Shown piece after piece: positions 1-64,000 of a DNA stretch of 64,000 nucleotides; within the stretch, counting starts at the first letter, position 1, and the number at the start of each line of letters is the position of its first letter. Origin of the DNA: Mobula hypostoma (Eukaryota). The translations under genes were made by a program, and so were the position numbers. A model generated the notes under the pieces. It worked only from the letters and a program-made list of their open reading frames with translations. It was not told the DNA's origin and did no database searches. The stretch spans positions 174,346,001 to 174,410,000 of the forward strand of contig NC_086097.1 in assembly GCF_963921235.1 (NCBI RefSeq), given 5' to 3'.

Positions 1-2034
1 CAAAGCATGATCAATCCACCCCCGTGCTTAACAGTTGGAGAGGGGTTCTCTTCATGAAATTCTGCATCCTTTTTTCTCCAAACATACCTTTGCTCATTGC
101 GGCCAAGAAGTTCTATTTTAACTTCATCAGTCCACAGGACTTGTTTCCAACGTGCATCAGGCTTGTTTAGATGTTCCTTTGCAAACTTCTGATGCTGAAT
201 TTTGTGGTGAGGATGCAGGAAAGGTTTTCTTCTGATGACTCTTCCATGAAGGTCATATTGGTGCAGGTGTCGCTACACAGTAGAACAGTGCACCACCACT
301 CCAGAGTCTGCTAAATCTTCCTGAAGGTCTTTTGCAGTCAAACGGGAGTTTTGATTTGTCTTTCTAGCAATCCTACGAGCAGTCCTCTCGGAAAGTTTTC
401 TTGGTCAACTTGACTTCCACTGTTCCTGTTACCTACCATTTCTTAATTACCTTACGAACTGAGAAAACGGCTACCTGAAAACACTTTGCTATCTTCTTAT
501 AGCCTTCTCCTGCTTTGTGGGCATCAATTATTTTAATTTTCAGAATGCTAGGCAGCTGCTTAGAGGAGCCCATGGCTGCAGATTGTTGGGACAAGGTTTG
601 AGGAGTCAGCGTATTTATGAAGCTTTGAAATTTGCATCACCTGGCCTTTTCTAATGATGACTGTGAACAAGCCATAGCCCTAACAAGCTAATTTAGGTCT
701 GAGACTTTGGTAAAAGTTATCTGGGAGCTCAAATCTCTTGGGGTGCCCAAACTTTTGCATGTTGCTCCTTTCCTTTTTTTCACTCTGAAATTGTACAAAA
801 CAAAAATAATACACTAATCTTGCTTAAAATGTTGAAAAGAATGTTATGACTTTTGAGAAAAAGAAAACAGACAGGAAGCAAAGAGTGGGAATAAACGGGA
901 CCTTTTCAGAATGGCAGGCGGTGACTAGTGGGGTACCGCAAGGCTCAGTGCTGGGACCCCAGTTGTTTACAATATATATTAATGACTTGGATGAGGGAAT
1001 TAAATGCAGCATCTCCAAGTTTGCGGATGACACGAAGCTTGGCGGCAGTGTTAGCAGTGAGGAGGATGCTAAGAGGATGCAGGGTGACTTGGATAGGTTG
1101 GGTGAGTGGGCAAACTCATGGCAGATGCAATTTAATGTGGATAAATGTGAAGTTATCCACTTTGGTGGCAAAAATAGGAAAACAGATTATTATCTGAATG
1201 GTGGCCGATTAGGAAAAGGGGAGGTGCAACGAGACCTGGGTGTCATTGAAAGTGGGCATGCAGGTACAGCAGGCGGTGAAAAAGGCGAATGGTATGCTGG
1301 CATTTATAGCGAGAGGATTCGAGTACAGGAGCAGGGAGGTACTACTGCAGTTGTACAAGGCCTTGGTGAGACCACACCTGGAGTATTGTGTGCAGTTTTG
1401 GTCCCCTAATCTGAGGAAAGACATCTTTGCCATAGAGGGAGTACAAAGAAGGTTCACCAGATTGATTCCTGGGATGGCAGGACTTTCATATGAAGAAAGA
1501 CTGGATGAACTGGGCTTGTACTCGTTGGAATTTAGAAGATTGAGGGGGGATCTGATTGAAACGTATAAGATCCTAAAGGGATTGGACAGGCTAGATGCAG
1601 GAAGATTGTTCCCGATGTTGGGGAAGTCCAGAACGAGAGGTCACAGTTTGAGGATAGAGGGGAAGCCTTTTAGGACCGAGATTAGGAAAAACTTCTTCAC
1701 ACAGAGAGTGGTGAATCTGTGGAATTCTCTGCCACAGCAAACTGTTGAGGCCAGTTCATTGGCTATGTTTAAGAGGGAGTTAGATATGGCCCTTGTGGCT
1801 ACAGGGGTCAGGGGGTATGGAGGGAAGGCTGGGGCGGGGTTCTGAGTTGGATGATCAGCCATGATCATAATAAATGGCAGTGCAGGCTCAAAGGGCCGAA
1901 TGGCCTACTCCTGCACCTATTTTCTATGTTTCTATGTTTCTAAAAAGACTTTATGACTTTTGGAGACCAGTTCATCTTCTACTCACTTAGCTATTCACAG
2001 TAACAGAAATTTTGACCGGGGTGCCCAAACTGTA
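1..2034 (-). mobile_element. Tc1/mariner-family transposon, 5' part (transposase N-terminal half plus terminal repeat), interrupted by a CR1; runs off the window start
   Basis: 1-185 is nearly identical to 10210-10390 (Tc1 transposase, - strand). The inner repeat GGGGTGCCCAAACTTTTGCA lies at ~740. 1950-2030 matches the terminal repeat at 11082-11163. Confidence 0.85.
866..1942 (+). mobile_element. 5'-truncated CR1-clade LINE (RT C-terminal half plus 3' UTR) inserted in the Tc1 terminal repeat
   Basis: ORFs 846..1409 (SGVPQGSVLGP, KFADDTKL) and 1240..1845 (LVRPHLEYCVQFWSP, RTRGHS) are joined by one frameshift near 1245. The 3' tail is (TTTCTATG)n at 1921-1942. Confidence 0.93.
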
Positions 2035-3149
2035 TTTTAATACTATTATAGTGGTGTTATCTATTCAGATTTCAATAGTACAGAAGGTAAATAGTAGTAA
2101 AATATGTGCAATTAGTGGGTTTCTGCATCTATTTGGTATATATTGATGAATCTGATTTTGTGAATGAATTGCAATTGGAAGCAGATGGTTTTGAGGGGAT
2201 GTGATACAGGCAGGTGATGATAGGACTGTACTGAGCACAGTACATACCAGTAATAAAGAAACAGACATTCCTTGATTTTGAAATGGGGTTCAAATATATT
2301 ACTTTTCCTATGGGAGTGGCCAAATTTACATCTTTGTCAGACATATTTCCAAAATTGTTCTTTGCTCTCTCATAAATGACATGTTGAATTGTATCCCCTG
2401 AGCCTTTGGTTCGTATATTTTTAAAGATTTCTTTGTTTCCCTCATACTTGCTTGATTCTACAGTAAGTAAATTAAAAAAGAAAGAAAAGTGAAAGATACA
2501 TTAAGGAAAATATGTAATTGGAATAAATTTACTGTGTTTTGTCTTCTGTTATCAATATATCCATGTGGACATCATTCATCCTATAAAGACTCTATAAAGC
2601 TGCATTATTGTAGGAAATGAATATAACATTTGTAGTACTGGTCGTGTTTTTTATGTGTATTTTTGATAGACCCAATCTGAGTTTTGATAGAAACATATTA
2701 AACTTGTTAATTGACATGAGAAGCAGATAGGAGAAAGTGAACTGAGTTGTTACAGGAAGCAATAACATGCACGGTAATATCCAATAGTTTGCCACCATAT
2801 GACTATCAGAGAGGACTGGAAGGGAAACTAGGAGGTGCTAATGTGAATAAATTGACACTGGACGATGTTGAGCATGTAGTTCTCCTATGTAATGGAGAAT
2901 AAGTTAGGTCTACCTGTCATGAAACAAGAATCCTTTTTTGTTTAAGAACAAAGTTGTGTCTTTTTAAAAGTTACGGATCTGTAGAAGCTTGTGACCAAGT
3001 TGTTCTGAGGCAAGGCAAGTTCAAAGTAAATTTATTATCAAAATATGTGTATGTGCCATATGTGAAAAACCCATGGATTTTCTATATTTCATGGCTATCT
3101 GGAGAAGTCGAATATCAGAGTTGTATTGTACATGCATACTTTGACAATA

Positions 3150-3969
3150 GCCAGCCAGTGGTTCCTGAGTTCAAATCTAATTGGCTCCTTCAATGCTTTC
3201 TGTCTGTGCTGGGTTGAGTGTAGAGCTAGCTTCGTAAAACAAAACTGACAAATTTTACAGATTTGGCAAAAATCTCACCTGATCTGCGTGAAACACCCTG
3301 GTTTCCTTGGCTGTGTAAGTCTGGGGAAGACATTTTCAAGTCCCACCAAACTCATGAGATTGAGATGACTCGATCCCACCCCAAACCCCGATTTGTGTGG
3401 ATGCTGTGTAATTTGCTAACCTGTTACAAATTAGTGCCACAAAATAGCAGACAGAACACTGCATATGATTAAAGGAATAATATTTATGAATCTTAACTTA
3501 ACTAAAGGGTTAGTAAAGAACAACAACAAAAAAAGGACCTATTCTAATTAAACATTCAAATGTGCACAAGTTGGAGCTATCTTGAACTCTTTAGTCACTC
3601 GTGTGCTGGGTCCTCGGTCAGTGTGAATGCCCACACCACCTTCCGAATGTCGTTCGCAATCCATCTCGAACAATCCATCTCACTGACCAGATTGTAAACT
3701 GTGACTGGTTCTCCCCAGTGTCTTATCTCTTCACCTCCCACCAAACAAAAAAAAACCCAAGCCCGACCTTAGTGTCCCTCACCAGAGAAACTGCCCCTTA
3801 ATTTGACCATCCTAATTGCATGGCACACATTTCTCCTCATCTCTTATCTTCAACAATAACCCAAACAAGCTGAAAACAAATTGCTCTTACAGACCTGCCC
3901 AAAATAAAATACATACAGCAGAACAGTAAAAAATATGAACCAGGGCATTACATGCAAAAAGGAACAACA
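3150..3969 (+). mobile_element. tRNA-derived SINE with 14-bp TSD, interrupted by a solo LTR
   Basis: ATACTTTGACAATA occurs at 3136-3149 and 3970-3983. B-box-like GAGTTCAAATC at 3167-3177. The tail is AAAAAGGAACAACA. Confidence 0.65.
3289..3952. mobile_element. Solo LTR (664 bp, TG...CA)
   Basis: Terminal imperfect inverted repeats TGAAACACCCTGGTT / AACCAGGGCATTACA. The 4-bp flanks are TGCG (3285-3288) and TGCA (3953-3956), one CpG-type change apart. No ORF. Confidence 0.7.
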
Positions 3970-4859
3970 ATACTTTGACAATAAAGTGAACTTTTGACTC
4001 TTTAGTGGAATATCATATATTTCTCAAATTTCCTGATTTTTTTCTAATTGTTTTCCATGTTAATTAGCTTGCTTACTACATTGCTATCAAACTTCATAAT
4101 GGGTCTTTCAAAAATGAACATGAACAGGTTACTAGTACATCAGACAAAGTCGAATTCCTTTCCATAAGAATGTAACCAAAGCAGTATACAAACAGCAGAG
4201 TGAATGTGACCTATGTGGAGGTACCACAAGAATGCAACATTGAAAATTAGCCTACAATCTTGACTTTAAAGCTAAAAAGGGATTGAAAATAATAGATTGA
4301 GGATTTATTTTAAATTCATCTTCTTTACAGTGTTCATAGAATATTCTTCAGAACAGTAGTAAAATTCTGAAGTAACATTTAATGCTGAATATTTATTTGG
4401 TCCTTGTGCATCTTTGGCCCAGACATCCCTCCTTTCAATTTTATTACAATTACTTTTGTTTTAAAATAATTTTCTATTCAGCGCTGAATGAGAAAGTTAC
4501 GCAAACCCTGAGATGCTTGTGGTCTATTTTTAGAAAAAATCACGTTATTTGTTTTCACTTTAGATACACTGCAATTGGATCTCTGTTAGTTCTAACATGT
4601 GCTGGGTCATCTGAACAAGAACCATATGGAGTTGAAATTCCAGCCATTCCCTCCCCGTAATACGAATGGGATTCTGGTTGAAGCCCATAGAAAACATTTG
4701 AAATGATAATTTTCACCATTTTCCAATGAGAGCTGCAAGCATATCATCAAGGTTGTAAAATCATTGTTGGAACTCTTAGAATTTTCTCATTATGTAGTAA
4801 CACAAAATATAATAACTTGTCCGTCCATTTGAAAGGAGCCAAATTTAATTTTGTTTGCA

Positions 4860-7497
4860 GAGTATAAGTAGATGTTAAGCTGACATGCAGAGACAGGAAC
4901 CAAGGTTGAGCATGATGGAACTAATGTTCTGCATTGCATCTATCTGAATGCAAGGATTATTGCAGGTAAGGCAGATGAGTTTAGAGCATGGATCAGTATG
5001 TATAATTACGATATTGTAGCCATGACTGGGACTTGGTTGTAGGGGGCATAGGACTGGCAGCTCATTGTTCCGGGGTTCCGTTGTTTTAGGTATGATAGAG
5101 GGGGAGATATTAAAGGAGGAGAGATGGCATACCTAATCAGCAAAAATGTCAGAAAGGACTGACTGGAGGACCCATTTACTGAGACTATATATGGGTGGAT
5201 CTGAGGAACAAGAAAGGGATGACCGCATTAATGGGATTATACTATATGCATTGGTCAGTAGGATTTAGAGGAGCAAATTTGTATAGAGAGAGAGAGAGCG
5301 CGCAAGAAAAATAAGTTGTGATAGGAGGTGATTTCAAAATTCCACAAATTGACTAGGATTCCCACAGTATAAAATAACTGGATAGAATAGAGTTTATCAA
5401 ATGTGTTCTGGAAAGTTTCCTTAATCAATTTATAGAGGCTCCAACTAGAGAGAGTGTGATACTGGATCTATTATTAGGGAAAGAGACAGAGCAGGAGACA
5501 GAAGTGTGTGTGGGGAAGTACTTTGGAACTAGTGATCATAATTACATTAGTTTCAAGATAATTATGCAGAAGGATAGGACTGGTCCTCAGGATGAGATTT
5601 TAAGTTCGAGAAAGGCCAATTTTTATGGCACCAGGAAGGATCTGGCAAGTGTGGGTTGGTATAGGTTGTTTAATGGCATAGGAATGCTTAGTAAGTGGGA
5701 AGTCTTCAAAAGTGAAATATTGAGAATACAGACTTTGTATGTTAGAATAAAAGGCAAGGCTAACAGGTTTAGGGGACCTTGGTTTTCAAGAGGTATTGAT
5801 ATCCTGGTTTAGAAGAAGTTACATAGCAGGTAAAGGCAGCAAGGAACAAATGAGCCTCTTGAGGAGTATAAGAAATCCAAGAGAACTCTTAAGAGGGATA
5901 TCAGGAGTATTAAAAGTAAGCATGAGGTTGCTCTAGCAGACAAAGTGAAGGAGAATCCCAAGGGCTTCTATAGGTATATTAAGAGCAAAAACATGTAGCA
6001 AGGGTCAAAACCATGGAGAATAATTCTGCAGAACCTGTCAAGGTGTCCTCTCAGATCTTGTGGGAGGCTAGTACAGAAATTGCAGGAGCCCTGGCAGAGG
6101 TATTTAAAATATTCTTAACCAAGAGTGAGATGCCAAAGTACTGGAGCATAACTAATGCTGTTCCGTTGTTCAGGAAAGGCTCTAAGAATAAGCCAGAAAA
6201 TTATAAGCCTGTTGTCAGTCATGGGTAGGATGCTGGGTATTCCAAGGAACAGGATAGATACGGCCTGATTAGGGATAGTCAACATGGCTTTGTGTATGGT
6301 AGGTTGTCTCTAACAAGTCTTAGAGTTTTTGAAGGAAGTTACCATTAAAGTTGATAAAGGAAAGGCGTTGGATGTTGTCGACTTGGACTTCAGCAAGGCC
6401 CTTGACAAAGTCCTACATGGGAATTGGTCCAGAAGGTTCAGTCACTTGGCATTCAGGATTTAACACTGGTGCAGTGGGAAAAGCTAGTGAGCGGTAGCAG
6501 ATGATTGCCTCTCTGGCTGGAGGCTAATGACGAGTGGTGTACTGCAAGGATAGGTCCATTGTTGTTTGTCATCTATGTTGATGATTTGGGTGATAATGTT
6601 GTAAACTGGCTCAGCAAATTTGCCAACGAAGACAAGACTAGGGGCATAGTGGATAGCGAGGAAGGCTATCAAAGCTTTCAGCAGCATCTGGATCGGCTGG
6701 AAAAATGGTTGAAAAATGGTAAATGGAATTTAATGCAGGTTTAAAGTGCTGCACTTTGGGAGAACAAAACAGGGTAGGATTTACTTTGTGGCACTGAAGA
6801 GTGCTATAGAACAAAGGGATCTGGAAATACAGATCCATAATTTCTTTTAAGTGGCGTCGCAGGAAGATAGGATTGTAAAGAGGGCTTTTGGCATGTTGGC
6901 CTTCATACATCAGAGTACGAGTACATGAGTGGAGATGTTACCTTGAAGTCATATAAGACGTTGATGAGGCCAAATTTGGAATATTGTGTGCAGTTCTGGT
7001 CATCTATTTACAGGAAAGATACCAATAAGCTTGAAAGAGTGCAGAAAAAATTTAGAAGGATGTTGCTGGTACTTCAGAGGCTGGGTTATCAGGTAAGGTT
7101 GAATAGGTTAAGACTTTTTTTTCCCCTGGAGCGTAGGAGAGTGAGAAGAGATTTGATAGGGACATACAAAACTATGAGGGGAATAGATATGGTTAATGCA
7201 AGCAGGCTTTTTACACTGAGGTTGGGTGAGACTAGAACTAGAGGCCACATGTTAAGAATGAAAGGTGAAATATTTAATGGGAATCTGAAGGGCAACTTCT
7301 TCACTCAGAGGGTGGTCCAAGCGGAAGTGGTAGATGTAGTTTTGATTGCAACATTTGAGTGAAGTTTGGATAAGTACATGGATGGAACGGGTATCGAGGG
7401 CTATGGTACTGCTGCAAGTCGATGGGACTGGGCAGAATAACAGTTTAGTACAGGTTAGATGGGGCCAAGGGCCTGTTTTGGTGCTGTGACTCTGTAC
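4860..7497 (+). mobile_element. Degenerate CR1-clade LINE, ORF2 (APE endonuclease plus RT) to 3' end
   Basis: The endonuclease start (C-I-Y-L-N-A-R) is at ~4937. ORF fragments 5456..5812 (ILDLLL, TSDHN), 6505..6744 (KFANE) and 6925..7362 (RPNLEYCVQFWS, TRGH). Many stops and frameshifts. Confidence 0.9.
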
Positions 7498-7672
7498 TTT
7501 TGCACATTATTTCAGTTTTTTAAATTCCATATTTGTAGAACATTGATGCAAGTCATTCTATTCATTGAGAATATTAGAAAAGGTCTGATGAATAGTAGTC
7601 CACATTTGCTTAGGAAAATGTGTTTATAAATTCATTCAGATCTTTAAATTTTTTGGCAGTTAATAATGTTAA

Positions 7673-7867
<195 letters not shown>

Positions 7868-9550
7868 TAAGATTCATTTTGAAAAGTATTTTAAGTTTAA
7901 ATTACTTCATCCTGAATGCCAGTTGTTCTAATCATGAGCAACATATGCTATTTTGTCAGGAGACTTTACAAAGATTACTGTAAATATCAGCTGCACATTC
8001 TCCCCAGGTTAGGGGCAGGGTTCAATTCCTTTGAACCTTTTCTAACTTGAACAGCTCTTGCAAGTCAGAAACGTGACCACAAACCAGACATCCAGGAGGC
8101 AAAAATGCTTACAGTCCCACTGCAGCCAGCAAATCCATCCTACTTGTCTCCCAAATGCTTGTTTGGATGAACTGACTGTATTTCTAACTTGGGAAGGGTT
8201 ACTATATGTTTAGAAGTAAGACTGTCCATGTATTGAGGTCTTTTTCTTGATTTTGTACTTCCTGAACGTTGAGCTGCTCTAGGTGAGGATCTCACAAAAA
8301 GAACACTGATTGAGAGCTTTATTTTATTTGTATGTTCTTAGCTACATTGAAAAATGCATAACTGCTTTGTGATATTTAAGTTTCAATTATAATCAGATGT
8401 AGTTGATTGGGAAGTAGGTCTGATATTGCATTCTTTCTGAGTAACGTAGGAAAACTGTGAGGCTGAAGCTGATTTATAAGTACAGTCACAGCAGCTTGTA
8501 GCACAAATAAGCCAAGGTCAAAGACAAGAGGAAACTGAATCTGGGGAGATTGAAGGTAGCTTACTGAGTGATAGTCTATTTAATGTGTAGATCATATAAA
8601 CAAATTAACACTGCTGAAAAAAGCACAGGTATTACGTTGAACATGCAGTATTGATTGGAATCAATTAAAAAGGTAAGGAGATAAATGCTTACAAGGTAAA
8701 AGCCTTATTTTTGGACATTAATTCAGAACAAAGAAATTGAAAAAATGCTTGGTAGATTTGACAGTTAAAATGCTTGGAGTTAACTTCTGTATTGCAGGGC
8801 TTAGAAAACTGATGCAAGCATAAAAATTAGATTTTGGAACTGCAAGTGAAGCCCATTTATGGCTATTTGGGCGATAGAAATTCGTCCTCGCAAAATTCAC
8901 AAATCACCATCCAAAAACTTAAGGTGTGGAATAAAATTCATTTTTATTGAATTTATGTGGAAAATAAATAAGGAAGCATGAAATGTAATTTTTGAACCTG
9001 TGTTTCCTGATGTATACGCAAATAATGTGGCTTTGTGTAATGGAAAATCACGGTATAGATTGCTTTCTAGGAATTCAACCTCTACCCCCTCCCATAACAT
9101 TGTGCTGTAATTCTAAATGAAGCATTAGATGTTAAACTTGAATCGTTGCAAATGAAATGTTTTTATGAAATATCTTGGGAGTAATATTTCTTGAAATGTA
9201 TAAATGTTAACTAATCCTCTGGGTAAAAATTAAATAAAATAATTAATGTTGCTGATTTTTTTCCTGTTTTGTGTTTTCCATATGTTATTAGAAAATTTAA
9301 TGTAATTTTTTTTTGCATTTTGCCATTATTAACAGTTGTATTTGGTGTGTGCAAGCCAGAAAGTCTGTACAAATTTCTGTGCTTTTCCTCGAGCTAGGTA
9401 AAGATTTGTAGTCTTTAGTGCTAGAATTTATAACAATAGAATGCACATTCGAATTATCTTGTGTTCGAATTTTGCTCCAGACCTGTTGGCATTTTGCAAA
9501 GGAACTAAATTGTGAGTATACTGTCTTCTGAGCAAGGATACTTCTCCTTA

Positions 9551-11177
9551 CAGTGGAATGCAAAAGTTTGGGCACCCCCAGTCAAAATTTTTGTTACTGT
9601 GAATAGCTAAGCGAATAAAAGATGAACTGATTTCCAAAAGGCATAAAGTTAAAGATGACATATTTCTTTAATATTTTAAGCAAGAAAACTTTTTTTATTT
9701 CCATCTTTTACAGATTCAAAATAACAAAAAAGGAAAAGGGCCCAAAGCAAAAGTTTGGGCGCCCTGCGTGGCAATAATTAGTAACACCCCCTTTGGCAAG
9801 TATCACAGCTTGTTAACGCTTTTTGTAGCCAGCTAAGAGTATTTCAATTCTTGTTTGGGGGATTTTTGCCCATTCTTCCTTGCAAAAGGCTTCTAGTTCT
9901 GTGAGATTCTTGGGCTGTCCTGCATGCACTGCTCTTTTGAGGTCTATCCACAGATTCTCGATGATGTTTAGGTCAGGGGACTGTGAGGGGCATGGCAAAG
10001 CCTTCAGCTTGCGCCTCTTGAGGTAGTCCATTGTGGATTTTGAGGTGTGTTTAGGTTCATTATCCTGTTGTAGAAGCCATCCTCTTTTCATCTTTGGCTT
10101 TTTTACAGACAGTGTAATGTTTGCTTCCAGAGTTTGCTGGTATTTAACTGAATTCATTCTTCCCTCTACCAGTAAATGTTCCCCGTGCCACTGGCTGCAA
10201 CACAAGCCCAAAGCATGATCGATCCACCCCCCGTGCTTAACAGTTGGAGAGGGGTTCTTTTCATGAAATTCTGCACCCTTTTTTCTCCAAACATACCTTG
10301 GCTCATTGCGGCCAAAAAGTTCTAGTTTAACTTCATCAGTCCACAGGACTTGTTTCCAAGATGCATTAGGCTTGTTTAGATGTTCCTTTGAAGCTTTTGA
10401 ATAGTACTTTTTGGCTGCAATGAGCAAAGGTATGTTTGGAGAAAAAAGGGTGCAGAATTTCATGAAAAGAACCCCTCTCCAGCTGTTAAGCACGGGGGTG
10501 GATCGATCGTGCTTTGGTCTTGTGTTGCAGCCAGTGGCACGGGGAACATTTCACTGGTAGAGGGAAGAATGAATTCAATTAAATACCAGCAAATTCTGGA
10601 AGCAAACATCACATCGTCTGTAAAAAAAAAACACGAAGATGTAAAGAGGATGGCTTCTACAACAGGATAATGAACCTAAACACACCTCAAAATCCACAAT
10701 GGACTACCTCAAGAGGCGCAAGCTGAAGGTTTTGCCATGGCCCTCACAGTCCCCCGACCTAAACATCATCGAAAATCTGTGGATAGACCTCAAAAGAGCA
10801 GTGCATGCAGGATGGCCCAAGGAACTCACAGAACTAGAAGCCTTTTGCAAGGAAGAATGGCAAAAAATCCCCCAAACAAGAATAGAAAGACTCTTAGCTG
10901 GCTACAGAAAGCGTTTACAAGCTGTGATACTTGCCAAAGGGGGTGTTACTAAGTACTGCCATGCAGGGTGCCCAGACTTTTGCTTCAGGCCCTTTTCCTT
11001 TTTTGTTATTTTGAAACTGTAAAAGATGGAAATAAAAAAGTTTTCTTGCTTAAAATATTAAAGAAATGTGTCATCTTTAACTTTATGCCTTTTGGAAATC
11101 AGTTCATCTTTTACTCGCTTAGTTATTCACAGTAACGGAAATTTTGACCGGGGTGCCCAAACTTTTGTATGCCACTG
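9551..11177. mobile_element. Palindromic Tc1-derived element: two inverted copies of the 3' half (transposase DDE C-terminus plus terminal repeat)
   Basis: TA|CAGTGG at 9549-9556 and CCACTG|TA at 11172-11179. ORFs 9813..10493 (-) and 10699..11022 (+) both encode PSQSPDLNIIENLW, and the - ORF also has WTDEVK and QQDNEPKHTS. Arms are ~9551-10327 and ~10400-11177. Confidence 0.95.
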
Positions 11178-11269
11178 TATGTGGAACCATTATCTCTAAG
11201 AGTTTCTCAAGATAGGAAGCAGCACATACAGGAAAGACAAGCTTAGTTTGTCATCACTATTATGATAAG

Positions 11270-11530
11270 ATTACCTTTATTTGCCACATGTACATTGAAA
11301 TGTACAGTGAAATGAGTTGTTTGTGTCACTGACCAACTGAGGATCTGCTGGGGCCAGACTGCAACCTTCACCTTGGTTCTGGTGCCAACATAGCATGTCC
11401 AAAATTTATTAACCCTAACCCGCAAGTCTTTGGAATGTGGGAGGAAATTGGAGCACCCGGAAGGTACCCACACAGACATGGGGAGAATGTACAAGCTCCT
11501 TATAGACAGTGGCAGAAGTTGAATCCCTTA
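11270..11530 (-). mobile_element. V-SINE / HE1-like SINE
   Basis: GTCTTTGGAATGTGGGAGGAAATTGGAGCACCCGGAAGGTACCCACACAGACATGGGGAGAATGTACAAGCTCC resembles the reverse complement of the conserved V-SINE core. A B-box-like motif lies near 11520. Confidence 0.7.
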
Positions 11531-11899
11531 TGCTGAGTAAGGGTGTTGTGGACAAGGATAAAGTGGTAACCTCATGATTCAAAAACTGCATTCAACACTT
11601 TTGAGAACATATTGAAGTATAGAGGATTAAGAAAAAGCAATTTAGAAAGCAAAAAAGGTATCACTCCTGGTAACAAAATGATATCTTAAGAATAGGACCA
11701 GATGTATGATGTAAGAATATAATGTGTTTAGCCTCATTAGAGGCTGTAGGTATGTTGAGATGGACTTGATCTTTTATCTTGATATAAACCTGTGAGAATT
11801 GGCAGGGCAGTGGAATCCAAAGCAGATATGAGGCAGATGGGATGCTGGAAGTTGAGTTAGAATTCAATGACAGTAAGGTCAACAGAGGTAGAGGCATAC

Positions 11900-13680
11900 C
11901 ATGAAGCAAGGAAAGACTGCTGGATTAAATTGTATTTATTTCAATGCAAGATGTCTTGACAGGTAAGGCAGATGAACTCAAGGCACGAATAGCTACATTG
12001 GAATGGGATATTGTAGTCATTACAGAAACATGCTCCAGGCTACAGGTGGGTTAGAGGGGGTGTGGGGTTGCTTTTCAATTTAAGGAGAACACGATAACAG
12101 TAGTCCAATATGAATTCATTCTGTGAGACTCTTTAGGTGAAACCGAGAAGTAAGAAGGGGGTGATCACTTTGTTGAGATTGTATCATACAGTATGCCCCC
12201 TAATTGTCAACAGGAATTAGAGGAACAGATATGCAGGGAGATTGCTCAAAGTTGCAAGAATAATAGGAAATTTTAAATTTTCTAATATAGATTGGGACTG
12301 CCAAAGATTTAGGGACTTGGATGAAGTTGAGGCTGTTAAGTGTGTACAGGTAAGTTTCGTCATGCAATATTATTGAAGGCCTTACTAGGGAAAGGGCAGA
12401 GCTTCACCTATTCTTTGGAAATGGGGCGGGACAGGTGACAGAAATGTCAGTGGGGGAGCACTTTAAGACCAATGATTATAGTTATATTAGTTTTAAGTTA
12501 GTTTTGGAAAGGGACCAATCTGGTCCTCAAGTTGAAGTTTTAAACTGGAGCAAAGGAAATTTCACTATGTTAGACATAAACTTGCATAACTTGATTGGAT
12601 TAGGTGGTTTGCAGTGAAAGGGACTTCTAGCAAGTGAAAGGCTTTTACAATTGAGATATTGAGAGTTCAAGATTTGCATGTTCCTTTTAGAGTTAAAGAG
12701 AATGCTGACAGAAGTATGGAACTCTTGATGATGAATGCTATTTAGGTTTTGGTTAAGAGAAACAAGGAGAAAAAGGTCAGGTATAGTCAGCTGTGATCAA
12801 GTGAATCTGGGAGGACTATAATGTTTGCAAGAGTATTCTGAAGAAGAAATTCTGAAGATTAGTATACTCAAGAAAGAAATCAGTAGGGCTAAAAGGGGGC
12901 ATGCGATAACTTTGGCGGAGAAGATTAAGGAGGATGCAAAGAGATCTTGTAAGTATATTAAATGAAAAAGAGTAACTAGAGAGAGACTATGGCCCCTCAG
13001 TGACTACAGGGAAAATATTTGTTTGGAACACAAACAAAATGCTGGAGGAATTCAGCAAGTCAGGCTGCATCTATGGTTGGGAATAAACCGTTGATGTTTT
13101 GGGCCGAGATCTTTCACCTAAGACCTGATGAAGGGTTTTGGCCTGAAATATTAGCTGTTTATTCTTCTGCATAGATGTTGCCTGACTTGCTGAACTCCTC
13201 TAACAGTTTGTGTGTGTTGCTCATGATTTCCAGCACCTGCAGAATCTCTATATTTATCATCTTGGTATGGTGATGCAAGAAGTGGGCAAAGTCCACAATG
13301 AGTATTTCTCCTTTCTGTGGAGAAGGAAATGAAGACTTAGGATCTTGAGATAGTTAGTGGGAATGGCTTGAGGATAGCCTGTATTACAGCAGAGGAGGTA
13401 TTGGATGTCTTAAAATGTATGAAGGCACTTAAATCTCTTGAGCCTAATCAGGTATATCAAAGAATACTCTAGGAAGTTAGAGAAGGAAGGAAGTTGGAGA
13501 AGTAATTGCGAAAGCCCCTGGCTGGGTTATATACATCATTATTAGCGGTGGGTGAAGTGCCAGAAGATGGGAGAGTGGCTAATGATACATTTTTACTTAA
13601 GGGCTGCAACGAACAACCCATGAACTATAGAGCAGTAAGCCAAATGTTTTTGGTAGGTAAGTTATTAGAGAAGACTTTGT
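11900..13680 (+). mobile_element. Degenerate CR1 LINE fragment (endonuclease and linker)
   Basis: LNCIYFNAR-like start at ~11925. ORFs 12435..12617 and 13506..13697 (GEVPEDGRVAN). Interrupted by a hairpin element at ~13027-13250. Confidence 0.8.
13027..13250. mobile_element. Older PLE-derived hairpin element with a decayed hammerhead motif
   Basis: Imperfect inverted arms AACACAAACAAAATGCTGG... / ...AACAGTTTGTGTGTGTT. CTGATGA-AGGgttttggCCT-GAAA lies at 13125-13148. Confidence 0.75.
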
Positions 13681-13829
13681 GTCCATCTCCCGAATAAGTA
13701 CGGATGCAAAAAATCCGCTTAAGATCGCCCTCATTTCTTTTGGTTCCATGCATGAATGGCCATGCTAACCTTCAAGAGGACCAATTTTGTCCCTTGCTAT
13801 ACTTTTGCTCTTAAGGTAAAATATGACTG

Positions 13830-14812
13830 TAAGACCATAAGACACAGGAGCAGAATTAGGCCTTTGCACCTCAGAGTCTGCTCCATCATTCCATCATGAC
13901 TGATTTGTTATCCCTCTCACCCCCATTCTAGTGCCTGTTCCCCTAAATTTTGACACTTTACTAATTAAGTCCCTATCAAACCTCTGCTTTAAATATACCC
14001 AATGTCTTGGCCTCCATAGCTGTTTGTGACAATGAATTCCACTGATTCACCATCAGCTGGCTAAAGGAATTCATCATCTCTGTTCTACAGGGAAGTCTTC
14101 TATTCTGAGGCTGTGCTCTCTGATCCTGGACTCCCCACTATAGGAAACATCCTCTCTACATCCACTCTATCTAGGCCTTTCTATATTCAATCAGTTTCAA
14201 TGAGATCCCCCATCATTCTTCTTAATTCTAGAGCCATCAAACACTTCTCATACGCTAGCCCTGTCATGCCTGGGATCATTCTTGTGAACCTCCTCTGAAC
14301 CCTTTCCCATAGCAGCACATCTTTTCTTAGATAACGGGCCCAAAAGTGCACTCAATACTCCGTGTGGTCTGTTCAATGGCTTATTAAGCTTCAGCATTGC
14401 ATCCTTGGTGGGATATTCTAGTCCTCTCGAAATGAATGCTTACATTGCATTCACCTTTCTTACCACCGACTCAACTTGAAAGTTAACCTTTTGGGAGTCC
14501 TGCATGAGGACTCCCAAGCCCCTTTGCACATCTGATTTATGAATTTTCTGCATGTTCAAAAAATAGTCTATGCCTTTGTTCTTTCTACCAAACTCCATGA
14601 CCATGCACTTCCCTACACTGTATTCTATCTGCCATTTCTTTGCCTATTCTCCTAATCTGTCTGTTGTTCTGCAGTCTCCTTGCTTTCTCAACACTACCTG
14701 CCCCTCGATCGATTTTCATATCATCCACAAACATGGCCACAAAGCTGTCAATTCCATCATCCAATTCATTGACGTATAACATGAAAAGAAGTTTCAACAC
14801 TGAACCCTGTGG
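13830..14812 (-). mobile_element. CR1 LINE 3' fragment
   Basis: The - ORF 14585..14881 contains PQGSVL and FVDDMKI. The 3' tail at ~13830-13860 is similar to the one at 31836. Confidence 0.85.
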
Positions 14813-15020
14813 ACAGGGCCGGACTTTAGGCAGGGCTAAGCTGGGCTGCAGTCCAGGGGCCAGAGCTGCAGAGGGGCCCAAAATAGGTAGCTGTCATCAT
14901 GGCGGACGAAAAAAATACGGGAATAGAGCACAGAAAAGAAAAAAGAAACAAGAACAAGAGGACCGTGAGAAAGAAGCATTAAAAAAACATTGAAATTAAC
15001 AGAATTTTTTAAACCTGTTC

Positions 15021-15450
15021 TCTTTTTAAATCTTTTTATTGAATAAGTACACAGAAGGTAAACCATATAGGCACTAATACTGTTAGAATATAATATATTA
15101 CAGGAAATATTAATACAGAAAAAATTAATACAAACAGTGCAATTTAAACATAAAATAACAAGGTAATATAATAGTATACTAATTTTTATATATATCAATA
15201 AAGAGAGAAAACCACTCCTCCCCCAAAAAAAACCCCACCGTGCAACTAAACTAAAAAGCAAAGCAAAGCAATGGGCTAACTAGGAAACAAGTAGAGTTAA
15301 AGAACTTAAAATCACGTCCTCAAACCCGACCACCATTAAAAACAGTCCAAAAAAACAAGAAGGGAATATAAATATGGACCGAGAGAAAAAAAAAATTACC
15401 TTAAATGAAAATGTTGAATAAAAGATCTCCAGGTCTGTTCGAATTTAACT
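15021..15450 (-). mobile_element. 5'-truncated L1 3' end, same family as 43528-49486
   Basis: Near-identical by eye to 43530-44037, but lacking the 64-bp nested insert. Confidence 0.9.
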
Positions 15451-15904
15451 GTCATCATTGGAACGCCTTTTCTTGGATTGAAGATTGACACGAGCGTCTG
15501 ATGGTCAGTCAACAGAGTAAACTTTTGGCTATACAGGTAGTGACTAAATTTCTTGACTCCCCACATGAGGCTTAGGGCCTCTCTGTGAGTCTGTGCGTAG
15601 TTGCGTTCAGCTGACGTTAACGTATATACAGATATACATATACATATATACAGATCAATACGCTCCTAATAGCGCATGCTCAGTAGCGTGTTACTACGAC
15701 ATAAAATAGTCCCATATTATACAGTAGGCTATATGGTACAACATGATTTTGGGGCATTCAGAAACCTGATTGAGGGAATTCAGAACAAAGTTAAAGACAA
15801 TTTGAGAGGTGGCGTGTCAATAATCTTACAGAGGAGAGGAAACTTTGGGATAGCCATGAATTTAGTAAGGATTGGGTTATATAGGCTGGAGAGAATGCTT
15901 GGAA

Positions 15905-17485
15905 GATCATAGAAAGTAACACTGCTGATGTAGATCAGAACAATGTAGAACAGGAATAGATCCTCTACCCCATATTGTTTGTGCTGACCATGATATCAAT
16001 TTCAATTAATTTAATCTGCCTGCATGAGATTTGTAAAGTTTCTATCCCGTTTACTCAAGTTTCTGTCTATGTGCTTCTTAAACATTGCTGTTGTAATTGC
16101 TTCCGCCACCTTCCCTGGCAGTGCATTCCAGGTGCCTGTGCTTGTTCTGTATGTATTTAAAAAACTTCCCTTGTAAATCTCTTTTAAACTTTCTCCCTCT
16201 CACCTTAAATCAATGCCCTCTAATATTTGATGTTTCAGCCTTGGGGATAAAGATTGCAACTATCTACCCTTTCATGTACTGTAGACATGCTATGTTGGTG
16301 CCAGAATGTGTGGCAACACTTGTGGGCTGCCCCCATCTTTAGGTGTGTTGGTTGTTAACGCAAACATCACACTTCTCTGTATATTTCCATGTCCTTGTGA
16401 TAAATAAATCTGAATCTGAACTTGCTTTATGGTGGCGCTATGAAGGCAGTCAGGGTGATTGGCCATTCAGAGAAGAGTTTCTGCCACTGCTACTTTCAGT
16501 GCTTAAAATACAATATATACTGCTACTGAAAAGCTGAAATATAAGCAGAAAATGCTGTAACACTCAGTAGGTCAGGCAGCAGGAGTTATTGATTTATGTT
16601 GAACTCCTTAACTTTGCCCATAGAACATAGAGCATAGGGAAAGACCCTTCAGTCCACCATGTGTGTTCTAGCCATGATACCAATCTAAGTTAGTCTGATT
16701 TACTTGCACATGGTTCATAATCCCTCCCTTCCTTACTTCTTCATGTGTATGTTTAAATGCTTCTTAAATGATGCTGTTGAATGTGCTTTTAGCTCTTACC
16801 CTGGCAGCCCATTCTAAGCATCTACTATGCTTTGCTTTATAAAAAAAAGCGTTAAAAATCTTTTAAACTCCCTTCCCCTCAACTTAAAGTGCAAGTTTAT
16901 TTTCAACTGTCATTCAACCATACAGAGGAATATAGCTGAATGACCAAGGTGCAAAACACAGTACCACTGTCTAGCCTCTTCTTAGAGATAATAATCTCTA
17001 ATCCTGCCAACATCCTGGTGAACCTCTTCTGTGCCCTCTCCATAGCCTCTAGATTCTTCCTGTAATACAGCAACCTGAGCATGTCAGACACCATCTGTAC
17101 CACCTTGTCTACTTGTTATACCAATTGTAGGGAACAGTGGAACTGCACCCCAAAATCTCTCCATTCATCTGTGCTCCTAAGGATCCTGCCACTTACTGTA
17201 TACTTTTCTCTTGCATTTGATCTCCAAAATTAAGCTCCTCTCTCTTGCCTGGATTAAACTCCATCAGCCTTTTCTCTGCCTGAACTTCTAGCAGATCCTG
17301 CTGTATTCTTGGATAACTGTCCCCACTATTCCACAGTTCCACCAATTTTATGAAGTTCACAAACTTAGTAATTAGTCTATCTACGCTTTTGTTCAAATCA
17401 TTAATATGTACAACTAACAGATGCCCCAGCACTGATCCTGCAGAACATGATTGACCTGATGCTACAACATTGATCTGGACCATTG
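15905..17485 (-). mobile_element. Cluster of old CR1 3' fragments and a SINE tail (~16280-16420, +)
   Basis: The - ORFs 16903..17103 (ERAQKRFTRML) and 17193..17483 (GSVLGHLL, MEFNPGK). (CATAGA)-type tails at ~15908 and ~16619. Confidence 0.7.
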
Positions 17486-17881
17486 CTGAGGACTCTCAGG
17501 CCTATTTTTGCCTGGCAGTATGCCATTAGCAATGATGGATTTGTCTTGCTGGTGTGGCAGAAGGTACGGAGAGATTGTCGATGATGGAATGTGGCACATT
17601 ATCTGTTAGGTATAAATTTATGAGTACAATTCTATGCGACTGTTGTTTGGACACCAGAAGCCAGATGTTTGTGAGGAGGATTTTGCTGGATCAGCAGGGC
17701 TGAGAGTAACCTCAGTGCCGAAGTTGATACCAAGTGGTCCATCCGGTTTTATTCCTCCTTTGTGAGCTTAAAAGTACAATTCTGTGGCTTGTTTGGCAAC
17801 TACAGAAAGTATTTAAGACTTATACACTGGGATAGGTCGGAATACACAGTGTCAAACCAAAGTCTGGTTCAAGTAATGATG

Positions 17882-18970
17882 TCAGAATCAGAATCAGGTT
17901 TATTATCAGCGACATGTGTTGTGAAATTTGTTAACTTAACAGCAGCAGTTCAATGCAATACATAATGTAGAAGAAAAAAATAAGATGATAATAAATAAAA
18001 AGTCAATTACAGTATACATATTGAATGGATTAAAAATTGTGCAAAAAGAAATAATATATATTAAAAAAGTGAGGTAGTGTTCAAGGGTTCAGTGTCCATT
18101 TAGGAATTGGATGGCAGAGGGGAAGAAGCTGTTCCTGAATCACTGAGTGTGTGCCTTCAGGCTTCTGTACCTCCCACCTGATGGTAACAATGAGAAAAGG
18201 ACATGCCCTGGGTGCTGGAGGTCCTTAATAATGGATGCTGCCTTTCTGAAACACGGCTCCTTGAGGATGTCCTGGGTACTTTGTAGACTAGTATCAAAGG
18301 TGGACTAAATTTACAACCCTCTGCAGCTTCTTTCGGTCCTGTGCAGTAGCCCCCCCCAATACCAGACAGTGATGCAGCCTGTCAGAATGCTCTCCACAGT
18401 ACATCTATGGAAGTTTTTGATATACCAAATCTCTTCAAACTCCTAATGAAGTATAGTCACTGTCTCACCTTCTTTATAACTGCATTGATATGTTGGAACC
18501 AGGTTAGGTCCTCAGAGACCTTGACACCCAGGAACTTGAAACTGCTCACTCTCTCCACTTCTAATCCCTCTATGAGGATTGGTATGTGTTCCTTCGTCTT
18601 ACCCTTCCTGAAGTCCACAATCAGCTCTTTCGCCTTACTGATGTTGAGTGCCAGGTTGTTGCTGCGACACCACTTCACTAGTTGGCATATCTTGCTCCTG
18701 TACGCCCTGTCATCACCATCTGAGATTCTACCAACAATGGTTGTATCATCAGCAAATTTATAGATGGTATTTGAGCTATGCCTAGCTGCACAGCCATGGG
18801 TATAGAGGGAGTAGAATAGTGGGCTCAGCACACACCCCTGAGGTGCACCAGTGTTGATCGTCAGCGAGGAGGAGATGTTATCACCAATCTGCACAGATTG
18901 TATTCTTCCGGTTAGGAAGTTGAGGATCCAATTGCAGAGGGAGGTACAGAGGCCCAGGTTCAGTAACTTC
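17882..18970 (-). mobile_element. Rex1/Babar-clade LINE, RT C-terminus and 3' end
   Basis: ORF 18457..18894 has [19 protein letters not shown]...[10 protein letters not shown]...[19 protein letters not shown], the Rex1-type RT signature. The (TCAGAA)n tail is at 17882-17895. Confidence 0.88.
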
Positions 18971-19237
18971 TATGATGTTTCTTGTTCCTAGGAGAGGAAG
19001 GAATTGTTGATAGCACGATGGAATTCTTGATGGCTCATATAAGCCTTTTATGGCTCATACAAAATATCTTGAAATATGGATGCAGTAGGAAGTTCAAGAT
19101 GTAGAAATGATGACTTAATATTTGGCTGCCTGCATATTTTTATAGCTTATGTAACATGGGGCGTGCATCCCTTTTAGAATTCTACTGTGACCAACTGCTC
19201 TCTATTTTTGTTACAGTGTGAGCATTTAACTAGCAGG

Positions 19238-19447
19238 CAACAGGAATTCTGCAGATGCTGGAAATTCAAGCAACACACATCAAAGTTGCTGGTGAACGCA
19301 GCAGGCCAAGCAGCATCTATAGGAAGAGGCGCAGTCGACGTTTCAGGCCGAGACCCTTCGTCAGGACAGAAGGGTCTCGGCCTGAAACGTCGACTGCGCC
19401 TCTTCCTATAGATGCTGCTTGGCCTGCTGCGTTCACCAGCAACTTTG
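19238..19447. mobile_element. Young non-autonomous PLE-derived hairpin element (210 bp), 14-bp TSD
   Basis: ATTTAACTAGCAGG occurs at 19224-19237 and 19448-19461. 19279-19359 is the exact reverse complement of 19369-19449 (81 bp, 9-nt loop). The sequence matches the termini of the PLE at 37566-40603. Confidence 0.93.
19334..19367 (-). ncRNA. Minimal type I hammerhead ribozyme motif (intact core)
   Basis: The - strand reads GUC CUGACGA AGG-gucucgg-CCU GAAA CG UC^GAC. It has stem I GUC/GAC, the conserved CUGANGA and GAAA boxes, a 3-bp stem II, the palindromic ACGU in place of stem III, and a GUC cleavage triplet. Confidence 0.75.
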
Positions 19448-20254
19448 ATTTAACTAGCAGGGACTGGTTGCCTGTCTGAGAGCATACTTGCTGAATAAGA
19501 AATGCTCAGTCCTCTCCAAGTTCTTCACTTGAATTTTGAAATTTGATAGTTAATTCACTGGCTTTTCTCTAGAATCTTGGAGAGAAATACTGACTCATGG
19601 GCTTGTTAATAAAGAAAATATTAAACTGTTGAAAATTTATAAGAAAACCACTGGAGAGGGAAGAATCGAAAATTAAAACCTAAATTGATGTGGGGACTGG
19701 AGGTCCTCAAGGACCTGTTTTTTTTTAAATGACAATCAGTCCTGATGTTCAGTGAAGCAATTATGTCAGGATAGTTAGCAGAGCTCTAAAAATTCAGGTC
19801 GGACAATCTGATGTATGAAAATTGTGCCATATTTATTTACATCATTGCACATAAGCATGTATTAGTTTTCCTAAATCTTTCTGTCATAGATGCTATGCGT
19901 ACTACTGTAAAATAAAGCACCATCATGACACATTATTTTAAGTGTTATCTTGACCTGCTATCCAGGAAATTGATATGCATGCAATAATCCAAATATCTGT
20001 TCCAGATCATATAGATATGATTGTCATCCCATTGTACAAGTCCATTATAGTGTGAATTATAAGTGTCAGATTGTTAGACCTCTTAAAGGAGTCATTGGCG
20101 CCACTGAAGTTGAGATGACAGACTCAAGGTTCATGACAGCACCAGACTTTAATGTGCTAATAACAGTTCTCACATGACACTAATTATTGCAAGCTGCAGA
20201 TGATACAGTTTTATGTGGGTATTGTAGTCAAAATTTGTGACCAAACTTTGACTT

Positions 20255-22710
20255 GGCTGGCTGTCCTTCTGCCTGCAAACAGGCAGAGGCTAAAGAGCAA
20301 GGCTCCAGAGATTAGGACAACAAAGAAGTAGTCACAGGAGGCAGAGGAGCAGCTACAGGATTGCTTCAAGTCGGTGTACTGGGCCATGTTCAAGGACTCA
20401 TCTGTGGATCTGAATGAATACACCATGATTGTCATTGACGTTATAAAAACAGTCATAGATGAGTGTGTCCTCACAAAATCATTTAGAGTCTTTCCCAACC
20501 AGACGCCCTGGATGAACCACGAGATCCGCAGTCTGCTGAGGGCCAGATCAGAGGCATTCAAGTACAGATTTCCCCCGCCATCCGAAGGTAGAGCATTCCT
20601 ATGAAACGGTTCGTAAACTGAAATGTCGTAAAGCGAAGAAGCAATTACCATTTATTTATATGGGAAAATTTTGTGAGCGTTCGCAGACCCAAAAATAACC
20701 TACCAAATCATGCCAAATAACACATAAAACCTAAAATAACAGTAACATATAGTAAAAGCAGGAACAATATGATAAATACACAGCCTATATAAAGTAGAAA
20801 TACTTTTCCACAATCATTGCTGGCACTTCACCAAAGCGAAAATCTCACGCAAGCACTGTTGGCAGAAACACACTCTCCAGTAACCTTTAAGCTATGAAGC
20901 TGCCAAATCATACCAAATAACATGTAAAAATACACAGCCTATATAAAGTAGAAATAATGTATGTGCAGTGTAGTATCAATTACTGGAATTGGGAAGACAG
21001 CGCAGAGCACACTGATGATGGTGTGTTAGACTGAGTCGTTGCAGGCTGGGGTGGTGCAGCTCACCCTCCAGGCCGCCGACCGATACATTGCCGTGAAGCA
21101 TGCAGGGGTCCAGCGGTAGCCGGAAGGCACACAGCACATCTTTGAGAAAAAAGCCAAAATAAACATGCTAATTAATTAGGTGCCTCCCGACACGTAATTG
21201 TCAGCCCAGATCAGTGCCAATTGCCGATTGCATCGCCTCTGATCTGGGCCGACATTAGGTGTCGAGCGGCACCTAATTAATTAGCATGTTTATTTCTGCT
21301 TTTTTTTTTAAGATGTGTTGTGTGCCTCCCAGCTACTGCTGCATCCTCTGCGAATCAGTATCTGTCCGTGGCCCGGAGGTTGGGGTGGTGGGACACTGGG
21401 GTGTCATCTCATCGTTGACTATTTCCATTAGAGCAGGCAGCTCATCTTCTCCTATGACTGCCCGCCTTGATGTCGAAGGTCGAGGTTCGTCGTCTGCTGT
21501 GGTTGATGTGGAAGGCTTGCTTGACTTCTGAGCTTCACGCATTTTTCTATCATACAGTTCTTTGTAAGCACTCAAATCATCCTGCAAATATCCCCTAAAC
21601 CTACGTACCCTTTCAAAATTAAAGTCGTACTTTATCATTGCAGCGAAAATCTCACGCAGTTGCTTCATGTTCATTTTGCTACTGCATTTGGTTTCGATTG
21701 TTATCCTTTCCTCTTCCAATTGCATCAGCTCTTCATCTATCAGTTCTTGGTCATGGGATGCCAAAACCTCTTCAACAATATCTTCGTCAGCTTCCACAAG
21801 CCAAACTCGCGTTGTCCTTACTTCATTCACCATGATCGAAACGCTTAATTATGTCTAGTTTTACGCTAAGTGTAACACCCTTACGAGCTCTTTTAGGCTT
21901 TTCCAGTACTGTACCTCAGAACTCATCTTGGAAATGGCTGCTCACAGGCAGGTGTTAAAGCAATGCCGTTCCGAATCTGGGGGAGAGCGGCTGCTCGGGG
22001 CACGCTGCCTTTTATCGCGTGCTGATATTTTTCATAACAGTGAAAACATCTTCTGTTGGCGAAAACAGGGTACTAATGTAGGTCTTTCATAACAGTAAGT
22101 TTTCGTAAAGCGAACTTTCGAAAAGCGGGAGACACCTGTATATTGACTGGCTGCATCACAGCCTGGTATAGAAACGCCGAAGCCCTTGAGTGGAAAATCC
22201 TTCAAGAGGTAGTGAATATGGTCCAGTCCACCATGGGTAAAGCCCTCCCCACCATTGAGCACAACTATACAGTGTTGTTGTTGCAGGAAAGCAGCATCCG
22301 TCATCAGGGACCCCCACCACTCAGTTCATGCTTTCTTCTCACTACTGCCATCAGGAAGAAGGTACAGGAGCTTCAGGACTCACACCTCCAGAAACAGTTA
22401 TTACCTCTCAACCATCAGGCTCTTGAACCAGAGGGGATAACTTCACTCAACAACACTTGGCCCATCATTGAACTGTTCCCACAACCTAAGGACTCACTTT
22501 TAATGACTCTTTAGCTCATATTCTCAATATTTATTGCTTATTAATTTTGTGTTTGCACAGTTTTTGTCTTTTGCACCCTGGTTGTCCACCCTGTTGGTGT
22601 GGTATTTCATTGATTCTCCTTTGGTTATTGGATTTATTCAGAATGCCTGCAAGAAAATGAATCTAAGGTGACACATTTTTATTTTGATAATAACTTTACT
22701 TTGAAAAGCA
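20255..22710 (+). mobile_element. Rex1-like LINE remnants flanking a Tigger insertion (20255-20564 and 22139-22710)
   Basis: ORF 20374.. (FPNQTPWMNHEIRSLLRAR) and ORFs 22143/22255.. (TGCITAWY, LLPSGRRYRS). Confidence 0.75.
20565..22138 (-). mobile_element. Tigger/pogo-family non-autonomous DNA transposon
   Basis: TA flanks at 20563-64 and 22139-40. TIRs CAGATTTCCCCCGCCATCCGAAGGT / reverse complement CAGGTGTCTCCCGCTTTTCGAAAGT. ORF 21333..21833 resembles the acidic Tigger transposase C-terminus (VEEVLASHDQELIDEELMQLEEER). Confidence 0.85.
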
Positions 22711-23139
22711 TTCCAGGATGTGTGTTTTGCTTGCAGAAACAAATAGAGGAACGAGTCATTCATCCCCTCACTGTATTCTGACATTTAATTGGTTCATATC
22801 TTATCTGTACATTTTTTGACCCATGTTAGTAGATGTTCAAAGAAAACCTTTCAATCTCACTTTGAAAATTTCAAGTGAAATTCAAGTGACCCAATATGCA
22901 CAGCCTTGTGTGAAGGCAGAATTAAAGATCTTGTAGGAAGTACTTCCTCTGATCACTCCTATCAGCACCTGCCCTACTTACCTTTTCCTTGCTGAAGAAA
23001 GTATTTTCCATCTACCCCATTGAATCTCTCCGTCCTGTCTTGTTTTACGGTGGTTGGCACCCAGCCTAATGGTGCGTCTACCCCATTGAATCGCTTCATT
23101 TTTTTCAAGATTAATCAATTTTCTGTAATTTAAAAAAAA

Positions 23140-23250
23140 ACAGAAAATGTTGGAACTACTCAGCAGATCATGCCACATCTGTGGGAAAAGAAACTGAGTT
23201 GGAATTTTGGGTCAAAGACCCTTCATCAGATTTCCAGCATTTGCATTCTC
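23140..23250 (-). mobile_element. Old PLE-terminus fragment with a hammerhead-like remnant
   Basis: The - strand reads CTGATGA-a-GGGTC-ttt-GACCC-AAAA, with the GAAA box mutated. Confidence 0.6.
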
Positions 23251-23699
23251 TTTGATTTTCACTCAAATTTTTTTGAATTTGAGCAATCAAATTTACACGC
23301 TGCCCCCATGGTTTAGCTCCTGAATCCTAGGTGTTGTTTCATGTTTTACTTTGCAAGTACTATTCCATGTATTATAACTAATTGATATCTATTAAACACA
23401 GACCATTGGGCTAAAGGAACATAGCACTCACCTGAAATGCACTGTGCATTTGTCTAATACTGTACAAAATCTCTGAATCAGTCTGGAACATTTCCTGCTC
23501 ACTTCCTTATGGAAGAACAATGTTCTACACTTGTATTATTCTTTGCATGATCAGGAGTCTGAGTCACTATTCAAACTGGATCACAGCTTCAAGGTACCTT
23601 GATTCCATTATTCACTTTTGATATTCATCTCTAAACACATAGAGCAGTGCAGAAAGTAACAATGTTATTCAAAGTTTCCAGCCAGGGTGAAGGTAATAA

Positions 23700-23810
23700 A
23701 CCAAGAATTTCTGCAGATGCTGGAAGTCCACACAAGGAACTCAGCAAACCAGGCAGCATCAATAGAGAGGAATAAAGGGTTGATGCCTTGTGCTGAGACC
23801 CTTCATCAGT
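23700..23810 (-). mobile_element. Old PLE-terminus fragment
   Basis: TCTGCAGATGCTGGAA...GGCAGCATC...GAGACCCTTCATCAG is homologous to 19248-19364. Confidence 0.65.
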
Positions 23811-25656
23811 GAATCTAGTTGCAAGATGACCCAGACCCATAGACAATATTCTGGATTTGAACTTACCAGGTTCCTATATAAGTGGAACTAGACATCTCTG
23901 CTTTTATACGCAAACTCTTGCAATGAAGATCAAAGTTCATTTGCCTTTCTAATTGCTGCCCTGCATATTAGTGACATGTGATTATTTCTTGTTTTCAAAC
24001 ACACTTGGGTCTCTCTTAGTCTTTCAGTCTCTGACCGTTAAAAATATATTTCTATTTATTTTACCAACTAATTATTTTTGGAGGAAACTTGAGTTGCCAC
24101 CCAAGAATACTGCTGTGATTCTAAGCACATGTCCCAATCTATCTTCAGTTCATTGGCTGGCAGTGAACGTTCTGAATGAAAAGAAAATCTTTTGTCTTTG
24201 TCTTCAGCATTTCTAGTTCGAACCCTATTTTAACCCCATAATATTCCATTTGCATCATCTTTGCATATTCACTTAGCCTGTCTGATTTCCCTTGAAGTCT
24301 CTGCACATCATTTCCCTCCATCTCAGAGGAAATCCTCCCACTATCAATTTTGTCCAGACCCCTCATTACTTTATATACTTCTGTTGGATTTCTCTTCAAC
24401 TCTCCTTCTTCTCAAAAGAAAACAGTCCCAGCCTCTTTAATCTGTCTTTGTACTTATAGTCCTTCATCAAAGGAAGCATTCGTATAAATTTTTACTGGAT
24501 TCTCTCCAATGTTCTCACATGTTTTCTATAATGTGGCAATCAGAATTCAGTCTGAACCAGTGTTTTATAAAGGTCCTTGCTCTTATACACTATGTCTCTC
24601 TTAATAAAGCACAAAGTTATCTATGTGTTATTAGCCACATTCTCAATCAGCCCTCCCTTACTTAAATGATTTGTGCACTCATGTCCAAGGTCTCACTACT
24701 CATGCATCCCTTTTAGAACATGATCCTTTATTTTATGTTGTACTTCCCCATTCTTCCTACCAGAATCATCAGCTTAGGTTTCTCTGCTTTAACTTTACCC
24801 ACTCATTCCACCTTATTTCTGTATCTTGCTACAGTCTGTTACGGTCCTCCTTACTATTCACAATTCTACCAAATCTTACTTAATTGACAATTTTACAGGA
24901 CTAGGTCATTACTACAGATTTTTTAAAAAGAAAGCCAAGGTCCATGGGAAGTGTCTGTCTTCACCTGCCTCTTGCCTGAGAAGCAGCCATTCACCATGAT
25001 CTTCAATTAGATATTACTTAGAACACCTCTTATCCATTGTTGTGCTTCACATGTACTTGAAATGCAATTATTTGCTTTATCAAAATTCACCTTATAGCTC
25101 ATGTACACCACATCAATTCTAGTACCCTTGTTGATTCCCTGTTATGTGATCCATATATTCTATCAAATTGGATAATCATAGTTTGCCCAAACTGGCTTTC
25201 CTTATGTCATTTTTTTTTATTGGCCCTGTTTCACATCAATGTTTCTAAAAGCTTTCCCATCACCACAGTTGCATTAACTGGATTATACCTTCTGGGTTTA
25301 TCTTACTCCCTTTCTCGAACTCACTGTGCTGATACTCCTTTGATGTTTAGGAATTTCCATATGTGGATATCTGAATTCTTTTAAGCTCCGAGTTCATGTC
25401 CCTCATTATTGGAGGAAATCATTTTGTCCTTCTCAAGTTCATAGCAGATAACTTATATGCAAGGAGCTGTAAGAGACTGCAGATGCATGAATATGGAGCA
25501 ACAAGAGCTGGAGGAGCTCTACAGGTAAGACAGCATTTGTGGCAGGGAAAGGAATTGTTAACATTTCAGGTCGAAACCCAAAATATTGATAGTTCCTTCC
25601 CCTTCCACAGATGCTACATGACCCACTGTGTTCTTCCAGTGGGTTGTTGGCTTATA

Positions 25657-26211
25657 CACTCAGTGGCCACTTTAGTAGATACCTCCTGTACCAAATAAAG
25701 TGGCTACTGAGTTTACGTTCATGGTCTTATGCTGTTGTAGCCCATCCACTTCAAGGTTTGACATGTTGTGCGTTCAGAGATGCTTTCTTGCAAACTACGT
25801 TGTAACGAGTGATTACTTGAGTTGCTGTCCCCTTCCTGTCAGTTTGAACCAGTCTGGCTATTCTCCTCTGACCTCTCTCATTAGCAAGGCATTTTTGCCC
25901 TCAGAATTGCCACTCACCAGATGTATTTTGGTTTGTGTACATTATTTGTGCAGTCAAGAGACTGTTGTGTATGTGAAAATCCCAGGAGATCAGCAGTTTC
26001 CAAGATACTCAAAACACCCCGTCTGGCACCAACAATAATTTTATAGTTAAAGTCAGTTAGATCACATTTCTTCTCCATTCTGATGCTTGGTCTGAGCAAT
26101 AACTGAACCTGTATACTTTATGCATTGAGTTGCTGCCACATGATTGGCTGATTAGATATTTGCATTAATGAGCAGGTGTATAGGTGTACCTAATGAAGTG
26201 GCCACTGAACA
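25657..26211 (-). mobile_element. Internally deleted Tc1-like element (MITE-like)
   Basis: TA|CACTCAGTGGCCACTTTA at the left end and TAATGAAGTGGCCACTGA at the right end. The - ORF 25914..26099 (KKCDLTDF...IVGARRGVLSILETADLLGFSHT) is a Tc1 paired-like HTH. Confidence 0.85.
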
Positions 26212-29200
26212 CGAATTGAATTTCATCTGCCATACTTTGTCTTGCAATCGCGTGTGGTGTCATGGTCGTGCCCCCACAACTTGACAGGGCTTACTGTTTA
26301 GTTCATCCTCAAATCCATTTATTTATTTATTGAGATACAGCGTGGAATAGGCCCTTCCAATCCTTCAAATGGCACTGCTCAGCATTCCTCTGATTTAATC
26401 CTAGCCTAGTCACAGGACAATGATCAGTTAACTTACCAACCTGTAGATTAATATATGGTAAAGCCAAGGTCATGGTACCAAATCCGTCGAGCACTCTACT
26501 TGCCACTTTCTACCCATCATATAAGGTTTCTCGTATCTTGTTTTCTATCTGCCAGCTAATTACTAACCCTTATCAAACATTCCATGCAGACTAACTAAAT
26601 TATCTTTTATGCAGAAGAAATGTCTTCAGGATGTTTCCTCGTGTTATTCAAAGATTCAAAGTGCATTTATTGTCAAAGAATGTATAACTTGAACAACCCT
26701 AACATGTGTTTGCTTACAGGCAGTCTCAAAGCAAGGAACCCAAAAGAACGCAGTTAAAAAAAAAATAGGACCAACCCCCAGGGGCAGTGAAAAAGAGGGA
26801 AAAAACAGAACAAATCATGCAAACAATAGAAGCAAGCAACAGCAACAGCATTCCCAACCAAATTAAGTCCTAAGATCCAAATCCCCGTACAGCCTGGCAT
26901 AGGCCCAAAGCTTTGATATACAGTTCATCATATTAATCGGGCAAATCGCTACAAGGTTCACAGACATAAAGCACAGCAGCCAGGGCAGTCTCACAGCCTT
27001 AGTGTCACGGAGAGAGGAGCCCCCAAACTAACTGGGCTGGCATTTAAATTGTACAAACCTCGCACTAGGACCTGTCCCCGCTGCGGAGAATCACTCTGGG
27101 CCTAGATTTTGCTGCCGGAGAAGTTGATCTCAACCTCATTATTTATGTATGTGTTAATGTGTATGTCAGCTAAATTGTAGATAATTCGTGCCACTTAGTT
27201 TAAGGAAATAGCATCAAACTTAAATGAGCAATTTCAATGTGACTATTAGCATATTACTGTCAAATTTCCCAGAATTTACTGTTCTTTATCAAATGATACT
27301 TATTTTGGATAGCAAAGTAGAAACTTGCTGAGTCACGTTGGCATGATATTAAAACTTAATAAATTTAGACCCAAGGGGGATTAAGCATGCATAATAAGAA
27401 AATCATGCAGAATTCAGCAGTAAACTAATGCAAACCTTTTAGGATTCAGTTAAAATTTACCACTATTTTATGGATTAAAAGTGCTGATTGGTGTGAGATA
27501 AGCAACTATTAAAATAGACAGCTCATTCTTAACAGTGGGTCGTACATTTTGTTCTGGCTGCAACTAGTTAGCTGATGCATTTCTGTGGATCATCATGACC
27601 TAGTTGATAGGAGAGAGAACTTTATAATAATAACATGTATATGTATAGTCAACTACCATCATCTGGTCTATGTTATTGAGAATAAACTGAGTGTCCTGCA
27701 TTGAATTAGATTAATTGTAATACAAATAGAACCCTGCATAGCTCCAGTCTTATACAGGAAAGGGAGAGGATTGGACAGATTGTTCTGTTTGATAAACTGA
27801 AACTGAAGATGTAGGAGAATGGTTTCAGTGCATAAATTTTACTTCCTCTATTTCATTCCTCAGACTTTTTTTTGCCATCTAATGAACATTACCATGAACT
27901 ATGTTCCAATGAATTTCTGTGTTCACCAATAAGATTTCTTTAGTTTTCTTTTAAATAAAAGAATCTGATTTTGCTTTTGGTTTGCAAAACCTAGTGCCTC
28001 TTGAAACTGATGGGCTTGGTGTGCTGGAAGTTTGGCTCACCTCACCATTTATGCATGAAACACATTTTTAATGACACTTTAGATGCTATTTTATTGAATT
28101 TAGATTGGCTATATTTATCACAGTTCTTAAAGGGAGGCACCTTCTGTGATCAAAGAGGACAGAGTGGTGCAGGGAACTTTAGCTTCAAACTCAGTTATAA
28201 AATGAAGTGAGTGAGATGAGTTTATTCTAGCAGCTCAAGTAAAATGCTTTCAGAAGCAATGGCTGTTAGATTTATTTTTACCTTAGCATGATTAATACTT
28301 TACTTAATTTCTCAATATTTGTTTTTGTTTACGGGAAAGCTGAAAGCACCCAAATCAGTTGATAAATTTAAAGCTCTTTTGTGGTAGTTTAGAGTAACAT
28401 AATGCAGGATGAACCCAAATTATATGCAAGTATTTTCCTGCTATTATTTAGTAGGCTAGCTGTTGTTAATTCAGGTTTTCCAGAAATGCTTATTATCCCA
28501 GGAGGCCTGAAAACAAAGTTATTTTCTATTCAGGCACAGGGTGAAGGTGTCAGTGCTGGACCAGTACATAATGCTCCTCTTTAATTACCCCTCAGAAGGT
28601 AGTGGTAAGCTCTCATCTTGATCAACTGTAGTTCTTACACTATGGATGTTCCCAGATTGATATTGGATAGGGAGTTGTAAGATTTTGATCAGTGATATGT
28701 ATTTCCTTGTATGTGACTTGGAAAGGATTGTATGGATAGTAGTGTTCCTACACATAGGGAGTCATTGTCCTTTGATCGAGTTTACAGGTCTGGAAGATGC
28801 TTTCAAAATAGTTTTGCGAAGTTGCTGTAATGCACTTTCTAAGTGTGGCTGCTGCTATGTGCCAGTGTTGGAAGAAGTGACTATTTATGCTGTTCAAGTG
28901 GGCTGATTTGTCCTGTTTCAATAGTAAACATTTGACAATACTATCCCTTTTCTAGTTCTGACTACGTTATTGAGATGAAAACAAGTAGAACTTGTAATTA
29001 CAGAATATAGTATGTAACATTGAAATACATTATGTAGAATCATCTGTGGCACTGAAGGGGGGTTAGTTGCCAAATTGTGTTCTTGCCAAACAAAATTGAA
29101 CTCATTAATTTTGACCCTATTTTTACTGAGTCCATAGACTTAGAAGTTACAGAAACCCTTTCTCATGTTTATATTGACCTTCATTGAAACTCTGTTAGAG

Positions 29201-29439
29201 AGCAAAGAGAGGGCAGAATATGATTTGAATGAAGAATTAAATTGCTAGGCATAAGTGCAGGTTTTCTGCAAATTAATTGATTTCTTCAAGAGGGGACCAC
29301 ATATGAATAACAAATGCAGAACACTAAATTGAAAGAGATTTTGGTGACTTAATACTTTACCCAGAAGGTGTGTTTGGAGCCCTGGATAACAATTTAAAAA
29401 GAGAAATAAAAGAACAAGCTTTGATTCTTCTGTTGAATG

Positions 29440-30770
29440 GGAAAATACAGGAAAAGGGTAGTGGGTCTTGCTATGAGAAGCATGAAGCAGGACATTATGA
29501 AGGGAACAGGAAATAGAGAGGGGACAGGTAGATGTGCCTGGTAGTTGCATTATACTGAGGGTGACTAATTATATGTGAGGGCTTGTGAGTTGGAAGGTGA
29601 AGAAAAGGATAACTATAATCTTGTATTTGCTGGGAGGAAAGTGAGTGAGAGCGGAAGTGCAAGAAATAAACAGCCATGGCCGAGTGCCCTCTCAGCTATG
29701 CTGGACAGGGAACCATTGCTGAGGATAAAGGAAAGATGTGGGAAGCACTGGCATGTAAGATGTCAATGTCAGAACAGATATGGTGCAGCCATGGATACGA
29801 TGAGAACAGACTGGAATCCTTATAAGAAATAGCATGGGATTAGGTGAAGTCACATTCGGTGTAGGAGTCAATACAATTGAATAGATATCTGACATTAATG
29901 TGTCTCATGAGATGGAGAAGGAAGTGAGGAAGGGAAGGAAGGAGCCAGACACTGACATTTGAAAGTGAGGGCATGATGTACTGTAATCAGTAGGAAAGAA
30001 GTTGGTATTTTATGTTGCAGTTGTACAAGATGTTGGTGAGGCTGCATTTGGAATATTGTGTTCAGTTTTGATGATTCTGCTATCAGACAGATGCTATTAA
30101 GGTGGAAAGAGTGCAGAGGATATTTACAAGCATATTGCTGGTTCTCGAGAGACTGAGTTAAGTAGAGAGGTTGAGTAGATTGGGACTTTACTCATAGGAG
30201 AATGAGTGGTGAGAATATAGAGGTTTATAAAATCATGAGGGGCAAAGATAGAATGAATGTGCATAGTTTTTCCCCCAGAGTTGAGAAATTAAGAACGAGG
30301 GGGCGTCGGTTTATGGTGAGAGGGGAGAGATTTAATTGGAACCTGAGGGGCAACTTTTCCACCGAGAAGGTGGTCGGTGTATGGAATGAGCTGCCAGAGG
30401 AAGTGTAGTTAAGAAGACAATAAAGTGCAAGGCCATAACAAGGTAGATTATAAGATCATTTTATTGCACAAGAGGTCCATTCCAATAATCTTATAATACT
30501 GGGATTAAAAACTGTCCTTAAGCCTGTGGTATGTGATTTTTCAACTTATTTTAAAATCTTCTGCCTGACAGGAGGGGGGGATTATGGATTCCAGTAACAG
30601 AACCCTCTTTTCAGAGAAGATGAATGAAGTTAAAGACTAAGTTGTTCAGTATGAGAGTTTAGCTAGAAAATATGTTTGATGGATGGGTGCTAAGTTGGTC
30701 CGCTGTTCAAGGAAGAAGCAGAGGGTCCCTTCAGACCAAGTGTTGTAGGATGGAGGTAAAGAGACTAGAA
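29440..30770 (-). mobile_element. Ancient decayed PLE, interrupted by a CR1 fragment (~30000-30410, +) and another LINE tail
   Basis: The reverse complement of 30585-30770 resembles the RT segment SLYTSI...LAELVLTLNNFSF seen intact at 38860-39010. ORF 30202..30408 is a CR1 C-terminus. Confidence 0.5.
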
Positions 30771-31759
30771 TTTAATCTTTTTGGCATAAATAACCTTGAG
30801 TACTTAACAATAAATCCAACAGTTCCAGAACTTTAGCCTTTCCAGTCAGTAATTTCTAAAATGTATGCATACTGGCAGAACAACGTATCCTAATTGCCTT
30901 TAGATAGTGCCCACCTTCTTGAATTGGTGTACTACTTTCTCGTGGTGGTCTTCTCACAATGCTAATAGAGAAGGAGTTTAGGAGCTGGAACCAGTGATGG
31001 AGTAATTTGTGTTTCTCAGTCAGAATGATGTGCAGCTTGGGGGGAATCTAGAAGTTGTGTTCACATGTGGCTACAACCCTGATTTTTCTAGGTGGAAGAT
31101 ACTGTTTGCATGATCTAAGCAATTCATGCACTTTATAGGTGCATGACTCTCTCCTGATTTGTGCTTTGCAGTGGGAGAAAGGTTTTGTGATGTCAGGACA
31201 TAAATAGCAGGATATCCATCCTCTGAGCTGCTCTTATAGTCCTCATAGTTAAGTATTTGGTTCAGGAACTTCTGGTTGCTGGTGACCACCAGGATGTCGA
31301 TGAAGGGGGCTCGGTGCTGGTAATGCCATTGAGTATGGAGAGTAGATGATTAGACACTTGTTTGAGATGGTAATTTTCTAATAATTTGGTGGCATGAAAT
31401 CTGCTCGTCTCCAATTTTTGGAAGCCTATGTCTGAATGTTGTCTAGGTCCTGTTGCAGACATGCATTTTGTTTGGGCTCATCCACTCATAATAAATATTA
31501 ATATTTTGATGAAGTAATGTCTCTAGTTATGCAATTGACACAAAGTTGAATGGAGTGATAGGTGTTTGCAGAGAGCCACCAGAGTGATTTGATCCAGTTG
31601 AATGACTTGGTTGATATTATTAAAAAATAACAGTCAAAGCAGAAAAGCAGATGATAATTTGACTGGAGAGGTACTAAGATATGGGAGGCGCAGTGAGACC
31701 TGGATGTTCTTGTGCATCTATCTTTGAAAGTAAGCATACAAATATAGCAGATATAATTT

Positions 31760-34550
31760 TCAATCCACATAGACTGTGGACTTCTGGTGAGGAAGTTGAA
31801 GCAGGTATAGATGCCCAGGTTTTGGAGCTTTTCCGTAAGATCATAAGAATAGGAGCAGAATTAGGCCATTAGTCTGCTGCACCATTTCATCATGGCTGAT
31901 CCAATTTTCCTCTCAGCCCCAATTTCCTGCCTTCTCCTTGTATCCCTTCATATGCTGACCAATCAAGAATCTATCAACCTCTGCTTTAAATATACAGAAA
32001 GACTTGGCTTCTACGGCTACCTGTGGCAAAGAATTCCACAGATTCACCACTCTCTGTCTAAAGAAATTCCTCCTCATTTCTGTTCTAAAAGGACATCCCT
32101 CTATTCTGAGGTGATAGCCTCTGATCTTAGGCTCACCCACCATAGAAAATATCCTCTCCAGATCCACACTATCAAGGCCCTTTCACCATTCGATAGATTT
32201 CAATGAGGTCATCCCTCATTCTTATGAATTTCAGTGAAGACAGGCCCAGAGCCATCAAACGCTCTTCATATGACAAGACATTCAATCCTGGAATCATTTT
32301 TGTGAACCTTCTTTGAACCCTCTCCAGTAACAGTGCATCATATTTAAGATAAGGGGCCCAAAACTGCTCTCAATACTCCAAGTGAAGCCTCACCAGTGCT
32401 TTATAAAGTCTCGACATTACATCCTTACTTTTATATTCTAGTCCTCTTGAAATAAATGATAACATCGTATTTGCCTTCCTCACCACAGACTCAACCTGTA
32501 AATTAACCTTTAGGGAATCCTGCACAAGGACTCCCAAGTCCCTTTGCGTCTCACTTTGTTGTATTTTCTCTCCATTTAGAAAATAGTCAACCCTTTTATT
32601 TCTTCTACCAAGTGCATGACTATACACTTCCCGACACTGTATTCCATCTTTCATTTCTTTGCATATTCTCCTAATCTATCTTAGTCCTTCTGTTGCCTCT
32701 CTACTTCCTTAGAATTACTGGCCCCTTGACTTATCTTCATATCGTCTGCAAACTTTGCAACAAAGCCATCAATTCCATCATCCAAATCATTGACATATTG
32801 CGTAAAAAGAATCGGTCCCAACATAGACCCCTGTGGAACACCACTAGTCACTAGCAGCCAATCAGAAAAGGCTTCCTTAATTCCTGCTCTTTGCCTGCTG
32901 CCAATTAGCCACTGCTTTATCCATGCTAGAATCTTTCTTGTAATACCATGGGCTCGTAGCTTGTTAAGCAACCTCATGTGTAGCACCTAGAGAGCCTATG
33001 AGATGGCTTTTTAGAGCAGCTCATAATTGAACCCACTAGGGGATCAGCTATTCTAGATTAGGTGTTGTGCAATGAACCGGGATTAATTAGAGAGTTTAAG
33101 GCAAAAGAACCCTTAGGGGAAAGTGATCATAATGTGATCGAATTCACCCTGAAATTTGAGAAGGATAAGCTAATGTCAGATGTATCAGTATTACAGTGAA
33201 GTAAAGGGAATTACAGAGACATGAGAGAGGAGTTGCAAGAATTGATTGGGAAAGAATACTGGCAGGGATGATAAGAGAACAGCAACGTCTGGAATTACTG
33301 GAAGCAATTTGGAAGGCACAGGGTATATACATCCCAAAGAGGAAGAAGTATTCTAAAGACAAGATGACATAACTGTGGCTTACAAGAGAAGTCAAAGCCA
33401 ACATAAAAGCCAAAGAGAGGGCATGTAATAGAGCAATAATTAGTGTGAAGTTAGGGGATTGGGGAGCTTTTAAAAACCACCAGAAGGCGACTGAAAAAGT
33501 CATTAAGAAGGTAAAGATGGAATATGAAAGTAAGCTAGCCAATAATATTAAAGTGGATACCAAAAGTTTCTTCAGATACGTTAAGTGTAAAAGAGAGGTG
33601 AGAATAGATATCTGACTGCTGGAAGATGATGCTGGAGAAGTAGTAATGGGGGACAAAGAAATGTTGGATGAACTGCATAAGTATTTTGCATCAGTCTTCA
33701 AGACAATTAGCAGTATGGTGGCAGTTCCAGGTGTCAGGGCCCTGGAGTGTGTGAAGTTACCATAACTGAAGAGAAAATTCCTTGGAAACTGAAAGGCCTG
33801 AAGTTAGATAAGTCACCTGGGCCAGATGGTGTACACCCCAGAGTTCTGAAAGAGGTGGATGAAGAGATCGTGGCGGCATTAGTAATGATTTGTCAAGAAT
33901 CACTAGATTCTGGAATAGTTCCAGAAGACTGGAAATTGCAAATGTCACTCCACTCTTCAAGGAGGGAGAGAGGCAGAAGAACGGAAACTATAGGCCTTTT
34001 AGTCTTCCCAACCTCAGTGGTTGGAAAGATGTTAGAGTCGATTATTAGGGATGAGGTCTCAGGGTACTTGGAGGCTTATGATAAAATGGATCATAGTTAA
34101 CATGGTTTCCTCAAGGGAAAATCTTGCCCAACAAATCTGTTGGAATTTTTCGAAGAAGTAACAAACAGGATAGACAAAGGAGAATCATTTAGCAGGGGAT
34201 TTTCATCAGAACTGTAGTAATTATTGTGTTAAATGCTGAGCTGTTGTCAATAAAAAGCAGCTTTTCATAAGTTTTAGTATTGTCCAGGTGATCCAGGACT
34301 GTGTGAAGAGCCAATGAAATCGCATCCTCTGTAGGCCTATTGTGGCAATAGGCAAATTCTAGTGGGTCCACGTCCTTGGTTAGCCAGGAGTTGATTCTAG
34401 TCAACAAAAACCTCTTGAAGCACTTCATCATTGTAGGTGTGAGTACTACTGGACAATGGTCATAAAGGCAGCGCATCCTGCTCTTCTTGGACACTGATAT
34501 GATTGTTGCCCTTTAGAAGCAGTTTGGTACTTTGAACTGTAGCAATGAAT
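31760..34550 (-). mobile_element. Rex1-like LINE fragment split by a rearranged CR1 (Rex1 parts 31760-31835 and 34195-34550)
   Basis: ORF 34189..34494 (PVVLTPTMMKCFKR, LFIDNSSAFNTI) continues across the insertion as KLQNLG...NFLTRSPQS at 31830-31770. Confidence 0.75.
31836..34187. mobile_element. CR1 LINE with 5' inversion: 31836-32988 (-) RT to 3' tail, 32989-34187 (+) endonuclease end to RT start
   Basis: The - ORFs are 32681..32986 (SGVPQGSMLGP, KFADD), 32370..32654 and 31913..32167. The + ORF is 33747..34100 (KSPGPDGVHPRVLKE). The two pieces are adjacent parts of one ORF2 in opposite orientation. Confidence 0.88.
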
Positions 34551-36339
34551 TAGTAAATCCTTCAGATCCCAATTAAACCCCAATCCATTTTTAATTAATT
34601 TATTTTTCAAGTTTCCCAGTGAAGGAAGATTGGGAAGTTAAGTGAGAATATGACAATTGGGGCTTAGCAGATCTGGAGGGAGTGTGGGGAACTGTAGCTT
34701 GGTGAATAAAAGTGAGCATTGGAATCATGGCCCTGCAAGGCAGCAGAGAGCATAGAAACAGGGTCTCAGTGAGTTGTAGAGAATACGGAAAGGTGGCACT
34801 CCCAGTGAGTGGAAGGGAGTGTAGGACTGAGCCAGGGCTGTCAGAATGGGGCATTGGAACTGGGGCCCTGGTGAAGCAGAAAGGAGCGTGGATACCTGGC
34901 ACCTGGTGAATAGTAGTGAGGTGTGGCTATTTCTGCTTGGGATTGTTTTCACTGAAGTTTCAAAGAATGAGAAGGAATTTTAATGAAATTGTTGGCCATT
35001 TTGGAGAATTGTGTATAGTTCTGGTCATCACAGAATAGGAAAGATTCAATTAAGCAAGAGAAGGTGCAGGGGAGTCACAAAGATGTTGCCAAGATTAGAG
35101 AACTTGGAAAGGGGTGAAAATGAGAAACTAGGTAGGCTGGATCTGTTTTCTCTAATGTAAATGAGGCTGAATGGTGACATTTTAGAGGTATAGAAAATTG
35201 AGAGGCATATTTAGGGTAGATGGCCAGTGTTAGTTTCATAGCAGACTCATCTGCTCATGAATGAATTTCAGATTCTAACTGCAGTTTATCTCAGATCTGT
35301 GCAAAGTGATTCCTTTGTCCATGTGATGTCATAACTGGGAGATGCGCTCCTTTCTGAGATGGTCTCCATTCCATTTCTGCAGCCCTTAGGTGACTGAGGT
35401 CAATATGGGATCCGCAGACAGCTGTGGGTGTGTGGTGCACTTGGTGGGTTGGATGAAGTGGGTACTTTGGTAAGTGGTGTGTTTCTTCCATTGCTTCCAC
35501 TCGGCTTCTCTCTGCTCTTGATCATGAATTCAAAGTTTTTATGTTCAATCTAAATTTTCAGAACTAAGGTTACTCTAAAGCCTTTGAGCTTGGACTCTGA
35601 TACTTGCGTAAATGTGTCTGAGGTTGGAGTAACCTTGGTTCTCAATTGGAGGCAACATAGTTTGAACAGTTGGCTATCAGACTTGTATAGTTTATCTTTA
35701 CCCCAGTAGCAAGCTTGTTGGCATTGTGATGAGAGATATGGCAAAGTGCTGGGTCAGTATTGTGCCCTAACTTAGCTGTACCAAGATTAGATATATTTAG
35801 AACCAATGGTTAGAATCATGAAGCAAGTATGAGATAGAGATGAATTTATGCAGGACACCGGATTTGAGAGGGGTACTCAAAGTTCCTCACAACTGTTGGG
35901 GTCAAAACATTTAGTGGTGTCTAAAAAGACCATGTGTACTGTTTTGGTGCTGCTCCCTGCTTTTCTTGGAGTTACTGTATATTGAAGTTATCTCCACTGT
36001 TTCTCTTGACAGACTGAATGCACACTGCATTTTGAGTAGTAGTTCTGCATCCACGGGGGGGTGGGGAGAGGAGAGGTTGAGAAGGATCCTGGGAAGATTT
36101 GCAAAGAACAGTCAGATTTGTTTCTTTCATAATGGCAATTACAGTAATTGTGTCTCTAATGTTCTCAGACCTGTTGTCTTCTTCCTGATGAGGGAGATGA
36201 GATAGAATTCTGTCAACATTAGGGTTTAGAACTTTAGTAAGAATATCACATATAAGTATAGTATGGTTGGATGCATTTTGTGTTTAATGATAGATAACTG
36301 ACAATGTAATGGCACACTGCTGTCTCAACTTTTGTTGGT

Positions 36340-36610
36340 GGATGTTGTTTTTGTGGAGTTTGCACATTCTCTCTCGGACCCTGTGGGTTTCTCTAGATGC
36401 TCTAGTTTTCTCATTGATTGGTAGGTTAATTGTGCACTGTAAATAAGGTGGCGATAGAATTGGGAGTTGATGGCCATTTGAAATAACAAAATAAGAAGAG
36501 TGTAGGGTTGGTGTAAGTGGGTGCTTGATAGCTATCACAATTAGACTGAATAGTCTGTTTGTTTGGCCAAATTATCTTTGTCTGTGCTGTATAGCTTTTT
36601 GACTCTATCC
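36340..36610 (+). mobile_element. Degenerate V-SINE-like element
   Basis: TGTGGAGTTTGCACATTCTC...TGTGGGTTTCTCTAGATGCTCTAGTTT core and a CR1-like tail GTGCTGTA...GACTCTA. Confidence 0.55.
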
Positions 36611-37665
36611 AGCTGATGAAACTGAACAACATTTTGTTTCAGTCCTATATTAATTTTGCTAACTCTTTTTGTATCTTGTTTATTTTATTTTGTTATTCAT
36701 TAAGATTTTAGAATTATATTAAAATCTGTAGTGAGGATACATTTAAAATTAAAAAAGATTTGCTGTTTATTGCTAAATCATAAACCGTAATTGGTTTAAT
36801 AGATATTTCATGTTGTCGACGTTTATTCTGTTGGTGGGATGGTGTGCGTAGGATAACTACGGTATTTTGTAAGGGTAAATTTCCTAATTTTAAACAAATT
36901 CCACTGTTTTCACAGTCTTTCCTCAAGGAGCCATTCAACAAATGAATTCAGTTGCATTTGACTCCCAATTGACAAGCCATTTTTCAGCGTTAATGAAGTG
37001 TAATTAGAAACAGCAATAGATGCAAGCATTTTCTTGCTGAAATGATGAATGCTTATGCACACCATGTTTTTCATAAAGCACTCTATTCTGAGCAATGACT
37101 AAATGGCAAAAAAAATTTATTTATGTGCCAATGATTTAAAACTTAGCATATAATTACCTTTTAAGCAGTGTAAGACTCTAAGTCACTGATCTTGTAAAAT
37201 GGTTTACACAATGCTGTGCCAAATCAAAAGATGATTGTTAGGGTAGTGTGTTAAACATAATTAAAACCGGTTTGTTCTAAATCTACTCTTTGGAAATATT
37301 GTCCAGTTTGTTAGTTTGGGGAGCTATCACGTTTTAACTGCTATTTTGATAAGTGCTTCTTTGGCTGAAAGATACTTAGCGATATAAAAAGAGTGAAAAG
37401 TACATAGTAAATAGCCTTTTATTAAAATAACTACATCATTGTGACCTGCTTTCATTTTTGTCAAAACTCTTAGATTTTCAGTCAGTTCATTTTCCCATGT
37501 GAATGTCTCAACTCTTGTGCCTGCCATTCGATGGGTGTGGTAGGAAGAGAAAGGTTGGATTAATTTGCAAACAACAGGAATTCTGCAGATGCTGGAAATT
37601 CAAGCAACACACATCAAAGTTGCTGGTGAACGCAGCAGGCCAGGCAGCATATCTAGGAAGAGGTA

Positions 37666-37703
37666 CAGTCGATGTTTCAGGCTGAGACCCTTCGTCAGGA
37701 CTA
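37666..37703 (-). ncRNA. Minimal hammerhead ribozyme motif in the PLE terminal repeat (inverted arm)
   Basis: The - strand reads UAGUC CUGACGA AGG-gucucag-CCU GAAA CA UC^GACUG. Stem I is 5 bp including one U-G pair and the core is intact. The ACGU palindrome has changed to ACAU. Confidence 0.7.
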
Positions 37704-38541
37704 ACTGAAGGAAGAGTGAGTAAGAGATTTGAAAGTGGGAGGGGGAGGAGGAGATCCAAAATGATAGGAGAAGACAGGAGGGGGAGGGATGGAGCCAAGA
37801 GCTGGACAGGTGATTGGCAAAGGGAATATGAGAGGATCATGGGACAGGAGGCCCGGGGAGAAAGACAAGGGGGGGGGAACCCAGAGAATGGGCAAGGGGT
37901 ATAGTCAGAGGGGCAGAGGGAGAAAAAGGAGAGTGAGAGAAAGAATGTGTGTATAAAAATAAATAACGGATGGGATACGAGGGGGAGGTGGGGCATTAGC
38001 AGAAGTTAGATAAGTCAATGTTCATGCCATCAGGTTGGAGGCTACCCAGATGGAATATAAGGTGTTCCTCCAACCTGAGTGTGGCTTCATCTTTACAGTA
38101 GAGGAGGCCGTGGATAGACATGTCAGAATGGGAATGGGATGTGGAATTAAAATGTGTGGCCACTGGGAGATCCTGCTTTCTCTGGTGGACAGAGCGTAGG
38201 TGTTCAGCAAAGTGGTCTCCAAGTCTGCATCGGGTCTCGCCAATATATAGAAGGCCACATCGGGAGCACCGGACGCAGTATATCACCCCAGCCGACTCAC
38301 AGATGAAGTGTCGCCTCACCTGGAAGGACTGTCTGGGGCCCTGAATGGTGGTAAGGGAGGAAGTGTAAGGGCATGTGTAGCACTTGTTCCACGTACAAGG
38401 ATAAGTGCCAGGAGGGAGGTTGGTAGCAGTGGATGGGAGATCCCCTGAGTGGATAAAGTCGGTGATGGTGTGGGAGAAAATGGCCTGATGCTGCTTAGTG
38501 GGGTCACGATCGAGGGGTAAATAAGAGGAGGTATCCGCGAG

Positions 38542-40206
38542 TTGTCGCTGTGCCACACCATCACCGACTTTATCCGCTCAGGGGATCTCCCATCCACTGC
38601 TACCAACCTTATAGTTCCCACACCCTGCACTTCCCATTTCTACCTCCTACCCAAGATCCACAAACCTGCCTGTCCTGGCAGACCTATTGTCTCAGCTTGC
38701 TCCTGCCCCACTGAACTCGTTTCTGCATACCTCAACACGGTTTTATCCCCCCTTGTTCAATCCCTTCCTACCTATGTTCGTGACACTTCTCACGCTCTTA
38801 AACTTTTCGATGATTTTAAGTTCCCTGGCCCCCACCGCTTTGTTTTCACCCTGGATGTCCAGTCCCTATATACTTCCATCCCCCATCAGGAAGGTCTCAA
38901 AGCTCTCTGCTTCTTTTTGGATCCCAGACCTAATCAGTTCCCCTGTACCACCATTCTGCTCCGTCTGGCGGAATTAGTCCTTACTCTTAATAATTTCTCC
39001 TTTGGCTCCTCCCACTTCCTCCAAACTAAAGGTGTAGCTATGGGCATCCATATGGGTCCTAGCTATGCCTGCCTTTTTGTTGGCTTTGTGGAACAATCTA
39101 TGTTCCGTACCTATTCTGGTATCTGTCCCCCACTTTTCCTTCGCTACATCGAAGACTGCATTGGCGCTGCTTCCTGCACGCATGCTGAGCTCATTGACTT
39201 TATTAACTTTGCCTCCAACTTTCACCCTGCCCTCAAGTTTCCCTGGTCCATTTCCGACACCTCCCTCCCCTTTCTAGATCTTTCTTTCTCTATCTCTGGG
39301 GACAGCTTATCCACTGATGTCTACTATAAGCCTACTGACTCTCACAGCTGTCTGGACTATTCCTCTTCTCACCCTGTCTCTTGCAAAAATGCCATCCCCT
39401 TCTCGCAATTCCTCCGTCTCCGCCGCATCTGCTCTCAGGATGAGGCTTTTCATTCCAGGACGAGGGAGATGTCCTCCTTTTTTAAAGAAAGGGGCTTCCC
39501 TTCCTGCACCATCAACTCTGCTCTCAAACACATCTCCCCCATTTCACGCACATCTGCTCTCACTCCATCCTCCCGCCACCCCACTAGGAAAAGGGTTCCC
39601 CTTGTCCTCACCTACCACCCCACCAGCCTCCGGGTCCAACATATTATTCTCCGTAACTTCCGCCACCTCCAACGGGATCCAATCACTAAGCACATCTTTC
39701 CCTCCCCCCCCCCCCTTTCCGTAGGGATCGCTCCCTACGTGACTCCCTTGTCCATTCGTCCCCTCCCATCCCTCCCCACTGATCTCCCTCCTGGCACTTA
39801 TCCTTGTAAGCGAAACAAGTGCTACACATGCCCTTACACTTCCTCCCTTACCACCATTCAGGGCCCCAGACAGTCCTTCCAGGTGAGGCAACACTTCACC
39901 TGTGAGTCGGCTGGGGTGATATACTGCGTCTGGTGCTCCCGATGTGGCCTTCTATATATTGGTGAGACCCGACGCAGACTGGGAGACCGCTTTGCTGAAC
40001 ACCTACGCTCTGTCCACCAGAGAAAGCAGGATCTCCCAGTGGCCACACACTTTAATTCCACATCCCATTCCCATTCTGACATGTCTATCCACGGCCTCCT
40101 CTACTGTAAAGATGAAGCCACGCTCAGGTTGGAGGAACACCTTATATTCCATCTGGGTAGCCTCCAACCTGATGGCATGAACATTGACTTATCTAACTTC
40201 TGCTAA
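38542..40206 (+). pseudogene. PLE ORF (RT plus Cys-rich linker plus GIY-YIG endonuclease), N-terminally truncated, catalytic motif altered
   Basis: FYLLPKIHKP, GRPIVS, LDVQSLYTSI, KGVAMG, RYIED (YIDD expected), FLDL, YYKPTD; linker CKRNKCYTC; GVIYCVWCSRCGLLYIGETRRRLGDRFAEH. Confidence 0.93.
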
Positions 40207-40505
40207 TGCCCCACCTCCCCCTCGTATCCCATCCGTTATTTATTTTTATACACACATTCTTTCTCTCACTCTCCTTTTTCTCCCTCTGTCCCTCTGACTA
40301 TACCCTTTGCCCATCCTCTGGGTTCCCCCCCCCCTTGTCTTTCTCCCCGGACCTCCTGTCCCATGATCCTCTCATATCCCCTTTGCCAATCACCTGTCCA
40401 GCTCTTGGCTCCATCCCTCCCCCTCCTGTCTTCTCCTATCATTTTGGATCTCCCCCTCTCCCTCCCCCTCCCACTTTCAAATCTCTTACTAACTCTTCCT
40501 TCAGT

Positions 40506-40543
40506 TAGTCCTGACATAGGGTCTCGGCCTGAAACGTCGACTG
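40506..40543 (+). ncRNA. Hammerhead motif in the PLE 3' terminus, core mutated
   Basis: UAGUC CUGACAU AGG-gucucgg-CCU GAAA CG UC GACUG: CUGACGA has become CUGACAU (G8 and A9 lost). Confidence 0.65.
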
Positions 40544-43500
40544 TACCTCTTCCTAGAGATGCTGCCTGGCCTGCTGCGTTCACCAGCAACTTTGATGTGT
40601 GTTGGTTGGATTAATTACATCAGTTGACTTTTTCAAATTTAATTTTTTATTCATGTTCCTTTCACAGGTTTCTCAAGTATTGCTGTTGATTGACATTACA
40701 GGAAATTTGCTAGGTTGTTCTTTTGACTAAATACACACAAAAAAAATTTGCATCTATGATACAACCATAGATTTGTGCTATGCTCTACAAGTAGCAATTT
40801 GGAAAGCAGATGGAGCAGGCTAAAATAAACAATGGAGTATAAGCATAAGGAAACTTTAAAAGGAATTTCAATGCAAATATATATATAAGTAGGCCATTTA
40901 TATTTCTATTTCTGAAGGTGGAAGCAAGTTATTTGAATTTGTGGGATTTGACACCAAAACTAGAAGGCTGTGGCATACACAGACAGAAGATGCGTTGTTT
41001 CTTGTTCAAAAATAAAAGCTTGCTTTCTTTAAGATGATGAAGTGAGGTATCAAATAACCTAAACTTTGAATATATTTTCTAAGAGGTGTTTATTATTTGC
41101 ATATTGTGCACTGTGTGCTGTCTGATATGAAGAAATTCTTTGCAACAAGGTGTTAAATTCTGTGCTGAGAGTACTGACTGGAGGAGGGGACAGATGATAT
41201 TCTCATTCACCACTGGTAGTCAAAGTGCTGTGTGTTGCGGATTTGTGTGTGGAGTCTGATTTTATATTTTAGGAGGGTCGAGGGTAAAATTAATTTTAAG
41301 TTGCAAAGCAGAGGGGGTAGGGTCGAAAGGACACAAGGATTGGGAATTCAAGAGTTAAAGAAGGAGAGGGAAGAAAGAAGACATTGTACATCAATCTTGG
41401 ATTATAGCTGGATTTACAAGGCTGAAACGAAGTGACAGTGTTTCGACTCATCAGGCAATGATGGAGGCTGGTATGGTCATGAAGGTCCACTGCGGAAGAA
41501 TAAGAAACAAAAACTCAGAGATGATCCTTTAAACTGAGATGAGGAGTAATTTCTTCAGTCAGAGGGTTGTGAATCTGGAATTCATTGTCATTTGGTGTAT
41601 ATTAGTCAGAGTTTGATAGCTTTTTTTTGTGAAGTGTTCAAAGTTGTCACGGTGGTGCTAAATTTTAGTGATTAGGGTTTTGCTGATTCGTTCAAGATCT
41701 GACTGAAGGGAATTAGCAGTTTCTGAACCTGGTGGTGCAGGGCTGAAGGATTCTGTACCTTCTGCCTGATGATAGCTGCGAAAAGATGAACTGTAAATCA
41801 TGCTGGACAAATTTGCTTGAATTCTTTGAGGATATGAAAGGGAGAATTTATAGAGAGAAACCTATAAGTTGTTTGTTTTAGATTTCCAAAAAACATTAGG
41901 CAAGGTGCCATATAAGAGGCTGGTGCCTCAATTAAGTGTGTTCACCTGGATTGAAAACTGGCTGTCACATAGAAAACTGAGAGTTAGAGTAAATGAGTCC
42001 TTTTCAGGTTGGAGAGATGTAACTAGTGGAGTACCACAGTGAGTAGTTTTTGACTCATATTTCTTTATTAGTTGCATTAATAACCTGGATGAAGGAATAA
42101 AATGTAGGGTTCAAGTCTGTCTGTGATATGGAAGTGGTAGGGCATGTTGCCATGAGGAGATTGTGATCATGCAATGATATTTAGATAGGTTGAGTGTTTG
42201 GACAAAAACCCCAAAAAAATAATTTTGTGGGGAAGTGTGAGGTCATGCACTTTACCAAATGGAATTGGAAGGGAGATTATTAACTAAATGGAGAGAGACT
42301 GCAAATGAGTAAAATTCAGAAGGATCTGTGTTATCTAGTGCAACCTTAACAAGAAGCTAGCAGGCAGGTCCAAAAAGTAGTTAAGAAGGTAAATGACATT
42401 TTGGACTTCACTGCAAAGGGATTAGAGATAAAGGTTTTGTTGTAGTTGTACAGGGTGTTTGCGAGGCCTCAGCTGGAATACTGACAACAGTTTTGGTTCA
42501 CTTAGCAAAAATCGGATGTGACATTGGAGACAATCCAAAGGAAATTCACCAGGCTAATTCCTGGGCGAGAGGGTTGTTCCATTAAGAGATGCAAGGGAGT
42601 TTGGGTCTGTATTTCTTGGTTTTGGAAGAACGACTGTGATTTGATTCAGACATATAGGACCCAGATGGACTAACAAAGTATGGTGCCTATAAAAAGTATT
42701 CACCTCTCCCCTTGGAAATTTTCATGTTTTATTGTTTTACAACATTGAATCACAGTGAATTTAATTTGGCCTTTTTGACACTGGTTAACAGAAAAAGACT
42801 CTTTCATGTTAAAGCGAAATCGGATCTCTATAAAGTGATCTTAAATTAATTACAAATATAAAGCAAGATAATTGATCGCATAAGTATTCATCCCCTATGA
42901 GTCAGTATTTAGATGCAGTTTTGGTAGCAAATATAGCCTTGAATCTGTGTGAATTGGTCTCTGTGAGCTTTGCACATCTGGATACTGCAATATTTCCCCA
43001 TTCTTCTTTACAAAACTGCTCAAGATCTGTCAGATTACATGGGGATCGTGAGTGAACCTCCCTTTTCAAGTCCAGCCACAAATTCTCAATTGGATTGAGG
43101 TCTAGAATCTGACTTGGCCACTCCAGGACATTAACTTTGTTGTTTTTAAACCATTCCTGTGTAGCTTGGGCTTTATGCTTGGGGTCACTGTCTTGCTAAA
43201 AAAACAAATCCTCTCCCAAGTCATAGTTCTCTTGCAGACTGCATCAGTATTTCCTCCAGGATTTCCCTGTATTTTGCTGCATTCATTTTACCCTCTACCT
43301 TCACTGGCCTTCCAGGACCTGCTGCAGTGAAGCATCCCCACAGTATGATGCTGCAACGCTTCACAGTAGGGATGGTGTGTGCTGACGTGCAGTGTTCAGC
43401 CTACACCAAACACAGCGTTTAAGTCTGATGGACAAAAAGCTCAGTTTTATTTTCATCAGATCACAGAACCTTCTAGCTGACTTCAGAGTCTCCCACATAC

Positions 43501-43761
43501 CTTCTGTCAAACTCTAGTTGAGATTTCTTTCTTTTTAAATCTTTTTATTGAATTAGTACACAAAAGGTAAGCCATATAGGCACTGATACACTGTTGCAAT
43601 ATAACTTTACTAGAAATATTAATACACAAAAGGAAGTTAGTACAAACAGTGCAGTTTAGATATAAAATAACAAGTTAATATAATAGTATACTAATTTTCA
43701 TACATGTCAATAAGGAAAAGAAAAAAAAAACCCCAAAAAAATCCCACCGTGCAACTAATCT

Positions 43762-43825
43762 TTCTTTTCTTTTTAAATCTTTTTATTGAGTAAGTATACA
43801 AAAAAGGTAAGCCATATAAACATTA
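43762..43825 (-). mobile_element. 64-bp L1 3'-end insertion inside the L1 3' UTR, 11-bp TSD
   Basis: GCAACTAATCT occurs at 43751-43761 and 43826-43836. The insert resembles 43528-43590. The sister copy near 15242 shows the empty site. Confidence 0.88.
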
Positions 43826-44056
43826 GCAACTAATCTAAAAAGCAAAGCAAAGCAATGGGCTAACTAGGTATCAAGTAGAGTTAAACAACTTAAAACAATC
43901 ACGTCCTCAAACCCGACCTCCGTTAAAAACAGTTAAAAAGCAAGAAGGGAATGTAAATATGGACAGAGAAAGAAAAAAAGTTACATTAAATGAAAATGTT
44001 GAATAAAAGATCTCCAAGTCTGTTCAAATTTAACTGAAAAATCATAAGGATTACTT

Positions 44057-47000
44057 CTAATTTTTTCCAAATTTAAACATAGTATCATCTGGGAAAAACC
44101 AAAAGAACGTAGTTGGAGCATTAATCTCCTTCCAATGTTGTAAAATACATCTTTTCGCCATTAAAGTAAGAAATGCAATCAATCTACGGGCTGAAGGGGA
44201 AAGATTACTGGAAATTTTAGGTAATCCAGAGATAGCAGTAATAGGATGGGGAGAAATATCTATATTCAATACCTTTGAAATAATATTAAAAATGTCTTTC
44301 CAAAAAGTTTCCAAAGTAGGACAGGCCCAAAACATATGAGTTAAGGAAGCTATCTCCCCATGACATCTGTCACAAAGAGGGTTAATAGGAGAATAAAAAC
44401 GAGCTAATTTATCTTTAGACATATGTGCTCTATGGACAACTTTAAATTGAATTAGAGAGTGTTTAGAACAGATAGAGGAAGTATTGACTAGTTGTAAAAT
44501 ATGCGCCCAGTCATCCACCGAAATAATAAAGCCCAATTCCTTTTCCCAATCTGACCTAATCTTGCCGAATGGAGCTTTCCTAAGTTTCATAATAATATTA
44601 TAAATAATAGCCGTTACACCTTTCTGACATAGATTAAGGTTAATTATAGTATCTAAAATATATGTAGGAAGTAGCGTCAGAAAGGAAGAAAGTATAGTAC
44701 TTAGGAAATTTCTAACTTGGAGATATCTAAAAAAATGTATTCTTGGTAAGTTATATTTGTTAGATAATTGTTCAAAAGACATAAGGGAACTGTCTAAAAA
44801 TAAATCCAAAAACCGTGAAATACCATTAGTCTTCCAAATTTGAAAGGCACGGTCCGTAGAAGAGGGAGGAAAGAATATGTTGCCTAAAATAGGAATCGCA
44901 AGCCCAAATTGATTAAGATCGAAAAATTTTCGGAATTGAAACCAAATACGTAAGGTATATTTAACTATCGGGTTACAAACCTGTTTGTAGTGTTTCAAAT
45001 CAAAAGGAAGAGAAGAGCCTAAAATGGAGCCAAGTGCATAACCTTGAGCAGATTGTAATTCCAATACTACCCATTTAGGAATGGATAGTGTATCTTGATC
45101 AAGTAACCAAAATTTCATGTGTCGAATATTAATTGCCCAATAATAGAATCTAAAGTTAGGTAATGCCAAGCCTCCATCTCTCTTAGCTTTCTGTAGATGT
45201 ATTTTACCCAATCTTGGGTTTTTATTTTGCCAAATAAATGAAGAAATTTTAGAGTCAACTTTATCAAAAAAGGATTTTGGAACAAAAATCGGTAATGCCT
45301 GAAATACATATAAAAATTTTGGAAGAATAAACATCTTAACAGCATTAATATGACCAATAAAAGTTAAATAAAATGGAGACCATTTAAATGAAAGTTGAGT
45401 AATGTGATCGATTAAGGGTAGGAAATTAGTCTTAAATAAATCTTTATGTTTACAGGTAATTTTAATCCCAAGATATGAAAAATGATTATTAACCAATTTA
45501 AACGGAAGATTCTGATATAAGGGAACTTGCTTATTAATCAGGAAAAGTTCACTCTTACTGAGATTTAACTTATAACCTGAAAAAAGACTAAATTGTGCTA
45601 ATAAATCTAAAGCAGCAGGGATAGATTTTTGAGGATTAGAAATATATAAAAGTAAGTCACCAGCATAGAGTGATACTTTATGGGACTTTAAACCCCAAGT
45701 TATCCCAATAATATTTGGAGATTCTCGAATAGCAATTGCAAGAGGTTCCAATGCAATATCAAATAATAAAGGACTAAGAGGACAACCTTGTCTAGTACCT
45801 CGAAAAAGAGGGAAAAAAGATGAGCTTAAAGAGTTAGTACGGACTGAGGCCATAGGAGAATGATATAACAATTTGATACAGGATATAAATTTCAGACTGA
45901 AATTAAACATTTCAAGCACCTTAAATAAGTAAGACCATTTGACTCTGTTGAAGGCTTTTTCAGCGTCTAAGGAAATGACGCACTCAGGATCATTTTGTGA
46001 GGGGGTATAAACAATGTTTAACAGTGTGCAAATGTTATAAAAAGAGTAACGACCTTTAATAAAACCTGTTTAGTCTCTGAAATAATATAAGGAAGTGCTT
46101 TTTCTAATCTGTTTGCTAACAATTTAGAAAAGATTTTAGAGTCAACATTTAATAAGGATATTGATCTACAAGATGCACATTGAGCAGGATCTTTATCCTT
46201 CTTTAATATTAAATAGATCGATGCTCTATAGAAGGATTCGGGAAGTTTGCCAAGTTTTAATGAGGCCTCCAGAACCCTGAATAACCAAGGGATTAGTGAA
46301 GATGCAAAACATTTATAAAATTCCACGGTAAACCCATCAGGACCAGGAGCTTTCCCCGGGCTCATAGAGAAAATCACATTCTTAATCTCATCAGTAGTAA
46401 AGGAAGTGTCTAGCATAGAAGGTATATCATGTAAAATCTTAGGGAAATCTAGGTTATCTAAAAAGTCATACATATATTTAGAGTCTCGTGGAAACTCTGT
46501 TTGATATAAGGAGGAATAAAAATCAAAAAAGGATTGATTAATCTCAGCTTGATCAAATATCAGTTGATCTTTTTGATTATAAATCTGATTAATTTGAAAT
46601 TTAGAATAGTTAGTCTTCAACTGATTAGTGAACAGTTTACCAACTTTGTCACTATGTATATAAAATTCGCTTCTTGTTTTCATTAATTGATTTGCAATCA
46701 AGGACGAAAGTAATAAACTGTGTTCCATTTGAAGTTCAGTTCTTTGTTTATACAACTTCTCAGAGGGAGCTGTAGCATATATCTTATCAATTTCCTTAAT
46801 CTTGTCTACAATAACCAGCTCCTTGTCCTTCAACCTCTTCCTCAAAGCAGCAGAGTACGAGATGATCTGACCACGAATATAAGCTTTAAAAGTATCCCAA
46901 AGGATGTTCATAGAAATATCTTCTGTATAGCTGATTGTAAAAAAGAGATCAATCTGTTCATTCATAAAGTTAACAAAATCCGAGTCCTGAAGCAAGAGTG

Positions 47001-47757
47001 AATTAAAACGCCATTGTCTATTATTTTGTGTGTTGGCCAGTATTTTAATAGAAAGCTTAAGTGGAGCATGATCCGAAATGGTTATAGAGTCATATTCACA
47101 TTTAACCACTGAAGAAATAAGACGAGAGTCAATAAAAAAATAATCAATTCTTGAATAGGAACGATGAACATGTGAAAAAAAAGAAAAATCTTTTTACTGG
47201 GGATGCAAAAAACGCCAAATGTCCGTCTACCCGCAATCTGAAAGGAATGAGTTAATCAAGGTTGCAGATTTATTGGGTAAGGTCCGTAAAGGAGCCGAAC
47301 GGTCCAAAGATGGAGATAAACAAGTATTAAGATCCTCGCCCCAAATTAGTGAAAACTCATTCAAATTCAGGAACAAATTAAATAATGATTTGTAAAATTC
47401 CGGACAGTCCATGTTAGGAGCATAGACGTTAATCAAAACTACCTTTTTATTAAAGAGTAAACCACTAACTGATAGAAATCTGCCATTCGGATCAGAAGTA
47501 ATATCGTGTTGTACAAAAGTGATTGAGGGATCTATAAAAATAGAAACTCCTCGAATCTTAGTGTTGGAATTCGAATGGAAGTGTTGACCCTTCCAGAATT
47601 TGAAAAAACGTAATCTGTCCCCCCTCCGCACATGGGTCTCTTGTAAAAATAGAACATGTGCTTTAAGTCTCCGGAATACTTTAAAAACTTTTTTCCTTTT
47701 TATTGGATGATTAAGACCATTAGTATTCCAAGAGACAAAATTAATAGTAGACTCCAT
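44057..47757 (-). pseudogene. L1 ORF2 (APE endonuclease plus RT plus Cys-rich C-terminus), frameshifted
   Basis: MESTINFVSWNTNGLNHPIKR, LQETH, ISDHAP, KAPGPDGF, RGTRQGCPLSPLLF, LYAGD (YADD expected), CDRC...HMFWAC. Split over ORFs 47227.., 46018.. and 44057.. Confidence 0.95.
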
Positions 47758-48474
47758 AAACCCTAAAGTCAACCCGCAAAAAAAGGGGGATTGACAATAG
47801 GTTCGTCCCACGCACCCGGAAAGGTAACAGAACAAACAAGAGGTAACGGGAAGGAGAATGCGACCAATACTTTGGCAATGTAAGTAGCCCAAGAAAAAAA
47901 AACTGAAAAGTGAAGCCCCTCCCACCACCCCCCCCGAAACCCTAAAGCTAAATCTAAGATAGACCAGCCAGAAAGAAGCAAGCGCTAGAACTACCCCCAT
48001 GACTTCCAATAGACGCTCACTAAAAAAAAGTGTATCTATAAGAGGATCAGCTAAAGTTATAAAACAGTAGAGAAATTTAAAAAATATATACACCGATTAA
48101 AGCAAACACGATATAATACAAAGAAAAAACAGGTAAATATAAAGAAAACCGTTAACCAACAACAGACCATATAGTTAAATGAGAAAATGAGACCATTAGC
48201 ATAAACTAACAAGAAAAACTATAAAAAGTACGTTTGAAAACTACGAAGTTTAAGGCCTCAAAGGAAATACGTAAAATGATGCTGAGGGAATAGTCACCCA
48301 GAATCCCAAGGGAAAAAGAAAGGAATGATGCAGTTAGAAAAAAATTGGCAACCATATTAATTAAACCAAAAAAAAACTTTTCTGCCCTCATATAAAGCGA
48401 AAAAAAATTAAAAAAAAATTAAACCAAACAGATTAACTGCCTCCGAACAAACAGAGATGATTTAATAATTGCGA

Positions 48475-49313
48475 TTAAGATGTTGAAGGTGAAAATTGAT
48501 CCAGATAACTCTGGGCTTCCGATGGAGAGTCGAAAAAACGGGAAGACCCATCAGGCGATCGAATCTTCAAACGTGCGGGATAAAGCAACACTGGTTTTAA
48601 ATCCATCTTATAAAGTTCCGACATCACAGATCTGTAACGGACACATTGATCCCGAACCTGCTTACTAAAGTCTTTGACCAGGCAGAACCGAAGCTGCGAG
48701 TAATCAATGTAACCTTTAGGTCGAGCGAATCGAAGCAATTTTTCCTTGTCTTGAAAATAATGAAATCGTAAAATAACATGCCGAGGTTTATCTAACTTAG
48801 ACGAATATACTGGGACTCTGTGAGCCTGATCCAATAATGGTGGTTGGTCAGGAAATAAGGTAGGAAGTGCATCTTTTAAAAGTTGAGAAAAAAACTTTAT
48901 AGGGTCATCAGATTCAGCAGCTTCATGAATACCAATAATTCGAATATTCTGTCGTCGCATTCTGCATTCTAAGTCAGAGTTTTTAAAAGTCAGAAAGTCA
49001 AGTTTTTTCTTCATTACAGTAATTGTTTCTTCAATTTTCCCCCACCTTGAGTTCATTTTGTTGCGTGGATTTTTGAAGATTAGATATAGCAGTCTGGTGT
49101 TCCCGTGATAGATGTTTCCATTTTATCGATTACATCAATAATTTTCTGCAGTTTAGTTGAAATTTCCACACGAATCAGATCCGTTATAGTAGTTGAAATT
49201 TCCGTTTGAATCAGATCCAATATAGCTTTCAAAGTTAATAGTGGTTCAATTGGAGGAGGATCGGTAACTTTCGGTCTAACCGGAGGTTTGCCGTCTTTCC
49301 CGTTCTTAGACAT
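48475..49313 (-). pseudogene. L1 ORF1 (coiled coil plus RRM/CTD, Transposase_22 type), frameshifted
   Basis: ATG at 49313 (MSKNGKDGKP). The second frame has DLECRMRRQNIRIIGI, AHRV, PRHVILRF and LLYPARLKI. Confidence 0.9.
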
Positions 49314-50190
49314 AGCAGACCTTAAAAGCATCCAAATATCAAAAAACACAATTTGTTGCAAGGTATTATAAAAATCGGTGCCTTAATGGTTAGCTTAAAT
49401 ATAGCTGATCATAGGAAAAAACTCAGAGGTAATGGAGCGAGTCAAGAACACGACTTCACTCCATGAGCTCTACCGGAAGTCTCTCAAGATTTCATGTGAG
49501 ATTTTTCAACCGTGGCTTTCTCTTTGCCACTTTCCCATAAAGCTGCAACTGGTGAAGCACCCGGGCAACAGTAGTATGTGCAGTCTCTCCCATCTCAGTC
49601 ACTGAAGCTTGTAACTCCTCCAGACTTGTCATAGGTCTCTTGGTGGCCTCCCTCATCAGTCCCCTTCTTATGCGGTTACTCAGTTTTTCAGGGTGGCCTG
49701 CTCTGGCCAGGTTTACAGCTGTATTGCATTGTTTCCATTTCTTGATTGACTTAACTGTACTCCAAGGGATATTCAGTGACTTGGGAATGTTCTTGCATCT
49801 GACTTGTGCTTTTCAGTAACCTTTTGGCAGAGTTGCTTGAAGTATTATTTTGTCTTTACGGTTTACTTTTTGCCAGGGTACTGACTCATCAGCAAGTGGA
49901 CCTACCAGATACAGGTGTAGTTTTACTACCATCAATTGAAACACCTTGACTGCACACAGGTGATCTCCATTTAACTAATTATGTGACTCCTGAAACCAAT
50001 TGCCTGTGCCAGTGATGATTTAGTGTATCATGTTAAAGGTGGTGAATACTTTATGCATCAATTATTTTGTGTTTTATATTTGTAATTAATTTACATCACT
50101 TTGTAGAGATCTGTTTTCACTTTGACACGAAAGAGTCTTTTTGTGTTGATCAGTGTCAAAAAAGCCAAGTTAAATCTCCTATGATTCAAT

Positions 50191-51047
50191 TGTTACAAGA
50201 ATCACCCCTTGTAATAATGATCGGTGAGGCACAGAGAATCTGTAGTTACCGACAAGTAACTTTTATTGTTTCAACTAAAAGCACATGGGTTCACAAACTG
50301 TCTCTGTGTGCACCCTACTAGAATCCCTGACGGTCCATGAACAGTCAATGAAGAGAAAAGGATATTACCCGGGAAAGGAGTCTACGCTGACCAAGCGTTC
50401 CTCGTGGCCCGGATCTCTACGTGTCCATGGGGTCCTCATTATCTGCAGTGGTTGGTCTCTGCCTGCTGGAGAGTTATCGCCCCTGTGTATTCGAACCTCC
50501 TAACTCTTATACTATTCCTCATCAATTGGACCATTGCATCTCCATCACATTGGCTCAAGGTCACCTGACCTACCTGGGTCACCTTCTTACTGGTCATTGT
50601 ACAGGTCTACAACCAACACTGTTTCATGGTTCTGCCCACTGTAGCTTTGTGTCTCAGTGCCTTTACACTCTTACTGGTCCAAACCAGTTAAATGAGCCAC
50701 CCAGACAGAGTCTAATGAGATTACAGATGGCTTCTTTGGTAGGTCTGGCATTTTGCATAACAAGTAGCTACTCTTCGGAGAACGATCTCTGAAAATTGTT
50801 CTGATTAGATTGTCCCAGAGTCAAGAATCAGTTCAGAGTCCATGACCTTTACATAACAAATGGTTACTTGTTTGAGAATGGTCTCAGTTTTAGCAGATCA
50901 TTACCTGAAGCTTCCTGTATCCACATTCAGTTGCTGAATCAGTTTAAAGCAAGAATCAGTTTAGAGTCCACAAAAAGGGGCTTGTTTGGAGTCCACAAAA
51001 AGGGGCTTCCCTGTCCTTGATTAGACTGTAGTTTCTTCTGGCCAACA
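50191..51047 (-). mobile_element. Solo LTR (857 bp), 4-bp TSD
   Basis: CAAT|TGTTAC...GCCAACA|CAAT. AATAAA on the - strand near 50262-50267. It interrupts the Tc1 right terminal repeat. Internal tandem GAGTCCACAAAAAGGGGCTT x2 at ~50965-51008. Confidence 0.88.
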
Positions 51048-53789
51048 CAATATTTAAAATGATAAAACACGATAACTTCCCATGGGGTGAATACTTCTTA
51101 TAGGTACTGTAGATGTTGGGGTATTTCAGAAGTGGGACAATCACGAACAGGAGGACATGGCTACAAAATAAGGGCTCAATCACTTATAATAGTTGCTTGA
51201 CATTTCTACTCTCAAAGGATAGTTAATTTCTGGAATTCTCTGAAGGCCAAATCTGTAAATATCTTGAAGGTAGAAATAGATAAATATTTAAATGATTGAG
51301 GAATTGAGGTTTAATTGGAACTGGCACTGAAGAGTTGAGACCAGTATAAATCAACCATGATTATACTGAATGGCAAGGGAGGCTTGAACGGGCCAAGTGA
51401 CCTACTCCTACTCTGATTTTCCTGTATTGAGAGTTTGCATTTCAAGCCCATGAACTTTCATCAGGAACATCCCCTCTCCTTGAATGCTGCCAGAGTACTT
51501 CTAGCATTTTACATTTTATTTCAGATTCCTACCAGCATTTTGCTTTTCAGTTGTTGATAATATCGACAGCAATTACTTCAGTAAATATGTAGTAATTACC
51601 TTGTAATCATAAAAAGGAAATCTGGAAATTCATCCAGTAGATATCAGTAGCAGGGTGCTGAAGTTGAAGGCCATAGAAAGTTATTATGGGATTTTTTTTG
51701 CCTCCTTCGGAACAACTATTTTATGATCTCTTAAAAAAATACACATAATAAAAATGTTACTACAGTTCAGAAAAGCCAGGTACTGTTAATGATCTGAATG
51801 AGGAATTCAACCTCTTGTATTACTGCAATGCAATAAAGTTAGCAATCCCACACTACTGTAATTTAAAACAGTGCAGTGTTACAGATTTATGAGACTCTAT
51901 ATTGTTTTATAGTTACTTTACAAGAACTTTACAACATGCATAAAATTACATATTAATGTTATTTATTTAAATATTATATAAAACTGCAACAGGAGTCACT
52001 TACTTTAAAATTGTTACAGTAATATACTTTATTCTGATCTTTAACTCATAGTAGACACTAATACTTTATTCCTAGTGCTAGGAACCTCTCAAAATATAAG
52101 AAAATTCTATTGTTCACTCTAGAACCCGGCTTCATCAGCACCTCACTCAAGTCTTCCCTTCTGTTTGAATTGTTGACTGTTTGCATCATGTCATAGCACT
52201 GAATGAGCAAATATTTCCTCCAATAAAATGGTGCAGAAAGTGAATTTCGGTTTTATGTTTCTTTAAGTTTAGGTAACCTTCTTTATCACTAGATCACTGT
52301 AATGAAGTTAAAGGTTTGTTGAGTGAAAAAAAGAAAAGATTGTAAAAAGAAGGTGAAATATTGTCCATGGATGTGTGTTTTACAAGAGGTTTTGAAAGAG
52401 TTGGAGAAGCTGAGGTGGATTTAGCAATGTTGAAATTTTAAAGAAGTTTGGAATGGTAAGTTGACTAGGGAAGTGTCAAAACCATGAATGAGGTGATGTG
52501 CTGGATATGGTGAAGTTAGTTGAGGTCATTGATATTTGTGGTTGCGATTCTTTGGAGTTAGAGACATATTGAGAAGATGAATTGACACAGAAGTGCAAAC
52601 AAGCTGAGGTGGCCACCTGACACTGGAGTTGGGAGCAACAGTGCAGTGTTGTGGAAAGCTTGATGTAGATTTGAAGTTTCTTTTTGCTCTTATTTCATTT
52701 TCACTTGAGGTCTCAATATTTGTTGTACCAACTCGCACAATATTTCTTCCTGAAATTTTTAGCTATTTGATAGTTCATTTGATGGCCCTTAACATTTGCT
52801 TCTTGATTTGTAATGTCCTTATTTTTTTGGTCTTGATAGTTTTCATAAAGGGATGTGATCTTCAAATCTGCTGAATCTCTATTACAATAAAGAAATAATT
52901 GTTGAGGTGTACATTTACTAAGATTATGGTACTTTTACAGTTCTAGGTGCGTCAGGTGTTTTCAGTGATGTACAAAGGTTTGTCAGTCCAAAGATACCAG
53001 TTTACAGTAGTTAATACATAAGCAAAACCAGTAATTAAATCACTAGCAATTGCAATAGTTGTGAAGAGATTGCTACCAGTATTGAGACCACCCTGCTATC
53101 CTTGTTGCCAGATATAATTATTCTTCCATGGTTTTAGTAGTTTCTCTTTTGGGTGGAAATTTGAAATACTGAATATTTGTAATTGAGATATTTTTTGAGC
53201 GATTTGATTGGAAATTATCCTTAAAACACTCAACTGCACAGCCAAAAATACATTCTTTCCATAGAAAAAGAGTTAGGTGACAAAGAATATAAATTTAGAT
53301 TTATTTGTGCTGGAGAGGACGGGATATGGCGGTACTGGTTGCTAATTCCTTTCTATTTCGTAAATATTATTAACTTTTAAATAATTTGTATGAAAGCTAG
53401 TATAACATTTACACTGCTAAGATAAAAATCTCTGGCTGAGGACTTAAACATGCAGCGTTATCTTGCATAACAGACAAGGTATCTCCTTTATGGGTGTGAT
53501 GACTCTTTGTTTATGACTTGGCCAATAGAAATCTAGCATGTTAACTTTGATACTTAGGATGGATTGCCTTCCTCAGTCTCAGTCTCTCCACCTCTCTCCT
53601 GCTATAAGTCCTACTTAAAATTTATATACTTGACTTTTAGTTACCTCATGAAATGTTTACTCTTTTGGTTCAGTTTCAAAGTATATGGAATTCAATTACT
53701 AAACTGTAGCAAACATGTTAGCACAGGCTAACATGATCTGGATATTTCTTAAATTATTTTGAGTGAAGATGCATACAAAACTTTCACTT

Positions 53790-56700
53790 GATCAGAATTG
53801 GGTTGAATATCACAGGCATATGTTATGAAATTTGTTAACTTTGTGGCAGCAGTACAATGCAGTACTTAAAAATAGAGAAAAAAACTATTTGTGTGTGTGT
53901 ATATATATATATTTTCATAATTTATTTATTAATAAAATAGTTAAATAAAATAAGTAGTGCAAAATAGAAATAAAAAATCTTCTTTAGTAAACTCTTTCAA
54001 TTAATGTGTCTTTTCTGCTTGATAGTTTTAACCCGCCTTTGTCTTTGACAACAGTAGCAGGTAGGCTGATGCACAAAGCTATAAGATATCTTCAAATTAA
54101 TTAATCATTTAATTAATTAATTAATTTATTATTTGGAGATATCAGCATTGGAAAACATCAATGGGAAGCTTGTTTTTATTGTACGAGTGACAGATAAACT
54201 ATTTGTGTGTGAGAGGGATTTATTTGGAACTCTGAATTTGCCTTAGTGTAGTTTTTTTTGTAGGTTCGCCATTGCATCTTGACTTTTCTGTTTCGTATCT
54301 TTTGACATAAAACCAAGCATTTAACAGTTTTTCATGATTTAATTTATTTTTAATTATTTAAGAACCTGAATTCCTAAATCACTTTGAGTATTTTACCATA
54401 TTTTTCCCATTTTCGATACATTTTATATTTTAACCATTCTATCATCATTACTGACTTTTACGTGTTTCAATCTTAAGAATTATTTACTGTGCCTCATATT
54501 TTAACACGTCCAGCTGAGATTGTCACAATACCTATTAGCTTTGTGTCTAAATTACTGACTCGAAAGTTGGAAGTATATTTATTATCAGAGTATGTATATG
54601 AGATACAACCTTGTAATTTGTCTTCTTCCAGACTGTCACAAAGCAAAGAAACACAATAGAACTCATTTAAATATCCCCACACAACAAAGACCATCAAACA
54701 CTCAATGTGCAAAAACAAGAACAAATTGTGCAACAATAAAAAAGTAAACAAATAACACATTGAATATTAACCAAAGTTCAAAGTACTTTTATTATGCAGT
54801 ATTCAACCCTGAGATTTATCTTCCCACAGACAGCTACAAAACAAAGAAACACCATGGAACCCATTCAAAGGAAACATCAAGCACCTAACACGTAAATCCC
54901 ACAAATAGCAAAAACAAGCGAAAAACCCATAAAAGTAAAACATTAAACCACATTAAGTCATTGAACAATCTAGGAATGTTCAGTTCCGTTCAAGTTAGCG
55001 CTGTGTCATTCTTTGACTGCAGGCCGCAGAGCCAGTGCACTCCAATCAAAATCACACAAAAAGCATTAGAAAAGGAGTAACCAGAAACCATAAAGTCCCC
55101 GAAAGTGAGTCCACAGCCAAGGAGCCAATTCAGCACTGAGGTGTGTGCTGATGGTTGCAGGTCGCAGCTGCAGAGTCAGTTCAGTGATGAAGCAAGTAAA
55201 CCTTGCAGGATAGTGAACTGAGCACCTGTTTGTCCTTTGCCCTAAGCCTTGATACCTTGATCAAATTGCGCAAATAGTAAAAAGAAATAAACGAAAACAC
55301 ATGGAATGTGAACTGCAGAGTTTCTGAAAGTGAGTCCACAGTTGTGGAGCCGTTAAGCACTGAGGCGAGTGAAGCCTATGCAGCAGCTTGATGGCTGCAA
55401 GGCAGCAGCTCCTCCTGAACTTGCTGGTGTGGGACCCAAGTTCTGCACCTCCCACCCGACAGTAGTAGTGAGAAGAGAGGGAGGCCAGTCAAACACAGGC
55501 AGATCGCACTGTTTGTTTTCCTCTCTAGTCCTCGAAAATTTTAATCTTGTTGACACTCTATTCAGCGCAGAGTATTGGGCCTTTGGGCTTGACACAGTGT
55601 CAATTCCCAGCGATGGCTGCCTCATCTGTACCTGCACTCTTGTGAGTCTAGTTTGCTGAATCTCCCGGGAGATCACAGAAGCACCAGATCGTTTAGTCAG
55701 TTCAAAAGAATATCCTTAAAACAGAAATTACAGGCTGCAGACTGCAGCAATTGCAGTTCAGACGAAGAATCATATCTACTAGAGAGTATACCAGGATCAG
55801 GTTTAATATCATTGGCGAATGCCGTGAAATTTGTTAATAATTATAAAAACCACCATTAATTACATTGTTTATGTTTGTCCCCGTTATAGAGATGGTGAAA
55901 TTTACAGCTTTTTGCAGCTTATTTCAATCCCATGCAGTTCCCCACGCCCCATACCAGATGGTGATGCAGCCAGTTAGAAAGCTTTCCATGGTACAGCTGT
56001 AGAAATTTGCGAGTGCCTTTGGTGACGTACCAAATCTCCTCAAACCCCTAATGAAATATACCAGCTATTGTGCCTTCTTTGTAGCTGCATCCATATTTTG
56101 GGTCCAGGATGGATACTCTGATATTGACACCCGGGACCTTGAAATTGCTCATTCTTCCCACTTCTGATTCCTCTGAGGACTGGTGTGTGTTCCCTTGTCT
56201 GACCCTTTCTGAAGTCCACAATTTCTTCTTTGGTCTTGCTGACATTGAGTGCAAGGTTGTTGCTGTGACGCCACTCAACTAGCTGATCTATCTCGCTCCT
56301 GTATCTTTATTTTTCCCTTTCAGGGTTCTTTTGAAGACCCTAACCTGGAGTTACACACTGACTTTGGTTCTCTGCAGGAATGGGACCCGTTCTCAGGGTT
56401 TGAGGACCGGCTGATGTTCGGCATGCCAAGGGGTAGGCCTGAGACGAAGCCTAAGATCTCGGGGCTCTAGAGACAGGCGGATCAAGGGTCGGCGTCATGG
56501 CAGGAGACTCATGTGTCGTCGGGGAGGCCAGAAAATCTTTCGCTGTTGGCCCGAAGACCTGAGATCTTTGCGATCTCCAGGCACAGAGCTTGTAAAAACC
56601 GACAAACCAAACTTTTTAACATCATAAACCAGTGGGTTGTTGTTAGATCTCCCACTTGCTGTGAAAATCGGGGACACCTCCCTCTCCCTTATTAGGGAGA

Positions 56701-57080
56701 GAGAGAAAACCTGTGGTTTGTTGAATGCCAGATGAATTGCGATAGTCTTTGGGGTAACTGCAAGGGCTGTGTCTTTGCTATTGCTTAGCTCATGCTTGTG
56801 CTCAGTAGTGGGCACGCTTTTTGTTTTGCCAGTGGGGGGAGGGGGATTGTTGCTCGCCGCCGCTTACACACAGGAGGTGGGAGCTGTGGGGAGGAACTTT
56901 GGGGTTCTCGCATTTAACTGTTGTTCATTCTTTGGGTCACTTCTCTGTTTTTGTGGAAGTTTTACGAAGAAAAAGCATTTCAGGATGTATATTGTATACA
57001 TTTCTCAGACATTAAATTGAACCTTCGTATGCCTTATTGACACCATCTGAAATTCTGCCAACAATAGTTGTATCGTCATT
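53790..57080 (-). mobile_element. Cluster of Rex1-like LINE 3' ends and RT fragments with nested non-coding repeats
   Basis: ATCAGAAT/ATCAGGTTT tails at ~53791 and ~55797 resemble 17882. 55900-56300 and 57025-57078 align by eye to 18310-18750. Confidence 0.6.
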
Positions 57081-57099
57081 TCAGTAGTTGTATTGTCAC

Positions 57100-58830
57100 G
57101 TCAATTGTGTATGGAACCAGAGGAGATAGCAGAGGTACTTAATGAGTACTTTGCTTCAGTATTCACTACGGAAAAGGATCTTGGCGATTGTAGGGATGAC
57201 TTACAGTGGACTGAAAAGCTTGAGCATGCAGATATTAAGAAAGAGGATGTGCAGGAGCTTTTGGAAAGCATCACGGTGGATAAGTCAACGGGACTGGAGG
57301 AGATGTACCCCAGGGTACTGTGGGAGGTGAGGGAGGGGATTGCTGAGCCTCTGGCGATGATCTTTGCATCATCAATAGGGACGGGAGAGGTTCCGGAGGA
57401 TTGGAGGGTTGCGGATGCTATTCCATTATTCAAGTAAGGGAGTAGAGATAGCTCAGGAAGTTATATACCAGTGAGTCTGACTTCAGTGGTTGGTAGGTTG
57501 ATGGAGAAGATCCTGAGAAGCAGGATTTATGAACATTTGGAGAGGCATAATATGATTAGGAACAGCCAGCATGGCTTTGTGAAAGGCACGTCATGCCTTA
57601 CGAGCCTGATTGAATTTTTTGAGGATGTGACTAAGCACATTGATGATGGTAGAGCATTAGATGTAGTGTATATGGATTTCAGCAAGGAATTTGATAAGGT
57701 ACCCCATGTAAGACTTATTGAGAAAATAAGGAGGCATGGGATCCAAGGGGAAATTGCTTTGTGGATCGAGAACTGGCTTGCCCACGGAAGGCAAAGAGTG
57801 GTTGTAGATGGGTCATATTCTGCATGGAGGTCGGTGACCAGTGGTGTGCATTAGGGATCTGTTCTGGGTTCCCTACTGTTCGAGATTTTTCTAAATGACC
57901 TATATGAAGAAGTGGAGGGATGGTTAGTAAATTTGCTGATGACATGGAAGTTGGAGGTGTTGTGGATAGTGTGGAGGGCTGACAGAGGTTACAGCAGAAC
58001 ATTGATAGGATGCAAAACTGGGCTGAGAAGTGGCAGATGGGGTTCAAACCAGATAAGTGTGAGGTGGTTCATTTTGGTAGGTCAAATATGACAGAGTATA
58101 GTATTAATGGTAAGACTCTTGGCACTGTGGAGCATCAGAGGGATCTTTGGGTCAGAGTCCATAGGACACTCAAAGCTGCTGCGCAGGTTGACTCTGTGGT
58201 TAAGAAAGCATACAGTGCATTGGCCTTCATCAATCGTGGGATTGAGTTTAGGAGCCGAGAGGTAATGTTGCAGCTATATAGGACCCTGGTCAGACCCCAC
58301 TTGGAGTACTGTGCTCAGTTCTGGTCGCCTCACTTAGGAAGGATGTGGAAACCATAGAAAGGGTGCAGAGGAGATTTACAAGGATGTTTCCTGGATTGGG
58401 GAGCATGCCTTATGAGAATAGGTTGAGTGAACTTGGCCTTTTTTCCTCGGAGCGACAGAGAGGTGATCTGATAGAGGTGTATAAGATGATGAGAGGCATT
58501 GATCATGTGGATGGTCAGAAGCTTTTTCCCAGGGCTGAAATGGCTAGCACGAGAGGGCACAGTTTTAAGATGTTGGAAGTAGGTACAGAGGAGATATCGG
58601 GGTAAGTTTTTTCCGCAGAGAGTGGTGAATGCGTGGAATGGGCTGCCGGTGACGGTGGTGGAGGCGGATACCATAGAGTCTTTTAAGAGACTCCTGGACA
58701 GGTACATGGAGCTCAGAAAAATAGAGGACTATGGGTAACCCTAGGTAATTTCTCAGGTAAGGACATGTTTGGCACAACTTTGTGGGCTGAAGGGCCTGTG
58801 TTGGGCTGTAGGTTTTCTGTGTTTCTATGT
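57100..58830 (+). mobile_element. 5'-truncated CR1 LINE (RT to 3' tail) inserted into the KFADD codons of a Rex1 fragment
   Basis: ORFs 57093.., 57471.. (QHGFVKG, YMDFSKEFDKVPH), 58010.. and 58345.. The tail is TTTCTGTGTTTCTATG. The Rex1 flanks are GTTGTATCGTCA (57067-57078) and GCAAATTTATAG (58833-58844). Confidence 0.9.
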
Positions 58831-59589
58831 CAGCAAATTTATAGCTCTAGATATAATTTAAAAACTAGTCATTTCATGAGCTGTCTGCAAAATGTCGCCA
58901 TTGGTGGCTGGTGCCATCTTGCCTAAAGGTTCACTCATTAAGTAGATCCTGACAGAACACCACCACCCACTTTAAGAAATCATGCTTAATTTCTTCATTA
59001 TACTTTCTAACTGATTTTTTTTTTTGATTTTCTACCTGATTTTAAACCTATTTTAATCCTCTCTTTCAAATTTAATTTAGCAATGTTTTCTGTTTTTGTT
59101 CTTGAATCTTTACAGGAATGTTTAAAAGTTTATGACATCTATAAATTCAAATACAATCTTGAAAGTTTCTTTCCTCTTATCCTCAGTTAAATCTAAATTT
59201 TACTAAAATTGGTCTTTTACCATCTAATTCTATTGTTGGGGCTTTAAAAATTATGTTTACTGCTGCAAGGTACTCATGCACTTGAAGCTAATTTTCTAGT
59301 TTATTATGTTACTCAGGTACCAGCGTATAATTATTTCAATGAGCTAGAGCAGAAATTTTAGGGGAATTAAGAAATTTTTGAAAATAACCAGTAGCATTGG
59401 CTATATATATAAAGCACTCTAGAGCTTGGAGTTTGAGGCCAAGAAGAGAGTAAGGAGAGGTATTGGGAAAAATGTCATGCAGGTCTGGAATGCGTATTGA
59501 TATGAAGACTTTAAGGGAAAAGAATAGATTCGGAAAAAAGTGCTTTCCAAGCAATGTGCTGAATTTTTGATTGCTTGAACAAAGAACTG

Positions 59590-62500
59590 ACACAATACCA
59601 GATCATTTGTTGTCTCCTCAATGCCAGGGTCAAGGACATCTTGGATTGGAAGAAGGGTGGCTGAGCAGCCAGAGGTTGTAGTCCACATTAGTGCCGATGA
59701 CATGGGTAGGATGGGTAATGAGGGTCTGCAAAGTGAGTTCAGGGAATTAGGTGCAAAGTTAAAGGATGGGACTTCCAGGGTTGTAATCGCAGGATTGCTA
59801 CCCATGCCACATGCAAGTGAGGCTAGAAATAGGAAGATCATACAGTTTAACATACGGCTGAAGTGTTGGTGTAGGAGGGATGGCTTCAGATTTTTGAATC
59901 ATTGGGCTCTCTTCCAGGGAAAGTGGGACCTGTACAGAAGGGACAGTTTACGCCTATCCCTGGAAGCAGACTAACATCCTAGCGGGAGGGTTTGCTAATG
60001 CTGTGGGGTGAGTGGCAGGGGTAGGTGGTGATGGCGATGGCTTAAAGTTTGCTAGAGTTGCAGAGGAATGGGAACCAGAGTGCCAGAGCAGATAGTGGAG
60101 TGGCTGTGGTAAAAGATATTGTTAAGCCTACATACAACGCCAGGAATGAAAAGTTAGAATGGTGGGACTAAAGTTCTGAGCTACATATATTTCAATGCAA
60201 GGAGTAGTGTAGGAAAGGTGGATGAGTTTAGGGCAGGACACGGATCATCACGTGGAATTATGACATTATAGCTATTAGTGAGACTTGATTGCAGGAAAGG
60301 CAGGACTGGTAGCCCAATGTTCCATGGTTCTATTATAATAGATATGATAGAGCAGGGGAGATTAAAGAGGAAGCAGTGGCATTACTAGTCAGGGAAAATG
60401 TCACAGCAATATTCAGTCAGGATAGATTGGAGAGCTCATCTAGTGAGGTGTTTTGGGTAGAATTGAGGAATAGGAAAGGTATGACCATGTTAATGGGATT
60501 ATATTATAGACCACCAAACAGTCTGTGGATTTAGAAGAGCAAATTTATAAAGAGATCGCAGGCAGTTGCAAGAAAATAAATGATTTTTTACTTTCCACAT
60601 ATTGGCTGGGACTCCCATACTGTAAAAGGACTGGATGGGAAGATGTGCTCAGGAAAGTTTCCTCAATTAGTCCATAATCAGTCCCAACTAGAGAGTGTGA
60701 TACAGGCAGTCCCCAGGTTACGAACGAGTTCCGTTGCTGAGTCCATCCTTAGTCGTATTTGTATATAAGTCGGAACAGGTACATCCGGTATTATTTAGTA
60801 TCAGTTAGTCAAACATTTGTCTTAGTATATAGTATATTTTTCCTTTCAATGCATATAAAACACTTAAGAAGCGTATGTATTTCAATAATTAAACCACTGC
60901 GTTGCTGAGCAATAATTGTAGCTTTCATTGGGGCAGAGCCTTTCACATGCTCCATTATTCTCACTTCATCCTTTATCCTTTAAAATTGTTCCGATCGTTG
61001 ACCAACTGTAGCCTAAAGCTTTTCCAATGACAGATGGCGTTTCACCTCTTTCCGATCGCTATTATTTCCACTTTATTTTCAATCACGATTGTTTTCCGTC
61101 AACGGAACAGAAACACTGTGGGTTCAGCAGCAACGGGTCCTGTGCTTCCCCGGGTCCTAAGGTCCTCCAGCACTGAGACAGGTTAAATGGGACAAGTGGG
61201 GTTGGTGCTGACTAGAAAGTGGGGCGGGGGGGTCAGGGTGAATCTTGCTAAGAAATATTTCAGCCAAATACAAAGTTACACACTCAACACAGTGTTAATG
61301 GCAACAACTTAAAATGGCGAACGGCGTCGTGATCTGACTTAAAATGACGGACAGCGTTCTCCTTCTTCTGTTCGTAAGTACGAGTTGTTCGTAAGTCGGA
61401 TATTTGTAAGTCAGGGACTACCTGTGCTATATCTGAGGTTCGGGAATGAGACAGGGCAGGTGACAGAAGTTGTGTAGGGGAACATTTTGTATCTAATGAT
61501 CATAATGCTATTAATTTCAAAGTAATTATGGGAGTCTGGTGGTTGAGTAGAGATTCTAAATTGGAGAAGGGCCAATTTTGATGGTATCAGAAAGGATCTG
61601 GCAAGTGTGGATTGGGATAGGCTGTTTTCTGACAAATGTTTACTTGGTAAATGGGAGGCCTTCAAGAGTGAAATTTCTAGACTACAGATTTTGTGTGTTC
61701 CTGTCAGAGTAAAAGGGAAGGATAGCAGGTTTATGCAACCTTAGTTTTTGAGAGATATTGAGGCCCTGGTTAAGAAAACAAAGGAAGTGCATAGCAGGAA
61801 AAGGCAGGCAGGAACTAATTAGGTACTTGAGGAATATAGGAAATGCAAGAGAGACACTTTAGAAGGAAATCAGGAGGGCTAAGAAGAAGTTAGGAGGTTG
61901 CTCTAGCAGACAAGGTGCAGGAGAATCCTAAGACCCTTCATCAGGACAGCATCTGCAGATTTTCTCTTGTTTGGGACTCACTCTTGGTGTTGGTGGATGG
62001 TGTTCGAAATTACTCCGTTCTGACTTTTCTCCACTTCGCACGCCCCAACTCCATCTCGACCTTGCTCCAACTTTGCATTGCACCCGCACGCCTTGACCTT
62101 TGAGTCAGCCTCACTTCCGCTCGCCTCTTCAGTGTTTGTAGTGATCGCTAACCACAATTTTTACAGAAGTAGTTTTATTAATAAACTATTTAGTTTTATT
62201 TTTTGCTTTATGAACCGCCAGTAAGCTGTCTTCCGTCTTCAGGAACACCATCTGTGGCTGTCTTGGGGCAGATTAGGGTGGATAAATCCCCAGGGCCTGA
62301 CCGTGTGTTCCCTTGGACCAAGTGGGAGGCTAGTGCAGAAATCACAGGGACCCTAACAGAGATACTTAAAACATCCTTATCCATGGGTGAGGTGCGGGAG
62401 AATTGGAGGGTAGCTAATATTGTTCCGTTGTTTAAGAAAGGCTCTAAGAATAAGCCAGGAAGCCATAGGCCAGTAAGATTGACATCAGTGATGGGAAAAT

Positions 62501-63055
62501 TATTAGAATTTATTCTAAGGGAGCGAATATCTAAGGATTTGCATAGACAGGAACTGATTAGGGATAGTCAACATGGTTGTGTGTGTGGTTGTCGTGTCCA
62601 ACCAATCTTATAGACTTTTTTGAGGAAATTACCGGGGAAGTTAATGAAGGCAAGGCAGTGGATGTTGTTTACATGGACTTTAGCAAGGCATTTGATAAGG
62701 TTCCCCCAAGGGGGGGTTGGTCAAGAAGGTTCAGTCACTTGGCATTCAAGATGAGGTCATAAATTGGATTAGACATTGGTGTCGCAGAAGAAGCCATCCA
62801 CCATATTGCTGATGGTTGCCTCTCAGACAAGAGGCCTGTGACCAGTGGTGTGCCATAGGGATTGGTGCTAGTTCCGTTGTTGTTTGTCATCAATATCAAT
62901 GATTTGGATGATAATGTGATAACATGGATCAGCAGATTTGCTGTGGCATCAAGATTTGGGGTGTAGTGGATAGTGATGAAGATTATCAAAGCTTGCAGTG
63001 GGCTATGGTGCAGCTGGAAAAATGGGCTGAAAACGGACAGATGCAAGTTAATGCA
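59590..63055 (+). mobile_element. Degenerate CR1 LINE retaining the ORF1 SGNH-esterase-like domain and parts of ORF2
   Basis: ORF 59621..59974 (QPEVVVHISADDMG...RVVIAGLLP...WDLYRRDSL) resembles the CR1 ORF1 esterase domain. The endonuclease starts at ~60180. ORFs 62203.. (KSPGPD) and 62577.. (YMDFSKAFDKVP). Confidence 0.85.
60703..61424. mobile_element. Tigger-like non-autonomous DNA transposon inserted in CR1
   Basis: TA|CAGGCAGTCCCCAGGTTACGAA at the left end and TTTGTAAGTCAGGGACTACCTG|TG at the right end. The CR1 endonuclease sequence resumes after it. Confidence 0.82.
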
Positions 63056-63320
63056 GACTCCTCCTTTTCTCCTATGGTCCTCTTGCCTCTCCTATCAGAT
63101 TCCTTCCTCTCCAGCCCTTTATCTTTCCTACCCACCTGACTTCACCTATCATCTTCTAGCTATCCTCCTTCCCCTCCCACCACCTTTTTTTTATTCTGGC
63201 ATTTTTCCCTTCCTTTCCAGTTGTGAGGAAGGGTCTCTGCCCAAAACATTGACTGTTCATTTATTTCCCTAGATGCTGCCTGAACTGCTGAGTTCCTCCA
63301 GCATTTTGTGTGTGTGTCTG
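63056..63320 (+). mobile_element. Old PLE 3' terminus (pyrimidine-rich tract plus decayed hammerhead)
   Basis: CAGTT-GTGAGGA-AGGGTCTCTGCCC-AAAA-CATT-GACTG at 63218-63255, followed by AGATGCTGCCTG...TTGTGTGTGT. Same layout as 40210-40603. Confidence 0.75.
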
Positions 63321-63329
63321 TGTTTTGCC

Positions 63330-64000
63330 TCACACAATAACCCTTTCATTCCCGGAATGGTCCTCTAATGCCAGCACATCTTTTTTTTATATAAGGGGCA
63401 ACCAGCTGCTCAAACTAAGCCAATTGTGGTCTGACCAATGCCTTAGAAAGTCTCAGAATTACATCCTTGCCCTTATATTCTTGTCCTTCTTGAAATGAGT
63501 GCTAACATTGCATTTGTCTTCCTTACCCCTGATTCAACCTTCAATTTAACCTTTAGGGAACCCAGCATGAGGACTCCCAAGAACCTTTGCACCTCAGATT
63601 TTTGAACTTTCTCCCTGTTCAGATAGTAGTCTGTCTTTATTCTTTCTACCAAAGTGTATGACTATATTCTGTTTGCCATTTCTTTACCCATTCTCCCAAT
63701 ATGTTTAAGTCCTACTGCAGGCTCCCTGTATCCTCAACACTACCTGTCCCTCCACCTATCTTCGTATCCTCTGCAAACTTGGCCACAAAGCTATCAACTC
63801 CATCATCCAAATCATTGACATATAACGTGATAAGAAATTATCTCAACACCAAACCCCATGGAACACAACAAGTTACTGGCAGCAAACTTGAAAAGGCCCC
63901 AAGCCTCGTGTGCAGCAACTTGTCAAAGACCTTATGAAAATGTAAGTAAGCAACATCCATAAACTATTCTTAGTCTACCCTGCCTGTTATTTTCTCAAAG
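63330..64000 (-). mobile_element. Degenerate CR1 RT fragment, runs off the window end
   Basis: Aligns by eye to 32290-32990. TCCTCTGCAAACTT at ~63767-63780 is the reverse complement of the KFAED codons. Confidence 0.85.

Follow-up and report, generated by a model that had tools for sequence, protein, structure and literature searches.

The window, defined here as the whole stretch of 64,000 nucleotides of Mobula hypostoma contig NC_086097.1 that was analysed, carries at 19238-19447 an insert of 210 bp that lies between exact 14-bp direct repeats (19224-19237 and 19448-19461) and comprises two opposed copies of the end of a PLE retroelement. The locus is made up of the following parts.

19224..19237, + strand: left copy of the TSD, 14 bp, present as a single copy at the empty site of organism B (run X5, record 17).
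19238..19278, - strand: unpaired outer part of the long arm, consisting of the PLE tail (from the distal end to ~19269) and ~10 nt beyond the short arm.
19238..19367, - strand: long arm, inverted and tail-bearing, a 5'-truncated PLE 3' terminal repeat with 92% identity to 37572-37701.
19334..19367, - strand: minimal type-I hammerhead motif with complete core and a helix I of 3 bp; predicted cut 19337/19336.
19360..19368, no strand: turn, an 8-nt quasi-palindrome (19360-19362 complementary to 19365-19367) plus the extra base 19368.
19369..19447, + strand: short arm, forward and tail-less, 79 bp, starting inside the CUGANGA box.
19448..19461, + strand: right copy of the TSD, whose first 2 nt match the element too (microhomology); run X1, record 8.

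A preliminary description of this DNA, prepared from the sequence alone, had reported a 210-bp insert with an exact 14-bp TSD and mismatch-free arms, all of which is confirmed in the sequence, with both junctions also present in contigs. It had also spoken of a perfect 81-bp hairpin. The arms 19279-19359 and 19369-19449 do pair over 81 bp with no mismatch around a 9-nt spacer (19360-19368), but bases 19448-19449 are part of the right-hand TSD, leaving 79 bp paired within the insert. On the left side, the 41 nt at 19238-19278 have no pairing partner and form a one-sided overhang. With the CUGA box taken as zero, the long arm covers -3 to +126, and the short arm is nested within it at both ends. 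In 20 dinucleotide shuffles of the window, searched with spacers of up to 30 nt, the longest perfect hairpin measured 9-12 bp (20/20), against 81 bp in the real sequence. The probability of an exact 14-mer direct repeat is ~2e-5 for the 60 x 60 positions searched, and this 14-mer has only two occurrences in the window.

Outside evidence was drawn from read-derived contigs, as distinct from raw reads, of four runs (X1, X5, X9 and X12). Run X1 is from organism A and may be the sample behind the assembly, X5 is from the related organism B and X9 from organism C. Both junctions of the insert are present in X1 contigs, record 1 corresponding to 19000-19261 and record 8 to 19424-19700 with 0 differences each, and the two contigs carry the element in opposite orientation. 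The palindrome, for which the preliminary description looked to read support, is thus borne out at both junctions but not at the exact loop, which none of the listed contig pieces crosses, so that the centre of the insert is seen in the assembly only. In X5 record 17, sequence 19448-19700 (record positions 601-853) directly abuts 19000-19223 (record positions 854-1077), and 224 nt are skipped. These 224 nt equal the insert plus one TSD copy, which means that organism B has an empty site with a single target copy; its flanks show 8 differences over 477 sites. Coverage in organism C (X9) includes the right flank from 19448 onwards and is back at ~19176-19215, a pattern compatible with an empty site, with no listed piece holding the join. 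Run X12, only guessed to be RNA, contains family contigs, lacks the locus flanks and is uninformative on the locus. The insertion is real, missing from a close relative and recent, in agreement with what had been proposed from sequence. Because 0 mismatches in 79 bp cap arm divergence only at < ~3.7%, arm identity provides a loose age bound and the empty site is the better evidence of youth.

At 92-95% identity, the insert matches the end of a 3-kb element (37566-40603) that encodes RT and GIY-YIG domains, and the retroelement (PLE) origin suggested at the outset is thereby upheld. The features of this second copy are listed below.

37553..40616, no strand: 3-kb PLE insertion, head to head, with a 13-bp TSD (37553-37565 / 40604-40616) enclosing the insert 37566-40603.
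37566..38552: inverted, tail-bearing arm of the 3-kb copy.
38553..40603: forward, tail-less arm of the 3-kb copy.
38553..40206, + strand: 5'-truncated PLE ORF with RT, CX4CX2C linker and GIY-YIG.

The ORF gives a GIY-YIG match of 23.1 bits (cut-off 22.6) and an RVT_1 match with an E of 1e-4 whose 22.5 bits remain under the 29.6 cut-off. Its first Atlas matches (0.97) carry RVT_1 and GIY-YIG, while a search of solved structures returned one match, with a meaningless E of 0.91. The CX4CX2C linker is located at ORF residue 429; a CX2-5CxxC linker between RT and EN is described as defining the Neptune and Nematis clades (PMC8557442). This linker, together with the report of Neptune in fishes (PMC4209133), suggests that the family is a Neptune-like PLE, and the arrangement of RT with GIY-YIG at the C terminus in one ORF assigns the insert to the EN+ PLEs.

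The preliminary description had given the insert the same layout as the 3-kb element. The layout is indeed shared, but the ends differ, the tail end of the 3-kb copy lying 6 nt and its forward end 9 nt beyond those of the insert. The further claim that the insert is a miniature of the autonomous element is not supported. The two have different ends, and the 3-kb copy, 5'-truncated so that it starts mid coding region, lacks a start codon ahead of RT, has YIED as its RT catalytic motif and is not autonomous. Region 19238-19278 is identical to 37572-37612 of the 3-kb copy, and the extra base 19368 is absent from both 3-kb arms. Over 820 columns, the arms of the 3-kb copy show 24 substitutions, of which 10 fall at CpG, a pattern consistent with post-insertion decay. 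Its inverted arm (37566-38552) carries an internal deletion of ~1.18 kb between short similar sequences, and the 3-kb insertion restored in length only is a palindrome with ~2.1-kb arms. A direct terminal repeat (pLTR partial tandem) is absent from both the 210-bp insert and the 3-kb copy; the pLTR is a feature of full-length PLEs, whereas these two copies are both truncated (PMC8969392).

The PLE family is very abundant, with family sequence in 66,085 contigs of X1, 38,899 of X5, 9,721 of X9 and 3,983 of X12, counts that do not represent copy numbers. Loose family ends with long A-rich flanks cluster at 19238/19242 and 19268/19269 in X1 and X5. The family thus has two habitual end sites, ~30-38 nt apart, which bound the tail. 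The tail end of the 3-kb copy, at +132, is 37 nt from the second end site at +95. The three variants singled out in the preliminary description do occur in both arms of the insert and in neither 3-kb arm, as stated there, but the conclusion that they prove one template fails. The letters of the insert at 19309, 19319, 19330 and 19331 account for 31%, 74%, 35% and 66% of X1 depth, shares that are inflated by the 90% likeness filter; with 31-74% of X1 depth the variants are common family alleles, which two RNAs of one subfamily would share too.

The best 15 of 223 joints between family parts are head to head, with 15 distinct position pairs and offsets of 0-99 nt, and for most of these 15 the tail-bearing arm is indeterminable. 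Some family joints reach a depth of 48-227, against 7-9 for the locus flanks. A joint without base 19368, otherwise like that of the insert, is found in 38 (X1), 23 (X5), 6 (X9) and 0 (X12) contigs. Simulated ordinary sense copies align best on the left arm and without gaps under 5/5 scoring schemes, the scoring being our own and possibly different from that of the unspecified aligner in the mapping tool. Since ordinary copies never prefer the gapped joint, the contigs without 19368 are probably true hairpin junctions, and the turn of the insert seems to recur across three organisms, or to be inherited. By crude summed contig depths, the depth at 19368 is 3.2% of the adjacent arm bin in X1 and 2.4% in X5. 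The frequency of the insert's allele at 19330 is 2% in X5, compared with the 35% of X1.

Two further kinds of contig were observed. Joint 19336/19392 (X1; 2 contigs, depth 103) has both parts ending at the predicted hammerhead cut, with 22 tail-end letters between the parts and a palindromic 6-mer that makes the alignment ambiguous; this single case may record a template jump from cleaved RNA. Other contigs, in organisms A and B, go back from 19287 or 19293 inside the arm to the tail end 19238, which suggests short head-to-tail tandems of the element end at other loci. A 32-nt element pattern had 0 matches in metagenome contigs. Matches to a 20-nt pattern (7 metagenome, 2 genome and 0 viral contigs) were dropped, as 0/9 loci align over more than 35 nt.

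The long arm holds a putative hammerhead with CUGANGA, GAAA and NUH core and helices I and II, for which the imposed fold has an energy of -4.2 kcal/mol. The fold-back point had been placed inside the hammerhead core; this is correct for the short arm, which begins within the CUGANGA box, but the long arm keeps the core, which is whole only there. Helix I comprises 3 bp in the long arm of the insert, compared with 5 bp in the inverted arm of the 3-kb copy. The G10.1-C11.1 pair, which is among the features of the min-HHR (PMC4209133), is missing, a U preceding GAAA in all young copies. An Rfam search of the window at the gathering score, below which minimal hammerheads may fall, produced 0 matches. 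Free folding of the motif does not yield the hammerhead, and the stem of the whole insert reaches ~-178 kcal/mol as opposed to -4.2 for the imposed hammerhead. These folding energies indicate that a transcript across the insert should form the long stem rather than the ribozyme. Ribozyme activity at this locus thus appears unlikely, and in terms of predicted folding the 210-bp insert is most likely a dead-end copy.

Counted from the CUGA box, the long arm ends at -3 and the short arm begins at +5, as against a predicted hammerhead cut at +28. This puts the turn, which coincides with a 3-bp inverted match and one extra base, ~25-30 nt upstream of that cut, and for the insert it rules out a turn at the ribozyme cut itself. 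Of the best 15 of 223 joints, 4 have an end no further than 2 nt from the cut (p ~0.05), a weak signal taken from the top of the ranking. As both arms of the insert cross the cut site, the template would have been uncut or rejoined RNA; uncut RNA is the main substrate of an anole PLE in vitro (PMC11167929).

A profile search of the window identified further relics of PLE ends, which are given below, together with additional weak matches (E >= 0.04), one of them completing the relic at 23140.

13025..13249, no strand: older mirror-oriented hairpin of a diverged subfamily (~75% identity), with a turn at most ~2 nt from that of the insert.
23140..23262, no strand: old two-armed relic whose tail-bearing arm is tail only, not nested.
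23704..23812, - strand: old solo arm with tail, cut off at the CUGANGA box.
25477..25646, no strand: older decayed hairpin with its turn near the helix II loop.
63131..63318, + strand: old, tail-less, forward terminal-repeat copy, matched by the profile over 63164-63318.

The hairpins at 13025-13249 and 25477-25646, which had been cited as older instances showing that such structures recur, are confirmed as relatives. The tail-bearing arm encloses the tail-less one in 4/5 two-armed copies of the window, with offsets of 8, ~9, ~10 and 79 nt, those for two old copies coming from poor alignments. In the 3-kb and 13-kb copies the tail-less arm extends to ~+92, beside the +95 end site, and the short arm of the insert to +83, ~12 nt before it. 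Both arms of the 3-kb copy reach ~2.1 kb, with stops no more than 79 nt apart (p 0.03-0.06 if independent). The 5' ends of 5/7 PLE-end insertions in the window fall within ~10-17 nt of the CUGA box (13116-13128, 19360-19368, 23231, 23812 and 25575). The vicinity of this box is a truncation hot spot upstream of the cut, across subfamilies ~75% alike.

Other mobile elements occupy parts of the window. Region 9527-11201 is a Tc1/mariner-type element (DDE_3 match) with a long fold-back, the arms being ~93% alike over ~800 bp; more pieces of it are located at 1-117, 741-779 and 1948-2021. A 93-bp inverted repeat (85%) at 21106-21346 adjoins a 171-aa frame (21333-21848), is unrelated to the PLE and is possibly a DNA-transposon relic. 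On the minus strand, 44057-49122 contains a near-complete L1-like element in pieces, with ORF1-like domain, endonuclease, RT and zf-RVT. LINE-type RT coding fragments are present at 828-1845, 6871-7362 and 18457-18969, the last with an RVT_1 match.

The structure of the insert is best explained as a de novo, inverted, 5'-truncated PLE insertion, a reading to which we assign a probability of about 80% whichever of two routes was followed. Its anatomy is that of a single event, namely a target staggered by 14 nt, two opposed copies of the 3' end of which one is tailed, and a microhomology join. One integration event of a Neptune-like PLE would make the hairpin on the spot. The PLE GIY-YIG nuclease would make staggered cuts, 14 nt apart, in the two strands of an AT-rich target, the TSD being seen and the enzyme presumed. 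The last ~130 nt of the element would be copied twice, in opposite directions, from the two habitual end sites, giving the observed arrangement of a tail end on the left and a tail-less end on the right. Copying would end prematurely in both cases, close to the hammerhead motif's 5' edge, and the two copies would presumably then be joined head to head at the 3-bp inverted match plus one extra base.

For the route itself, double priming is preferred, if tentatively. Each cut strand would prime RT at one start site and the ends of the two cDNAs would be joined. The position of the tail-less arms of the 3-kb and 13-kb copies near the +95 site favours this route, as do the lack of nesting in relic 23140-23262 and in joint 19260>19369, and the 2-nt loop on a 3-bp stem, which is not predicted to form. 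By analogy, it is also favoured by the anole PLE, which cuts and extends both strands, prefers AT-rich DNA, has two internal RT start sites on either side of the tail and is a predicted dimer (PMC11167929). That the short arm of the insert stops short of the second end site, and that the insert's tail end lies 6 nt inside the one of the 3-kb copy, argue against double priming, and the nesting in 4/5 copies, together with the near-equal arm stops of the 3-kb copy, would favour fold-back or two copies of one RNA.

Fold-back is nearly as probable a route as double priming; it would give the same product and is included in the probability stated above. A single cDNA would run from the left target end, at the tail start, to 19367 and then fold back, or switch template, onto itself; 79 nt would be copied, and the product would be linked via the 2-nt match to the target overhang on the right. 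Nesting of the short arm at both ends is what such a path would produce, and the same nesting in 4/5 window copies, the 79-nt offset of the 3-kb copy, the perfect arms and the 3-bp inverted match at the turn all point in this direction. Self-priming of the antisense strand has been proposed for PLE palindromes (PMC3846280), and resolution by the nuclease has been suggested as the source of the tail (PMC8557442). Against this route, the stopping of tail-less arms near +92 to +95 needs a separate reason, the stem with its 2-nt loop and unpaired extra base is not predicted to form, and non-nested cases exist. The shared variants, as common alleles, do not discriminate.

It is rather unlikely that preformed hairpins, marked by their turn at the hammerhead's 5' edge, make up a lineage that PLE proteins re-transpose. 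Such a lineage would be a non-autonomous retroelement of MITE shape, transcribed and then reinserted as a finished hairpin. The joints without 19368 in 38, 23 and 6 contigs, probably real junctions, speak for such inheritance, as do the almost identical place of the turn in the 13-kb relic and the several other joints deeper than single copy. Yet the family shows many different turn points, the 13-kb relic belongs to another subfamily with ~75% identity, and depth at 19368 is alike in X1 and X5 despite the disparity of the 19330 allele. Judging from folding, a perfect RNA stem of 79 bp would also mask most of the cis sequence. An assembly or polishing artefact, with the palindrome or the identity of its arms created by the assembler, is very improbable. 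Inverted PLE structures do trouble assemblies (PMC8557442) and the loop is spanned by no listed contig, but contigs show both junctions without differences and with the element oppositely oriented, empty site and TSD are both clean, and the asymmetry of the arms is typical of PLE insertions. A DNA-transposon MITE with terminal inverted repeats, although also short, hairpin-shaped, non-coding and of a high-copy family, has next to no chance of being correct, as a 41-nt overhang on one side keeps the inverted repeats from being terminal, the sequence represents an RT element's end, ends and turn points vary, and the TSDs, which the preliminary description had proposed to compare with the fixed ends and 2- or 8-bp TSDs of such elements, measure 14 and 13 bp.

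Taken by itself, the locus is likely a neutral, lineage-restricted insertion that is usable as a presence/absence marker, and its value lies in being a very clean record of PLE integration. On the origin of inverted PLE copies, PMC3846280 calls for experiments and PMC11167929 presents the later steps as unvalidated. An abundant family with many young head-to-head junctions offers a counting test between double priming and fold-back. If the less likely hairpin lineage were true, it would constitute a retro-mobilised, MITE-shaped class present in at least 3 related genomes and still inserting; hairpins that moved as units would add a non-autonomous class to PLE biology.

In the literature outside subscription journals and Repbase, a search turned up no paper specifically on PLE hairpins of this short kind from cartilaginous fishes, which leaves their absence unproven. 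The 210-bp insert is the shortest form of a published PLE anatomy, in which a 5'-truncated copy lies next to an inverted one and a tail is present on one side only. Both the neighbouring inverted copy, itself 5'-truncated, and a tail of 30-40 bp are typical of PLEs (PMC8557442, PMC8969392, PMC3846280). Such a tail is present on one end here, with one end site at 19268/19269 and the other at 19238 or just beyond it, as are TSDs of variable length (14 and 13 bp) and a single target at the empty site in X5. Pen2a_Av of Adineta vaga and the general PLE scheme (PMC3846280; PMC8557442, Fig. 2 legend) show the same head-to-head truncated and inverted copies, with a one-sided tail, variable TSD and AT-rich target, and self-priming was proposed in 2013 for PLE head-to-head palindromes (PMC3846280). 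Unlike Pen2a_Av, the insert copies only the last 80-130 nt, without ORF or second direct repeat, and has perfect arms. The family is also abundant here (66,085 contigs in X1), compared with very few copies in the rotifer (PMC3846280).

PAc, a Poseidon element of Anolis carolinensis (PMC11167929), resembles the insert in its two end sites bounding the tail, in the upstream hammerhead and in copies that cross the hammerhead cut, as expected of uncleaved RNA templates. PAc belongs to the Penelope/Poseidon clade, whereas the family of the insert has the Cys linker of Neptune/Nematis, and the parts of the PAc paper examined contain no model for inverted copies (PMC11167929). The min-HHR of metazoan PLEs (PMC4209133) likewise combines CUGANGA and GAAA boxes with the lack of a helix III stem, a palindromic 15.2-16.2 and a location in the terminal repeat, and the occurrence of paired hammerhead motifs on opposite strands, separated by 100-700 bp, had already been noted (PMC4209133). 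In contrast to the min-HHR, the insert has U before GAAA, a helix I of 3 bp and a second arm without the CUGA box. Non-LTR retrozymes (10.64898/2026.07.22.740005) are similarly short, non-coding and derived from PLE terminal repeats with a type-I hammerhead, but are by definition head-to-tail tandems with at least 2 complete motifs. The insert is head to head with one complete hammerhead, and retrozyme identity is thus ruled out. In L1 twin priming, both target strands prime cDNA and the two parts represent different RNA stretches. An analogous 5' inversion within one TSD is known from L1 (twin priming is named in 10.1101/2024.12.14.628481), while the parts of the insert differ in being overlapping copies of the same stretch. 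The insert is an unusually clean example of a known PLE pattern and not a new kind of element.

Follow-up and report, generated by a model that had tools for sequence, protein, structure and literature searches.

A 64,000-nucleotide stretch of the Mobula hypostoma genome (the window) contains short repeats, some of them folded back on themselves, in which a preliminary description made from the sequence alone recognized the parts of a minimal hammerhead ribozyme. The locus raises the questions of what kind of element carries this ribozyme and whether the genomic copies were made from RNA that the ribozyme had cut. The answer developed here, to which a probability of about 0.88 is assigned, is that the motif is a minimal hammerhead in the pseudo-LTR (pLTR) of a young, massively amplified Neptune-type Penelope-like element (PLE) and of three or more older sister lineages, that the templates of the element were mostly uncleaved, and that the 5' ends of its copies cluster at the start of stem I. 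Signed positions are counted from the predicted cut.

The motif at 19334–19367 on the minus strand, which belongs to family A, reads GUC-CUGACGA-A-GGGUCUCGGCCU-GAAA-CG-UC^GAC and is predicted to be cut between 19337 and 19336. It consists of stem I, CUGACGA, an unpaired A, stem II (GGGU/GCCU), GAAA, an ACGU palindrome, and C17, and from its sequence it is a minimal type I hammerhead of the PLE kind already described, for which catalysis is predicted. The exact 34-mer has 17,985 + 18,075 = 36,060 matches in the 3.48-Gb genome and its reversed control has 0; the intact sequence and cut position are thus as first described. The broader proposal, a very high-copy, PLE-borne minimal type I hammerhead whose palindromic stem III can form only in a dimer, is likewise supported by the published consensus, by a reverse transcriptase (RT) and GIY-YIG reading frame, and by the copy counts. 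Stem II had to be redrawn, from the AGG/CCU pairing originally proposed (-6.3 kcal/mol) to an unpaired A followed by GGGU/GCCU with a CUCG loop (-7.7 kcal/mol, both computed folds). This register, an unpaired A and then GGGU/GCCY, is adopted because the CUGANGA-H-G... consensus of known PLE hammerheads (PMC4209133) fixes it. Position 11.1, which closes stem II, is U in 40/55 family A copies, giving a G-U rather than a G-C pair, and is C in the family B consensus. The stem III palindrome is ACGU in the consensus of families A and B and is CpG-decayed in family O. Rfam returned no hammerhead at gathering score or at E ≤ 10, and the bare pattern CTGANGA-N8-30-GAAA matched the window 12 times against 6.2 expected, a marginal excess that 2/100 shuffles reached.

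As a monomer, the motif is computed to adopt a rod-like, inactive fold that sequesters the core. A dimer with stem III is formally possible but is not the lowest-energy structure: the computed energies are -11.5 kcal/mol for the active dimer, -30.3 for the most stable dimer, and -22 for a pair of inactive monomers. This preference for an inactive rod agrees with reports that PLE hammerheads have low activity or depend on protein. The intact copy lies in a fold-back PLE insertion (19238–19449, minus strand) flanked by a 12-bp target-site duplication (19226–19237 and 19450–19461), with arms of 81 bp (19279–19359 and 19369–19449), its apex at the stem I start (-31), and the long tail on one arm only. 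The arms form a perfect inverted repeat, and the hammerhead of the sole intact window copy is therefore buried in an RNA hairpin, computed at -182 kcal/mol for the whole insertion. Rfam microRNA matches were also returned, and these reflect only the perfect hairpin.

Motif-like sequence is present at all nine places in the window that had been listed, and the motif is intact at only one of them. Two copies mark the ends of a larger element: that of the inverted terminus (37666–37703, minus strand) has a long tail and a palindrome changed from ACGU to ACAU, and that of the forward terminus (40506–40543, plus strand) has a core changed to CUGACAU, with loss of G8 and A9, and a short tail. An older fold-back insertion of family O (13027–13245, plus strand) has its apex at stem I and retains the core and GAAA, with a decayed 3' side. 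Two further family O copies are present, one decayed, beginning at CUGA and having lost GAAA (23709–23808, minus strand), and one terminus with an upstream pyrimidine tract and a core broken to GUGAGGA and AAAA (63131–63315, plus strand, motif at 63218). A decayed copy at 23194–23237 (minus strand), with a GGGUC/GACCC stem II and GAAA lost, resembles by eye the oldest lineage, D. At 61931–61969 (minus strand), a scrap joins an inverted tail to stem I, CUGAUGA, and half of stem II, ending before GAAA. Membership is doubtful for 51428–51471 (minus strand), where core-like words and a possible AAG/CUU stem are found; this place, at 51435, has no downstream family similarity and was not recovered by blastn.

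The larger element is a 5'-truncated PLE at 37566–40603, in which an inverted 3' copy (about 37566–38473, minus strand) is joined head-to-head to a forward copy (about 38553–40603, plus strand), flanked by a 13-bp target-site duplication (37553–37565 and 40604–40616). Its open frame of 561 codons (38521–40206, plus strand) lacks the N-terminus and encodes RT and GIY-YIG domains; in Pfam, GIY-YIG scored above and RVT_1 below cut-off. Between the two domains lies a CX4CX2C motif, CKRNKCYTC at residues 429–437. A zinc-finger-like CX2-5CxxC linker in this place is described as a mark of the Neptune and Nematis clades (PMC8557442), and the host element is accordingly classed as a probable Neptune-type PLE, an assignment made from one linker motif that Nematis shares. 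The nearest named proteins come from rays (73–89% identity), then from sharks, and then from corals and molluscs near 50%. The features of EN+ PLEs are all present: a single ORF with RT and C-terminal GIY-YIG, partial-tandem pLTRs, inverted copies, an optional tail of 30–40 bp, and target-site duplications. The hammerhead has its place in the pLTR, after the 3' UTR and before the "tail," and the natural long copies L073 and L079 have the order hammerhead, tail, and ORF start. Where copies are in tandem, the ORF that follows the hammerhead starts more than 100 nt past the cut site.

The relation of the short and hairpin units to this element was examined in 100 copies of family A that were selected through a downstream anchor regardless of the state of the hammerhead; like the other samples described below, these were the first matches listed, mostly from one chromosome arm. 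Their 3' ends are bimodal, 57 being short (near +65) and 43 long (near +102), and each of 10 close head-to-head pairs (10/10) combines one short and one long end. The insertions are 5'-truncated, have target-site duplications, and frequently form head-to-head pairs that use one 3' site per arm, the short hairpins being the smallest of these pairs. In the anole element, the tail is explained by two internal RT start sites (PMC11167929), and the inverted head-to-head arrangement is typical of PLE insertions (PMC3846280; PMC8557442). Since the two 3' ends match this known tail signature and the layout is typical, the hairpins are ordinary PLE insertions and do not constitute a separate family, which corrects the original description of a SINE-like repeat and of short hairpin derivatives. 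It is very improbable that they represent an independent SINE- or retrozyme-like family amplified from its own master. Such a family would account for the excess of 3' termini, a 30-base anchor just downstream of the motif having 86,430 genome matches vs. 3,069 for an RT-region anchor (about 28 to 1), and for the many short copies with a common 5' end near -32. However, the hairpin apexes vary between copies, and the short copies carry the same diagnostic variants and the same two 3' ends as the long ones. Nor do short copies share a private 5' head, the sequence upstream of them being target DNA or an inverted copy, and the window gave no match to tRNA, 5S, or 7SL families of Rfam.

Conservation of the motif was assessed both among copies and between lineages. 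In the downstream-anchor sample, 46/100 family A copies keep the core, stems, and palindrome, with mismatches concentrated at CpG. Between the consensus sequences of families A, B, and O, 31/37 columns are identical in the motif vs. 5/36 upstream and 4/16 directly downstream, with N7 among the varying positions. Between lineages, the motif is more conserved than its immediate flanks, although conservation is not unique to the ribozyme, because it extends to the hairpin and tail further downstream (45/74 columns). Proteins of family B are 69–75% identical to the window frame, and that of one family O copy 39–52%. A lower core mismatch rate within family A (3/550 vs. 26/1,265 in the flanks, P=0.02) was set aside because part of the flank variation is that of subfamilies. 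The pair that closes stem I, read by eye in all 84 matches of a degenerate pattern, was C-G in 43, U-A in 26, U-G in 10, and C-A in 5, and the U-A that replaces C-G in an older lineage is read as one inherited compensatory change. Among 35 copies, double-changed pairs were not above shuffles, 95/500 of which reached the observed count; this is as expected for dead copies. The stem differences between copies, which were first described as stem II pairing kept with different sequences, are mostly decay together with a few inherited lineage differences, which makes a copy-level covariation test weak and a comparison of lineages necessary. Nearly all genomic copies are inert by-products, and selection acts on a few master elements.

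A loose hammerhead pattern from which family A loops were excluded gave 419 matches vs. 406 in the control, a count that is no evidence in itself, and 100 listed matches included families B and C. Family C, a candidate PLE lineage, has a 7-bp stem II and, in 2/3 copies read, a TATA-like box about 39 nt before CUGA; it is rare, with 3 matches in one search.

Whether cutting preceded copying can be read from the 5' ends of the insertions. By eye, six of the nine window copies begin at -35 to -28. In the downstream-anchor sample, which is unbiased as to the hammerhead and amounts to 90 events when each of the 10 hairpin pairs is counted once, the frequency of 5' ends (per base and copy) was 0.025 at -35 to -29, 0.017 at -28 to -21, 0.006 at -3 to +2, and 0.002–0.004 elsewhere. 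A junction-enriched search from -40 to +18 gave 13,403 matches, and the first 100 of these comprised 4 internal indels, which were dropped, 51 inverted junctions, and 45 simple ones. Of the simple junctions, 20/45 fell at -33 to -31 (P about 7e-13 after correction for scanning), that is, on the first bases of stem I at a conserved pyrimidine tract/YAG site, and only 2/45 at the cut itself (-1 to 0; P=0.45 vs. an even spread). Short- and long-tailed copies have the same peak, which is therefore set by sequence and not by length. The flanks differ and the target-site duplication abuts the junction in many copies, which indicates independent insertions without a shared upstream exon; the idea of a spliced template was rejected on these grounds. 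Truncated copies of families B and O begin at -35 to -28 in 7 of roughly 17 cases, as judged by eye among 63 fetched. In a second search, across the cut (-12 to +18; 2,959 matches, with 30 rows scripted and the other rows read by eye), position 0 did not stand out, and a GCA microhomology near +4 held as many junctions as GTCGAC did. Hairpins centered on this cut-spanning palindrome accounted for 3 insertions among the 100 rows of the first search, a form that cleavage could also yield.

Copies that contain the ORF start provide a view of longer templates. By eye, the first 100 of 526 such copies divide into 51 that continue upstream beyond -55, 20 with an end from -53 to +3, and 29 with an end downstream of this interval; the middle group includes 10 rows (8 events) at -34 to -25 and no copy at 0. 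Seventeen of the 51 read-through copies were fetched; they reach to points ranging from -65 to -1256 or beyond, and their ends form no second cluster. Given that there is no pile-up at the cut and that ORF copies mostly read through the upstream hammerhead, templates were usually uncleaved RNA of more than unit length. These data suggest that the stop at stem I is partial and that templates were mostly longer than one unit and uncut.

In the model of Cervera and de la Pena (2014), by contrast, the hammerhead cuts unit-length or circular RNAs from tandem transcripts, and these serve as the main templates. The conservation of the core and stem I across lineages accords with this model, as do the few insertions that begin exactly at the cut (L103, L230) and the existence of a tandem array of 310-bp units (L350). 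Against it stand the near absence of simple junctions at the cut, the finding that 0/71 informative ORF-start copies begin there, the location of the L350 junctions at -34 and not at the cut, and the report that uncut RNA is the main substrate in the anole element (PMC11167929). Cleaved RNA as the main template is accordingly considered improbable here. A back-splicing origin of the L350 array was also considered and rejected: the acceptor is suitable, but of the comparable copies only 1/3 has a GT donor just after the end of the unit.

What produces the peak at -33 to -31, under the preferred reading of mostly uncleaved templates, may lie in the sequence at the edge of stem I. In families A, B, and O, this edge consists of a pyrimidine tract followed by YYAGUCC, which we take to read both as an initiator (Inr) and as a splice acceptor, and a computed local hairpin spans about -47 to -17. 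Two origins of the peak appear about equally plausible, each somewhat short of an even chance: the Inr-like YYAGUCC could give rise to a minor RNA 5' end, or the RT could stop or be released at the pyrimidine tract/YAG, at bound factors, or at the local hairpin. Nicking at TTA would be a less probable third. By inference from the anole PLE, the element protein would nick the target DNA and start reverse transcription at the two internal sites where the insertions end (about +65 and +102). The ribozyme is unable to form stem III alone, is computed to fold into an inactive rod when monomeric, and would probably cleave only weakly, as a dimer or with the help of protein. One tentative proposal, which is held to be possible though somewhat less likely than its negation, is that the junctions of tens of thousands of copies record the templates themselves: the first bases of stem I would hold a discrete 5' terminus of the RNA, probably a transcription start of the pLTR at the Inr-like YYAGUCC; reverse transcription begun at the nearby internal sites would run off at this terminus and mass-produce the SINE-like and hairpin units of about 100–135 bp (about a tenth of family A), and cleaved RNA would almost never be copied. 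If the RNA 5' end does lie at stem I, the ribozyme would form the 5' end of one transcript class and could act as a decapping or silencing switch, and would not be a template-maker.

The same boundary bears on whether the motif is a ribozyme at all in the young family, or has been kept as a promoter, splice-acceptor, or protein-binding signal while being catalytically dead. This is thought unlikely, although several observations would fit it: the sequestered core of the computed monomer rod, the G-U closing pair of stem II, the conservation of the pyrimidine tract and YAG directly upstream in families A, B, and O, and the missing footprint at the cut site. In addition, the PLE of Drosophila virilis has its start 46 bp before an intron (PMC2377424), and the end of this intron coincides with helix I (PMC4209133). 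However, the invariant positions are exactly the catalytic ones, N7 and loop II being free to vary, and the stem I pair is compensated between lineages. G-U closing pairs also occur in published motifs from cichlid, frog, and coelacanth (PMC4209133), and the anole ribozyme likewise seemed inactive until protein was added (PMC11167929).

With more than 86,000 near-identical termini, the DNA alone shows where templates began and ended, and the family offers a test bed for the function of PLE hammerheads. Junctions are not in excess at the cut, they are sharply enriched 31–33 nt upstream of it, and copies read through the upstream ribozyme; together, these findings give genomic support to the in vitro result for the lizard element and single out -33 to -31 as the candidate position of an RNA 5' end.

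Among known systems, the ray motif resembles most closely the minimal hammerheads of metazoan PLEs (PMC4209133), with which it shares the type I layout of CUGANGA-H, a stem II opening with G, GAAA, a two-base palindromic stem III, NUH, and a short stem I, as well as a U-rich 5' flank, the pLTR location, a predominance of solo truncated copies, and nearby opposite-strand pairs. The Acropora Neptune hammerhead in the alignment of that study has the same layout. The ray family differs in its short 4-bp stem II closed by G-U and in its copy number, 36,060 identical 34-mers vs. descriptor-found motifs numbering about 4,000 in coelacanth and 9,000 in Xenopus, and no cartilaginous fish is among the species of Table S1 or Fig. 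S3 of the study (PMC4209133). A literature search that covered few subscription papers found no PLE hammerheads of cartilaginous fish except in one species of a 2026 preprint on tandem retrozymes (bioRxiv 10.64898/2026.07.22.740005). The find thus adds a lineage, probably the rays, and an extreme copy number to a known kind. Animal non-LTR retrozymes, as that preprint describes them, are similarly PLE-derived, hammerhead-bearing, and non-coding; the L350 array fits their tandem units with complete hammerheads, whereas the window copies, being solo or inverted, do not.

The closest functional parallel is PAc, a Poseidon element of Anolis carolinensis, in which the hammerhead lies upstream of two internal RT starts that give an optional tail and uncleaved RNA is the main template; its ribozyme is reported to need protein, ribozyme mutants still insert, and the cut position is free of reads (Frangieh et al., 2024, PMC11167929). 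Unlike PAc, the ray element has a linker that points to Neptune and a long ORF that begins after the tail and not at stem II (PMC11167929). Canonical EN+ PLE units, which have an adjacent inverted, 5'-truncated copy and a tail of 30–40 bp, share with the ray family the head-to-head layout, the presence of the tail at just one end, the target-site duplications, and the junction palindromes (PMC3846280; PMC8557442); beyond those descriptions, the junctions have here been counted and found to cluster at the 5' edge of the hammerhead. No report of such clustering was found in the literature search, and the genomic coverage over the anole template in Supplementary Fig. S2 of PMC11167929 may show something similar. 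Earlier publications already cover the motif class, the dimer model, the tail, and the inverted units, and the new detail is that truncated copies tend to end at the front edge of the ribozyme and not at its cut.

A tandem arrangement of family A, the young, very high-copy Penelope-like element (PLE) with a minimal type I hammerhead, lies outside the window at locus L350 (G000:C2:157816300-157818100, minus strand), where 310-bp units form an array enclosed by a target-site duplication. Every unit contains the hammerhead, the tail downstream of it and the initial ORF codons, and the sole difference among units is one CpG, the variants of which alternate in order. All four junctions fall at -34 relative to the predicted cut, directly 3' of CAG. 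The array is retrozyme-like, and it may have originated from a circular template or by DNA duplication.

In several other copies (L150, L038 and further pattern-search matches), the segment between the two GAA words is deleted and stem II with it, a loss such as would result if the hairpin had been skipped during reverse transcription. A rare hammerhead family unrelated to the others, family C (L175:1390-1650; L351; L352), has a 7-bp stem II, and two of its three copies have a TATA-like box ~39 nt upstream of CUGA.

Other mobile elements occupy the window, including an L1-like element (44057-49122, minus strand) in which, spread over several frames, ORF1 matches Pfam Transposase_22 and ORF2 pieces match RVT_1 and zf-RVT. 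A Tc1-like DDE transposase fragment is laid out as a long fold-back (9527-11201), with a related piece at 1-181. The short inverted repeat adjoining a 171-codon frame (21106-21848) is presumably a DNA-transposon remnant; a Pfam search with the frame gave no match. Numerous decayed LINE reverse-transcriptase fragments (828-1845; 5378-7362; 33711-34100; 57051-58357; 62194-63036) are putatively CR1-like.

Long stretches of the protein encoded by this PLE also occur inside public ray gene models, P0002 and P0004, that carry host-gene names, which suggests exonisation or mis-annotation. At the loci L073 (1-130) and L079 (30-130), a short frame runs from a codon in CUGA(C/U)GA through the hammerhead to a stop within the tail; its start codon is AUG in CUGAUGA lineages and ACG in family A. 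This start resembles that of the anole PLE, the ORF of which begins at stem II.
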